Source: Nemertoderma westbladi (Eukaryota; Animalia; Xenacoelomorpha). From it: a stretch of 64,000 nucleotides of DNA. The notes under the pieces are model-generated. The model was not told where the DNA came from. It was given only the letters and a program-made list of their open reading frames with translations, and made no database searches. Positions 1-64,000 of the stretch are shown here, piece by piece (positions within the stretch are counted from its first letter, which is position 1; each line of letters opens with the position of its first letter). The stretch is from NCBI GenBank assembly GCA_032718475.1, contig JAUCBJ010000012.1, positions 1 through 64,000 of the forward strand, read 5' to 3'. The position numbers and the translations under genes were made by a program.

Positions 1-3000
1 ACTCCTTCCGCGTATCCCTTACTAAAGGCCTGGATGGTCATCCAGTACTCCACCGGTTTCTGGTTGAGGTCTCCTTCGGGCCACCACAGAAATCGTAGAC
101 TATCTCGATCCCTATCTAGCACCTTGACTTGTAAGAACATGCCTTCTATATCGGAGGCGAAAGCAATCGAATATTGTCTCAATCTTAAAAGAATTCCCAA
201 CAAAGATTGAAGTAAGTTGGGTCCGGGTAACAATTCAGAGTTAAGGGATTGACCCATGTAAAGAGCGGAGCCATCAAACACTACTCTCACTTCATGTGGT
301 TTACCGGGTTTAGGAACGTAATGGTGAGTTAAGTAATACGTTCTTTCAGTCACAGGTGTTTCTTCCGGTACTCCTTCCGCATATCCCTTACTAATAAATT
401 TCTCCAGCTGTGTTTGATACATTGCTTTAGCTGAAGAATTAGCCGTAAGGCGTCGATGGAGTTGCGCGATTCTTTTTTCCGCCAAGGGTCTGTTATTGAT
501 GAACTTCGGTTCTCTCTTGCGGAAAGGTAGACCGACTTCATACCTACCTTGATCTTTGAGGAAACGTGTAGTTGTCTCTTGGATCTGCTTGGCCCTTTCC
601 TCTTCCACCGACAAGGCTTTATCGTAGGAATTGGGCTCTACCGCCTCTTGCGTAAAGAATCTTACGGCATGTTCATCTCGAGTCTTGGCGTTACAACGCT
701 CAATGACGTCATTTAACTCGTCGTTATAAGCTTCTCGTTCAGTTGGATAAAGAAGTTGACATAAGTTCACTTGGTTTTGCCAAGCCTCGTTTTCCTTAAG
801 GAGATCGATGATATTCTCCTCATCAAAAAGCTGGTGAATGTCGTCGTTATCTGAGGAGTATGGGGTTCCCTCAGTTAAATCGTCTCCCTCACTAGTATTA
901 TCTTCCCATTCACTCACCTGGTAGACGCGCTCTTGCGGTAGTCTTTCTCTGAGTGTTCTACGGGAAGGGCCAGTAAAGTACCAACCTACTCTAGTTCTTA
1001 CCGCATAGGTCTGTAGTGGCTGCGGTTGAGCAGGCCGTTTCTCCAATGTCTCCAGCGCCTCATGCGCGTTTTGGCCGATGAGTATTTGCACTCCAGGATA
1101 ATCAGTCTGGAATCGAGGTATCTTAAGATGTTGGATGCTCTCATCCTCGTCCCAATTATAAAGGTCTGCTTGAGTAGTAGCGAAGTTCTTTATAGCCACC
1201 ATTTTCACCGACCTTATGCTATGTTCTCCTAGTTCGTCTTGTGGGGTGGACAACGCGCCTATATAATAATCAGCTGTTACTGTAGATTTCCAAACTTGCA
1301 TAATGCCGGACATGTTTAGCTTAGTTCGGAACTTGGGTTGTCCAACGAAGATGTCTTCGGCTAGTTCTTTATCAATGAATGTTCCTGTGCTGCCGGAGTC
1401 CAGGAGGGCGTTCACTATATAGCTCTTCTGAGGTCCATGGACCCGTAACTGGACTACAGGAAATTCTCGGATTCCTACATTGGAAGTTGGTGCTTTCCAC
1501 GATGGTTGTTGCTCAGAAGTAGTTAGAGTGAAGTCGTTGTCTGTATCCTTTTCATATGTGAGTGCTCGATACACTGCGGTATTTATCATGTAACAGGATT
1601 CGTTTTCGTCGGAGAACTCGTCTGTATAGAATCCTTCCATCTCAGATTGATCAGTGTCGTTCACATCACTGAATTGGACATGTAGCTCGGAATCACTTAC
1701 CTGATTCGGACTATTTCGCTCGAATTCAGCGTGCAACAAGATATGATGTTTCGCACCACACTTTGCACACCTTATGTCAGAGAAACAGGTACGCCGTTGG
1801 TGTCCTTGTCTGAGGCAATTATAACATAACCGCTTATCCCACATGACTTCGCGTCTCTCCGTTAATGACTTCTTCAGGAATTCATTACACATATTCAAAC
1901 GGTGGGTCCCGTCACACAGCGCACATTTCGGTTTGATGTTACTTACCTTATTTTGAGTCACATTGTGTACACTTGCCTTTTCTTCGGGCTTTCTCACCGG
2001 AATTCTCTTGGGAGACGTGGGAGGAGTTTTTCTTACCTGTTCTCTCCTGTCATTTGCTCGAGACTTGAATTTACTTACCTGATCTTTAGGCATTTTATTG
2101 ACATAATAAGATCTATCAGTGTCTTTCCCGCTATCTTCTCCTTGAGAAGTCTGGCTTTCGCCGTCGTCTGTATAACACACTGGTGTTACCTTTCTCCTAG
2201 AGACGGGTTTTTCACTTACCTTGTTTTCCGGTGTCTTCTCTCTGGACAGTTTCAGGAGCTGTAATTTCACTTCTCCATCTAGGAATGACATGAGATCAGC
2301 CATGGTAGGGTCTCGTCGTTGTTGTTCCATCATATATAACACTTTCTTATCCCAGCGTGTACCTACTCCACCCTTCGGTAAAGTAGAAGCCACTGCTCTA
2401 ATAACCATAGCATTCTGATACTCCTGAGACTTACCTAGCCAATCTAATTGTCTACAGATCTCCTGAATCTCATCGGAAAACTCGATAATTCCGCTGCTAA
2501 TAAACTTTCGGGGCGCTACCAACTTTGCATACAAATACCCAGCGATGTTATTCCTATTACCATACCTGATGTTTAGTGTATCCCAAACTTGTCTTAATCC
2601 GTCTGGATGTCCAATAAACTTTAACGCCATTAACTTGGGAGATCCTTCCAAGCACTCGATGAGGTATCTAAGTTTTTCTCCATTAGATAGTACAGAGTTC
2701 TGTATGTTATCTTTGTAATATTCATTAAAAGGTAACCATTTCATCTCATCTCCATTGAACTTGACGATCTCTCCCACCTTTACCGCTTGCCGGGCTTCGG
2801 TTCTAGCCATTTGACGCGTAAAACTTTCTTGGGCCATCGTGTTATTTAATATCGAGTTATCGGTATATAAATTTCTCGGATTATGATCAGTTCTATAGGG
2901 AATGTCATTATCAACAAGTCTATAATTACCCTTAATAGGGTTCACTATAGGAGTTTCTACTTCGCTAGCAGTATATATGCGTGTAGGCTCCACACCTTGC

Positions 3001-5118
3001 GCATGAGATACTTCAGACCTAACAGGTTGACACATTGTTACAGGGGGTGGTGGTATACCCCTTTGTGTATTTACTAATTTATCGCGTTCTAGCGCGATAC
3101 TTTGCTGCACTTCTTGCAACTCAAGCCTACTTTCCCTTACTGTGCCCTTGAATTGCTGAACCGTCTCCTGCATCTGCCCGAGCAGGAGATCCATCCCCCG
3201 CCGTCTCTCGTCCACCCATTCGACCGCCGAAGCGGGAGTCGCCAATGTTGTAGCGAGCGGACGAGGGACAACGGGCGACAAATCAGGAATATTTCGCTCG
3301 GGGTCCAGGACCTGAACTGTCTCCTGGGCAGTTCTACGGGGCACAGGTAGCTTAGTGCTATGCAGAGGGAATTTAGAGGTAGTTTCAGGGAGCACAGGTG
3401 TGTCTATCACCGAAGGGGTGATTTCAAGAACAGGCCTAATTATTTCAGGCTCATCTACTATAGTAGGGAGTCTTTCTATTTTAATTATTTGGTCTGTGGG
3501 CTCTGTACTACCTAAGTTGGTGTTATTTAGTTGCCTTCTAACAGCTGGAGGCAAATCAGGCAATTTCTGACGGTGGAATGTTCTTTTACGTCTGCTTAGA
3601 CGAGATCTATTTCCTTTGCCTTCAGTATCGGTGGTATCGCCTTCCTCAGATGATGTATATCCCTGTCTTTTGGGAGTAGATCGATTCATCATCTGCATAT
3701 TACTAGCTGCTAACTGTTTATTTATGCAGTCTTGATTCTCCTGAATGTTTTCCAATTCTAATTGGGTGGTTTCTTCAGCCGCTTTCCGTTCTGCTTCTGC
3801 CACTTTTGCCTCTGCCGCTGCCTCTGCCGCTTTTGCCTCTGCCGCTGCCTCTGCCGCTTTTGCCTCTGCCGCTGCCTCTGCCGCTTTTGCCTTGGCCGCT
3901 GCCTCTGCCGCTTTTGCCTTGGCCGCTGCCGCCTTTCTTTCTGCTTCTGCAGCTACCACTGCTGCTTTCTTTCTGTCTTCTATACGTTTTTTCTTTACTT
4001 GTTCTTCTTGGACTCGTGTGATGCGGAGTTGTTCATCAAATTTAGCCTGATTCGCAGCCCTCATTTCCACATCGATGGCATCCAACACAAGCTTGGTTCC
4101 TTCACTATTAGGGCTAAGTCCCTCTAACCTTCTCCTCAACTCGTCATCACCTAAAAAACGTTGATAGTCTGACAGATAGATGTCAATGGCATCCCTCTTA
4201 TGCGGTTTCTCTGCCGTCGCTTCACTTTCCACTTGGGAAAAAGTAGCGTCTGTTGATTCTCCATGGGTTGAGCGCTCCTCCAGCTGAGCTTTCCACTGAG
4301 CTGTTCCTTGAACCTGGAGACTCACCCTTTGAAACCAAGTCTTTACGGCAACTTGCAACGACGTGTCTTGCCTTCGTTTAGAAGCCTCCTCAAAGGCCGA
4401 TAATATTAGCCTGATTCGTAGAATTCTTTCTCTAACTTGATAAAGCAGTTGTCCCTGCTCTTGAGGTCCTTGTGGTTGTTGAAACAGTTGTCCTTTTACT
4501 CGCTCCATAGAGCTGAAGAATCCCTGTGCGTATCCGGCTGCGGACCTCTTCCACACAGCGGGATCTATGGTTTCTTTGGCTACTCCCATCCGATGTATGT
4601 CTTCCCAGGCAGCTTCTGATAAATCAAACGGGAGTCCGGGTCCGGGGAAGTTCCATTGCGACTCGACAATAGACTTCAGTTCTTCACTCGTGTATCCCGC
4701 ATAATTATCTTTAGTTGATCGTTGACTTCTCGCCCAATCGATCTGGTGTTCTTCCACTGCAATCAATAACCTAGTGAGTACGGCTGCAGGAAGGATGAGA
4801 AGGGGATCCGAATAAACCGCATCCATCATCTTTGCTCCGCGTTCTGGTGTCAGTTCTACAGTATCCTCACTACTGGAGCTGTTGGGCCGTTGAGAAGTAA
4901 GTTCTTGGCTCGCGGGTTGTTGCTGTTCTGCTGCTTCTTGGTCCCGCTTGACCTGAGCTCGAGTGCCTATGATAGACCTACGATGTTGGACCAGCCTAGG
5001 TTCTGTTATTACTACAGGAGGGATGACCTTCCTCACTAGACGGTTCTACGCCTCTATCTGAGTCGCAGATAGTTACATCTAATAAACTGTCTGACAGGTT
5101 CTGCTTAGTATCAGACAT
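1..5118 (-). CDS. BEL/Pao Gag-Pol polyprotein (Gag, aspartic protease, N-terminal part of RT); 3' end outside window
   Basis: ATG 5118 (MSDTKQNLSD) matches the gag starts of B and C. A small deletion near 5040 shifts the frame (TAG at 4998-4996). The downstream frame (in-frame ATG 4829) was spot-checked open to position 1, consistent with the ORF track listing no stop-terminated long ORF here. Confidence 0.85.
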
Positions 5119-6434
5119 GTTTATGTGTACAGTTGAATGTCTACTGCTGTATTACAGTCTGAGCAAGTCTAGTAACTCAGTATTAACTGCTAGCCTAGTA
5201 ATTAATTACCGGTACTGCTACTCAGTGTAGCGTGATATATATAATATATTAGAATACCGGTATGCTTATAGTATATATAACTATTATTACAGACTAGGTT
5301 TATCACAGAATACCGGTATAATTTTAGCACAAATATATATAAATATATAATAGGCCTATCGGGAATACCGGTATACAGCTTACAGTTTTGTAGTATATAT
5401 AATTATAATTCTGGACTAGAATTAATTATAAAGTACCGGTATAGTTTCAGCCTAAATTTATAGAAATAAAGATAATAGGCCTATCGTAAATACCGGTATA
5501 TCAATTATTTTAAATAATTGAATTTCTGAATTTTAGGGTTACTTGGTTACTTTACTTACTTTATTACCGCTATTTGAGCAGTAGTCCAACTGATATTGAG
5601 ACCTAATGGTTGTATGGTAGGCCTACTATTTATAAATCGTTAGATTTGATTTATAATATATATATACCCGTTTTAATGGGTTTTGTCAGTATTTGAAATA
5701 AATGTTATTATTTCTGGGGGGTAATCACTACACAAAGCGGTACGCTTTCAGTGAAGTGTTACTTATAAGACACTAAAACAAATAATGCTAATTTACCTAA
5801 GTTACTTAATACTACAAATTACGTACAATTCGGGTGAGATTACAATCTCTAAATAAACACAAAAATTTACAAAAAACACAAAATACGAATTTTCAGGGTA
5901 ATTTTACAAGAAGTCTACAAACCAGCCTAACAAAGGGTTAGAAATCTGGTTATTACAACGGACAGGGTACTACGGTATTTGAAAATAATAAGTAGTAGTA
6001 AAATACACTGCGTTGTCCAGATAGGAAAATACCACCGCCTGACGACCTATAGCTGTATCGATATAGGTACTACGTTATGTATCACGGAGTGTTCCTACCT
6101 AGAAGTTAATAGAGCTAATCGAACGTGCCTATCAACCACTTTACAACACAAATATAATGCCTACACTAATTACTTTCGGAAAGCACTGTACACTAAACCC
6201 TAAATTAGGTACGAGTACTTGTACAACATATAATCAGTAGTTAAATATACTTGAACAGCTAAAAGAACCACGGCATCTGCTGGAGTGACCGGTGCACAAA
6301 ATCACCAGTCTTTACCTATGCCAAGCAGCCCGTGTAGTACCGGGGTTAATTTAACTATAGCGGTATGTATAACAAACACAATTATTGTAGGAACAAACTT
6401 GGGGAATGAATGTTGCGAATAATCGCATAAACTC

Positions 6435-7015
6435 TGAATAATAAATATTACGCTACGCGTACAAACCACTCAAACAAAATGCAGACCAAACACTGACAGA
6501 CTACTATCAAGCCTAAATAAACTACAGGACATGCAGACTCCGAAATGATTAGGTAGTATGCGTTCTAACCCAGTAGTACGACTTATTCTTTAGTTGGGGG
6601 TTTACCTTACAGCATTGGCTGCCCCTACTTCCTAACCGTTCTTTATCGGACAGAGGCTCTACACACACTGCAATCCGTTCAGACCTAATAACAACCAGAC
6701 AACTATCCAGCCTACAAATTATCTAAATAAATATAATACGCTACCTGTACAGACTACACAAACAAAGTACAGACTAAACGATGGCAGACTACTCTCAAGC
6801 CTAAATAAACTACAGGACATGCAGACTCCGAAATGATTAGGTAGTATGCGTTCTAACCCAGTAGTACGACTTATTCTTTAGTTGGGGGTTTACCTTACAG
6901 CTTTGGCTGCCCCTACTTCCTAACCGTTCTTTATCGGACAGATGATCTACACACACTGCAATCCGTTCAGACTTAACAGCAATCAGACAACAGCTCAGCC
7001 TACAAATTGTCTGTA
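6435..7015 (-). repeat. Two tandem ~288-bp direct repeats in the BEL leader (equivalents at ~51960-52535 in B and ~57785-58365 in C)
   Basis: catgcagactccgaaatgattagg occurs at 6530 and 6818; same layout in the other two copies. Confidence 0.85.
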
Positions 7016-7350
7016 CAATCTGATCAGGCTTACACGCCTTCTGTTCAATACTGGCCTACAAACAAATAAAACTTGACAGAAATAAGTAAAAATCTCAATA
7101 AAAAACCAGGGCTGCAGTCCCTGATTAATTATTAAGGCCTACCGGTATATAATTATCAAAATCGAATAATACTGCTGTACCTATACTGCTGTAGGTACCG
7201 GTCCGGGTGGTTAAGTAGTCAGGCCTACTGGGTACCGGTTGCCGGTACTTCAGCTTTATTGCCTACTGCAATACAGAAGCAATATCCGTTATTGTTCTTA
7301 CCAGAACAATATTAAACTGTATTTAATGCCTACACTGCAATACAGACTAA

Positions 7351-7361
7351 ATATCCGTTAT
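7351..7361 (-). promoter_or_regulatory. Non-tRNA primer-binding site of copy A (ATAACGGATAT), complementary to LTR 8112-8102
   Basis: Directly abuts the LTR CA end; exact 11-nt reverse complement of ATATCCGTTAT inside the LTR; no TGG. Confidence 0.7.
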
Positions 7362-8542
7362 TGTTCGCGCTTTCAGACCTTTGGCAGTTTAACCCGCCAA
7401 ATTAGGATGTCTTCTAGATAATAATTCGCTTTTAGCCTATGACAAGTATTTGATTCACTACACTAGTCGAAACCAATCTGTGCGCGATCATTCACCCGCT
7501 GGATATACCCGGGAGATTGGGTTCGACGGCTTAATCGTATTGCTATGTAAGCCTAATGTATTATTCGACTGACAGTATTATATAATCTCTGACAATATTA
7601 TTCACCTTTGGGGAATATTAACAGTTCCTTTAGGACGTGGCGCTCTATCTATAAACAGAGTTATGACTTAAACTACTCACAACGATATGGCTTAGTTACA
7701 ATTCACATATATGGCGCATTCTTTAGGAAATGCTTCGTTATCAGTCTCACTCATACACAATGCTGCACAATACTGCACACTGATCTGCCGATCTTCACTG
7801 ATTTTAGTCACATATAAAAGGAACACGGACCGAATCATGTAGGGTCTATCAAATAACATTAGATTCACTTCAAACCACTTTAACATAAGTCACAATCGTT
7901 ATATGTAACCTTTCTCTCTTACCTTCGGTATATCAAGAATATTGGGTTTTCGGGGTTATTTATCGTTATTCCAAATATAATAATTCATCAACCATATTAT
8001 GAAGAACTGACAGTAAATAGCAGTATAACAATATAAAAGTATGCACAGGTTGTTTGATTAGGTATGGTATGGTATGTTATGTTTAGTTATGTTATGTTAT
8101 GATAACGGATATATGTCCTTATAATTAAGCCTACTAGTGTAAGACTAAAAACTGAAAACACGGAGGTGCCAAAAGCCGGTTCTTAGGCTCTGGGCAAAAA
8201 CATAACACTGAACTGATAAGAATAACCTTATTTACAAAGGCTTCCACCCACCACAGAGAAAGAGCATACAGATAGGAAAATTCAGTTCAGTAGATCTGTG
8301 ATAGGTCGAAATCAAAATCAACTCAAATCCTATTGGCAGATACAGAAATCAGGGCTGTGGGGCAACTTTCCCAAGCTGGTTGGACAATCAAACGTAGCCC
8401 AGATCCCTTCGCACAGCAAATCAGCCAATCAGCCGGTAGCTTGCGCTATTCGAGTTATAGATCCCTTTTTAGAGTATTCCAGCGCCTGGGGGGAACTTGT
8501 TAGCAAGGCAAACGAATCAGTTATCCCACAAAACCTTTTACA
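7362..8542 (-). repeat. 5' LTR of BEL copy A (~1181 bp, TGTAAAAG...GCGCGAACA)
   Basis: TG...CA termini; both ends match the LTR ends of copies B and C. The distal ~350 bp (putative U3) is strongly diverged from B and C. Confidence 0.85.
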
Positions 8543-8610
8543 ATACTATATGTATAAATAATCATGGAATATGACATTGATAACTCACGATTGGTTATAT
8601 TTTATCGCAG

Positions 8611-8774
8611 GTTCGGGGAAAGTTCGTTCAGCTGTAGGGAAGACTAATCTCCTGCTCACCCAGAAGATAAAACAGTTTCGGGAGCTGTGCAGTCAGAATA
8701 TGGAAGTGGGAGAGTCTGGTCGTAGACCTTCACCAGACGACCTGGAGGGGTTCTGGGATATGGTACTGATACAG
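8611..8774 (+). CDS. DLGAP: DLGAP/SAPAP (GKAP-domain) gene, internal exon
   Basis: ttatcgcag| acceptor, |gtaagt donor; SGKVRSAVGKTNLLLTQKIKQFRELC...PDDLEGFWDMVLIQ is the conserved GKAP domain. Confidence 0.9.
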
Positions 8775-9018
8775 GTAAGTTAACAACCAACATAATATAT
8801 GTGTCAATTAAGTACATCACGTACTAGTACTACATATACTTTTGGTTCTATTTTGTGGTCCTGACATGCTCCAAAGATAGGTCGGCATTTAGTGGTAACA
8901 TCCACCGAGGATTGACATTTCATTTAGTGACGGTAGTAGTATCCACTGAGTGGGCTGTGTAACAAGCCCTATTTCATGACCTGATTAATCGTTTGTTGCC
9001 AATTTTCATTGTTTTCAG

Positions 9019-9108
9019 ATTCTGGATGTCGATTTGCTCTTTGCGAATTTGGAAGCGATGAAATCATCCCAATGGGCTCCACCCGCTTCTCCAGTCCCGC
9101 CACGAAGG
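9019..9108 (+). CDS. DLGAP: DLGAP/SAPAP gene, penultimate exon
   Basis: ttttcag| acceptor, |gttaga donor, phase 0/0; ILDVDLLFANLEAMKSSQW continues the GKAP domain. Confidence 0.85.
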
Positions 9109-9172
9109 GTTAGAATATTTAAATAGTACAATATATCAGTCGTGTTGTGTCAGTTGTAGATTCCAATCAATT

Positions 9173-12100
9173 CATGGGAGAAGCGACCTGTTATTTTATT
9201 TCATTACATGGGCGAAGCGAGCTGTTATTGTATTTCATTACAGGGCGAGACGAGCTGTTATTGTATTTCATTACATGGGCGAGACGACTTGTTATTGTAT
9301 TTCATTACAGGGCGAGACGAGCTGTTATTGAATTTCATTACATGGGCGAGACGACCTGTTATTGTATTTCATTACAGGGCGAGACGAGCTGTTATTGTAT
9401 TTCATTACATGGGCGAGACGACCTGTTATTGTTTTTCATTACAGGGCGAGACGAGTTGTTATTGTATTTCATTACATGGGCGAAGCAAGCTGTTATTGTA
9501 TTTCATTACAGGGCGAGACGAGCTGTTATTGTATTTCATTACAGGGCGAGACGAGCTGTTATTGTATTTCAATACCGGGTAGAAGCGAGCTGTTATTGTA
9601 TTTCAATACAGGGCGAAGCGAGCTGTTATTGTATTTCATTACATGGGCGAGACGAGCTGTTATTGTATTTCATTACAGGGCGAAGCGAGCTGTTTTTGTA
9701 TTTCATGACATGGGCGAGACGACCAGTTATTGTATTTCATTACATGGGCGTAGCGAGCTGTTATTGTATTTCATTACATGGCGAGACGCGCTGCTAATGT
9801 ATTTCATTACATGGGCGAGACGACCTGTTATTGTATTTCATTACATGGGCGTAGCGAGCTGTTATTGTATTTCATTACATGGGCGAGACGAGCTGTTATT
9901 GTATTTCATTACAGAGCGAAGCGAGCTGTTTTTGTATTTCATTACATGGGCGAGACGTCCAGTTATTGTATTTCATTACATGGGTGTAGCGAGCTGTTAT
10001 TGTATTTCATTACATGGCGAGACGAGCTGCTAATGTATTTCATTACATGGGCGAGACGAGCTGTTATTGTATTTCATTACATTGGCGAAGCGAGCTGTTA
10101 TTGTATTTCATTACAGGGCGAACCGAGCTGTTATTGTATTTCAATACCGGGTAGAAGCGAGCTGTTATTGTATTTCAATACAGGGCGAAGCGAGCTGTTA
10201 TTGTATTTCATTACATGGGTGAGACGACCTGTTATTGTATTTCATTACATGGGCGAGACGAGTTGTTATTGTATTTCATTACAGGGCGAAGCGAGCTGTT
10301 ATTGTATTTCATTACATGGGCGAAGCGAGCTGTTATTGTATTTCAATACAGGGCGAAGCGAGCTGTTATTGTATTTCATTACATGGCGAGACGAGCTGTT
10401 ATTGTATTTCATTACAGGTCGAAGCGAGCTGTTATTTTATTTCATTACATGGGCGAGACGAGCTGTTATTGTATTTCATTACAGGGCGAAGCGAGCTGTT
10501 TTTGTATTTCATGACATGGGCGAGACGACCAGTTATTGTATTTCATTACATGGGCGTAGCGAGCTGTTATTGTATTTCATTACATGGCGAGACGCGCTGC
10601 TAATGTATTTCATTACATGGGCGAGACGACCTGTTATTGTATTTCATTACATGGGCGTAGCGAGCTGTTATTGTATTTCATTACATGGGCGAGACGAGCT
10701 GTTATTGTATTTCATTACAGAGCGAAGCGAGCTGTTTTTGTATTTCATTACATGGGCGAGACGTCCAGTTATTGTATTTCATTACATGGGTGTAGCGAGC
10801 TGTTATTGTATTTCATTACATGGCGAGACGAGCTGCTAATGTATTTCATTACATGGGCGAGACGAGCTGTTATTGTATTTCATTACATTGGCGAAGCGAG
10901 CTGTTATTGTATTTCATTACAGGGCGAACCGAGCTGTTATTGTATTTCATTACATGGGCGAGACGAGCTGTTATTGTATTTCATTACAGGGCGAAGCGAG
11001 CTGTTTTTGTATTTCATTACATGGGCGAGACGACCAGTTATTGTATTTCATTACATGGGCGTAGCGAGCTGTTATTGTATTTCATTACATGGGAGAGACG
11101 AGCTCTTATTGTATTTCATTACATTGGCGAAGCGTGCTGTTATTGTATTTAAATACAGGGCGAAGCGAGCTGTTATTGTATTTCATTACAGGGCGAAGCG
11201 AGCTGTTATTGTATTTCATTACAGGGCGAAGCGAGCTGTTATTGTATTTAAATACAGGGCGAAGCGAGCTGTTATTGTATTTCATTACAGGGCGAAGCGA
11301 GGTGTTATTGTATTTCATTACAGGGCGAAGCGAGCTTTTATTGTATTTCATTACAGTGCGAGACGAGCTGTTATTGTATTTCATTACAGGGGCAAAGCGA
11401 GCTGTTATTATATTTCATTACAGGTCGAAGCGAGCTGTTTTTGTATTTCATTACATGGGCGAGACGACCAGTTATTGTATTTCATTACATGGGCGTAGCG
11501 AGCTGTTATTGTATTTCATTACATGGCGAGACGAGCTGTTAATCTATTTCATTACATGGGCGAGACGAGCTGTTATTGTATTTCATTACAGGGCGAAGCG
11601 AGCTGTTATTGTATTTCATTACAGTGCGAGAGGAGCTGTTATTGTATTTCATTACAGGGGCGAAGCGAGCTTTTATTATATTTCATTACAGGTCGAAACG
11701 AGCTGTTATTGTATTTGATTACATGGCGAGACGAGCTGTTCATGTATTTCATTACATTGGCGAAGCGAGCTGTTATTGTATTTCTTTACAGGGCGAAGCG
11801 AGCTGTTATTGTATTTCATTACAGGTCGAAGCGAGCTGTTAATGTATTTCATTACAGGTCGAAGCGAGCTGTTATTTTATTTCATTACAAGGGCGAAGCG
11901 AGCTGTTATTGTATTTCATTACAAGGGCGAAGCGAGCTGTTATTGTATTTCATTACATGGCGAGACGAGCTGTTAATCTATTTCATTACATGGGCGAGAC
12001 GAGCTGTTATTGTATTTCATTACAGGGCGAAGCGAGCTGTTATTGTATTTCATTACAGTGCGAGACGAGCTGTTATTGTATTTCATTACAGGGGCAAAGC

Positions 12101-13328
12101 GAGCTGTTATTATATTTCATTACAGGTCGAAGCGAGCTGTTTTTGTATTTCATTACATGGGCGAGACGACCAGTTATTGTATTTCATTACATGGGCGTAG
12201 CGAGCTGTTATTGTATTTCATTACATGGCGAGACGAGCTGTTAATCTATTTCATTACATGGGCGAGACGAGCTGTTATTGTATTTCATTACAGGGCGAAG
12301 CGAGCTGTTATTGTATTTCATTACAGTGCGAGACAAGCTGTTATTGTATTTCATTACAGGGGCAAAGCGAGCTGTTAATATATTTCATTACAGGTCGAAG
12401 CGAGCTGTTTTTGTATTTCATTACATGGGCGAGACGACCAGTTATTGTATTTCATTACAGGGGCGAAGCGAGCTTTTATTATATTTCATTACAGGTCGAA
12501 ACGAGCTGTTATTGTATTTGATTACATGGCGAGACGAGCTGTTCATGTATTTCATTACATTGGCGAAACGAGCTGTTATTGTATTTCTTTACAGGGCGAA
12601 GCGAGCTGTTATTGTATTTCATTACAGGTCGAGACGACCAGTTATTGTATTTCATTACAGGTCGAAGCGAGCTGTTATTGTATTTCATTACAGGTCGAAG
12701 CGAGCTGTTATTTTATTTCATTACAAGGGCGAAGCGAGCTGTTATTGTATTTCATTACAAGGGCGAAGCGAGCTGTTATTGTATTTCATTACATGGCGAG
12801 ACGAGCTGTTGATCTATTTCATTACATGGGCGAGACGAGCTGTTATTGTATTTCATTACAGGGCGAAGCGAGCTGTTATTGTATTTAATTACAGTGCGAG
12901 ACGAGCTGTTATTGTATTTCATTACAGGGGCAAAGCGAGCTGTTATTATATTTCATTACAGGTCGAAGCGAGCTGTTTTTGTATTTCATTACATGGGCGA
13001 GACGACCAGTTATTGTATTTCATTACATGGGCGTAGCGAGCTGTTATTGTATTTCATTACATGGCGAGACGAGCTGTTATTGTATTTCTTTACATGGGCG
13101 AGACGAGCTGTTATTATATTTCATTACAGGTCGAAGCGAGCTGTTTTTGTATTTCATTACAAGGGCGAAGCGAGCTGTTATTGCATTTCATTACAGGGGC
13201 GAAGCGAGCTGTTATTGTATTTCATTACATGGGTGAAGCGAGCTGTTATTGTATTTTATTACAGGGTGAGACCAGCTGTTATTGTATTTCATTGCATGGG
13301 CGAGACGGCCTTTTATTGTTTTTTATCA
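9173..13328. repeat. Intronic satellite, 33/34-bp monomer (GAGCTGTTATTGTATTTCATTACA(T)GGGCGAGAC), roughly 120+ copies with higher-order structure
   Basis: Tandem periodicity seen directly; 11-aa repeats (GRDELLLYFIT) in spurious ORFs in all + frames. Confidence 0.97.
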
Positions 13329-13524
13329 CTACTCACACTTACCACTACCGTATTACTCGGCCAAAATTACGAACCATCAAGTGGGCCACATCCCTACCCA
13401 TGGCATCTAGTCTCGAGGGATGGTTTATTTAATTATTTATTTTTATCTTGACAGCAATTTAATTTAATTTGTAACTTAAAAATGAAATATTCGACTCACT
13501 AAACCATGTTTTTTTTATTTGTAG

Positions 13525-13749
13525 AACTCCGGTTTCGTACCCGGAACCGGGTCCGGCTCCGCTTCCCCTTCTCGCACTCCGCGGATGTCCGTCTCCATGG
13601 CTCCGAACTCAGCCGCCTCCAAGTTCGCCGCTCATCGGGAGGAAGCCCGTAGGAAACTCGCCGAGGCCAAACGACTTACTGGCGGCGTCAGACAGCCCCC
13701 CGAACCCCAAATACAGTTCTACATTCCGAAGCCGGGGGCGAAAAGGTGA
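13525..13749 (+). CDS. DLGAP: DLGAP/SAPAP gene, last coding exon
   Basis: tttgtag| acceptor, phase 0; REEARRKLAEAKR...QIQFYIPKPGAKR* resembles the DLGAP1-4 tail (EARKRLMAAKR...IEIYIPEAQTRL). Confidence 0.8.
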   Translation, partial: NSGFVPGTGSGSASPSRTPRMSVSMAPNSAASKFAAHREEARRKLAEAKRLTGGVRQPPEPQIQFYIPKPGAKR

Positions 13750-13849
13750 CGTCATCGGGAACCAACCGGTGACGTCACTGTAGCGGGCAATATTTAACGT
13801 CATTGGTGGACCGTGAAGTGATGTCAGCGGGTGCCAGACAGTGACGTCA
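13747..13849. promoter_or_regulatory. Cluster of five CRE-like palindromes (TGACGTCA x3, TAACGTCA, TGATGTCA) spaced 23-25 bp
   Basis: Motifs start at 13747, 13770, 13795, 13819 and 13842; function not shown. Confidence 0.45.
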
Positions 13850-14151
13850 TCAGGGTTAGGAGGTCTTCCAGCGTTCCTCTAAGTATTCTACATTGTCGAC
13901 CGACACACCCCTTTCCTTTTGAGGTCTTAATGTCTACATATAATGTTAACAATGAATTGGTTCCACTACCGCCTTTCATATATTTCCTGGTTACATCTTC
14001 ACATGAAGGCTCACTTTTGGTGCTATGGGATTTAAATGAACACTTAATCTGTAACCCGAGTACTTAATGATGCGCTTTTTTTACTTCGTGAGTGGGAACA
14101 CCCCACTAAAATGTACTGCATTTAAAATGTTTTACGGTAGTTTTTTTTTTA

Positions 14152-14569
14152 CAGGATTGCCACTCACCTGGAAAATATGGAATTGTTAAGGAATTTCATT
14201 TTGTCTTGAAATGTGGGGGAATTCATGTAACTCGGGCAAGTTGATTTAAACTCGACATGAGTCATAAGTGAAAATTTATTGATAAAATTGTATCTGTTCG
14301 CTTCAATCGCGATTTAATTTACTTACGGTCTCAAGGTTCACTTCATATACCGACGTACTAAATATTATTAGATTAGGAGCACTCTGTTCGCTCGTTTATC
14401 AGTCATTGGTATATTGTTGTGATAGTTCACCGATAGTATTACCAGCTACAGTTTATGTACAGTCTGCCTATCAAGTATATATACACCTTGGTACACCTAC
14501 GCTATGCACGCAGTCAGGAATTTTTTAGAAGTCAGGGAAAATTGAAACAGAAATAAAGTGGCAACCCTG
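14152..14569. mobile_element. Non-autonomous TIR element (CAGGATTGCCAC...GTGGCAACCCTG), TA on both flanks
   Basis: 12-bp near-perfect TIR; no coding capacity. Confidence 0.6.
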
Positions 14570-16479
14570 TAAAACTACCAAATAGATTGTGCGTGGTACA
14601 AAGTGACGTTGTAACCGGCCAAACCACATTATTATCAATTCGAATATAGTAAATCGTAAACAATGTATGACCATCATTCTAATTCGATTATATTATTTAA
14701 ATTGGCCGCCTTTTCTAAATGTATTTTTAACTCTTCTATAGATTGGGGCTATTAATTAATTGTTGCGTGAAATTCTACATTGAAGTTATTCCGTTACGAC
14801 ATTTATGTCATTTAGGTAGTGCGTACTGTACAGGCACACTGAACTGATAATCATAACAAAAAACAATTGTCTTCGTTCCTAAATGATCATTCATCATTCT
14901 AATATAACTAACAATAAAGTAGTTTAATTGTTATTGTATAATCATGAGGTTTTATATGATATGTTGTAATAAAACGACTTTCCAGTTGTCGTTTTGTCGA
15001 AATGGTTAACAATAACTTTTATTTTCTGTCAATTTGAGACTAGATAATTATTCATTAGTACGAATTCCCCTTTATCACTTGATTTACTTGCTGTGGTGGC
15101 CACCAACGTTTGGTTTTAGTTAACGAGTAGCCCTATTTTACGGAGCCACTCAAGAGGACAAGAATTCCTCGGTTTTTTTCACACTAAATCGATTACCGGT
15201 ATTGACAACGGAAAACAAGCGAGGATGTTATGACCCTTGGGCGCCTCTGTTCTGTTTTGTAGTCCCACATTCATCAGTATTATTAATGATCGGCCCGGCC
15301 CGACTGATCTCTTTTTTTGCAATTTTTAATGTTATTAATATTATTTTATTTTTTACTTGTAAAGTTAAGTAATACGTTTGATTTGAATATGATTTCGATT
15401 TCATAAACACATTTATTATTCATCATGTATATTATATGATTTGTTTCTTACTTTTGCTGTTCACACTTCTTAGCCATTTGTCAGAAAGACTTTTACTGGT
15501 TATATTTCCTTGTATTGTTTTATTTCACCTTGTATTTCTTATTGTTATAATGTACTTCATGGACTGCATTCCTATTGGTAAATACGTTTATTTTTGTTTT
15601 CTTGATCTAATGATTAGATGATCAGCTTTCCTATTTTAAGTTACGCCGCTTATTTTGATAAAAACTCTTGAAGGGTCTTATTTTGACTTTCCAATTTGAT
15701 TTATTTTTGAGTTTAGATTTAGATCCTTCAACTTTTGTCGTAAATTATTTGGTGCAATGTGGTCACTAATAATGTACTATATAAATATTAATTAGTCGTG
15801 TTTAGATGCACAAGTCACTTCAAATACGGTGTTTATTTATCATTTAATTAATTTGACGGGCAAAGTTTTCCCAAAGTAAACCAATGACCATATTGAATTG
15901 TACCGGTAGTACAACTAACAGACTAACAACACTAACTACATTAATTATGGACAAAATTTACACTAAATTCGATTTATTTCAAAAGATTACAACTTTTAAT
16001 TAAATTGGTGTCATCGTATTTCGTTTAAAAACTAACATGTCGCACATCAGCTTTCCTGCGTTTTTTTATGACTCATCACGTATAAAACACGAAATCCTTT
16101 TATATTTTTTCCATTGGATTTTTCCATTGGTTTTTTTTGTATTGTATTGTTGTATCTGTGATAAATAATTAGGCAATATGACCTGATTATCTGTTTCGTT
16201 AGTTTTAACCCATTAGTGAATGAATTTAATTTATTAATTATTTATATATAATGTGTAACGGAACATTTTAGTTAATTATCTAATTAAGTACTCAATTATT
16301 TTATGTTTATTCTAACGATTGTTAATTAAATTCTAGTTAAATAATTATTGTGCTTCGCAAACAATTATACTTTATATCTGGAAAGCCCAATGGAAACCCC
16401 AACAGTATCGACTCGTTACATTGTTGTACCTCACTCAGATCTCAACTCAATCATAATCTGTACCGCGTTGCGGACGGGA

Positions 16480-19400
16480 TAGTCCAGGAGAAATGGGGTC
16501 GAACCATAAAGAAGGGTACGGACGCAATTTTTTTGGCTTAAATTATAGTATGGGGGCGGAGTAACACAAAACAGGCCATAAAAACTTCTGAGACCTTGAG
16601 CAATTTTTTTTATGCAACTTATTAATTGAGAGTTAACATTGCATTTTAAACTCTATTTCAGCGATAGTTTTACGTACATAGTCATAGTGGTCGGTATATG
16701 TGTTTGAACTGCCAGAATCTCTGCATGTCCAACATAGTTTACAGTTGTAAATTACAATCCTTGTTACTATAGCAACGGGCTTGAGGATAATATTGCAAGA
16801 ATGACTGGACCTCCTCTACTCCAAATACAGGAGTATAGCTAACTAGATCAAGAATGATCAGCATTACAAAATCCTTGTCACCATAGCAACGGGTCATGAT
16901 AACTGGTTTGTAGAAAATATGGCATATACTTTTCAATTATGAACAACCCATTTGGTCAACCCATTTGAATATGGAGTGGTATAGCAGTTTATATAGAAAC
17001 ATGAATATAATACGTCACAACGAGAGATTTGTGAACATAGTTTTGACCTGTTGTAAATGCTTTTTTGCCATTTTGTTTTGTTCTGTTTGATTATGTTTTT
17101 TTATCTTTATTTAATATAATTATATAATAACATAATAATAAATACATAAATGACAACAGTATTATTTAATAATTGAAACTGCAGATTATAAAATTGCCCA
17201 TTGATGTTTATCACTGCTTCTATATGTGTAATTATTGTGCATTTATAGCTGAAGTGTAAGTATTTCTAAGGATGTTGTATGATACTCCAACATTCATATT
17301 CAATTTCGGCGGAAATGACTTAATCTTTCCTCGAAAAAGAAGAACCTCTGGAGTGTTGAGTTTGAAAGCATTTAATTCAGTTTTTGAAATTCGAGGTATA
17401 ATCATTTCTGGTATGAAATTATTTTCCTTACTAATTTGGGCTAATTCAATGACCATCGTATGTGACTCTCTGCATCCATTAGGAGTGTAAACTTGGAGAT
17501 CGAAATTATCGCACCAAGAATTTATTACCTTTGTGCCCACGAATCTATTGTTGCAATTGTAATCTCCTTTGCTGCCAAACACGGCCGCAGATTTGCGGAA
17601 ACGTAATACTTAGTCATAGCTTGTCATGTATCCACTTGAGTGCAACAGGTCAATCAGTTCTCTAGAACCAAAATGATGGTGAACTTGTAATGCCAAGCCT
17701 AGTGTAGTTTGATTATATTTTAGCAATAAGGGATTAATTGTGAAATGCAAATTGATTCTTTATAAATATTACCATACGAAACTTATCGTGATATATTAAT
17801 GAGAGTAATGAACTGCTTGTGGATGATATCATGTTGTTGTATGATAATGTATTTGAATTATTGTAGAACTTGCGATGAGATTCATCTTCAAGTTGCTTTT
17901 TATTTCAGACGTTATTTTTTGGACTAAGGAGTTAATATTACTGTTAATATTATTGGTTGAGGGACATTGATCTGCTTTCAGTGGAAATTGAAGCCTTGTT
18001 TTAAAACAAAGAACACTTGCACGCCTTCTGCATGCAGTACAAAAATCTTATCACCAAAATGAGCTTGAATTTTATTGATTAGATTTGTGCGTTGACTGCC
18101 TTGTAGAGCTGTGACGCTGTCTTCTTCTGTACCAAATGAATGGAGCGAAGATATACTGTATATATGCCGAATATCTCACTAGAATCCCAAATTTTAATTT
18201 GGTCTTTTTCAAGTTTCTCGAACATTTTTATGAAGGGCTTCTCGCTCGGTTTCTCCAGCCTAACATCTTTTTTTTCTTCTATATCTTCTTTTTCTTCTCA
18301 AGGCCGCCATTGAGTTCCTTTTACCAGTGAAGGGTGAAGGCTTTATAGCAATCATTCTGAAACTTCGCGCCACTTGTAATGACATCACCACAAACGGAAC
18401 CTAAGCGAAATTCGACCTTTCCTGCAAGTTCATCTACTCGAAGCCCTCGTAATTTACATATTCGTAGGAGTTCATCCTGCACCTCGACCGTCTCACACTC
18501 AACTACTCTTCTCCATCGTCCGGTATTCTTTGGATCTTTGTTGGAACATTTCTCACCGCAAATAATACAACTCCTGTTAAAATCAAAGTTTTCACTGGAT
18601 CGCAACCGTTTAGGAGCTTTGATACCATCACCACTTCCACTTTGAGATGGCATATTTTCGCAATATTTTTTAATAAGAAATATCACAGAATTGTTCTAGA
18701 ACAATAGTTTACAAACACATTACACAAAATTTTTTATTTAAAAACAAATATTTATTTTTCTGGAACATTTTTAAAAACACAATATTATTTATTATTATGC
18801 GTTAAATTGCGATGCAATAAATTGTGTGTTTTTCCATATTTAAAAAGTAACAATTAATAATTCATAAATAAGACAAAAGAAAATATGATTTTTAAAACTA
18901 CTAGCTAGTACAAAAATACTAGCCCATTACAATACCCTTGTAAAATACTACCACATTTCCAAAACGTAACTGTTTGATGTAAAACATCTCTTTGTAAAGA
19001 AAAAAATGATATTTAAAATTTTGAAAAATAGCTATTTTTATTAAAAAGTGTAAAAAAATATTTTTTCTAGAAAAAGGTTTTATTTAGATAAATAGCTTAG
19101 CTTATATTAGAATATAGAATAGATCTAGAATATAATACTAGTTTTAGTAATATATTCTAGAACATTAAAAAAAAGTAGTGGAACATTAAAAAAAAGTTAC
19201 TATAAATCCTGAAAAGTGAGCATATATACTATACTATAATGCCGTTAGTTAGAGGCACTACTGGAGGAAGGGCGATCTATACAGACAACACACTTCCCCC
19301 TATATGAAAATGATAATGGTTAAAACAAAAAATTACACACCATTCCCGTACCGGTAGTGTATTTTAAGTATTAATTTTCAGTGACAATTACTGCTTACTA

Positions 19401-19653
19401 TTAAACTTACACTATAAAACTACTCTGGAACATTTTCTATCACAATTGCTCTCAAAACGGCATTAACAAAGTTCTTGTTGCTCTGAGCGAAAGTGCACAC
19501 TTAAAATTCCAATAAAAAAAATTGCTCAAACTAATTGTTCCGGAAATCGCTCGATTTCGTATTGGGACATTACAAACTATCATTCAAAGAAAAAAAATTG
19601 CGTCCGTACGCTACTTTTGTTGTATTAGGTGACTAAGGGCGTCTCCTGGACTA
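16480..19653 (-). mobile_element. Academ-like DNA transposon, internally deleted and decayed
   Basis: 12-bp TIR TAGTCCAGGAGA/TCTCCTGGACTA, subterminal IR gtacggacgcaattttttt, 3-bp TSD GGA. TAG..CTA ends with a 3-bp TSD fit Academ as I recall it; superfamily not verified by search. Confidence 0.6.
17232..18653 (-). pseudogene. Fragmented Academ-type transposase
   Basis: Remnant motifs CIICG, GDVITSGAKFQNDCY, GLALQVHHHFGSRELIDLLH and WCDNFDLQ, broken by stops and frameshifts. Confidence 0.55.
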
Positions 19654-19909
19654 GGACATAGGTCAAAAAAAGTTTTCAGAAAGTTTAATATTCCAGTACT
19701 AAAATATTGTTATATAATACTAGTATGTTGTTTTAAAGTTTCCAAGCAATAGCACTTGTGGTTTTTAAAATACAGCATTTTAAATCTGGTTGTCTGTCAT
19801 TGTTGCGGATGGGACAAAGCCATGTCATTGTGCTGATACATTATGTTTGCACATAAGATACACCGATGTTTTGAGTTAAGAAACTAACAACAATGTTTAA
19901 GCATTCATT

Positions 19910-19962
19910 CAACCCAACGCTATATGTACGTTTCGGCCTAACAGGCCTCATCAATGGCGCTA
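19910..19962 (-). ncRNA. Degenerate minimal hammerhead ribozyme motif, probably the end of a Penelope-like element
   Basis: Minus strand reads TTGATGA-GGCCT-GTT-AGGCC-GAAAC-GTACATATAGC-GT; C3 is U and the cleavage triplet is imperfect. Confidence 0.5.
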
Positions 19963-21532
19963 ACCTGCTCAGCCACTTCCCTCCTGTTTCACTCTAGCAT
20001 ACTTGAGGCCGTTAGGTCCACTGTTAGAGATAGAATATATGGAACTTAAGACTGTCCGTTCAATAGAAGTGGATTAGTTGGGATAACATAATTTATGTCA
20101 TTTTTACATTTATTTATACAGCAACTAATATAATTTATGCAGTTTCTATCACTTACAGTATAATATATTTACAATCATTTCGTAATGTTAAAATTTTGCA
20201 ATAAAACTACATACATATACTTGTTGCAAAGTACTTACAGTGTTCTGATCCTCGTGGCTTTATTTGTTGTTCGTGTAACAACAAAGCCACTCGGATCATT
20301 ACACTGTAAAGTGCTACTTTACACACAAGTACTGTTTGTAAATAGTTATAAATATAGTAATTAATATTAAATCTGTAAAGTTCATATATCTAACAAAACG
20401 TGTATACCAGTGTAGTATACACTACACTACACTTGTACAAATATAATTAATTGTAAGCAAATGCAACGGCACCGAAATATGGGCCGCTACAGTATCAATC
20501 ACTAGCGGCCTTGGTTCTTCTGTGGTCAGTATGAAATGATTGACAGAACTTTGATTCATGTAGATTTTATCCTGATATCTGATCCTGATAGAAATAAAAA
20601 GTACGGTATTATATAAAGTGATAATATAAAATACCTAAATAATAATAGGCCTATAAAGTAATTATAAAATAATGAAATTTGTTTTGCATCTTTAAACAAA
20701 TAATAAAATAATACATAGAATAGAAACTAAATAACGTCACCTGATAACGAAGGACTTCAAAAGGACATAACGAAAGGAACTACATAATTTAGAAACACAA
20801 AAAATATAGAAAATAATTCATGAAAGCAACCGATAATTGAGAAACTAATACCAGAAATAGATTCTCCATATTTTTTACCCCAGGATGTGTATGTTTATCA
20901 TTCAAACTGGGTATGTTTATCATTCAAACTGGTTACCAGTAACAAAAACAACGGGTATAACTTTTCGCCGTATATGGTTAATAGGTACTGCACTATTGGC
21001 GCATCCCGGGGCTGGTGGACACCGGCTGTCACTCACCGTCAACTATCAGACAGTCAGAATATAGGCCTAAACAGTCTGACAGTTGGAAATGTGCTACCGC
21101 CTACCAGTTTCCAGTCTTTACAGCAGTACAGGGGGGCAGGAGGGGGAAAATTTCCTAAAGGTGGGGCATAATTTCCTACAGTTCTAGGAAAAAATTGCCC
21201 GGGGGGGCATAATTTCCTAAGGAAAAAATTCCCGGGGGGGGGGGGGGGGGGCTGATTTCCCTGTGACACCAGTCCAATTGCCAATTGAACATCGCCATTT
21301 AAAATATTATTCGAGTATAGAGTATTAGTCTGTTAGTTGATTGTCTACTTACAGTCTGACAGTGCAGTAGGTGGTAGGTAGGTACCGGTGTAGTCGTAGT
21401 GCAGTTGTCTAGTACCGTACTGGCACTACTGGCTGACTGGCACGGCAGTAGTACCTACTCAACTGATACTCAGATACTGTGATACTGACTCTGACTGTCT
21501 GACACTCTGACAGTGGTCAAATTAACAGTATG

Positions 21533-22402
21533 TGCTACTTTGGTTAGGTGGATATGATGACTATTGACTAGGATTCATAGAAATATAATAAAAAGTCTTT
21601 CTGGAATTTTTATCTTGTAGTTGCAAAGGTGCAAGGTAACCGGGTGCAAAGTTCAAACTTTGTGTGCCTGTAATTCAAGACGATGACGGATTCTGTAATT
21701 GAGATTTGGTTGGTGAGTAAAGGGAATAATCAGGTCTATCAGATTATTTTACATTTGAATTTGTTTACATACCCGTTGCCATGGTAATAAGTACAATGAC
21801 AAATCTGAATAAAAGTCTACCAAATCTATAAAACACCATTTTTATTCGGTTTGTCAGTCAAAATAGTAAGTTAAAATTGCCAACATTTTATTTTATAAAT
21901 AGTATATAAATTGTGAATGACAGTTCTGCAGTTAAGAGTGTCAAAATGTGACAATAATCAAAACTGTCCAATAAGAGAGAAAGACTTTTGACAGCATGAT
22001 TTTTACATTCCAGATTATTAAATTTCGGTTTGCAATTATTAGAAACAAAGGACAGCCACCAGGCATGTCAGGTGCAAATGAAATAGATAGTAAATAGTAT
22101 CAAAATTTCTCACTGGCGGTCATAATGGCAAATTATCGTAATACCCATCACCATCACCATGGAAACAGGATTGAAAAAAAAAATTTAATGTAAAATATTC
22201 TGACTGTCTGATAGACTTTTATTTACTTTACTCACCCCATCAAATCTCAAGAACAGAATCCCTCGTCGTCTTGTATTACGGGCGCGCAAAGTTTGAACGT
22301 TGCACCCGGTTACCTTGGCAACTACAAGATAAAAATTCCAGAAACACTTTTTATTACATTTCTATAAACCCTAGTCATCATATCCACCTAACAAAAGTAG
22401 CA
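21533..22402. mobile_element. Foldback/MITE with ~200-bp imperfect terminal inverted repeats
   Basis: 21533-21725 is the reverse complement of ~22225-22402 (e.g. caaggtaaccgggtgcaa / ttgcacccggttaccttg). Confidence 0.75.
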
Positions 22403-22705
22403 TAAAATAAATTCCTAGGGAAATATTATGATAAAAGTGCCATAAATATGGAAAAGATCGGCCCACGCTAATTTCAGGAATCCGCTCGCTGCATGACCTG
22501 TTATTTAGTACACCTTGATACTACCGTACTGTACTTGTACTAGAACCGGTATTGTATTAATTATAAAACTTAAGTAGATAATACAACCAACCGCAGGGTG
22601 CGTGGTGCGTGATCCTGTCAATTAATAATAATAATAATAAATTGAAGTAAATAATAAAGAGACCAATATACCGCTGTTTTTAGAAAGATATATTTATTTC
22701 GCAAA

Positions 22706-23904
22706 TTTTCGAGTTGGCATTACTCTTAATCATGCTATTATTGTAGGGCCTAGTTAAATTATAGTAAATGTTTGTTTCTAGGAAACTACACATTTTAAAA
22801 TTATATTATATTTAAAATGTTTTACATTGCGAGTCTCATGGATCAAAGGCTTGTAGACCATATTAGTTAACAACTGCTTCATTTATTGAGTTCATCCCGT
22901 ATGGTTCTAAAGTATTCAGTTGACAGGTTGACGACATTGCAAGTGAGGGATTCTGGCTATGTCAACTGAATAGTTTCACTTTAGAACCATACGGGGTGAA
23001 CTCAATAAATGAAGCAGTTGTTAACTCATACCATACGGTCTACAAGCCTTTGATCCATCTTACTGTCTTAGAGAGACTCGTACTGTAAATCATTTTTATT
23101 CCAAAATTGTAACATTACTCAATGCCGTTAGTATTAACAGCGAGTTGTTATTTAACACTTTACAACTTTAGAGGACTTTACAGCATTGTATTGGCCTGTA
23201 CGTACATTTAGTATTGTAATTGGTGTTATTGTTTACGTGGTACTGGTAACCAATGACGGCGTTAAGTTATGTCCTCTAACAGAATGGGACATTAATTAAC
23301 GCCGTCATTGATTACCACTTTAACAATAACACCAAATACAATATTAAATATACAGGCCAATACAATGCTGTAATATCGTCTAAAGTTTTTGCCTGACAGC
23401 CAGATAGGCCTACTGCATTACATACAGGTAGGCGGGGTATAGCTATTAATAACCAGTAGCTAAATGATTAACATGGCTCCAAACGCCACCATAAATATAA
23501 GCTAACTTATTTATAACATAATTTATGTCATTTTTACATTTATTTATACAGCATCTAATATAATTTGTGCAGTTTCTATCACTTATAAGTTATAATGTAT
23601 ATGTACAATCATTTTGTAATGTTACAATTTTGGAATAAAACTACATACAATATACCGTAAATACTTGTTGCAAAGTAGGTACTTTGCAGTGTGATGATAC
23701 GAGTGGCTTTGTTACACGAACGAACGTTAGTGAGTGAGTGAAAATAAAGCCACGAGGATCAGAACTACTCACACAAGTACCAGTATGTGAATAGTTATAT
23801 ACCCACCGGTATAATATAAGTTTAAAATGTGTTGTTTCTAAGAAACTAACATTTACTATAACTTAGCTACAATAATAGCATGTAAGAGTAATCCAACTCG
23901 AAAA
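22706..23904. mobile_element. Nested MITE cluster: outer IR (~22706-22806 / 23812-23904) enclosing palindromic MITEs at ~22830-23080 and ~23164-23387
   Basis: Reverse-complement arms seen directly for all three. Confidence 0.7.
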
Positions 23905-24736
23905 ATAATAATAATAATTAAATAGGCCTATATATATTATTGTATATATATTATATATTTATTTATTTCATATATATATTGGTATTTACAATGTTCTAGA
24001 ACAAGTCTCCTTGATATTAGCCTATACATTCAAATTAACAACACAATATGATGCCATAAATTTTCCAAAAATTGGCCCCAGGCCACACTAATGCCGAAAG
24101 GGACGGTCCCCAAAGCGAAAGTAATGAAGTACCGGTAACGAGATCCCCTCTTTAATCATACTATTACGTAGCTATTCATACATAAACGAAATGTTCTAGA
24201 ATACCGGTATGGTGTTTTTTATTAATATAATAAAATAGCCTCCCTCAAGTGCAAAACCTTGCAACATTTGAACGTATCTCAGCTATTTACAATGAAATTC
24301 TGATTGTATTACATACCGGTATTTGGAATTGTTTTGCAGCCACATTTCCATCAGTAAAAAAACCAATCGCGATAAGGTTCAAGAATAACTGCAATGTAAC
24401 TAGTGAAATACATTTCAGCATTTTTCAAACGCTTGTAGATAAGAATGAGAGCCAAAATAAAATTTTCCACTCTCTCAGCCAGGAGGAGTTATGTGAAACT
24501 ATCTCTCTTTCAAATTTCATGCAATCTCATAAAGATTTGTATACTTTTTTTTTGGTGGGGGGGGGGGGGGGGGGGCATGTACCAGACAGCCAGAGTCAGA
24601 AAAACGACATTATATTCCAGGACATTGGTGTAGGCAAGTAGGCCAACTTTATTAATTAATACAATCAATGTTCTATATTATCCTGTTAGGTGTGTAGCTG
24701 TAGAGATCAGATCACATATTCATATTGTAAGCAATT

Positions 24737-25045
24737 ATGCCGCATCAGAAGGTGATTATTGGAGGAGTTATACGAGAGAAAGTCCAGCATAATATTCTGG
24801 ACATAGCAAATGTAGTAAAAGAAACTGTGAAATCCTCAAATTGTTCAGAAATGCTCGTGCAGTCATCGAAAACATTCGCAGCTAACGAAATACGAATTTT
24901 TGAGTGTGAAAAAACTTTAAAGAAAATGGGAGTCTTAGTCACACATTTGGGGTTTCAGTTGGAGTCAGTTAAGAGGAATATGGAGGATGTTAGCGGAGTA
25001 AATGATCAAATTAAAGCCATAATAAAAACAGAATCTGGAGAATAG
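24737..25045 (+). CDS. BORCS7: BLOC-1-related complex subunit 7 (102 aa, single coding exon)
   Basis: IREKV...SSNCSEMLVQSSKTF...EKTLKKMGVLVTHLGFQLESVKRN aligns by eye with human BORCS7 (LTEKV...SRSSELLGQAARNM...EDSLRKMAIITTHLQYQQEAIQKN); AATAAA at 25059. Confidence 0.85.
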   Translation: MPHQKVIIGGVIREKVQHNILDIANVVKETVKSSNCSEMLVQSSKTFAANEIRIFECEKTLKKMGVLVTHLGFQLESVKRNMEDVSGVNDQIKAIIKTESGE

Positions 25046-25244
25046 GCCTAATACGAGTAATAAAGTTTACCAGATTCATGAACGGACGGGTCAGCGGTTT
25101 AAATTTTTATTTCATTCTCCTGATACATTTTAATTAGATTCTGCAAAAATGTGAACTATTTTTATAACAACATCACATCGAGCATCTGGAGAATTTCAGT
25201 ACCAAAAGTAACCAGATACGGTGGCGTGATAGGTGATGGAATTA

Positions 25245-25442
25245 CTGCGAGGGGCGGTGATATAATGGCTGTGAGGGGCGGTGACATAATTGCTGTGAGG
25301 GGCGGTGACATAATTGCTGCGAATGGTCGACACAGATTAGAAAAATAATGATCTTAAGATGTCTGTTAGGTCTGTTCCTGAGTTCCAGTTCGCTGAATCC
25401 CGCTGTGAGTTTTATCTAAACGAACGGTGAACGGGGCGGTGA
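25245..25442 (+). promoter_or_regulatory. GC boxes (GGGGCGG): three in a 21-bp tandem repeat plus one at ~25433; likely SRSF2 promoter
   Basis: gaggggcggtga repeated three times in an otherwise AT-rich background, upstream of SRSF2. Confidence 0.5.
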
Positions 25443-25587
25443 GTTGGAGACAAATACAGTACCGGTACATCCAGTGACACAGTCGGTGAATAGGTATATA
25501 AGCTGATTAGGGTATCACAATATTAGTATCTCTACAAATACATATATATTGGTTGGATTTGTTTACAATTATATATCTATAGTAACG

Positions 25588-26091
25588 ATGAATGATTATT
25601 CCTATGGACCTCCGCCTAAGGACGCAGACGATATGGTGTCGTTGAAGGTGGACAACCTCACCTACAGGACAACGCCGGACGACCTGCGTCGCGCATTCCA
25701 GAAATACGGGGAAGTCGGAGACGTTTATATTCCGCGCGACCGGAGCACTCGGGACAGTCGCGGCTTCGCGTTCGTTCGCTACTACAGTCGGCGAGACGCG
25801 GACGACGCGATGGACGGCTTGGACGGGTCGCTGATGGACGGAAGGGATATTCGGGTTTCCTTGGCGCGACATCCGCGCCCCTTGGAGCCGCGGGGCTCGT
25901 ACGGAAGGGGCGGGGGCGGCCGGTACGACGGAGGGGGGCGTTCCGGTGGCGACTACAGGTCCGGTCCGCCACGGAGTCGGTACGGGGGCGGTAGGAGCTA
26001 CCGCTCACGCTCGCGAACCCCGCCACGTCGGGACAGACGGCGCAGTCGCAGCTACAGTCGCTCGCGGTCGCTCAGTCGGTCTCCCAGGTAA
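25588..26091 (+). CDS. SRSF2: Serine/arginine-rich splicing factor 2 (SC35): RRM plus G-rich linker and RS domain
   Basis: [11 protein letters not shown]...[26 protein letters not shown] is diagnostic of SRSF2. ATG 25588. The C-terminus may be spliced (26088-26200). Confidence 0.93.
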
Positions 26092-27280
26092 AGGGTTCCG
26101 TTCCAGGGTCAGTCCCCGTTTGGATTTCGCAATGTCTCGTTTACTACACTCTCTGTCCGTCTACACTGAGTCTCCTTGTGTTAAACCTGCTATCTTTTAG
26201 CAGCCCCGCTTATATCAAATAAAACTGAATCCTTTCCCAACGTGTTGGTTGGCTTTAGTCTCTTTGAAATGATTAGTTTTAATTGGTTATTATGATTACT
26301 GACTAACGTAACGTTAGGTTGTCATTGCGATTGAGACAGACTTACCCTCGAAATCTACAATCTGCTTTACTGAACACGAACTATTTCAATCCGGTTATTG
26401 ATGTACTTCGTATTGTCTTTACACTTATTTGTATTCTACTGTAGGTAGGGGGTGTCGTTTGTAACTCAGGGGCTCAGTGATATATATATATATATGCTTA
26501 GTATGAATATATCGTATTATTTTAAGAAAATGTGAATAAAATTAATTAATTTCGATCATCAGTCATTGTTATGTGACGCTTGTCCGTTATTGATAACACT
26601 GACAGTAACCAGCATGGTAGTGAATGGGTTAGGGTTAGGTATATCGTACTGACCCTAATACTAGTAATAATAATAAATAATACGATATTTTACTATTTTA
26701 AAATTATATAGTATTGACACGAGTTACTTTGTTCCATCATTTTATTGGTCGCCAGTAGATAATGTTGTAAATTTGTTAAAGGTTGATAAACATTGAGCGG
26801 TTATGTTATTGGTTTACTGTGATGACGTTCATTAAGACGGTGTTGATTTTATTGGAATTTTTAATTCTTATACTAGAGTTATTCATCTATATCATAATAT
26901 ATATCTGACTACTTTATCACAAAAAGTGGAATAGTAGATCAAGTTTATTTTACGGTAATAATCACGACTGTTTGTTTGTTTTCAAATGGTTGTTTGCCTT
27001 ACTCAATTTCAAGTAAAATTCGGGTATTTTAGGCTTTTCTTACCTTTTTGGTACAATAAGAAAAATTATACCGGTATCTGATTTTAAATAAAGAAGATAT
27101 TATTATGAAGATTACTGGAACTTATTATATGAGTATAATAATAGGTAACTCTAGTATATACAGTTAATTACTTTTGGCAGTTTCATTTGCGAGACTTTTC
27201 GCTTTGTAGTTTTTTTATGTGGTGATTTATTGTTTCGTATTCTTTATTGGTCACCAGGCGTTCTCCAAGAGTTGCAGTTG

Positions 27281-30200
27281 TTACACAACCGCGGACAGAC
27301 ACATAATCCAGGATGAGTCAGTGTCAGACCCACTCCCGCTGACATGTACGTATCCGATATCCGAGTTGGCTCTATTATAGGAGGTATAACCCTGTAAACA
27401 ATAACGGTATAACCCTGTACGCAATAACGATATAACCCTGTAAACAATAACGGCATAACCCTGTAAACAATAACGATATAACCCTGAAAACAATAACGAT
27501 ATAACCCTGAAAACAATAACGCATAACCCTGTAAACAATAACGGCATAACCCTGTAAACAATAACGATATAACCCTGAAAACAATAACGATATAACCCTG
27601 AAAACAATAACGATATAACCCTGAAAACAATAACGCATAACCCTGTAAACAATAACGATATAACCCTGTACACAATAACGATATAACCCTGAAAAGAATA
27701 ACGCATAACCCTGTAAACAATAACGGTATATATATAACCCTGTACACAATAACGCATAACCCTGTAAACAATATCGATATAACCCTGAAAACAATAACGC
27801 ATAACCATGTAAACAATACCGATATAACCCTGAAAACAATAACGATATAACCCTGAAAACAATAACGCATAACCCTGTAAACAATAACGATATAACCCTG
27901 TACACAATAACGATATAACCCTGAAAAGAATAACGCATAACCCTGTAAACAATAACGGTATATATAACCCTGTACACAATAACGCATAACCCTGTTATCA
28001 ATAACGATATAACCCTGAAAACAATAACGCATAACCCTGTAAACAATAACGGTATATATAACCCTGTACACAATAACGCATAACCCTGTAAACAATATCG
28101 ATATAACCCTGAAAACAATAACGCATAACCATGTAAACAATACCGATATAACCCTGTAACAATAACGATATAACCCTGAAAACAATAACGATAACCCTTT
28201 AAACAATAACGATATAACCCTGTAGACATTAACGATATAACCCTTTAAACAATAACGATATAACCCTGTAAACAATAACACATAACCCTGTAAACAATAA
28301 CGCATAACCCTGTAAACAAAAACGCATCACCATATAAACAATAACGCATAACTCTGTAAACAATAACTCGTAACCATGTAAAGAATAACGGTATACCCTG
28401 TAAACAATAACGCATAACCCTGTAAACAATAACGATATAACCCTGTAAACAATAACGCATAACCCTGTAAACAATAACGCATAACCATATAAACAATAAC
28501 GGATAACTCTGTAAACAGTAACGCATAACCATGTAAAGAATAACGGTATACCATGTAAACAATTACGATATCACACTGTAAACAATAACGATATAACACT
28601 GTAAACAATAACGATTTATCCCTGTAAACAATAACGCATAATCCTGTACAAACAACAACAGTATAACCCTGTAAAAAATAACGCATAACCCTGTAAAAAA
28701 TAACGATATCACACTGTAAACAATAACGATATAACACTGTAAACAAAAACGATTTATCCCTGTAAACAATAACGCATAATCCTGTACAAACAACAACAGT
28801 ATAACCCTGTAAAAAATATCGCATAACCCTGTAAACAATAACGATATAACCCTTTAGACAATAACGATATAACCCTGTAAACAATAACGATATAACACTG
28901 ACTGTAAACAATAACGATTTAACCATGTAAACAATACCGGTATAACCCTGTGTAAACTATAACGGTATAACAGATATTTAGATTTAATAGATATAAAACG
29001 AATTTGCTCAAATCTACCTGGAAACACCCTCAGATTGATATGTAGGGTTATTGTAGTTCACACTAGGTATTTCTAGAACCGACACATTTGTCGGATGTTG
29101 AGTCCCTAACTTCTCTCGACATGTTGGACACGGTGGCATTGAGGCTCCTGTATGTATCGTTTGCGACGGCCTTGGGCATTCTCGGCACAAGTGACCCGTT
29201 CCAGGTTGAACAATAAATGAGCTCAACTCATTCTAAAATAAAGAATATCTTAAACGGCCTGTCAGATTGCTAGTTTTTGTTTATTTTTATCCGTTATATA
29301 TTTAGTGTAATAATCATTGACACTAATGATTAGTATAAAAAATTGTTCTCCCTTGGCCTGTTACACTTCTTTATCACCTGCGTCTCCTATCGGTTCATTG
29401 AATAATAAATACTAACACATTTGTGATAATTGTGTAATTGATTCGACGCAATCAAAATTCATCCCACTCCCTCGGTAAATCAACGAAAATAATCGTTTAA
29501 TGTTTTGGTTAGAATAACGTGGCCACTGTAACCTGTTCCTTACCCTGAATTTATAATTTAACATGAGACGTCATATTAATTAACTGAGGAGGTATTCCCC
29601 CCCCCCCCCCCCCCCCCCCCTTTATCACAGTATAATAGTTCTACAACAGAAGGTAGATAGTTGTAACCTTGTGAAGTGACGATAAACATCCACTATCATA
29701 TGTTCGTGATTGGGTATTCGTTGGGATTGTCCAAGTTGCTATTGTCGATGTCCCTACAATTACAAATTAAATGATATTTACACTAAACTGTATCGGCATA
29801 TTATACACAGGATCTTCGTAACTTTATTCCACTCACTCGCCACGTTCGTTCGTTTAATACGTTCGTTCGTTTAAAAACCACTCCGGTCAGTATACTCAGC
29901 AGGTAGGACAGTCACCGAGAGTTCAAACTGATTGTGTGACGACCCCCTGACTTGCAGGTAACAGCCAAGAGAGATGAGCATTCGGGATACTAAATTATTT
30001 CACGTTCCCCGATAACTTTACGGTATTTATGTAAATAGTTATTAATTACCTGAAGTTTTTGTGTTGTAAGTTATTAATTACCTGAAGTTTTTGTGTTGTA
30101 AGTTATTAATTACCTGAAGTTTTTGTGTTGTAAGTTATTAATTACCTGAAGTTTTTGTGTTGTAAGTTATTAATTACCTGAAGTTTTTGTGTTGTAAGCC

Positions 30201-30357
30201 CCTTTTCTTTGCGACACGAGGAACCTGTGCTTGCGGTCGATCGCATTCTGTCTGCGCTGTGATTCGTGGTGATAATTCGGATTCATAGCCATGTCGAGGA
30301 GGTGAAGTATCCTTTGCTTAACCTTATCGTATGTCGTGAAATACAACTCAGTACAAC
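27281..30357 (-). CDS. 3' exons of an unidentified spliced gene (30357-30178, 29753-29668, 29232-29018, 27371-27281)
   Basis: Four GT-AG exons with compatible phases (1/1, 1/0, 0/2, 2/stop) give ~190 uninterrupted codons ending WIMCLSAVV*; AATAAA at 27248-27243. One donor (GTTACA) is weak. Confidence 0.6.
27385..28970. repeat. Intronic satellite, 22/23-bp monomer (TAACCCTGTAAACAATAACG(ATA/CA))
   Basis: Tandem periodicity seen directly; produces spurious repetitive minus-strand ORFs. Confidence 0.97.
30037..30198. repeat. Five perfect copies of a 32-bp unit (agttattaattacctgaagtttttgtgttgta)
   Basis: Seen directly; the unit spans a predicted minus-strand exon/intron boundary. Confidence 0.95.
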
Positions 30358-30554
30358 CTATAATTATGAAGTTATAATGGTACACGAGTGGGGTCGTTGT
30401 GTATAAGTCCATTTATAGGAAGGGATCTAGGGGTCTTATCCTCGAATGATAAGTTTATTTTACCGAAAATAACTTATATTTTATTGGCGCAATTGTAGGA
30501 CTATCCCATCACATGCGTATTTTTTAACCGGGTAGTGTACAAATTTGTATATGT

Positions 30555-30805
30555 ATAATCTCTCAGTTCTTGTGGTCGTACGAAGTTCGTTTTAGGCTCA
30601 TTCGAGCTCTTTTCTCAGAGAACAAAGTTACCATTTGGTTTGGCAAACTCTTGAAAGCTGCCTGAGCAATCATAACTTGAACAAAATTTGCAAGACATAT
30701 TTTACCCAAATTCATGTTATGTTGCTTCACAACCATTTTATCTTAAATCAAATGGTAACTTTGTTCTCTGAAAAACTTCGTACGACCACTAGAACTGGAG
30801 ATTAT
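30555..30805. mobile_element. Short palindromic MITE
   Basis: ataatctc..cagttcttgtggtcgtacgaagtt / aacttcgtacgaccactagaactg..gagattat, plus an inner IR. Confidence 0.65.
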
Positions 30806-31409
30806 CCATTTTGAAGATCTCCGATGACCGATAAGTCTATTCCGTGTAATCCCGCAAAGACCGCAGAGTCGCTTATTCGAGTCCAGTCTTTATTCCGGAG
30901 ACTTAAAGTTGTCTTATAAACTGATAGTAGGTCCAATAATCATAAAAAAATACCTTCTCAATTAAAATTTTGTGCTCTTTCTCGTAGAGACATCCAAATG
31001 GCACCACTGAGCACAGAAATTTGCAGAAATTGAATGAAGTTTCCCCACATGGGCTTTTTTTTTATATTAATTGATATAATTTGAAAGCGACTGAAACAAA
31101 ACTGGAAATTAATATGGCAGGATTGTGCAATAAATAGTCAAAACATGTGGTTAATTACAATGAACCTGACATAAAATAATAAGGGTTCGAATTTCCATTC
31201 GTTGTACAGTAAAATGTAACAATTTGCTTTTGAATCCAGAAAACGTTTATTGGCGATAAAACCAACATAAATATATATATATAACAAAGCATTGTTGCGC
31301 GGGTGTACCGGTAGTCTACAAGTAATTTGGACATTGTTGTGTGGTATTGTCAAATAATTTACAATCTTTTGAGTTATTCAAAAAAATTAAGACTCCCCTA
31401 AAGTCAAGT

Positions 31410-32970
31410 ATCCCCCCCCCCACCAAATTATTCTCTTAATAAGATAGCATGAAATTTGAAACAGAGATAGCTTCAACTACGTCCTCCTTTGTGGGTGAGC
31501 CAGAATTTTTATTTTCGCTTTCAATCTATAGCTACAGTCTTATTGCAGTTATTCTTACACCTTATAGTAATTTGTTGGTAGCAATGGAAAGCTGGCCGTG
31601 CAAAGATTCCAAATATGTGAAAATATTTAAATTTGGTTTGGAAATAGCTGAGTTATGGGCATTCGAATGTTGCATGTAATTGCTTCCGCTGCAGGCCATT
31701 TATTCTATTTAATAAATACTCGATGTTCTACAACATTTTGTTTATGTATGAATATCCATGTACTGTAGTAATATTATTATTATAGGCATTATACTGTTGC
31801 CAAGCTACTTATGAGAAAAACAAAATGTTCCAGAATATTGTGTATTTATTAAATAGAATAAAAGGCCCGCATCGGAAGCATTACATGCATGATTCGAATG
31901 CCCATAACTCAGCTATTTCCCAACCAAATTCACAACTATTTTACATCATTGTGTGCAAAGTAGCACTTTGCAGCGTTATGACCCGAGTTTATTTATGTAC
32001 CGAGCGAGCGCAGCGAGGGAGGTTTACATAAATAAACAAGGGTCTTTAATGCTGAAAAGTGACCTTTGCACACAATGGTGTATGTAATTTTGTTACATTA
32101 TGTCAACTTATCAGCGTTCGGTATGTGAAGAAGGATTTTATGGATACTCATTTATACATTTTAATCTTGTACTATATCGAATTTAAGTGAAATTTATTAA
32201 CAGGTACACAGTATTAATTATACATTTATATCTAATTAAAGCTTATTGTTGTTATCTTCTGCATGGATGTGATAAAACTTTGATTCATTCCATTTTTTCC
32301 TTGGTCGCCTGCATCAAATATAATCGCCTGTGTCGCCGTCCAGTTTTACTGAACATTGTTGCCATGTTCTGTGCTCATTTTCTCTAAAGTGTCTTCTATT
32401 GGACGTTTCGATATAATGGAATAAATTAGACGTTAAACAATTATTTACATACAGTAGCTAGTCATAATCCCGTCACTGCTAACTGGATTGATAACAAAGC
32501 AGCACGCATTAATATAAATGGAAATAATACATTCTGGAGTACAGCAATTGAAGTTGTTTCCATGTCATTGATTACTTTGCAGCGTTCCGTCCTATAGGCC
32601 ACAACGCTGCAAAGTGGTACCTTGCAGTGTTACGAGTAATTCATCAGAACGCTGTTAAGTTGACATAATGTAACAAAATATTTTTACATCTTTGGAATCC
32701 TTGCACGGCCAGCTTTCCATTGGTACCAGCAAACAGCTACTGTATATAAGGTAGAAGAATAACTGCGGTGGTGTAACTGTTGTAATTTCGCTGGAGACAC
32801 TTTTTTTAAACGCTTGTAGGGTGTAGCTTAAGATTGAAAGCAAAAATAAAAATTCTGACTCACCCAAGAAGTGGTCGGGAGGTGACACTATCTCTGTTTC
32901 AAATTTCATGCAATCTCATCAAGATTTGAAGAACAAATTTTTTTTTTTTTTGGGGGGGGGGGGGGGGATG
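31410..32970. mobile_element. Foldback element with long IR arms and nested palindromes; related fragment at ~24330-24620
   Basis: 31445-31630 is the reverse complement of ~32675-32912 (two MKFETEI... pseudo-ORFs on opposite strands). Confidence 0.65.
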
Positions 32971-35759
32971 TGTCACTGATTTACGACACTACTGGCTATT
33001 GCAGGACATGGTGTAATGTAGAGTAGAAAAAAAAATGGTTTGGATGAATTGCGAATTTGTTATGGGTTGACCCCCTTTTTGACCAGATTGACTCGCCTAT
33101 TAGGACACATCCCCTCCAAAATTTATTAACAAAATATTTATTAAACATTGTTTCTGTTAGTTTTTATTTAATTTATATATATATTTAAAGTGTTTATTTA
33201 AGGCCTGACTATATTAGGCCTACATATTTTTTGGACTAGCTAACAACAAAATAATAGCTACCATAAATAAACATCACCAAGAATCACATAAATATCATTC
33301 ATGTACCATGGAACTATGTACTAAGTACGGTACATGAAGCCATAGTCGTACGAGTGTGTTATAGGTTCACCCCCACGAATTTTTTTTATTTTTGTACACT
33401 GTATATACTTGATTTTGTTTGAGTGATCCCATTGCAGCAATACTGCGTAGGCCTATGCTTAGTGAATATTTCCATAAATTACCCCCCACCTCCATCTGAG
33501 TCTGAGAGCCTTCTGACGATACAGACTGACACTACTTGCAGTACCCGGTACCGGTACTTACCTTTTCAGTTTATGACGATTTATCTAATGTACAGTATGT
33601 AGTAGCGAACGTACCCCTTTTTAGTGTATAACTTTGTCTTTAAATTAAGTTACATTGCATTGGTTTACAAATTCTACATTAGCTAACTGTACAAAAATGT
33701 ATATTTTATTAAATAACACTTGTTAATTTTTCCATTCAAAACATTAGCACAAAAGGGTACTTTTTAGAATACAGTACTTTTTACATTTCAGTTGCCATGT
33801 GATTATTATCTTGGAGTTGTTACGGTAATAGTTCCTGCTTGCGTGTGTGTAGGCCCGTGTAAACCTGGGCCGCTCCTGAGTCTTGGTCTCAGTTCATTGT
33901 ACCTAAAACCCCATCCGGTTCAATTTTGTCCGGTCCACAATAAAGTTCATAACGGGAAAATATGCCCCCCCCCCCCCATAAATTATGCCCAGGGGGCATA
34001 TTTTCCTAGGAATAATGCCCCCTCGGGCAAATTTTCCTAGGAAAAATCCCCCCTCCCTGAATTACACTATTTTATTGAAGACTCTCTGCCTCTGAGATTG
34101 TATGCACAACTGAACCCCGCGCCTACGAAAGAGACCCCACCAGCCATGGCAGCATGGGTTATTTTACCGAGTCAAAACACAAAAAAGTGGCCAGATCGTT
34201 TATACAAATTTGGCGGCCCCAAGCATAACTTTTGACATACATTTGACCATTTCTCCTACATTTACCCTCAAAATGAAGGTACATTTTGTTAATATTCCAA
34301 TATCCCCCCCCCCCCCCCCCCCCCCCCATCATAAAAAAAAGTCCAAAACTCCAAACACTGGTTTGAAGTCAAAACTGATGCTGGACATTTTAATTAAGCT
34401 TCAAAAAAAGACTTCTTACTCCTCGAGTTTTGAATAGTTCGAGACACCAAATGTCATATATCATTGAAAAGAGCACAACATTTTACGCCCATATGCAATG
34501 CTCTATGGATGATAAGATACAGTAAGAGCTAAGAGAGAAAAGGCAGCAGAAAACAAACGACGACAAAGAATGAAGTGGAGGGAGGATGATACACATAAGA
34601 GGATGATAGTGGAAGAACAATCTGAAGGTAATTTAACGGTTCTTTCAGATACAAACATACAATCATCAGGAAGTCACAGTCGTTCTCTAGCAAGACGTCG
34701 TCATTTTAACATGGCGTAAAATATTCGAATAAAACAATTAGTGATGAGAAATGAAAAACTAAGAAAGAAATTGTTTTACCTGAAACAAAAGGTTAACTTG
34801 CCTGATACTCCCATTGCTGCAAAGGGGCTGCAAAGTGACAGTGACAAAGCAGATAATGAAGGTCAAAGTTGATTACCGTTAAAGACCTCAATGTACAATT
34901 AACACCCCGCTCTAAGCGTAAACTCTGTACAAGATCACCCATGCGGAAATCATTACGCCGTCTCAGATGTCGCATTAGGGTGGCTGGGAATGCAAAACGC
35001 GACAGCTTGTGACATAGAACCACTACAGACGGAGTCAATAAAGAAAAAGTAATTCTGTTGACGTTTCCTCAGAATGTCCTGATAAAAATAAACACAACAA
35101 ACTACTGTATGGAAACACTTGGTGGTTATAACGCCAAGGAGCAGCTAAGATATCAGAAACGATTACTTAAAGATTATTCACATTAAATTCGATGAAGACA
35201 TGGATTACAGTTTGTTTTGTAGGTACTGGCCTAAAAACGTAATTCTGCCTACATTTTCGAATTGGGGAGATCAATAGCTTGTCATGGGAGCAGGCTAGCG
35301 ATGAGATTGGCAAGAAATGGTGGTGTAGAGTTCATAGAGTCATTCCTTTGAAGAGGTTCATAGATATAATTATTGAAGCCTTTGCTGATCTCAAGGACCA
35401 TATTAACCGCTGCGCTATGTAGCTCAGTATCGCGCTGTTAAAGCAGCAAAGAGATTTATCAAGGAAGATGAACTACGTAGTAGCGCAAATAGATTGGTCG
35501 GATAATTATACGATTTTTCAGGCAGCAGAAATACATTGAGCTTACTATGACATTGAGTCGATATCAATCCATTGTATTACAGCCTGGAAGAGGAAAATGG
35601 ATCGAAATCGTTTGCTTCATTAAGTGAATGCACTAACCATAAGGCACCTGCCGTTATGGCGAGTTGATTGAATTTTTTAAATGACCAGATTGAGTACCGA
35701 CACATTAACAAAATCATTATAATAACAGATTCTCCCACGTCGCAATACCGTAGCACGTA

Positions 35760-36953
35760 GGGGAGAGCAGGGGTGGTTGAACCGTGAGGAGGGGTGAATT
35801 AGTGCAATTTAAAGGAGAACGCTTGGGTTGGGCGTTTCCATGGATACACCATTAGATAGACAATTAAAAACTGCACCTACTGTTGTATTTAGTCCAACTC
35901 TGCGGCTGCTTTACCATGAAGGAAAGTGTGCTTTTCCCACGTGTTTTCTAGAAATGATACCGCCGTTTTTTTGGATCACTCCCATTTCATTGATTTGTCA
36001 ATTCACAAATAAATGTGATACTTTTCTGGTGGAGAAATTATTCAGCTTCAAAATTAGGTATGGACGATTACGTCACTGGTCTGCACTTTTCGTACACAAT
36101 GCATTTTTCAAAAAATGGAGTAGTGTGGGAGTCTTGAATCAATGGAGAGGTGGGAGGGTTGATCCACTTTCCTATTGGTTGTTCTGGCTACCTATCTACA
36201 GATATGGATTAGGTTCCACCTTGGTGTAGTGGTTACATTGAATTCACATCTCCCGTAGGTCGTGGGTTCAATCCTCACATGGGCCAGGGCAGTTTTCGTT
36301 TCGGCACGAATGCTTTAAAGGGACCAGCCAGGGCGCATCTGCCTTGCATCCTTATGTGGTAGCTAAATGAGTACTGGAGTTTCCTCTGGGGAGTAAAGTT
36401 CTGGGGGGGCACTGGAAATAAGTCATCAATCAGACTTTGTGCGTAATCCAGCCTAGCGGCCGATGAAAATTTACTTTTACTTTTTACTTTTATGGATGCT
36501 TCTTGTCAACCAGTGGTGACAGATAGTAGATAATATTATTGTCAAATAAAAAGACGACAGTTATTTATGGAGATAGAAAGTGTATTTGACAAAAGTGAGA
36601 TGTCACTGGCAGACAAACACTGAAAATACACTGACAAATAAATAGGCAGAAATACTAATTTCCATTGACATATTTTCCTATTGATAACATTGCTTCTATA
36701 GATGGTTCAACCCTCCTAACCCCCCTGATTCAAGCCTCCTTCCTATATGGGGTAGGATGAGGCGTGAACGAAAAAAAAAACGCGAGGAAAACGCTTATTT
36801 CTCATATAATACATGATTTTAGCACCTCAATGTATTCCAAATAGATGTAGAATATATTGTTTTAGGTTTTTGTGTAATTTCAGCTTGAAGCTACGATGAG
36901 GAACAGAATAAATCAATTTTTTGTAAATTTTGGTTCAACCCTCCTTACTCCCC
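35760..36953. mobile_element. Non-autonomous Tc1/mariner-superfamily (pogo/Fot1-like) element with TA TSD
   Basis: ta|GGGGAGAGCAGGGGTGGTTGAACC...GGTTCAACCCTCCTTACTCCCC|ta; removing it restores QYRSTYILYLF in the host transposase. Confidence 0.7.
36210..36490 (+). mobile_element. tRNA-derived SINE with a Nin/Deu-domain-like core and (TTTTAC)n tail
   Basis: A box TGGTGTAGTGG, B box GGTTCAATCC, core gccttgcatcct..taaatgagtac, 7-bp TSD TATGGAT (36203-36209 / 36491-36497). Confidence 0.75.
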
Positions 36954-37978
36954 TACATTTTATACCTGTTCTATGTATTTGCTAAGGAAAATAATTTACA
37001 GATTAAATGGTTGTAATTGGAAGCAGGACATGGTAAAGAATCTCCATATGGTATTGGCGGAACCCTCAAGCGCACTTTAGATGCAGTGATGGGGATGGGT
37101 GTACACCAGACACCATCTTTTGATGACATTGTGAATTGTTTTAAGACTCGAACAGTGACAGAAATACTGTACTGAAGATGATGTTAAACAACAAAAGTTG
37201 AAGTTGACACCCGAACCTAGGCCTATTAAAGGCATTGTAAAGGCACATGAGGTTTTGCTTGATCCCATCGTAATGGATTTATCGTGCCTCTGGCAAGATA
37301 AGCTCCTAAAACGGCTTTGTATCTCTAAAGTTTCCAAAAAGTGCTTTCACTTTTTTACTGTTTTGGTTTCTCGGTATCAAGACAGAACTAGCTCGCAATA
37401 ATACACGGTCCTTCAATGACTTGTTGTTTACGGAGATCCACAGCCATTTTCTAGATAGTGCAAAACACCGTGATTTCTGTTCTTTCCAGGTGTTATATTG
37501 CTTCCTTCTGGTATAAAAATAGTGTACTCTACGTAACACCATAGAAAAACCTCTTCGAAGAGGAGAAACCGGGTGAAGAGTGCTTTGGGTCCGTTAGGAT
37601 CCAAAGTATAGCTTCGAAAAATAATACAATTCAAATAATTGTAACCAAAATACACAGAAAATACAGTATTTTAGTCGTTTCGTTATGCTAAAATACTCTG
37701 AAAAATATACAAAAAAGTCCATTGAAAAAAGTCTGATTGTAGAAAAGTCTATTTTGTGGAAAATAGTCATGAAAAGTCGTAATAAACTTGGTGCAGCTTC
37801 ACGCTATTGGAACTTGGCATTAGTACAAACACCAGGTACCCGTCTGGGTCCAAACGGCGGTGGGACCGATTGGATTGAAATGGTTGGCTACTGAATTGAT
37901 ATTTTTGATATAAATTGATTGAATTGATATTTATTTCCTTACTTCTTTATCCTACGACTTAGGATTGACCTCTAAGTC

Positions 37979-39181
37979 TGTTCGCGCTTTCAGACCGTTA
38001 TTGTTCGCGCTTTCAGACCTTTAGCAGTTTAACCTGCCAAATTTGGATGTCTTTTAGATGATAGATAGTCTTTAGCCTATGACAAGTATTTGATACACTA
38101 CATTAGCCGAATCCAGTCTATGCGCGATCATTCACCCGCTGGATATACCCGGGAGACTGGATTCGGAAGCCTAACCGTATTGCGGGGTAGGCCTACTGTA
38201 TTATTCGACTGATCGTAATATATATAATCTCTGACAAATATTCTTCACTTTCGGGAAATATTAACAGTTCCTTTAGGACGTGGCGCTTTAAATATATAAA
38301 CAGAGTTATGACTTAAACTAGACACAACGGGATGGCTATAGATTCACGTATATGGCGCATTCTTTAGGAGATGCTTCGTTATCAATCACGATCATACACA
38401 ATACTGCACAATGCTGCACCCTAATCTGCCGACCTTCACTAATTTTAGTCACATATAAGGAGAACAACAGACAATACGTGTAGGGCCTATAAAATAGCAT
38501 TAGATTCACTTCAAACCACTTAATGTAAGTCGCAATCGTTATATGTATCCGGTCTCTCTAACCTTTAGTATATCAAGAAGATTGGGGTGTCTGATTGTTT
38601 ATCAGTATTCCAAATATAATATTCCATCAACAAATATAATGAATAAACGACAGCAAAAGCAGTAATGTTAAGGTATGTTATGAGTGAGTGAGTAAGTTAA
38701 GTTATGTTATGTATGTATGATCAGTGAGTTTGATATGATAACGGATATACGTTCTATAATTAAGCCTACTAATGTTGAACTAAAGACTGAAACACGGAGG
38801 TTCCACGCCGGTGTTGTAGGCTGTGGACAAAATCACAATACTGACTCACTTCCCTAGTTTCTATATACAATCTCCAACACAGAGGCAAAAAACGCTCTGA
38901 TTGGTCGACCGAACAAAGAGAGAACAAAGAACAAAGAGATGTTCCACGTGGCAATATCAGCTGTTAGCCGTCGTCATGGTATCTACACTGTTTCAAGAGG
39001 ATCCGGCGTATTGCGTCATAGAATTGCTAATCATGTCCGCTAAAGTACACATACAGAAGAAATGGCTTTTATGTCCTCTAAAACAACAGTACAGTAAGGA
39101 CACGGCCTTTTATGCCTGCTAAACCAACTACAGAGTACTTTACGGGGAAAATAACCGGCTAATTACGCAAAAGCCTTTACA
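37979..39181 (-). repeat. 3' LTR of copy B (1180 bp plus a 23-bp terminal duplication)
   Basis: 38002-39181 matches 52882-54061. Confidence 0.95.
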
Positions 39182-39259
39182 CCGCTCCCAGAAAATGGGA
39201 TTTAAGTCTATAAAATATAACAAATCACAGTTTCTAAAATATAAAAATACTCTAAACAG

Positions 39260-42200
39260 TTAGTCTTTCTTACGCGGACGGCGTTTACGCAGTTTTTTGA
39301 GGCTAGCAAGAGTCCTTTTCTCTTTGGGGCGAGCCACTTTACTAGGAGGGCTGTAGCTCCTGGGTGAAGGGTGCAATACAATTGCATCAGAAGGTTTAGG
39401 ATTACGATCGGTGTATCCTCCGGTCGAGGTACCTGGTTGATCGGTATCAACTTCAGTGGAGCGAGGTCTAATGGCTTTTAGGGCGCGTCTTAGGACAGCA
39501 GCTCCTACGGGTCCTTGACGGGTCGTCTGGACAATGGCGGTAGGCGGACCGTGAGTGGTAAAAAACTTCCTTGGTTTAATGGTTCTTTCCAGCTCGCGTT
39601 CTCGGGCTCGATATTTGTAGGGCCGTCGAGATACTTCCTGTAACTCAGGGTGCGAGTTGATAAATAAATCGCCATACTCAGGGTCTTGACGGATGAAATT
39701 GATCAAATGATATGAAGTAATATCGTTAGGATTGACGTTCCTAAGATATTTTCGAACAAATTTGGTGGAAATACACTCACCAACACGCTTCATTAGTTCG
39801 TAACTCGGTGTGCGTGTTTTTTGTTCCACAGACGCGAATAAATAAGGATGGAACGCGTAAACTCCCTCGTAAGAGCGTCCAGGGTAGTAGCGATGGCGGG
39901 CCTCACAATGTAAATCCGCGTTCGCTTCCCAAGCTCGGATGTAGCGCAGGGTAATCATCTCATCTACGCTTTCTAAATCGCGGTTAAAGGGGCAATTATA
40001 ACTGGCATGTCCTTTAAGTTGACAGTGGTGACATTGGGTCATAAATTGGGGGCAGACTGCAAAAATATGCGAGTTATTAAGTCTGCAATACGCACAATAG
40101 ATCTCCATCATCGGTTGTTCGTGGAAATAGGAGCAGGGTACGTCTGAGTCCATAGGGGTGAAATGGTCTCTCGATGCGCATAATCGACAACGTTTTCGAG
40201 AAATATAGTTGGCGTGTCGATAATCGTATGCGGTGAGACATTGTGGACCTTGATACCACTCCAAGACGTAATCGTTATCGCTGCTCCGGGGCGCTGTAGG
40301 CTGGATCGCTTCAGATTCTAAGCATATTGGTTCGTCTTCCAATTGCATAGCTGAGGTAGGTGCGGCTGTCTCCGCAAGCGGACCCACGGTCTGAATTTGA
40401 ATATTCTATTGTCTGAATTTCCACGACAGAATAACCTGTGGGTATTCGAGGTCTTTGTATAACAGATGAATGTAAGTTCTGTATACAAACGTCCTGAAAG
40501 AGAGCAAATCCCGCGCTGTTTAGCTTCTCTGCAGCTGAGTCTCTTAGGCTGAGTTTGGTCAGAGCGCGGTCCTTGAACTGACTATCAACGTTACGGAACG
40601 GAGTCAGAAAGCGCCTGAAACATTCGAAGCGGATTAATTTATTGTGTTCATCTAACTTGGCGAGTTTGGTTCCAAGTATTAAGGGATGGGCGCGTATGGT
40701 ACGACTGCACACATCGGCTAGCCAACCAGCAAGTGCTGCGTTTTCAAAGATCGTGTATATAGCTAAGGAGGGACAAAGTGGAACACTCATAAAGCTATAC
40801 ACGGCGCCAGGTGCGGTCAATGGTCCATCAAAGTATAAACGAGAATATTGATCTCCATATACTTGTTGGTAATTTATAGGATTTCCAACCTTGAAATTCC
40901 ATCCATATTCTTGAAAGGCAAGATGTCCGATGGAGGTTCGTTGTACTTTGGTAATGCCGCTGGGTGTATTGGCATACATAGTGCGGAAGAAACCTCGGCC
41001 TTCTGCCCAGGGAGTAATCAGCTGAGTATCCACGAAAGGGTATGGAATGTTTTCCATATTCCGAAAGTCGTTTTGTAGATCTCCATAAACAGCCGAGCCG
41101 ATTTTAAGGATTCTTTCGTTAAACAACATCTCGAGCACAGGTTGGGGTAACATCGATCCATCGATACCCATGGCCGGTTTGCGCTCGGTGTCGGCGACGT
41201 AACGCTGCGCGAGCTCGAATTGTCCATGTCGGAGTCTCTTTTGTGTCTCAGTAAGAGTTTCAAAAGAATAATCAATCACATCGGAACACGCTCGAGTAAA
41301 TACGTGGGTAGAACCAGCGAGTCCTCGTATGTGTATCATCCGCGTAGTTCCCAGTTCTCCAACCGGAATGCTACCTTCGTTATCGTAAGTGACAACTCCA
41401 TACATCTCGATAACGTTAAGAGTTTCGTTCCACTCTTTAGTGGCGTTTTCGAGGGTCATTCCCACAGGATGCCACAAGGTAGCGCATTCGCTAGCATTAG
41501 GTAGGTCTCTATACTTTAAATATTGTGTGGTATATGTTTCCACATCTCCATATCGTTGTATTCTTTCCTCCTCGAATAACACGTCAAGATTCCAGTGTAC
41601 TAAACGAGTTTTGATGAATCCATCAAGATTATACGGAGGTATTGTTTCTTTCTCTATTCTGGAAACATTATATGGTTTTCGAAATGAGTTTACTTTAACT
41701 AACTGATCCAGATGTTTCTGCAGTTGTTCGAGTTCGACAAGATCGAGAGGATTTATTAGTGGTAGAAACCTCAGACTATGTGTAGGATCTTCCGGTTTTA
41801 CCATGTAATATTGCGTTAGATTGACGTAATAAGGGTGATCTTTGCCTGTCTTTCTTTTTTGATAACTCTTCAATTATCCTTCTAAGTGCCAAAATGGGCT
41901 CCATGGTCCCACGACCTTTACGGAACCCATTTCAGGGTTCCCCCAGGGTTCCGTAAAGGTCGTGGGACCATGGAGCCCATTTTGGCACTTAGAAGGATAA
42001 TTGAAGAGTTATCAAAAAAGAAAGACAGGCATCTGGCTGTTATCTTTGTTGACTTCTTCAAGGCCTTTGATTCAGTCTCTCGCTCACGTATGTTCAGCAT
42101 ACTTTCATTATATGGGATTCCTGATGAAATTATTGCAGCAATCAGATCAGTATACGATGGTTCGACAACATTTGTGTCTACTGTTGACGGTGACACAGAA

Positions 42201-44870
42201 CCATTTGAAGTGTTATGGGGCGTCCTCCAAGGAGACACACTTGCACCATTCTTGTTCATTATTGTGGTTGACTATGTTCTACGCATGTCCTTAGATCATC
42301 ATAATGATGATGGGGTGATGATAACTCCACCTACTGGCTCCAGAAGTCGAGGAAATCCTGCCAAGTACCTAACTGATCTAGACTTTGCTGATGACTAAGG
42401 AGTACTCTCAGAATCATTAGAGGGAGCCCAGCGGCTCCTCAGCTCATTAGAACATGCTGCTTCTAGTGTTGGTCTTTTTATTAACTCCAGAAAGACCAAA
42501 ATTCTGACAGTTAACTTTGAAAGTCCTCAACAAGTCTCTGATCGGATGAGCATAAGCTCAAAGGATGGTATGCTTGAGCATGTGGACGACTTCTGTTACC
42601 TGGGATCATGGATCCGGAAGTCAGGTGAGGACCTTCGAATACGTAAGGGAAAGGCATGGGCAGCCTTGAATAGGCTTTCCAGGATTTGGAAGTCACCTAG
42701 AATTAATCGGAAACTTAAGGTCCGATTATTTAGAGCAGCAGTAGTTCCAGTACTCCTCTACGGGAGTCCATGCTGGGCTCTAACTGCTGAGGACACCAAA
42801 TCTCTGGATGGCACATTCACAAGAATGCTACGCCGGGTACATTGTGTCAAGTACAATGCACACATCTCCAACCAGACACTATATAACATTGGAGGTGTCT
42901 CATTGGTTCCCCCAAGCTTGACACTAGAACAAAATCGTCTCCGCTTTGCAGGACATTGCTTTCGCCGTGAGGACCAGCCAGTGCATAATCTTGTACTTTG
43001 GCAGCCTCATGGAGTGAATAAGCATGGTGGACAGCCCATGACTTTCTTGAGACGCATCTTAAAGGACACTGGCCTTAAAGATGCGGATGATCTAGCAAAT
43101 GTCATGGGTGATAGGGAGTTGTGGCGGCGCAATTTTGTTGACAAGCCGGCACAGCATTCTTAAAAATGCAGCTGCAATGCAGCATGCCGATCCTAGTCCT
43201 AGTTGATCCCATAAAACGAGTCCGGTAAAGGTCTAGCGCGTATGTTTACATCGTGTACCATGCGACGGACAAGATCCGCTCTATTGTCCGGAGGTTGAAC
43301 GAGTGTACCATCTACACGAGCGGCTTCGATGGGTGGACGTTGCAACATGGGAGCGTCGGCGATAAGCTCTCTAGATCTTAGGTTGATATCAACCGGTTGG
43401 GGTTGTATCGTCGCAAAGAGTTTGTCTCCGAAATGGGGAACCATCGAGGGATGAAGGATGGTTTTAGAGTAGAGATCCGTCATAAGGATTTGAGCATCGG
43501 GTTGAGCTAAAGCTGCTTCTTCTCTCTCATCTAGTTCTATATGTCTCTCCTCGAGCTGATTTTCCTCCGCTTGTTGTTGTAGACGCTCATCTAGGAACTC
43601 TTGTAAAGAGTAGGTTCGTCCACGTTCGATGTCCTCTTAGAGATTTTGTATTTCTCTATCGAACTGGGGTAAAGCTAATTCCTTCACCGCTTGGACTTGT
43701 TGTTGCAATTTACGTTTCTCCAAACAATCGTAAGTTCCTTTTCCGATTTTCTGCCGAATAGCATCTAACGCGTTTCGTACGACGCTCTCTTCGACTTCTG
43801 TAACGGGTTGTATCGAGGTGAAGCCGGGACGGTTGTGTGGGTTAAATGGCGATTAGGTAGGGTTGGCGAATATCTAGTGAGCCTACTACCGGAGTACCAC
43901 CGATCAACTGTTCGGGTAACACTAGATCTTTGAACAGTGAGTACAGTTCAGGAGGATCCGTGATACTATTAGGATCAAGAGTCTGAGGTCTAACTGAGGA
44001 ATGAGGAGGTCTGACCGAGTATTCCGGAACTCTGATCATTGGTTTGTTCAAGGATCGTTTGAGTCGAGCGACCATAGGGGATACGTCGAACAGGTTTCGC
44101 TCGAAACTCCCATAAGTATATCGTGTAAAACTGTGTTTAGCGCAACGTCTCCGCGGATGTTTATGTCTTTCCGTTTGCTGATTGGGTCTAGGGCATTCGT
44201 CGCAGTAATACCAAAGACGCACGTCCTGCAGGGGAAACGCGGGTGATCGTTCTCCAGTTTTACAATATTCCTCCATCTGTTCGAAGCTATCTGGGACGAC
44301 AGGTAGCGGTCGATCGGCGGTAAGATACATCATAGTGAAATAGAGTCGTTTGAGTTCTATCATAGGATCATGATGTATACCTTGTGGATATCGAGTTTCG
44401 AGATTTTGTTGACTGGCAATAATGAGATATGTCTCTCTCAGGAATTCCAGATAATCGTTGAAGTCGCTGCGTTTATCCGGCTCTTCAACGTCTTCCCTTT
44501 CGAGTTTGTTTCGAATAGAGTTCTCGTGTTCTATTCTCGGTTTATCGTTCCGACTCCGCTGGGTATGATATTTAAATAAAACCATTTCCCTTTCGGTGTC
44601 TACATCGTCCGTATCGTGTAAATCGATAGGATGGCCAGTAGTTAAGAAGTCCATATACGTACCATTACGATGCGTATAGCGAGCGGTGAACTTTCTATAA
44701 TCCAATTCACGCGTAAGTTGCTCCTGGGACATTGGCGGTTCGATATAACGACCATCATCCTCCGTAGTAGTTGGACCAGCGTCTCCGCGTATCAAGCTAT
44801 CGACAAACGCTTGTAAAGGTAGAGTATATCGCTCCCTAATACCGAGATCATCTTCTATCAACTCAGTCAT
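39260..44870 (-). pseudogene. Extra ORF3 of the BEL element (~1400 codons reconstructed): N-terminal region and coiled coil, DEDDy/WRN-like 3'-5' exonuclease, three CCHC-type knuckles, basic tail; disrupted
   Basis: Same-strand segments 44870-43853, 43852-43205, 41840-40411 and 40388-39260 join after correcting a 1-nt shift near 43853, one TAA (~43638), the LINE insertion (with a 1-nt shift) and a 22-bp duplication. Motifs VVTYDNEG, LEMLFNERILKIGSAVYGD, FVDTQ, SIGHLA, PLCPSLAIYTIFE; CAYC..H..C and CHHCQLKGHASYNC. Confidence 0.75.
41841..43203 (+). mobile_element. 5'-truncated RTE-like LINE (C-terminal RT half, in-frame stop after FADD) inserted in ORF3
   Basis: GFRKGRGT, FVDFFKAFDSV, GVLQGDTLAPFLF, LDFADD, FCYLGS; (TCCTAG)2 tail; TSD TGATC (41836-41840 / 43204-43208). 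Confidence 0.9.
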
Positions 44871-46504
44871 ATCTGCTATGAGTTTATCAATATTATAATG
44901 AGTTTATATATTAGGCTAGCGGGCGTCGCTGCCTACCCCTCTTTTGCCCCCGGACAGTGCAAGATCCTCAGCGCCGATGTACCGTCGTCGCTGTGCTTTC
45001 GCCAACGATGTAGCTACACAACGACAACGATAACCGGCACAAGTCACTCCACTGTCCGTCCCAAAGGCTTAGATGTACTTTAGGTTCTTTCTGGAGAGTT
45101 AGGGTTACTTTCACAATTGCGACTAGCTACTGTAAACACACTTTAGCAGTAACATTCACCTATGAACGCACAAATTCAACACAACTGCCATAAACTGTAC
45201 ACATTCGGGCCATTTGTCCGTTAGTCAGTACCTTCCAGAATGTCACTTTATTTATTATGTATCCTTGGATACTAGCAGTGCGCTATTTATTCCCTATGCT
45301 ATTCAATGGGGCAAGCCTTCTATTGTTCTTTTAACTCACTTCTAATTCTAGCGTGGTTGTTGCCATGGTGACATTATGGAAAGCTAGCGGTAGAATTAGG
45401 GTAATTCTCATGCATACAGATCTGGGATGCTATTTAATAGTAATTCTTTAATTGTCAATATCCTCTCTATATATGATTTTATGAATTTTATCGGCTATTG
45501 ACTATATATTGGAGATTCTCGCACACAAATACACTTAATAGAGTGAATCTCCGCTCCCATGATCTATTAATTAATGGAATTTTGGGAATGTTATAAATTG
45601 TATAAAATGACAATTTATTAAATTCATTGAAATATCTGAATTTAAATTTATTCCCGTAAATTTTATTATTTAATGTTAAATAGACACAATTTTATTCCAG
45701 AACGTGTCTGGGGACTGGGACCCTTGATTCGATTCTAGGAATTTTGTCTTTTTAAGAGTATCGGTAAGTGCTACGATATCTTAATCGACTAGAATTTTAA
45801 AGGATCTGATATTTGACAGATTTTGTAAATATTAATAATTAATATTTAGGATGGGCACCAGTTTATTCCAGAACTTGTCTGGGGACGTTAACCACTGATT
45901 CTAGAATTTTGTCTTTCAAGTATATCGGTGGGTGCCACGATATCTTAATCGACTAGAATTACAGCTGGTCAAAGGGTTTAACAGATTTATTTGCGTTGTA
46001 CGCTACTGTTAAAGGGACATCACGCTACTATATGTATTATCTAATATACGGTATGAGAGCAATATCGCACGAAGCAATGTCAGTGTGAAGAGGCAAGTCG
46101 TTTCCAAGGTCTACCCGGAGCTTGGTTTAGCCGAGACACGAGGATCTGAACTTTGCATTCCTAATACTCTGCCTACCAATAATACTTGAATATAGTAGTG
46201 GCTTTATTGTACTTTAATAAGTACGGACATTTCATCTTACTGTAGTTACGTATTCGTAATGTAATACGGGCAGCAAGGAAAGAGAAAAAGAATTGTTTCT
46301 CGCCGTCGCACTAAATATATAATATAAGTAATTACGTAATAAACGAGAATATATTGCACTAATCTACTAAATAATCGCTAAAATAACATTCTACTAAATA
46401 AAATTAAAGAAAACGATTATAATAAAATTACATAATAATACATACATAAATATAAAATAATAAGAATATAAAATAATATGGTCACACACCCACTCCATAT
46501 GCTA

Positions 46505-46958
46505 CTAAGCTGGGGAGTCCCTAGATGTTTGTTGGATTAGGGAGGTGGTCGTGGGAAGAGTATCTTGCCTCCCATAGTTTCCGGAGAGTTCTCTGTCTCT
46601 TTCCAGTAAACATAAGCGACCAACTGGGCGATTGAGCTGCTGCGTCTCGAAGACAATTCCCGGTTTCTTGAAGTTACGTCGCATGACGACGAGTTCTACC
46701 GATCGCACCAAACCGTCATCCGAGATGTGAGTCTCGATGATACGACCTGTCTGCCACCGCTTACGTGGAAGATCTACATCCAGAATAAGAACCATGTCTC
46801 CAGCGCTGACGTTTTCTTGCTGCGCAAACCACTTAGTTCGAAGTTGTAGCGTGGGCAGATAATGTTTTTCGAAATGGTCAGCGAAACGACGGGATAACAA
46901 CTGCATGAGTTGCCAAGTTTGCCGGCAGTATTCGTCTCCGTCTGTGATTTCCGATTGT
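46505..46958 (-). pseudogene. C-terminal integrase remnant (BEL DUF5641-type region)
   Basis: HYLPTLQLRTKW...GDMVLI...PRKRWQTGRI...DGLVRSV...RPVGRLCLL, fused out of frame directly behind Gag. Confidence 0.85.
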
Positions 46959-49900
46959 GGTAGTTAGGGTGAGGTTGCTGTCTGTGTCTTTTTCATACGT
47001 AAGTGCTCGATACACTGCGGTATTTATCATGTAACAGGATTCACCTTCGTCGGAGAATTCATCTCTATAGAATCCTTCCATCTCAGAGCTTTGGTCAGTG
47101 TCGTTCACATCACTGAATTGGACATGTAGTTCGGAATCACTTACCTGACTCTGGCTGTTTCGCTCAAATTCAGTGTGCAACAAGATATGATGTTTCGCAC
47201 CGCACTTTGCACACCTTGTGTCGGAGTAACAGGTTCGCCGTTGGTGTCCTTGTCTGAGGCAATTATAACACAACCGCTTATCCCACATGACTTCCCGTCT
47301 CTCCGCTAATGATTTCTTCAGGAATTCATCACACGTATTCAAATGGTGGGTCCCGTCACATAGCGCACATTTCGGTTTGATGTTACTTACCTTATTTTGA
47401 ATAACAGTGTGCACACTCTTTCTTTCTTCGGGCTTTCTCACCTGAATTCTCTTGGGAGACGTAGGAGGAGTTTTTCTTACCTGTTCTCTCCTGTCATTGG
47501 TTCGAGACTTGAATTTACTTACCTGTTCTTTAGGCGTTTTATTGACATAATAAGATCTTTCAGTGTCTTTCCCGCTATCCTCTCCTTGAGAAGTCTGGCT
47601 TTCGCCGTCGTCTGTATAACACACTGGTGTTACCTTTCTCCTAGAGATGGGTTTCTCACTTACCTTGTTTTCCGGTGTCTTCTCTCTGGACTGCTTTATG
47701 AGCTGTAATTTCACTTCGCCATCCAAGAATGACATGAGATCAGCCATGGTAGGGTCTCGTTGTTGTTGTTCCATCATATATAACACTTTCTTGTCCCAGC
47801 GTGTACCTACTCCACCCTTCGGTAAAGTAGAAGCCACTGCTCTAATAACCATAGCACTCTGATACTCATGAGACTTACCTAGCCAATCTAATTGTCTGCA
47901 GATCTCCTGAATCTCATCGGAAAACTCTATAATCCCGCTGCTAATAAACTTTCGGGGCGCTACCAACTTTGCATACAAATACCCAGCTATGTTATTCCTA
48001 TTACCATACCTGATGTTTAGTGTATCCCAAACTTGTCTTAATCCGTCTGGATGTCCAATAAACTTTAACGCCATTAACTTGGGAGATCCTTCCAAGCACT
48101 CGATGAGGAATCTAAGTTTCTCTCCATTAGATAGCACAGAGTTCTGTATGTTATCTTTATAATATTCATTAAAAGGTAACCATTTCATCTCATCTCCATT
48201 GAACTTCACTATCTCTCCCACCTTTACCGCTTGGCGGGCTTCGGTTCTAGCCATTTGACGCGTAAAACTTTCTTGGGCCATCGTGTTATTTAATATCGAG
48301 TTATCGGTATATAAATTTCTTGGGTTATGATCAGGTCTATAGGGAATATCACTATCAACAGGTCTATAATTACCCTTAATAGGGTTTACTATAGGAGTTT
48401 CTACTTCACTAGCAGTATAGATGCGTGTAGGCTCCACACCTTGCGCATGAAATACTTCAGACCTAACGGGTTGACATATTGTTACAGAGGGTGGTGATAT
48501 ACCCTTTTGTAAATTTACTAATTTCTCGCGTTCTAGCGCGATACTTTGCTGCACTTCTTGCAACTCTAACCTACTTTCCTTTACGGTTCCCTTTAACTGT
48601 TGAACAGTCCCTTCTAACTCTCGGACCTGTAGGGAGGAGCGCACTCGATTCTCCTTCATCTCTCCGAGGAGAATGTCCATCCCCCGCTGTCTCTCGTCTA
48701 CCCAATCAACCGCCGAAGCAGGATCCGCCAACGTCGTAGCGGGCGGACGAGGGACTACAGGCGATATATCCTTTATATTTCGCTCGGAGTCCAGGACCGA
48801 CACTGCTTCAGGGGCTGTTCCTCTAGGCACAGATAATTTGGTGCTGTGTAAAGGGAATTTAAAGGTGGGTTCTGGGAGCACAGGTGTCTCTATCACCGAA
48901 GGGGTGATTTCAAGAACAGGCCTAATTATTTCAGGCTCATCTACTATAGTAGGGAGTCTTTCTAGTTTAATTATTTGGTCTGTGGGTTCTGTACTACCTA
49001 AATCTGTGTTAGTTAATTGCCTTCTAACAGCTGGGGGCAAATCAGGCAATTTGTGACGGTAAGATGTTCTTCTACGCCTACTTAGACGAGATCTATTTCC
49101 TCTGCCTTCAGGATCGGTGGTATCGCCTTCCTCAGATGATGTATAACCTTGTCTCTTGGGAGTAGATCTATTCATCATCTGCATATTACTAGCTGTTAAC
49201 TGTTTACTGAAGTTGTCTTGCTTCTCTTGAAGATTTTCCAACTCTAGTTGGGTTGTCTCTTCAGATGCCCTCCGTTCTGCTTCTGCCACTGCTATTTTTC
49301 TTTCCGCTTCGGCCGCTGCCGCTTTTCTTGCTGCTTCTACTGCTGCAGCTGCCGCTTTTGCTTCTGCCGCTGCCGCTTTTGCCTCTGCTGCTGCCTCTGC
49401 CGCTTTTCTATCCGCTTCTGCCGCTGCCACTGCCGCTGCTGCTGTCTTTCTATCTTCTATACGTTTTTTCTTTACTTGTTCTTCTTGAACCTTAGCGATG
49501 CGGATGCTTTCATTGAATTTAGCTTGGTTCGCAGCTAACCTATCCACATCGATTGCGTCCAACACACGCTGGGCTCCTTCACTATTAGGGCTAAGCCCCT
49601 CTAGTCTTCTCCTCAACTCTTCATCTCCTACAAAACGTTGATAGTCCGACAGATAGATGTCAATGGCATCCCTCTTATGCGGCTTCTCTGCCGTCGCTTC
49701 ACTTTCCACTTGGGAAAAAGTAGCGTCTGTTGATTCTCCATGGGTTGAGCGCTCATCCAGTTGGGCTTTCCACTGAGTCGTTCCTTGCACCTGGAGGCTC
49801 ACCTGTTGAAACCAAGTCTTTACGGCAACTTGCAACGACGTGTCTTGTCTTCTTTTAGAAGCCTCCTCAAAGGCCGATAAGATTAGCCTGATTCGTAGAA

Positions 49901-50621
49901 TTCTTTCTCTAACTTGATAAAGCAGCTGTCCCTGCTCTTGAGGTCCTTGGGGTTGTTGAAACAGTTGTTTTTCTAATCACTCCATGGAGCTGAAGAATCC
50001 CTGTACGTATCCGGCTGCGGACCTCTTCCACACAGCTGGATCGATGGTTTCCTTGGTTACTCCCATCCTGTGTATATCTTCCCAGGCAGCTTCTGATAAA
50101 TCAAACGGGAGTCCGGGTCCGGGGAAGTTCCATTGCGACTCGACAATAGACTTCAGTTCTTCCCTTGTGTATCCCTCATAACTATCTTTAGTCGATCGCT
50201 TACTTCTCGCCCAATCGATCTGGTGTTCTTCCACCGCAATCAATAACCTAGTGAGTATGGCTGCAGGAAGGATGAGAAGGGGATCCGAATAAACCGCATC
50301 CGTCATCTTTGCTCCGCGCTCGGGTGTCAGCTCTACAGTATCCTCACTACTGGAGCTGTCGGGCCGTTGAGAAATAAGTTCTTGGCTCGCGGGTTGTTGT
50401 TGTTCCGCTGCTTCTTGGTCCCGCTTGACCTGAGCTCTAGTGCCTATGACAGACCTACGGTGTTGGACCAGCCTAGGTTCTGATATTACTACTGGGGAAA
50501 TGATCTTTCTTACAGTAGGAGGTGAGTTGAACTTCGGTCTAACACGTTCCACACTCCTGTCTGGGTCACATAAGGTTGTATCTAGGAGACTGTCTGACAG
50601 GTTTTGCTTTGTGTCAGACAT
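46959..50621 (-). pseudogene. BEL Gag of copy B, in-frame CGA>TGA stop at 49979-49977
   Basis: ORFs 49977-50621 and 46878-49835 share a frame; DUF1759-like region and triple knuckle CALC..H..C / CYNC..H..C / CAKC..HH...H. Confidence 0.9.
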
Positions 50622-52870
50622 GTTGGTTTGTACAGTTGAATGCCTACTGCTATATTACAGTTAAAGCAAGTTTAGTAATTCAGTATCAACTGTTAGCCTA
50701 GTAATTAATTACCGATACTGCTACTCAGTGTAGCGTGATATATATATAATATATTAGAATACCGGTATGCTTATAGTATATATATAAGTATTATTACAGA
50801 CTAGGTTTGTCACAGGATACCGGTATGTAATTCCAGCACAAATATATATAAATATATAATAGGCCTATCGTGAATACCGGTATGCAGCTTACACTTATAG
50901 TACATATAAGTATAATTATTAACTAGAATTAATTACAGAATACCGGTATGATTTCAGCCTAAATTTATATAACTAAATATAATAAGCCTATCGTGAATAC
51001 CGGTATGTCAATTATTTTAGAATAATTGAATTTCTGAATTTTTAGGGGTTACTTGGTTACTTTAACTTACTTTATTACCGTTATTTAAGCAGTAGTCCAA
51101 CTGATATTTAGACCTAATTGTTGTATGGCAGGCCTACTATTTATAAATCGTTTGATTTGATTTATAATATATATATACCCGTTTAATGGGTTTTGTCAAT
51201 ATTTGAAATAAATGTTATTATTTCTGGGGGGAGTCACTACACAGAAGCTGTGCGCTCTCAGTGGAATGCTACTTGTTGGACACTAAAACAAATAATTCTA
51301 ATTTACCTAAGTTACTTAATACTACAAATTACATACAATTCGGGGTGAGATTACAATCTCTAAATAAACACAAAAAATTACACGTACGAATTTTTAGGGT
51401 AATTTTACAAGAAGTCTACAAACCAGCCTAACAAAGGGTTAGAAATCTGGTTATTACAACGGACAGAGTACTACGGTATTTGAAAATAATAAGTAGTAGT
51501 AAATATACTGCGTTGTCCAGATAGAAAAATACCACCGTCTGACGACTTATAGCCGTATCGCTATAAGTACTACGTTATGTATCACGGAGTGTTCCTACCT
51601 AGAAGTTAATTACCGCGGTCTACCAGAACCAACGTGCCTATTAACCACTTTACAACACAAATATACTGCCTACACACTAATTGCCTTCGGAAAGCACTGT
51701 ACACTAAACCCTAAATTAGGTACAAGTACTTATACAACAAATAATTAGTAGTTAAAATACTTGAACAGCTAAAAGAACCACGGTATCTGCCGGAGTGACC
51801 AAAGCACAAAATCTCCAGTCTTTACCTACGCCGAGCAGCCCTGATGTAGTACCGGGGTTAGTTTAACTATAACAGTATGTATAACAAGCACAATTACTGT
51901 AGGAATAAACTTGGGGAATGAATGTTGCAAATAATCGCATAAACTCTGAATAATAAATATTACGCTACGCGTACAGACTACTCAAACAAAATGCAGACCA
52001 AATACTGACAGACTACTATCAAGCCTAAACAAACTACGGTATATGCAGACTCCGAAATGGTTAGTTAGTATGCGTTCTAACCTAGTAGTACGACTTATTC
52101 TTTCAGAGGGGGTTTACCTCACAGCACTGGAAGCCCCTACATTCCCAACTGGCACTTTATCGGACATACACTCTACACACACCGAAATTTCCTCAGACCT
52201 AACAACAGCCAGACAACTATCCAGCCTACAAATTATCTAAATAAGAATTATACGCTACCTGTATAGACTACACAAACAGAGTACAGACCAAACGCTGGCA
52301 GACTACTATCAAGCCTAAATAAACTACAGTATATGCAGACTCCGAAATGATTAGTTAGTATGCGTTCTAACCTAGTAGTACGACTTATTCTTTCAAAGGG
52401 GGTTTACCTCACAGCACTTGAAGCCCCTACGTTCCTAACTAGCACTTTATCGGACAGATGCTCTACACACACTGCAATCTGTTCAGACTTAACAACAGTT
52501 TGACAACAGTCTAGCCTACAAATTGTCTGTACAATCTGAGCAGGCTTACACGCCTTCTGCTCAATATTGGCCTACAAATAAATAAAACTTGACAGAAATA
52601 AGTAAAATCTCAATAAAAAACCAGGGCAGGGCGGCCGTCCCTGATTAATTATTAAGGCCTACCGGTATATAATTATCAAAATCGAATAATACTGCTGTAC
52701 CTGTACTGCTGTAGGTACCGGTCCGGGTGGTTAGGTAGTCAGGCCTACTGGGTACCGGTTGCCGGTACTTCAGCTTTATTGCCTACTGCAATACAGAAGC
52801 AATATCCGTTATTGTTCTTACCAGAACAATATTAAACTGTATTTATTGCCTACCCTGCAATCCGAACTTG

Positions 52871-52881
52871 ATATCCGTTAT
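52871..52881 (-). promoter_or_regulatory. Non-tRNA PBS of copy B (ATAACGGATAT), complementary to 53628-53618
   Basis: Abuts the 5' LTR end; exact 11-nt complement inside the LTR. Confidence 0.7.
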
Positions 52882-54061
52882 TGTTCGCGCTTTCAGACCT
52901 TTAGCAGTTTAACCTGCCAAATTTGGATGTCTTTTAGATGATAGATAGTCTTTAGCCTATGACAAGTATTTGATACACTACATTAGCCGAATCCAGTCTA
53001 TGCGCGATCATTCACCCGCTGGATATACCCGGGAGACTGGATTCGGAAGCCTAACCGTATTGCGGGGTAGGCCTACTGTATTATTCGACTGATCGTAATA
53101 TATATAATCTCTGACAAATATTATTCACTTTCGGGAAATATTAACAGTTCCTTTAGGACGTGGCGCTTTAAAAATATAAACAGAGTTATGACTTAAACTA
53201 GACACAACGGGATGGCTATAGATTCACGTATATGGCGCATTCTTTAGGAGATGCTTCGTTATCAATCACGATCATACACAATACTGCACAATGCTGCACA
53301 CTAATCTGCCGACCTTCACTAATTTTAGTCACATATAAGGAGAACAACAGACAATACGTGTAGGGCCTATAAAATAGCATTAGATTCACTTCAAACCACT
53401 TAATGTAAGTCGCAATCGTTATATGTATCCGGTCTCTCTAACCTTTACTATATCAAGAAGATTGGGGTGTCTGATTGTTTATCAGTATTCCAAATATAAT
53501 ATTCCATCAACAAATATAATGAATAACCGACAGCAAAAGCAGTAATGTTAAGGTATGTTATGAGTGAGTGAGTAAGTTAAGTTATGTTATGTATGTATGA
53601 TCAGTGAGTTTGATATGATAACGGATATACGTTCTATAATTAAGCCTACTAATGTTGAACTAAAGACTGAAACACGGAGGTTCCACGCCGGTGTTGTAGG
53701 CTGTGGACAAAATCACAATACTGACTCACTTCCCTAGTTTCTATATACAATCTCCAACACAGAGGCAAAAAACGCTCTGATTGGTCGACCGAACAAAGAG
53801 AGAACAAAGAACAAAGAGATGTTCCACGTGGCAATATCAGCTGTTAGCCGTCGTCATGGTATCTACACTGTTTCAAGAGGATCCGGCGTATTGAGTCATA
53901 GAATTGCTAATCATGTCCGCTAAAGTACACATACAGAAGAAATGGCTTTTATGTCCTCTAAAACAACAGTGCAGTAAGGACACGGCCTTTTATGCCTGCT
54001 AAACCAACTACAGAGTACTTTACGGGGAAAATAACCGGCTAATTACGCAAAAGCATTTACA
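52882..54061 (-). repeat. 5' LTR of copy B (1180 bp)
   Basis: TGTAAATG...GCGCGAACA; ~99.3% identical to the 3' LTR by eye. Confidence 0.95.
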
Positions 54062-54066
54062 AAGTC

Positions 54067-55620
54067 TACGGGCAAAGTGCGTAAGTAATCTGACAGAGTC
54101 AAGCCTGCAGATTGCTGCTGCTCTGTTCTCAAAACTAAACCGTTGATCCTGGGACGAACGAAGTAGCCAGCGGGCAGATGTGCTAGCGCTCTAGAGCTGG
54201 TCAGCCAAAGCTAAGTCCTCAGCGGGAGCCTTACCTACAAACCCAAATACCAAGTAACCTCTGCAGCGAGGAACACGGTACTGGATCAAACAAAGTAGGT
54301 CCGATACCGAAGAGCAGAACCTAGATTAGCTGCCGAGGCTGCCATTTACTAAGGCCTGTCGTTATTGACTGACTTTTCCATCGGAATGTGGCCCTTTTTA
54401 AACTCGGTATTCGGGGTCAATGTGAAGTTGACCCCTAATTATCACCTAGTCATAATCTGTCTTTCCTATGCACTGATTTACTTTGAAATATGTAAAATAT
54501 GATTAATATTGGGTTTGGTATCGTATCATCTCACCTCGAATCCATAAGGATTTATGGGGAAAGTGAAGATGCCGGCTCGAATATCGTAAGTTCATTCTCA
54601 TTAGTTGCTGCCTTTTCTACCCTCCACTTCAGTTTCGAATGGAGACTCGCGAGATACTCAAGCTCTTCACAGCGAGATATCTGGTCCATGATTGTTATGT
54701 CAGTCCAACACTCAAAAACACAATGATTTCTGTTCTTCCCAAGATGTATATACACAAACATACATATAAACTTATATACAGAAAAATACAGTACTTTTAG
54801 TCGTTTCGTTATGCTAAAAATACTCTGAAAAAATAAAATTAAATGTTATAGAGCAAGTCACGGGTTATGAAAAACGTCGTAATAAACTTGGTTCAGCTTC
54901 ATGCTATTGGAACTTGGCGATAGTGCAGAACACCAGGATACCGTCTGAGTCCAAACAGTGGTGGGACCAATTGGACGGAAATGGTTAGCGGTTACTTTGC
55001 CCTCAAAACTATACCGTCGATCCTGGCGAGCCTGGGATGAACTGTATATCCAGCGGACAGAGTGCTCAAGCACTACCGAAACTGACAGAGTCGAAGCCTA
55101 TAGGGACTGGACTGCTTAGTTTGCCCCCAAAACTAAATAGTGGATCCTGAGACAAACTAAGTAGCAAGTGGACAGAGTGCGCGAGCGCTCTGGGGGTATT
55201 CCAGAGATCTCAATCCTGGGCAGTAACGTGTAACATCTTACCTTCCCAGCTACTGTGAACCCGCTAAGGCCGGCCTGGGAAGAAAGAAGTCCAATACCTT
55301 GGAGTGGAGCTCACTTTAAGGCTAGTCAGCGAAAACTCAGTCCTTGGCGGTAACGTCTTACCTTCCCAGCTACCACGAACTCGCTAAGGCCGGCCTGGGA
55401 AGAAAGAAGTCCAATACCTTGGAGCAGAGCCTAGTTTAGCTGCCGAGGCGGCCAACTATGAAGGCTGATTTTTGGGACTGACTTTTCCATCCAAATGTGG
55501 CCCCTTTTAAACCCGGTGTGGGGTCAATAAGAAGTTGACCCCGAATTATCACCTAAACACAGTTTGTCTTTATTGTGCAGTGATTTTACGTTAAACCCAT
55601 GTAAATATAATTAATATTGG
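54067..55620 (+). repeat. Diverged tandem duplication of the sequence flanking copy B (~37450-37890 + 54070-54510 repeated at ~54720-55620)
   Basis: Shared blocks gtcgtaataaacttgg..ggaacttggc and gactgacttttccatc..aagttgacccc; boundaries approximate. Confidence 0.6.
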
Positions 55621-55934
55621 TTGTTAGACTGACCAATAACCGATTCGATTACTAATGAATGGCAATAGCAATAGTCAATTATTCCTTTGTTAATAACTGG
55701 GTGGGATTAATAGGTGGGTGAGGTTGGCGTACTGAGGGGCCAATGAGAGAAAGGAGGGAGGTTGTACAGGGACCTCCTTCATTGGATAGCAGTAATTTGT
55801 AGGGGAGTAGCCGGCAATATTGGTTGGAATTGTGGGTGAGGGCAGTTAAGGATGTCTGGGATGGAAATATGTTGTAATATTGGATATTAATGGAATGAAA
55901 TATTACGGTGGGAAAGGGAATAATTGCGTAGTGA

Positions 55935-56343
55935 TTATTTCATTTTTAAATCAGGATCATGATGGAGTGTATTTTTGTATGTTTGCCTACGGAGGCGCAA
56001 AAAATCGATTACAGTAAAGTGTTCAACCACATCCTCTTCTTTCTTTGACTTATCATTACGGCTGAACCACCGTTGCATCTCAGTACGGACAATGACTTCC
56101 TCATCCAAGTCATACGTGTACTCTCGGGCCACCTCTAGCAATGATTCCATTAAGTTGACCTTTGCATAGGCAGGGAGTAGTTCATGAAGTGTAAGCTCAC
56201 TCGGTACAGTAGAAAAGCGGTATGACAGCTCAGTGTGCATACTGTCTATGAATGGAATAAATACTGACCGTCGTAATACTCCTCAGGAGTTGATCATCAA
56301 CATTAGACCGATAAATTTGTTGCTTCGTACGGCGTGGGATGGC
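55935..56343 (-). pseudogene. hAT (ZMYM1/P52rIPK-like) transposase fragment interrupted by BEL copy C
   Basis: PRRTKQQIYRSNV...TPEEYY...SVFIPFIDSMHTELSYRFS...EMQRW. Confidence 0.65.
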
Positions 56344-57512
56344 TGTAAAAGCTTTTGCGGAATTAGCTGGTTATTTTCCCCGCAAAGTACTCTGTAGTTG
56401 GTTTAACGGACATAAAAAGCCGTTTCCTTACTGTACCGGTGTTTTAGAGAACATAAAAAGCCATTTCTTCTGTATGTGTACTTTAGCGGACATAACTAGC
56501 AATTTTATGTCGCAATACGCTAAAATCCTCTTGACACAGTGTAGTTACTATGATGACGGCTAACAGCTGATCTGTACACGTGGAGCTTTTCCTTTGTTCT
56601 CTGTTCTTTCTTTGTTCGGTCGACCAATCAGAGCGTTTTTTGACTCTGTGTTGGAGATTGTATACAGAAACTCATGCAATTGAGTCAGTTGGTGTATTTT
56701 GTCCACAGCCAGAAGACCGGCTTTGGAATCTCTGTGTTTTCAGGCTTTAGCAAAACATTAGTAGGCTTGATCATAGAACGTATAACCGTTATCTAAACAA
56801 TTCATACCTAATCAAACAAAACAATCAAAACACCGCATTTTTACTGCTATTTACTGTCGGTTATTAATTATATCAGTTGATGGAATATTATTATATTGGG
56901 ATAATATCGATCAATAATCAGAAACCCCAATCTTCTTGATATACTGAAGGTTAGAGAGACTGGTTACATATAACAATTGCGACTTACATTATATTGGTTT
57001 TGGAGTGAATCTAATGCTATTTCATAGGCACTACATGAGTCAGTGGTTGTTCTCTTTATATGTGACTAAAATTAGTGAAGGTCGGCAGATCGGTGTGCAG
57101 CATTGTGCGGTAGTGTGCATGATTGTGACTGATAACGAAGCATCTCCTAAAGAATGCGCTTTATACATGAATCCATAGCCATCCCGTTGTGTCTAGTGTA
57201 AGTCATAACTCTGTTTACATATTTAGAGCGCCATGTCCTAAAGGAACTGTTAATATTTCCCAAAAGTGAATAATATTGGTCAGAGATTATATATTAACAA
57301 TCAGTCGAATAATACAGTAGGCCTACACCGCAATAAGGTCAAGGCTTCCGAATCCAGTCTCCCGGGTATATGCAGCGGGTGAATGGTCGCGCATAGACTG
57401 GCTTCGGCTAATGTAGTGTATCAAATACTCGTCATAGGCTAAAGTCGATTTATAATCTAGAAGACATCTAAATTTGGCAGGTTAAACTGCTAAAGGTCTG
57501 AAAGCGCGAACA
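56344..57512 (+). repeat. 5' LTR of copy C (~1169 bp)
   Basis: TGTAAAAG...GCGCGAACA, homologous to the B LTRs. Confidence 0.9.
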
Positions 57513-57523
57513 ATAACGGTTAT
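57513..57523 (+). promoter_or_regulatory. Non-tRNA PBS of copy C (ATAACGGTTAT), complementary to 56782-56792 (ATAACCGTTAT)
   Basis: Compensatory substitution relative to copies A and B at both sites. Confidence 0.7.
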
Positions 57524-58606
57524 TGCTTCTGTATTGCAGTAGGCAATAAAGCTGAAGTACCGGTCAACCGGTACCCAGTAGGCCTGACTACCTAACCACC
57601 CGGACCGGTACTTACAGCAGTACAGGTACAGCAGTATTATTCGATTTTGATAATTATATACCGGTAGGCCTTAATAATTAATCAGGGACTGCAGCCCTGG
57701 TTTTTTATTGGGATTTTACTTATTTCTGTCAGTTTTATTTATTTGTAGCCCAATATTGAGCAGAAGACGTGTAAGCCTGCCCAGATTGTACAGATAATTT
57801 GTAGGCTGGACTGTTGTCTGACTGTTGTTAAGTCTGAAGAGATTGCGGTGTGTGTAGAGTGTATGTCCGATAAAGTACTAGTTAGGAAAGTAGGGGCTTC
57901 CAGTGCTGTGAGGTAAATCCCCTCGAAAGAATAAGTCGTACTACTCGGTTAGAACGCATACTAACTAACCATTTCGGAGTCTGCATATACTGTAGTTTGT
58001 TTAGGCTTGATAGTAGTCTACCAGCGTTTTGTCTGTATTTTGTATGTGTAGTCTGTACGGGTAGTGTAATATTTCTTATTTAGATAATTTGTAGGCTGGA
58101 TTGTTGTCTGGCTGTTGTTAGGTCTGAAGAGATTGCAGTGTGTGTAGAGTGTATGTCCGATAAAGTGCCAGTTAGGAACGTAGGGGCTTCCAGTGCTGTG
58201 AGGTAAACCCCCTCGAAATAATAAGTCGTACTACTCGGTTAGAACGCATACTAACTAACCATTTCGGAGTCTGGATATACCATAGTTTGTTTAGGCTTGA
58301 TAGTAGTCTGTCAGCATTTGGTCTGCATTTTGTTTGAGTAGTCTGTACGCGTAGCGTAATATTTATTATTCAGAGTTTATGCGATTATTCGCAACATTCA
58401 TATCCCCAAGTTTATTCCTACAGTAATTGTGCTTGTTATATATACCGTTATAGTTAAATTAACCCCGGTACTACATCAGGGCTGCTTGGCGTAGGTAAAG
58501 ACTGGTGATTTTGTGCCCCGGTCACTCCAGCAGATGCCGTGGTTCTTTTAGCTGTACAAGTATTTCTAACTGCTAGTTATTTGTTGTATAAGTACTTGTA
58601 CCTAAT

Positions 58607-60312
58607 CCCAGTTAAACATGAGTATGTGTTTCATATATGGTTGCCATAAATAATTCGACATGTGATACATATATGTAAATGTTACAGTGTTGTCAAATGT
58701 GATCCATATGTGGAATGTTCACATGTGATACACATATGTTTTTTATGTGACAAGTGCGACAAAAAGAGTAAAAATTTAAACTGAGACCGACCAATCACTG
58801 GTGTGGGTCTGCATTTCCTATAGAGAGGTGGGGCGGGGGGGGGGGGGGGGGGTAGCCTACCTCAGTACCTTATCCTATCCAATCCCTACACCCTATCCTA
58901 CGGCCCTACACCTACCCTATACATTTAGAGAAGGAAGCATCGGAGTATATATGAAAATATTTAATCCATAGTGATATGAGAGTATCCTTAATAGATTTTG
59001 GTTATGATCCGTAAATTCGTATTCTATTAGTTAGATTTAATTAAGTTATCTAATTTCCAGCTATAATAGATTATTCATTTTGATAAATCTTCGAAAATTA
59101 ATTAATTCTAAGATCATATAATTGCTCATATGATATTTTATATCTAATTTTAAGACATCTTTTCCATACAACATATATATACCACATATGAAACATATGT
59201 TCAATTTTTTAACGGGATAAGAACTGCAATAGGCCTGCCTACCTTACGGATGGTATAGTGCATGTATGTTATCTGTCTATGTCTGTACCCCTTACTGATA
59301 CTTAGCAGCGCAGATGACAATGCACAACCACAACCTGACAAGTGAAAACCACCACACAGCCATACATATGTTTGTCTAATTCTGTTAATACAGCACTGTA
59401 CAATGCACATGCACAGCACAATGTGCATAGTGCAAGGCAGAAAGCAGGCAAGTCACACACTGCATCACTGAACAATTGAGTGGACTATGACTGTATGATA
59501 AGCGGTAGGCTTATGCAACGCATTATGCTGTTATGGGTAAAATATAAAATAATTTGCGATTCACTAGCTAAACTACAAGCGACACGACGTGGTTAAGAAG
59601 AAAGATTGCAGGATCAGACTATGAAATGCCTATCATTTTAAGAATGTGTCCCACCACCAGCCCTCAAATGCAATAAACAAAACAATTGGACGATCGACTA
59701 TGGTTACTTCAATTTAGTGTCCATACAGCCTTCACAGATCATTTAAACCTTATAGCAGGCCTATGTATTGATTATACATTATATGGTTAAATAGCCGGTA
59801 CTTTGAAAATACAGTATAACAAAAAATATAGATTCAACGTATTATACTGCTGATTAAAACGATATTTGTTCTTAATGCAAAAAGCTGAGTAGTGACATCA
59901 ACAAATTCCGCATCCCCCCTCGCTATTCTTTTCTGTACATGTATTACTGTAAGGCCTGTATTACCATAAGGCAAACATGTGTGCAACATATAAAATCCAT
60001 GAACTGGATTACACAATTACGAATTGAATAGTTTATGGATTTAAATTTAACTCGGAGTCTTGGCTATGGCTATTTCACATATGCTCGACATATATTATTC
60101 ACATGCGCATTCTCACACATTTATTTATGATAAATTCATATGTGCAACATATAAATACCATAAATGGCGATACACACATTCTAAGTGTATGTATCACCGC
60201 ATGCGTGACATGTATTATTCATACATGAGCATAAAAACCCAATTTCCAGACACACCTATTCCATACAACATATATATACCACATATGAAACATAAGTTCA
60301 TGTTTAACTGGG
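58607..60312. mobile_element. Non-autonomous CMC/EnSpm-like TIR element inserted in the leader of copy C
   Basis: CCCAGTTAAACATGA...TCATGTTTAACTGGG; 2-bp TSD AT (empty site cctaatttaggg in A and B); inner copy of the right subterminal sequence at ~59162-59203. Confidence 0.8.
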
Positions 60313-61420
60313 ATTTAGGGTTTAGTGTACAGTGCTTTCCGAAGGTAATTAGTGTGTAGGCAGTATATTTGTGTTGTAAAGTGGTTAATAGGCACGTTGG
60401 TTCTGGTAGACCGCGGTAATTAACTTCTAGGTAGGAACACTCCGTGATACATAACGTAGTACTTATAGCGATACGGCTATAAGTCGTCAGACGGTGGTAT
60501 TTTTTCTATCTGGACAACGCAGTATATTTACTACTGCTTTGTTATTTTCAAATACCGTATTACCTTGTCCATTGTAATAACCAGATATTCTAACCCTTTG
60601 TTAGGCTGGTTTGTAGACTTCTTGTAAAATTACCCTAAAAATTCGTACGTGTAATTTTTTGTGTTTATTTAGAGATTGTAATCTCACCCCGAATTTTACG
60701 TAATTTGTAGTATTAAGTAACTTAGGTAAATTAGAATTATTTGTTTTAGTGTCCAACCAGTAGCACTTCACTGAGAGCGCACAGCTTCTGTGTAGTGACT
60801 CCTTCCCAGAAATAATAACATTTATTTCAAACATTGACAAAACCCATTAAACGGGTACACAAATATTATAAATCAACTCAAACCGATTTATAAAATAGTA
60901 GGCCTGTCATACATCAATTAGGTCTTAATGTCAGTTGGACTACTGCTTAAATAACAGTAATAAGGTAAAGTAAAGTAACCAAGTAACCCCTAAAATTCAG
61001 AAATTCAATTATTCTAAAATAATTGATATACCGGTATTTACGATAGGCTTATTATATTTATTTCTATAAATTTAGGCTGAAAATTATACCGGTATTCTGT
61101 AGTTAATTCTAGTCTGTAATAACACTTATATATATACTATAAGTGTAATCTGTATACCGGTATTCACGATAGGCCTATTATATATTTATATATATTTGTG
61201 CTGAAATTTATATATACCGGTATTCTGTGACAAACCTAGTCTGTAATAATACTTATATATACACTATAAGTGTATACCGGTATTCTAATATATTGTATAT
61301 ATATTACGTTACATAGAGTAACAATATCGGTAATTAATTACTAGGCTAACAGTTGATACTGAATTACTAGACTTGCTTTAACTGTAATATAGCAGTAGGC
61401 ATTCAACTGTACAAACAAAC

Positions 61421-64000
61421 ATGTCTGACACAAAGCAAAACCTGTCAGACAGTCTCCTAGATACAACCATCTGTGACCCAGACAGGAGCGTGGAACGTGT
61501 GAGACCGAAGTTCAATTCACCTCCTACTGTAAGAAAGATCATCCCTCCAGTGGTAATATCAGACCCTAGGCTAGTCCAACACCGTAGGTCTATCATAGGC
61601 ACGCAAGCTCAAGTCAAGCGAGACCAAGAAGCAGCGGAACAGCAGCAACACTCGAGCCGAGAACTTATTTCTCAGCGGCCCGACAGCTCCAGTAGTGCGG
61701 ATACTGTAGAGCTTACACCCGAGCGCGGAGCTAAGATGGCAGATGCGGTTTATTCGGATCCCCTTCTCATCCTTCCTGCAGCCGTACTCACTAGGGTATT
61801 GATTGCGGTGGAGGAACACCAGATTGATTGGGCGAGAAGTAAGCGATCGACCAAGGATAGTTATGCGGGATACACAAGGGAAGAACTGAAGTCTATTGTT
61901 GAGTCGCAATGGAACTTCCCCAGACCCCGACTCCCGTTTGACTTATCAGAAGCTGCCTGGGAAGACATACACAGGATGGGAGTGACCAAAGAAACCAGCG
62001 ATCCAGCTGTGTGGAAGAGGTCAGCAGCAGGATACGTACAGGGATTCTTCAGCTCTATGGAGCGATTAAAGGAACAACTGTTTCGACAACCCCAAGGACC
62101 TCAAGCGCAGGGAGAGCTGCTTTATCAAGTTAGAGAAAGAATTCTACGAATCAGACTAATCTTATCGGCCTTTGAGGAGGCTTCTAAAAGAAGACAAGAC
62201 ACGTCGTTGCAAGTTGCCGTAAAGACTTGGTTTCAGCGGGTGAGTCTCCAAGTTCAAGGAACTGCCCAGTGGAAATCTCAGTTGGCTGAGCGCTCAACCC
62301 ATGGAGAATCAACAGACGCTACATTTTCCCAAGTGGAAAGTGAAGCGACGGCAGAGAAACCGCATAAGAGGGATGCTATTGACATCTATCTGTCGGACTA
62401 TCAACGTTTTGTAGGAGATGAAAGTTGAGGAGAAGGCTAGATGGACTTAGCCCTAATAGTGAAGGAGCCAAGCTTGTGTTGGACGCAATAGATGCGGATA
62501 TGATAGCTGCAAACCAAGCTAAATTTGATGAACGCCTCCGCATCGCTAGATCCAAGAAGAACAAGTAAAGAAAAAACATATAGAAGACAGAAAGACAGCG
62601 GCAGTGGCAGCAGCAGTGGCAGCGGCAGAAGCGGAAAGAAAGGTGGTAGAGGTGGAAAGAAAAGCGGCAGCGGCAGCAGCCGAAGTGGAAAGAAAAGCGG
62701 CAGTAGCAGCGGCAGAAGCGGATAGAAAAGCGGCAGAAATAGAAAGAAAGGCAGTGGCAGAAGCAGAACGGAGAGCGTCTGAAGAGATCGCCCAACTAGA
62801 GTTGGAAAATATTCAAGAGAATCAAGACTGCATAAATAAACAGTTAACAGCTAGTCAAATGCAGATGATGAGTCGATCTACTCCCAAAAGGCAGGGATTT
62901 ACATCATCTGATGAAGGCGATACCACCGATCCTGAAGGTGGAGGAAATAGATCTCATCTAAGTAGGCGTAGAAGAATGTCCCACCGTCAGAAATTGCCTG
63001 ATTTGCCCCCAGCTGTTAGAAGGCAACTAACTAACACAGACTTAGGTAGTACAGAACCCACAGACCAAATAATTAAAATAGAAAGACTCCCTACTATAGT
63101 AGATGAGCCTGAAATAATTAGGCCTGTTCTCGAAGCCACCCCTTCGGTGATAGAGACACCTGTACTCCCTGAACCTGCCTCTGAATTCCCTCTGCACAGC
63201 ACTAAGCTACCTGTGCCCCACAGAACCACCCCTGAAAATGTTCATGTCCTGGACTCCGAGCGAAATATTAATGATTTGTCGCCCGTTGTCCCTCGTCCGC
63301 CCGCTACAACGTTGGCGCCTCCCGCTTCGGCGGTCGAGTGGGTAGATGAGGGACGACGGGAGATGGGTCTCCTGCTCGGGCAGCTGAGGGAACACCGTTC
63401 TTGCTCCTCTCAGCAGGTCCAGGAGATGGGGGAGACTGTGCAGCAGTTAAAGGGAACAATTAGAGAGGGTAGGTTAGAGTTGCAAGAAGTGCAGCAAAGT
63501 ATTGCGTTAGAACGCGATAAACTAGTAAATCTCCAAAAGGGTATACCACCACCCCCTGTAACAATGTGTCAACCTGTTAGGTCTGAAGTATTTCATGCGC
63601 AAGGTGTGGAGCCTACACGCATCTATACTGCTAGTGAAGTGGAAACTCCTATAGTAAACCCTATTAAGGGTAATTATAAACCTATTGATAATGATATTCC
63701 ATATAGACCTGATCATAATCCGAGAAATTTATATACCGATAACTCGATATTAAATAACACGATGGCCCAAGAAAGTTTTACGCGTCAAATGGCTAGAACC
63801 GAAGCCCGTCAAGCGGTAAAGGTGGGAGAGATCGTCAAGTTCAATGGAGATGAGATGAAATGGTTACCTTTTAATGAATATTACAAAGATAACATACAGA
63901 ACTCTGTGCTATCTAACGGAGAGAAACTTAGATTCCTCATCGAGTGCTTGGAAGGATCTCCCAAGTTAATGGCGTTAAAGTTTATTGGACATCCAGATGG
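61421..64000 (+). pseudogene. BEL Gag of copy C with two 1-bp deletions (~62422, ~62551)
   Basis: Matches B Gag; frameshifts located by comparison with B. Confidence 0.85.

Follow-up and report, generated by a model that had tools for sequence, protein, structure and literature searches.

The 64-kb window, by which we mean the whole stretch of DNA analysed here, contains a 16-kb LTR retrotransposon of the BEL/Pao class (copy B), which lies on the minus strand within a 5-bp target duplication and carries an extra gene, ORF3, between the integrase and the 3' LTR. In the reading direction of the element, the features are:

52875–54061, minus strand: 5' LTR, about 1.19 kb, with the GACTT target duplication immediately outside (54062–54066)
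46964–50654, minus strand: gag region in two stop-bounded pieces, with DUF1759 (PF03564, E=8e-11) and three gag knuckles
46505–46963, minus strand: integrase C-terminal remnant, DUF5641 (PF18701, E=3e-21)
44904–46504, minus strand: AT-rich spacer of 1.6 kb with short repeats, from the integrase stop to the extra gene
43842–44903, minus strand: ORF3 piece 1, ATG at 44870, 342 codons, one Cys/His cluster, coding constraint
43203–43852, minus strand: ORF3 piece 2, frame change relative to piece 1, in-frame stop at 43637–43639, acidic and Gln-rich
about 41842–43202, plus strand (antisense to ORF3): nested 1,361-bp fragment of a LINE reverse transcriptase (RVT_1, E=1e-11)
40311–41841, minus strand: ORF3 piece 3, resuming the frame of piece 2 beyond the LINE, with the DEDDy-type exonuclease domain at about 40700–41420
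39260–40405, minus strand: ORF3 piece 4, with linker, three Cys/His knuckles, an unassigned region and a basic tail
39182–39259, minus strand: trailer of 78 bp, ending in a short purine-rich tract that adjoins the 3' LTR
37979–39181, minus strand: 3' LTR with a short terminal duplication; GACTT target duplication at 37974–37978

The two LTRs have TG...CA ends and share about 99.3% identity (8 mismatches in 1,187 bp). Together with the target duplication, the BEL-type gag and the integrase C-terminus, whose DUF1759 and DUF5641 domains we take to be BEL/Pao markers, they bear out the class that an earlier sequence-only reading had given to the element. No TGG-type primer-binding site was seen by eye directly after the 5' LTR, and searches for tRNA and Rfam families returned no matches within the 64-kb window. 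Nearly all of pol has been deleted at about 46960 in copy B, leaving only the integrase end; the similarity of a sister element, copy A, to copy B breaks off at 46960, and loose ends flank this point on both sides. Copy A encodes a protease followed, up to the window edge, by the beginning of an RT-like region whose motif we presume to be that of a reverse transcriptase; copies A and C are both cut off at the window edges before the extra-gene region. Copy B is dead. Its length, not counting the LINE and with pol largely missing, is 14.7 kb and exceeds the range of 4.2–10 kb given for belpaovirids (PMC8742986), which is descriptive and no taxonomic criterion. We infer that a complete element would measure 18 kb or more.

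The coding sequence of ORF3, all on the same strand, spans about 1,415 codons from the ATG at 44870 to the stop, the LINE excluded. The stop ends 78 bp short of the 3' LTR, which agrees with the earlier placement of the gene inside the element, some 80 bp from the LTR. The four same-strand segments of roughly 1,400 codons that had been described earlier fared less evenly: the strand and the length hold, but the gene falls into four frame blocks that comprise five stop-bounded pieces, and it contains a LINE. In copy B, ORF3 has suffered two frame changes, the second of them inside the 40311–40405 overlap of pieces 3 and 4, one stop and the insertion of the LINE fragment. At one end of this fragment, 86 bp are duplicated in inverted orientation; the fragment is missing from other copies, since joints that skip it occur in contig sets X1, X3, X4 and X5. 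That ORF3 was one frame of about 1,400 codons, including the first junction and with it the 342 codons of piece 1, is plausible; among five deleted derivatives examined, the frames of the pieces are preserved in two, the chance level, which is no proof of one long frame. No family was assigned to piece 1, for which the best ESM Atlas score, 0.80, amounts to no match. With an acidic N-terminus and a 19-residue hydropathy that peaks at 1.47 over all pieces, the protein shows no obvious signal peptide or membrane helix; Pfam detected no fusion-protein family in ORF3, and the earlier conclusion that the gene is not an env stands.

A search among 1.84 billion protein representatives uncovered a distant relative of the window protein, P0001 (29% identity, E=1.5e-6), encoded on a 9.4-kb contig, in which D-x-E, D, Y-x3-E, a linker, three knuckles and a basic tail follow one another in a single intact frame of 648 residues. 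In the window protein the same motifs all lie where the sequence-only reading had located them, with the ExoI D-x-E at 41384 (D codon) and 41378 (E codon), the ExoII D codon at 41081, and the ExoIII Y and E codons at 40757 and 40745. The ExoII Asp stands in its helix and strand context, and the motifs are 101 and 108 residues apart, compared with 57 and 66 in RNase D. ExoIII reads Y-x3-E instead of the canonical Y-x3-D in both proteins, which makes the domain a DEDDy-like variant and a non-canonical member of the family; since P0001 has the final Glu that had already been remarked on in the window protein, this odd Glu is a common trait and not decay. An Asp-to-Glu replacement at the ExoIII site of the Klenow fragment reportedly keeps activity, a report that we do not use as evidence. 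In EXD2, the corresponding last ligand is Asp246 (PMC6648332). That all five residues (D, E, D, Y, E) are retained although the two proteins are 29% identical suggests a functional two-metal site whose last ligand is Glu.

Several comparisons point to the family of the domain. In the ESM Atlas, the best clusters carry PF01612 with a score of 0.94 and 170–176 shared features, a level to be read against the 4–10 per 100 shuffled proteins that reach at least 0.9 and against rates that are not calibrated for parts of proteins. The 10 best family matches all belong to one clan, and the nearest language-model neighbours include PF01612 proteins of 360–380 residues from giant viruses. NCBIfam gave an RNase D match to the ExoII stretch (E=0.014); an RNase D profile scored 9.2 bits on the window domain and 7.3 bits on P0001, values that none of 500 shuffles reached, and the hhalign score was 39 against a maximum of 21 in 100 shuffles. 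MAFFT in local mode aligned the window protein and P0001 with RNase D at its ExoII D, DTQ and ExoIII Y..D. The statistical tie to a known family is confined to the ExoII stretch: for ExoI, the register is that of the best local alignment with P0001, yet 768 of 1,000 shuffles score at least as high, and MAFFT placed ExoI differently in 4 of 6 runs.

Pfam PF01612 did not match the window protein, nor did a PDB sequence search with the window domain find a match. A two-sequence profile recovered no PDB relative and gave no signal on E. coli RNase D or Pol I. AlphaFold models reached a pLDDT of 32 for the window domain alone, which makes a Foldseek search on it meaningless, and of 30 for P0001 with one partner row. 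The word-index protein search with the exonuclease piece found no relative among proteins of 276–879 or 880–2510 residues, locus scans of viral and metagenome contigs found none, tblastn against phages gave chance-level matches only, and a PHROGs search gave nothing useful. The DnaQ-like, PF01612-type identity put forward earlier is supported by the Atlas and by RNase D profiles on the ExoII stretch but not by Pfam, and the domain probably has a DnaQ fold, judging from these profiles.

The three knuckles (40189–39992) start at 40189, 40096 and 40033, in agreement with the earlier reading; only the third has the canonical C-x2-C-x4-H-x4-C spacing, the first being x2-x4-x9 and the second x2-x5-x4, and the Pfam zf-CCHC_3 match (E=0.006) falls short of its cut-off. 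By analogy, the knuckles may serve as an RNA grip and the basic tail as a nuclear signal. The knuckles of P0001 match retroviral nucleocapsid proteins (E=1e-4) and, more weakly, Air2 (E=0.06). Piece 1 does not resemble P0001 (its score is equalled or exceeded by 44 of 100 shuffles), nor does the post-knuckle region align with it (268 of 300). A word-index search with P0001 returns P0001 alone, making it a singleton, and NCBIfam found nothing on it. The fusion of exonuclease and knuckles has independent backing from P0001, whose source may lie outside retroelements.

The 1.6-kb exonuclease stretch is covered by 4,030 contigs of set X2 and 1,994 of set X3, mostly 90–99% alike, figures that do not represent copy number, and by 32 contigs of X5, a set that is labelled with a second organism and may be RNA; most of these are less than 95% alike. 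Of the 55 differences listed between copies, 38 are synonymous, where a fraction of about 0.34 would be expected (P=1e-7); this is a count, not a dN/dS estimate, drawn from the best-supported 40 of 1,692 and 40 of 414 rows; reading the wrong frames gave 6/55 and 9/55. The excess extends to piece 1 (7 of 9 listed differences) and piece 4 (12 of 19), while none of the listed differences falls in piece 2, and the five putative catalytic codons are free of differences in the 40 best-supported rows for the exonuclease stretch. ORF3 is a family-wide gene under purifying selection.

DEDDy-type third ORFs have been reported from the bdelloid rotifer LTR retrotransposons Juno and Vesta and from Athena/Terminon elements (PMC5408684). 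Like ORF3, the Juno and Vesta genes are described as RNase D-like, non-env third ORFs lacking a membrane helix and having one Asp replaced by Glu; unlike the present element, Juno and Vesta are not BEL/Pao, and their motif is DEED whereas here the last Asp is replaced (PMC5408684). The likeness is one of description. The gene here spans about 1,415 codons and has three knuckles, and the terms 'zinc knuckle', 'CCHC' and BEL/Pao do not occur in the consulted passages of the rotifer paper (PMC5408684). The rotifer ORFs were not among the matches in the word-index searches or in the search of the 1.84 billion representatives. As the sequence-only reading had stated, there is precedent in rotifer elements (PMC5408684), and our searches found no DEDDy gene in BEL/Pao and none fused to knuckles. 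Within Belpaoviridae, roo and mosquito BEL elements have env-like third genes in the same slot, from pol to the 3' LTR (PMC8742986, PMC13524379), but these encode fusion glycoproteins, whereas ORF3 has a nuclease-type domain. With RNase D, EXD2/WRN (PF01612) and the giant-virus PF01612 proteins, ORF3 has in common the order D-x-E, D, Y-x3-acid and an alignable ExoII helix and DTQ strand, and it differs from cellular DEDDy nucleases in its Glu as last ligand, long insertions and fused knuckles. Because no full-domain homology to cellular or giant-virus DEDDy proteins can be aligned, the donor cannot be named. CERV, from Cer1 of C. elegans, is also a nuclear accessory protein of an LTR element linked to element RNA; Cer1, however, is gypsy-type, and the CERV abstract, with which we compare by description, names no exonuclease domain (PMC10309623).

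We propose that the family has its own accessory gene, kept by purifying selection between the integrase and the 3' LTR, whose product would probably combine a 3'-5' exonuclease of DEDDy type with three zinc knuckles. By analogy, this product would be expressed from a subgenomic RNA, act in trans, bind RNA and trim its 3' ends, and so blunt host small-RNA silencing of the element. Arenavirus ExoN is a viral exonuclease that suppresses host immune signalling (the consulted part of PMC7968707), and for the rotifer ORFs 3'-end processing was suggested first, with a silencing role as one possibility (PMC5408684). We are highly confident of the anatomy of element and gene; the whole chain, up to the anti-silencing purpose, is our leading reading, put forward tentatively. 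As between anti-silencing and other uses of a nuclease, the present sequence evidence favours neither.

It is very improbable that the motif matches arose partly by chance and that the domain is not a DnaQ-fold nuclease. The lack of Pfam and PDB matches, the two models with pLDDT of about 30 and the lack of separate statistical support for ExoI and ExoIII would fit such a case, but the Atlas, NCBIfam, the shuffle-controlled profile test on two proteins and the conserved motif order agree on the family. Just as hard to credit is a host gene captured by the BEL/Pao element and carried along without selection, or an independent mobile element that inserted there; the decay of copy B, the LINE already inside it and derivatives that lack much of the gene would be in keeping with this. 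Against this stand the synonymous excess, the lack of terminal repeats or shared ends, a stop that abuts the purine tract and LTR, the absence of a close cellular relative among the 1.84 billion representatives, and 15 listed joints, of 830, none of which removes the region cleanly; the gene also proved not to be confined to copy B, as the sequence-only reading had allowed it might be, but to exist in many divergent copies.

Two other functions deserve more weight, though we consider both unlikely. With a weak or dead exonuclease fold, the protein could be an RNA-binding regulator that, for instance, exports unspliced genomic RNA from the nucleus or sequesters silencing factors. The replaced last Asp in both proteins, the long domain insertions, the knuckles and the basic tail would suit it, and it has models in CERV, a nuclear export factor made from spliced Cer1 mRNA (PMC10309623), and in EXD1 and Maelstrom, inactive DEDD derivatives that retain RNA binding (PMC5408684). 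A dead site, however, has no need of four carboxylates and a Tyr all kept at 29% identity, and one Asp is likewise Glu in the rotifer ORFs, whose motifs are otherwise intact (PMC5408684). Alternatively, and with rather low probability, the nucleocapsid-like knuckles would let the nuclease enter the particle with genomic RNA; once there, it would trim the 3' ends of RNA or cDNA, or excise wrongly incorporated bases, and help a very long element to copy itself. The nucleocapsid match of P0001, a length beyond the belpaovirid range (PMC8742986), the association of nidovirus ExoN proofreading with long genomes (PMC7968707) and the role first suggested for the rotifer ORFs (PMC5408684) speak for this. 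On the other side, the 1.6-kb spacer separates the gene from pol, gene and spacer account for much of the extra length, and CCHC knuckles are common among RNA binders, as the Air2 match illustrates. To our knowledge, most LTR elements lack such a gene and still replicate. Beyond the accessory nuclease that we prefer, a broader picture is doubtful: a giant BEL/Pao lineage whose active D-E-D-y-E exonuclease and nucleocapsid-like knuckles form an old module of distant animal retroelements and either destroy element-directed small RNAs or proofread reverse transcription.

BEL/Pao elements are described as gag-pol plus at most an env-like gene. A large, conserved nuclease-type gene in the env slot shows that, as in complex viruses, their accessory genes can encode enzymes. 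With this gene, whose domain set is different, the DEDDy ORF3s known from rotifers reach a further superfamily, which suggests that 3'-5' exonucleases have been recruited repeatedly by retroelements. The question of what retroelement DEDDy genes do dates from 2017, and the compact, intact P0001 opens the enzyme question, including the activity of Y-x3-E, to direct test. Destruction of small RNAs or proofreading of reverse transcription would, if true, be a first for LTR retrotransposons, and an animal element that encodes a suppressor of piRNA/siRNA silencing, or an RT proofreader, would be of wide interest.

Copy B, the BEL/Pao element under study, spans 14.7 kb with its nested LINE excluded, exceeding the size range of 4.2-10 kb in the ICTV belpaovirid profile (PMC8742986). 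It is bounded by the following repeats:

52875-54061 and 37995-39181, minus strand, LTR pair of copy B (1,187-bp repeats, 8 differing positions)

A 5-bp target duplication lies on either side of the LTR pair, and together with the 8 mismatches it indicates that the insertion is young. Between the LTRs, DUF1759 marks a gag region and DUF5641 the C-terminal end of an integrase; both families are typical of BEL/Pao, an element type that points to an animal host. The match of copy B to copy A, a sister copy at the window edge, ends at 46960, where the gag end passes directly to the integrase end, so that copy B is non-autonomous; both sides of 46960 are loose ends in contigs from other copies. Copy A retains the protease and the beginning of RT before it is cut off by the window edge within a short repetitive tract. 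Two further family members, 82-91% alike and with copy A among them, were found in the 64-kb window (1-8211 and 56335-64000). At 37979-38001, the final bases of the 3' LTR are repeated in a short terminal duplication that is absent from the 5' LTR. Just downstream of the 5' LTR, there is no obvious primer-binding site for a tRNA.

Other features of the window include an uninterrupted ORF at 25507-26091 (+) with an RRM (PF00076, E=6e-20) and an Arg/Ser-rich tail, which looks like an intronless gene or retrocopy of an SR splicing factor-like protein, presumably of the SRSF2 type. The long ORFs at 9100-13500 and 27200-29000 are artefacts of long tandem arrays built of roughly 33-34-bp and 22-23-bp units, and imperfect palindromes of 220-330 bp at 22838-23387 and 31615-31946 are possibly MITE-like elements.

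Downstream of the integrase, a 1.6-kb AT-rich spacer precedes the extra gene, ORF3. The sequence-only reading had placed a gene of ~1400 same-strand codons inside the element; indeed, coding sequence opens with an ATG at 44870 and closes with a stop that lies 78 bp short of the 3' LTR. It amounts to ~1,415 codons, plausibly a single frame in intact copies, when summed across the following breaks in copy B:

43842-43852, break 1, frame change in an overlap
43637-43639, break 2, stop
about 41842-43202, break 3, antisense LINE fragment of 1,361 bp
40311-40405, break 4, frame change in an overlap

Contigs joining across the LINE site were found in four runs of four studies, and the ORF3 pieces flanking the LINE share one frame. 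Within the 40311-40405 overlap, an indel relative to the window was present in one contig each of sequencing runs X4 and X5, and cover falls in all four runs compared; the frame change there fits a break peculiar to copy B. No likely membrane helix or signal peptide was found in any ORF3 piece, in agreement with the claim that the gene is not env. At 44870-44915 (-), two short motifs precede the ATG of ORF3: a TATA-like box ~40 bases away, a candidate internal promoter, and, only a few bases away, an AG dinucleotide that is a candidate splice acceptor. Piece 1 contains a further Cys/His cluster at 44100-44210 (-), in which several His and a Cys come after C-x2-C; this cluster may bind zinc.

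ORF3 is a real, family-wide gene of this BEL/Pao family. The alternatives that the region is unique to copy B or a separate nested insertion did not hold: its exonuclease stretch was found in thousands of contigs at 80-99% identity in organism A runs and in 32 contigs of one organism B run (X1 and X2 are one sample, possibly the one from which the window came; X3, X4 and X5 come from other studies), and no terminal repeats bound the region itself. Among the differences listed within ORF3 (best 40 of 1,692 and best 40 of 414 rows, not a full dN/dS), 38 of 55 distinct differences were synonymous, against about a third expected: 7/9 in piece 1, 19/27 in piece 3 and 12/19 in piece 4. Wrong frames gave 6/55 and 9/55, and the integrase remnant, a positive control, gave 6/7. 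The family also includes several derivatives with internal deletions within 39400-44850, some without about 4 kb of ORF3; they are present in more than one run, one under both organism labels.

The exonuclease domain in piece 3 very probably has a DnaQ fold, as judged from sequence comparison. Pfam and PDB sequence searches with it gave no match, but ESM Atlas returned PF01612 clusters at 0.94. These are mostly giant-virus proteins of 360-380 residues, the family being carried by 28-51% of members, and their taxa are no sign of transfer. Both NCBIfam matches, at E=0.014 and 0.076, were to RNase D over the ExoII stretch. Against a profile built from 80 RNase D domains of enterobacteria, the window domain and a distant intact relative, P0001, each outscored 500/500 shuffles, while pieces 1 and 4 and reversed sequences scored below 0; hhalign gave a probability of 74% over 44 columns in the RNase D comparison. 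The statistical tie to a known family is confined to the ExoII stretch, the ExoI register being set by motif and order. Judged by the strict motif, the predicted domain counts as DEDDy-like, a variant rather than a canonical DEDDy member.

P0001, a 648-residue protein, was the single relative found by phmmer among 1.84 billion representatives (E=1.5e-6, 29%). In a single frame, it carries D62-x-E64, D130 and Y229-x3-E233 and then, beyond an extended linker, three knuckles of CCHC type and a tail of basic residues, thereby repeating the exonuclease-knuckles-tail layout read in ORF3. It aligns with piece 4 across the knuckles (pairwise E=1e-5; 0/300 shuffles), and it matches PF01612 weakly over the same ExoII stretch (E=0.2). 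Because P0001 lacks the long N-terminal part of ORF3, the conserved unit is the exonuclease plus knuckles, and because Y-x3-E is present in P0001 as well, the Glu at ExoIII is a group trait; EXD2 has Asp246 at this position (PMC6648332, in excerpt). Overall, the observation behind the sequence-only reading stood, and its interpretation was partly borne out.

The conserved carboxylates would form an active two-metal site, the tandem knuckles may bind single-stranded RNA and the basic tail may direct the protein to the nucleus. By its position, ORF3 could be expressed from a subgenomic message, as with env, and action of its product in trans would fit the deleted derivatives without the gene. 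Some host small-RNA trimmers belong to the DEDDy group. By analogy with these and with arenavirus ExoN (as excerpted from PMC7968707), we rank first, tentatively, the possibility that the product trims or destroys silencing RNAs. A regulator of RNA that does not cut it, or an export factor in the manner of CERV (PMC10309623, in excerpt), seems rather unlikely, and a part in reverse transcription or in proofreading slightly less likely still; the data do not discriminate among silencing, regulation or export, and replication.

Among rotifer elements, the DEDDy ORF3s of Juno, Vesta and the Terminons are described as putative exonucleases with a DEED motif (in portions of PMC5408684, PMC6431247 and PMC6338049). 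Third genes in these BEL/Pao descriptions are env-like only (PMC8742986; PMC3118150; PMC13524379), and the word 'exonuclease' is absent from the main texts of PMC3118150 and PMC13524379. The literature covered, outside subscription journals, supplements, Repbase, GyDB and Dfam, where annotation is possible, yielded neither a BEL/Pao exonuclease gene nor an exonuclease-knuckle fusion in a retroelement. In a large BEL/Pao family, ORF3 is a genuine accessory gene of putative function, combining a likely DEDDy-type domain with three knuckles. Relative to known DEDDy ORF3s, it is new in its host group and size, in its combination of domains and in its variant of the active site.

What the first reader, a model, noticed from the sequence alone, without database searches (positions are those of the whole stretch)
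56782..57523. Apparent tRNA-independent self-priming in a BEL/Pao family, supported by compensatory covariation
Seen: in all three elements the 11 nt immediately after the LTR-terminal CA contain no TGG and are the exact reverse complement of an 11-mer ~730-750 nt upstream inside the same LTR. A: 7361-7351 ATAACGGATAT vs 8112-8102 ATATCCGTTAT. B: 52881-52871 vs 53628-53618, same sequences. C: 57513-57523 ATAACGGTTAT vs 56782-56792 ATAACCGTTAT, so both partners changed together. Pairing stops at exactly 11 nt, and the polarity places the primer 3' end directly against the LTR end. Rough chance of an 11-mer match in 1.18 kb is 1180/4^11, about 3e-4 (somewhat higher at this AT content). Known: S. 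pombe Tf1 and the Tf1/sushi group of Ty3/Gypsy self-prime with the first 11 nt of their own mRNA. The PBS is re-copied from the primer each cycle, which would generate this covariation. BEL/Pao elements are, to my knowledge, tRNA-primed. Inference: the LTR 11-mer is the transcript 5' end (T/A initiator context in all copies; no TATA at -30 seen) and this lineage evolved self-priming independently. Limits: only one covarying pair, three copies, TSS unmapped.
Basis: partly seen in the sequence, partly recalled or inferred. Interest (0 to 1): 0.92.

Follow-up and report, generated by a model that had tools for sequence, protein, structure and literature searches.

The report
Self-priming BEL/Pao jumping genes
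Three copies of a BEL/Pao jumping gene lack the usual tRNA landing site and carry instead 11 letters that pair with their own terminal repeat, and many distant relatives show the same pairing only across a predicted splice junction, so this group likely starts copying itself with a piece of its own RNA.

Summary
Observation confirmed: in elements A, B and C the 11 nt after the LTR are the exact reverse complement of an LTR 11-mer (2, 9 and 3 of 5000 shuffles reach this), with one compensatory change in C. The polyprotein is BEL/Pao. Much stronger support comes from relatives: 30 of 80 loci (22 of 59 RT families) have a post-LTR site that pairs with a predicted splice junction in their own LTR (control 3 of 80). 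The letters differ between families and none of 21 family representatives has TGG. The window motif shares their 3' end signature, A(C/T)|(C/G), but has no intron. Self-priming is therefore likely (about 0.9). The motif probably lies inside the leader, about 95 nt after an initiator-like site, not at the transcript start. An origin of its own in this lineage is not shown: the RT tree is unresolved. No RNA data were available. Ten literature searches found no report for BEL/Pao, and ICTV lists tRNA priming. This scan has noted the same signature, spliced and unspliced, in at least 5 other genomes.

The parts
56344..57512 (+). Element C 5' LTR, TG...CA, 1169 bp
   Evidence: 86% alike to B's LTRs; ends read
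56782..56792 (+). C: LTR 11-mer, predicted primer (variant allele at position 4)
   Evidence: followed by C, fitting the A(C/T)|(C/G) end of relatives
57513..57523 (+). C: primer-binding site, directly after the LTR CA, complementary to 56782-56792
56685..56689 (+). C: TCAGT initiator-like motif 95 nt before the 11-mer, candidate transcript start (also in A and B)
   Evidence: TATA-like box only 25-26 nt before it; not mapped
57130..57137 (+). C: U5 8-mer that can pair with the 3' part of the 11-mer (competing helix, present in A, B, C)
   Evidence: predicted pair probability 0.8-0.99
57318..57546 (+). C: predicted U5-leader helix (arms about 57318-57343 and 57524-57546) that encloses the LTR end and the primer site
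   Evidence: between A and B one double and two single compensating changes
7362..8542 (-). Element A 5' LTR; its U3 is unrelated to B and C upstream of about 8211, apart from the first 40 nt
8102..8112 (-). A: LTR 11-mer, predicted primer
7351..7361 (-). A: primer-binding site, first copy
7282..7292 (-). A: second copy of the primer-binding site, in a 69-nt duplication
3..5045 (-). A: BEL/Pao gag-pol frame (DUF1759, three zinc knuckles, protease, first part of RT); broken near the window start
52882..54061 (-). Element B 5' LTR, 1180 bp
53618..53628 (-). B: LTR 11-mer, predicted primer
52871..52881 (-). B: primer-binding site, first copy
52802..52812 (-). B: second copy of the primer-binding site
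46878..50654 (-). B: gag, interrupted by a stop; most of pol is deleted
46505..46963 (-). B: integrase C-terminal piece (DUF5641)
   Evidence: Pfam E 2.8e-21
39260..44903 (-). B: extra 3' coding region in pieces (43842-44903 unknown; 40311-41873 3'-5' exonuclease-like; 39260-40405 zinc knuckles), interrupted by a LINE fragment
   Evidence: leads only
38002..39181 (-). B: 3' LTR, with the 11-mer at 38748-38738
   Evidence: 8 differences in 1180 from the 5' LTR
37979..38001 (-). B: 23-nt duplication at the 3' LTR end: first bases of the primer site, then the last 18 nt of the LTR again
37974..37978 (-). B: target-site duplication, right copy (left copy 54066-54062)
61388..63998 (+). C: gag, in two pieces, runs off the window

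Best explanation
These BEL/Pao retrotransposons likely prime reverse transcription with their own LTR-derived RNA: an 11-nt LTR motif pairs perfectly with the 11 nt after the LTR, and a predicted cut at the motif's 3' end would give the primer. Shown: the complementarity, the compensatory change in C, the lack of TGG, and the same geometry with other letters in 22 of 59 related families. Inferred: the transcript starts about 95 nt upstream, so the primer is internal; the element's RNase H makes the 3' end, as in Tf1; plus-strand synthesis recopies the primer into the binding site each cycle, which keeps the two sites matched. In most informative relatives the motif exists only after a predicted LTR intron is removed; the window family is an intron-less form. 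I put any self-derived primer at about 0.9 and this internal-primer version at 0.6.
For: Exact 11-nt match, 2-9 of 5000 shuffles. Both sites changed together in C. In 11 relatives whose LTR end was set by the LTR repeat, 9 match a splice junction (10-15 nt), 1 matches unspliced and 1 gave nothing; the search asked only for GT...AG, yet 8 of the 9 donors are GTAAG; swapped pairs reach 11 nt in 2 of 156, both between two families with the same junction. Blind scan: 30 of 80 loci against 3 of 80 in the reversed control; at 11 nt or more 28 against 0. Primer ends read A(C/T)|(C/G) in 19 of 21 families, as in the window. L033 carries the joined junction ready-made while L015 of the same family has a splice acceptor at that point. 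B's 3' LTR end holds a slip product with the first bases of the site, inside the target duplication. Internal position: homology of A to B and C starts at TCAGT, -94 to -97; no initiator bias at the match's 5' edge in relatives (YR 7 of 21); 4 of 21 matches reach 14-15 nt where 0.3-0.75 are expected if the primer stopped at 11.
Against: No RNA: start site, splicing and cleavage are all unobserved. Only one covarying pair in the window; family-wide covariation could not be read from the contigs. In folding, the 11-mer pairs with a U5 8-mer (probability 0.8-0.99) and not with the primer site; freeing both sites costs 5-11 kcal/mol against a gain of about 12, and the duplex would cross the U5-leader helix, which the program cannot model. 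The match is exactly 11 nt in 11 of 21 families, as for a primer that begins at a cap, and L009 has a TATA box 31 nt before its match. The TATA-like box in the window is only 25-26 nt before TCAGT. The window RT sits on a long branch with unresolved position. Host tRNAs and small RNAs could not be searched.
Confidence: 0.6

Rival explanations
1. Exact Tf1 mechanism: the 11-mer is the first 11 nt of the transcript and is cut off after nt 11 (in spliced relatives with a first exon of 4-7 nt).
For: 11 of 21 relatives match for exactly 11 nt although the exon split varies; TATA at -31 in L009; T/A context and a conserved 95-nt block upstream that could be a core promoter; Tf1 precedent (PMC7175516).
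Against: No TATA at -30 in A, B or C; TATA at -133 in L005 and none found in 18 of 20; no YR bias at the 5' edge; a 4-nt first exon would be needed in 7 of 21 families; matches of 14-15 nt are in excess.
Confidence: 0.22
2. The primer comes from another molecule or the other end: a short, spliced or trimmed LTR transcript acts in trans, or the 3' end of the genomic RNA is trimmed back to the motif, possibly by the exonuclease-like product of B's extra ORF.
For: A trans primer explains why the LTR intron survives reverse transcription in most families; the cis fold is not favoured in prediction; B's extra ORF resembles 3'-5' exonucleases (score 0.93).
Against: No poly(A) hexamer lies just before the window motif; AATAAA/ATTAAA lies downstream of the motif in 17 of 20 relatives (no control, some beyond the LTR end); relatives printed have no room for an extra ORF; the exonuclease call is a lead with no sequence homologue.
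Confidence: 0.12
3. A host tRNA fragment or other small RNA is the primer, and the LTR match is incidental.
For: ICTV gives tRNA-Arg or tRNA-Gly priming for the family (PMC8742986); half-tRNA primers without TGG exist in Copia lineages (PMC6317226); host RNAs were not searched.
Against: 21 families have 21 different junctions, each matching its own site; cross matches of 10 nt or more occur in 8 of 420 pairs, all between families with near-identical junctions; the change in C is compensated in the LTR.
Confidence: 0.04
4. The match is chance or only part of an RNA fold with no role in priming.
For: The leader is predicted to be highly structured and the 11-mer has another partner in U5; the three copies count as one event.
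Against: The match begins at the first base after the LTR, in the polarity a primer needs; no other primer site is visible; the same geometry recurs in 22 of 59 families.
Confidence: 0.02

Closest known systems
Tf1/Tf2/Tj1 and the Tf1/sushi group (Ty3/gypsy)
   Same: No tRNA site; 11-nt perfect complement between an LTR motif and the site after the 5' LTR; predicted U5 stem-loop and U5-leader helices around the site. Tf1's first 11 nt pair with the site and RNase H cuts after nt 11 (PMC7175516, PMC4600332, PMC5341516; passages).
   Different: Different superfamily; the motif is about 740 nt from the LTR end and probably not at the transcript start; in relatives it is split by an LTR intron.
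BEL/Pao (Belpaoviridae), nearest named proteins from mussel, barnacle and fish records
   Same: TG...CA LTRs, 5-bp target duplication, DUF1759, three zinc knuckles, protease, RT, DUF5641; hits carry PF05380, PF03564, PF18701.
   Different: ICTV describes an 18-nt site for tRNA-Arg or tRNA-Gly (PMC8742986, whole text); none here. Subclade (Sinbad, Sparrow, Surcouf, Suzu, Dan, Flow) not assigned, since no reference sequences were at hand.
Tcn1 chromoviruses and TAR Copia elements (predicted self-priming in plants and fungi)
   Same: Predicted from the same signature: at least 10 nt, starting 0-5 nt after the LTR, complementary to the LTR (PMC6317226, passages).
   Different: Other superfamilies; that test looks for unspliced matches only and would miss the junction form.
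C. elegans Cer7 (BEL/Pao), recalled to encode its own tRNA-like primer
   Same: Element-encoded primer in a BEL/Pao element (recalled, not from a call; search returned nothing relevant).
   Different: A separate tRNA-like RNA in the internal region as recalled; here the primer sequence is in the LTR and no tRNA or Rfam match lies in the window.

Membership tests
BEL/Pao (Belpaoviridae) | LTRs with TG...CA ends and a short target-site duplication | tested here: met
   B: two 1180-bp LTRs with 8 differences, 5-bp duplication
BEL/Pao (Belpaoviridae) | Gag with DUF1759 and three zinc knuckles | tested here: met
   PF03564 E 1.6e-11 and 8e-11; knuckles read in the translation
BEL/Pao (Belpaoviridae) | RT related to BEL/Pao polyproteins | tested here: met
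   33 hits of 4962 candidates, best E 6e-68, most carrying PF05380, PF03564 or PF18701; only the first part of RT is in the window
BEL/Pao (Belpaoviridae) | Order protease, RT, RNase H, integrase | tested here: inconclusive
   protease then RT in A, DUF5641 in B; RNase H and the integrase core are absent from the window
BEL/Pao (Belpaoviridae) | 18-nt site complementary to a tRNA 3' end (ICTV profile) | tested here: not met
   no TGG near the LTR end. The elements are filed as BEL/Pao on protein evidence; the result questions this feature as family-wide
Tf1/sushi self-priming group | Ty3/gypsy chromovirus polyprotein | tested here: not met
   BEL/Pao domains and homologues; not a member
Tf1/sushi self-priming group | About 11 nt after the LTR complementary to an LTR motif | tested here: met
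Tf1/sushi self-priming group | The motif is the first 11 nt of the transcript | tested here: inconclusive
   sequence signs lean against it, L009 for it; no RNA reads
Tf1/sushi self-priming group | RNase H cleavage at the end of the duplex | not testable with these tools
   no RNA ends; the shared A(C/T)|(C/G) end is only suggestive
Tf1/sushi self-priming group | U5 stem-loop structure next to the primer site | tested here: inconclusive
   predicted in A, B, C with few compensating changes; the Tf1 requirement is known to me from a paper title in a reference list

The most novel reading that the evidence does not exclude
A broad BEL/Pao lineage has dropped tRNA priming for a primer that the host spliceosome assembles from the element's own LTR transcript; the splice marks the primer-giving copy apart from the unspliced copy that templates the new LTR, and families such as this one have lost the intron and carry the primer ready-made.
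Probability: 0.55. Interest if true: 0.92.

Novelty: new variant of a known kind. Interest (0 to 1): 0.8.

Why it matters
BEL/Pao replication is described by ICTV as poorly understood and tRNA-primed. If a large part of the family primes with its own RNA, that description needs revising, self-priming extends to a third LTR superfamily, and these elements would be out of reach of silencing by tRNA fragments that target tRNA sites (inference). A primer built by splicing would be a link between the spliceosome and reverse transcription that my searches did not find in print. The predictions are exact (junction, primer 3' end, candidate start site) and can be tested with ordinary RNA-end sequencing. 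It also explains why annotation tools find no primer site in these elements.

Tried and rejected
No whole genome is held, so other copies and host tRNAs could not be collected. An exact LTR-end pattern found 0 stretches in metagenome contigs and 1 in viral contigs, with unrelated flanks, taken as chance. RT relatives in viral contigs: none confirmed of 54. Sequencing runs: no RNA holder listed, one run only guessed to be RNA; all laid runs were short contigs, none spanning both sites, so no phase and no start site. No tRNA gene or Rfam match in the window. A junction form inside the window 11-mer was rejected: there is no AG in it; acceptor-like sites at about -38 and -72 to -77 are shared by A, B and C but a donor upstream is seen only in B. 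The blind scan for unspliced matches does not discriminate alone: 19 of 42 loci against 13 of 42 in the control; I picked six (L017, L022, L030, L033, L069, L078) by eye for their end signature and position. The top hit for L059 and L066 uses a donor outside the LTR and is probably chance; L066's 10-nt match at the LTR end is; L071 is weak. In one search I used 11 of 18 listed loci: dropped were L003 (same family as L005) and L030, L032, L047, L059, L069, L078 (repeat not ending at ACA, or unclear); for L066 and L053 the repeat end is also the contig end. The exonuclease-like ORF: no homologue in two searches, no PDB match, single-sequence model useless (pLDDT 32), and the profile search over representatives never ran because the queue was full.

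Full report
Observation. In A, B and C the bases that follow the LTR-terminal CA are the reverse complement of an LTR 11-mer about 730-750 nt upstream, and the match stops at 11 nt. Dinucleotide shuffles of each LTR reach 11 nt or more in 2, 9 and 3 of 5000 trials. The LTRs are 82-86% alike, so this counts once. C differs from A and B at one position of each site, and the two changes keep the pair. No TGG lies near the LTR end.

Anatomy. B is a whole insertion on the minus strand from 54061 to 37979, with two 1180-bp LTRs that differ at 8 positions and a 5-bp target duplication. It has gag, a deletion of most of pol, the integrase end (DUF5641), and an extra coding region interrupted by a LINE fragment. 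A has a gag-pol frame with DUF1759, three zinc knuckles, a protease motif and the first part of RT, broken near the window start. C has gag in pieces and runs off the window. The 33 protein hits to A are BEL/Pao polyproteins by their Pfam domains. A and B hold a second copy of the primer site in a 69-nt duplication; C has one. B's 3' LTR ends with the first bases of the primer site followed by a second copy of the last 18 LTR bases, all inside the target duplication. I read this as a slip during reverse transcription at the primer junction. It shows that this site was copied next to the LTR end, not which RNA was the primer; conversion from a 5' LTR is an alternative.

Relatives. No genome was held, so I fetched the best 80 of 461 metagenome stretches that encode a related RT. 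Where the 5' and 3' LTR repeat fixed the LTR end, TGG was absent, and an unspliced complement was mostly absent too. The complement appeared when an intron in the LTR was removed. In 11 loci with a repeat-defined end (11 of 18 listed; the dropped ones are named under Tried and rejected), 9 match a junction for 10-15 nt, 1 matches unspliced (L017) and 1 gave nothing (L053, end misplaced; its family matches). The search required only GT and AG, yet 8 of the 9 donors are GTAAG and one is GTACGT. Swapping sites between elements gave 11 nt in 2 of 156 pairs, both between two families that share the junction, and 10 nt in 8. A blind scan of all 80 loci found a junction match of 10 nt or more in 30, against 3 for the reversed control; at 11 nt or more, 28 against 0. 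That is 22 of 59 families at 85% RT identity. Many of the 50 negative contigs are too short to hold an LTR; I did not count how many are informative, and loci of one family are not independent. Among 21 family representatives (chosen by their match, so the own-match count is circular) all junctions differ, none has TGG in the first 8 nt, and cross matches occur in 8 of 420 pairs, all between families with near-identical junctions. The predicted primer ends in A(C/T) followed by C or G in 19 of 21; the window motif ends AT followed by C. L033 carries the joined junction in its LTR, while L015 of the same family has a pyrimidine tract and AG at that exact point; L015's donor is not in its contig, but the related L012 and L018 have donor and acceptor. 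This is what reverse transcription of a spliced RNA would leave. Six loci picked by eye look intron-less like the window family; on the tree the two states need 5 changes.

Is the motif the transcript start? Probably not. A's U3 is unrelated to that of B and C (18-52% column identity) until a TCAGT motif 94-97 nt before the 11-mer, shared by all three, with a TATA-like box 25-26 nt before it; there is no TATA at -30 from the 11-mer. In relatives the 5' edge of the match is YR in 7 of 21, no more than chance, and 7 families would need a first exon of 4 nt. Four of 21 matches run to 14-15 nt, where 0.3-0.75 are expected if the primer stopped at 11. Against this: 11 of 21 matches are exactly 11 nt whatever the exon split, and L009 has a clear TATA box 31 nt before its match, while L005 has one at 133 nt and 18 of 20 show none. 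The fixed length of 11 is unexplained in my reading.

Structure. Folding predicts a U5 hairpin, a stem at the LTR end and long U5-leader helices that enclose the primer site. One helix shows one double and two single compensating changes between A and B, which is little. The model pairs the 11-mer with a U5 8-mer and not with the primer site. Freeing both sites costs 5-11 kcal/mol against about 12 gained, and the duplex would cross the U5-leader helix, which the program cannot represent. The fold neither supports nor excludes pairing in cis.

Family-wide data. Contigs of three studies cover the LTR densely but are short; none spans both sites. Several break from B one or two bases after the motif's 3' end, as the window copies do, and loose ends in all three runs show a further allele differing at motif position 6, whose partner site is unseen. 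No run with raw RNA reads was offered.

Phylogeny. With about 215 columns from the first part of RT, the window sequence is a long branch. The careful tree of 36 rows puts it with the 27 metagenome loci against 8 other proteins at support 72/86, and holding the loci together without it is not rejected (p-AU 0.40; quick tree of 106 rows). A shared origin is the simpler reading, given the shared end signature, but it is not shown.

Mechanism. Most likely the transcript starts upstream of the motif; the motif, spliced or ready-made, pairs with the site after the LTR; a cut at the motif's 3' end, by analogy with Tf1 made by RNase H, gives the primer; minus-strand DNA begins at or within 0-4 nt of the LTR end; plus-strand synthesis recopies the primer into the site, which explains the covariation. 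[quoted passage not shown] All of these steps are inferred. A primer supplied in trans by a short spliced LTR RNA fits the intron's survival equally well.

Comparison with print. The ICTV profile (PMC8742986, whole text) gives an 18-nt site for tRNA-Arg or tRNA-Gly and calls replication poorly understood. Tf1 priming by the first 11 nt with RNase H cleavage is from PMC7175516 (passages), with PMC4600332 and PMC5341516 (passages). PMC6317226 (passages) lists self-priming for Tf1/sushi, Tcn1 and TAR. Three BEL/Pao surveys hold no mention of PBS or tRNA in term look-ups (PMC554778, PMC3118150, PMC6238403). Passages of PMC3601003, PMC13524379, PMC8220671, PMC5443660 and PMC6934838 added nothing on BEL/Pao priming. 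The Levin and Atwood-Moore papers were seen as titles in reference lists only; Cer7 is recalled. Ten searches (listings seen) showed no report of self-priming or a splice-built primer in BEL/Pao. Subscription journals, Repbase reports and GyDB pages are outside the library, and I read no supplements, where such a note could stand.

Earlier notes of this scan. After I looked up the scan's findings: 2 describe the splice-junction form and 9 in at least 5 genomes describe self-priming BEL/Pao, 8 of them shown; none matches this DNA. They are unchecked notes and are not counted as evidence. One of them prompted the poly(A) signal scan.

Verdict. The feature is real. It works like Tf1 self-priming but is not a member of that group. 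It is a new variant of a known kind, and its interest lies in the wider group it belongs to. Interest 0.8.

Noticed in passing
window 40311-41873 and 39260-40405 (minus): Element B carries an extra 3' coding region that is not env-like: one piece resembles 3'-5' exonucleases by language-model features (0.93, 163 of 256 shared), the next has three CCHC-type knuckles. No sequence homologue was found; by eye the third exonuclease motif lacks its acidic residue.
   Followed up: partly
window 41843-43160 (plus): LINE fragment with an RT match inserted in B's extra ORF region; its start is an inverted repeat of 190 nt (41843-42031), as from a 5' inversion.
   Followed up: no
window 7282-7361 and 52802-52881: 69-nt duplication gives A and B two primer sites; the second is partly hidden in a predicted hairpin. 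One contig in each of two runs skips about this stretch.
   Followed up: partly
window 8211-8542: A has a U3 unrelated to B and C except for the first 40 nt: an exchanged U3 with a breakpoint near the TCAGT motif.
   Followed up: yes
window 53535-53617, 8040-8101, 56793-56850: Directly after the 11-mer lies a variable A/C-rich stretch with ATAAC-like repeats, the same five letters that open the primer site.
   Followed up: no
window 1-40: A's RT frame jumps back to a repeat of an earlier stretch (about 370-400) just before the window edge.
   Followed up: partly
window 58607-60312: 1.7-kb insertion in C's leader, absent from A and B, with a 65-nt direct repeat (59155-59218, 60252-60314).
   Followed up: no
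window 6440-7012, 51945-52528, 57791-58374: All three elements carry a 290-bp tandem duplication in the long leader, and a 123-127-bp one before gag.
   Followed up: no
window 9173-13323 and 27385-28971: Tandem arrays with units of 34 (101) bp and 23 (45) bp.
   Followed up: no
window 25507-26091 (plus): Frame with an RNA recognition motif (Pfam E 5.6e-20), probably a host exon.
   Followed up: no
window 22838-23058, 23164-23387, 31612-31950: Palindromic elements of 220-340 bp, like miniature inverted-repeat transposons.
   Followed up: no
L022:110-135 against L051:2310-2330: Sister families share the last 7 primer bases; L051 has an acceptor before them, L022 has a pyrimidine stretch without AG that is itself part of the match, a possible second route to an unspliced primer.
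   Followed up: partly
L004-L080, bases after the LTR CA: The primer site starts 0 to 4 nt after the LTR end, often after TCA, TTA or TAA, so the overhang left for integrase would vary between families.
   Followed up: no
window 52882-54061 against 38002-39181: 6 of the 8 differences between B's LTRs are G/T exchanges, an odd spectrum that may be sequencing error.
   Followed up: no
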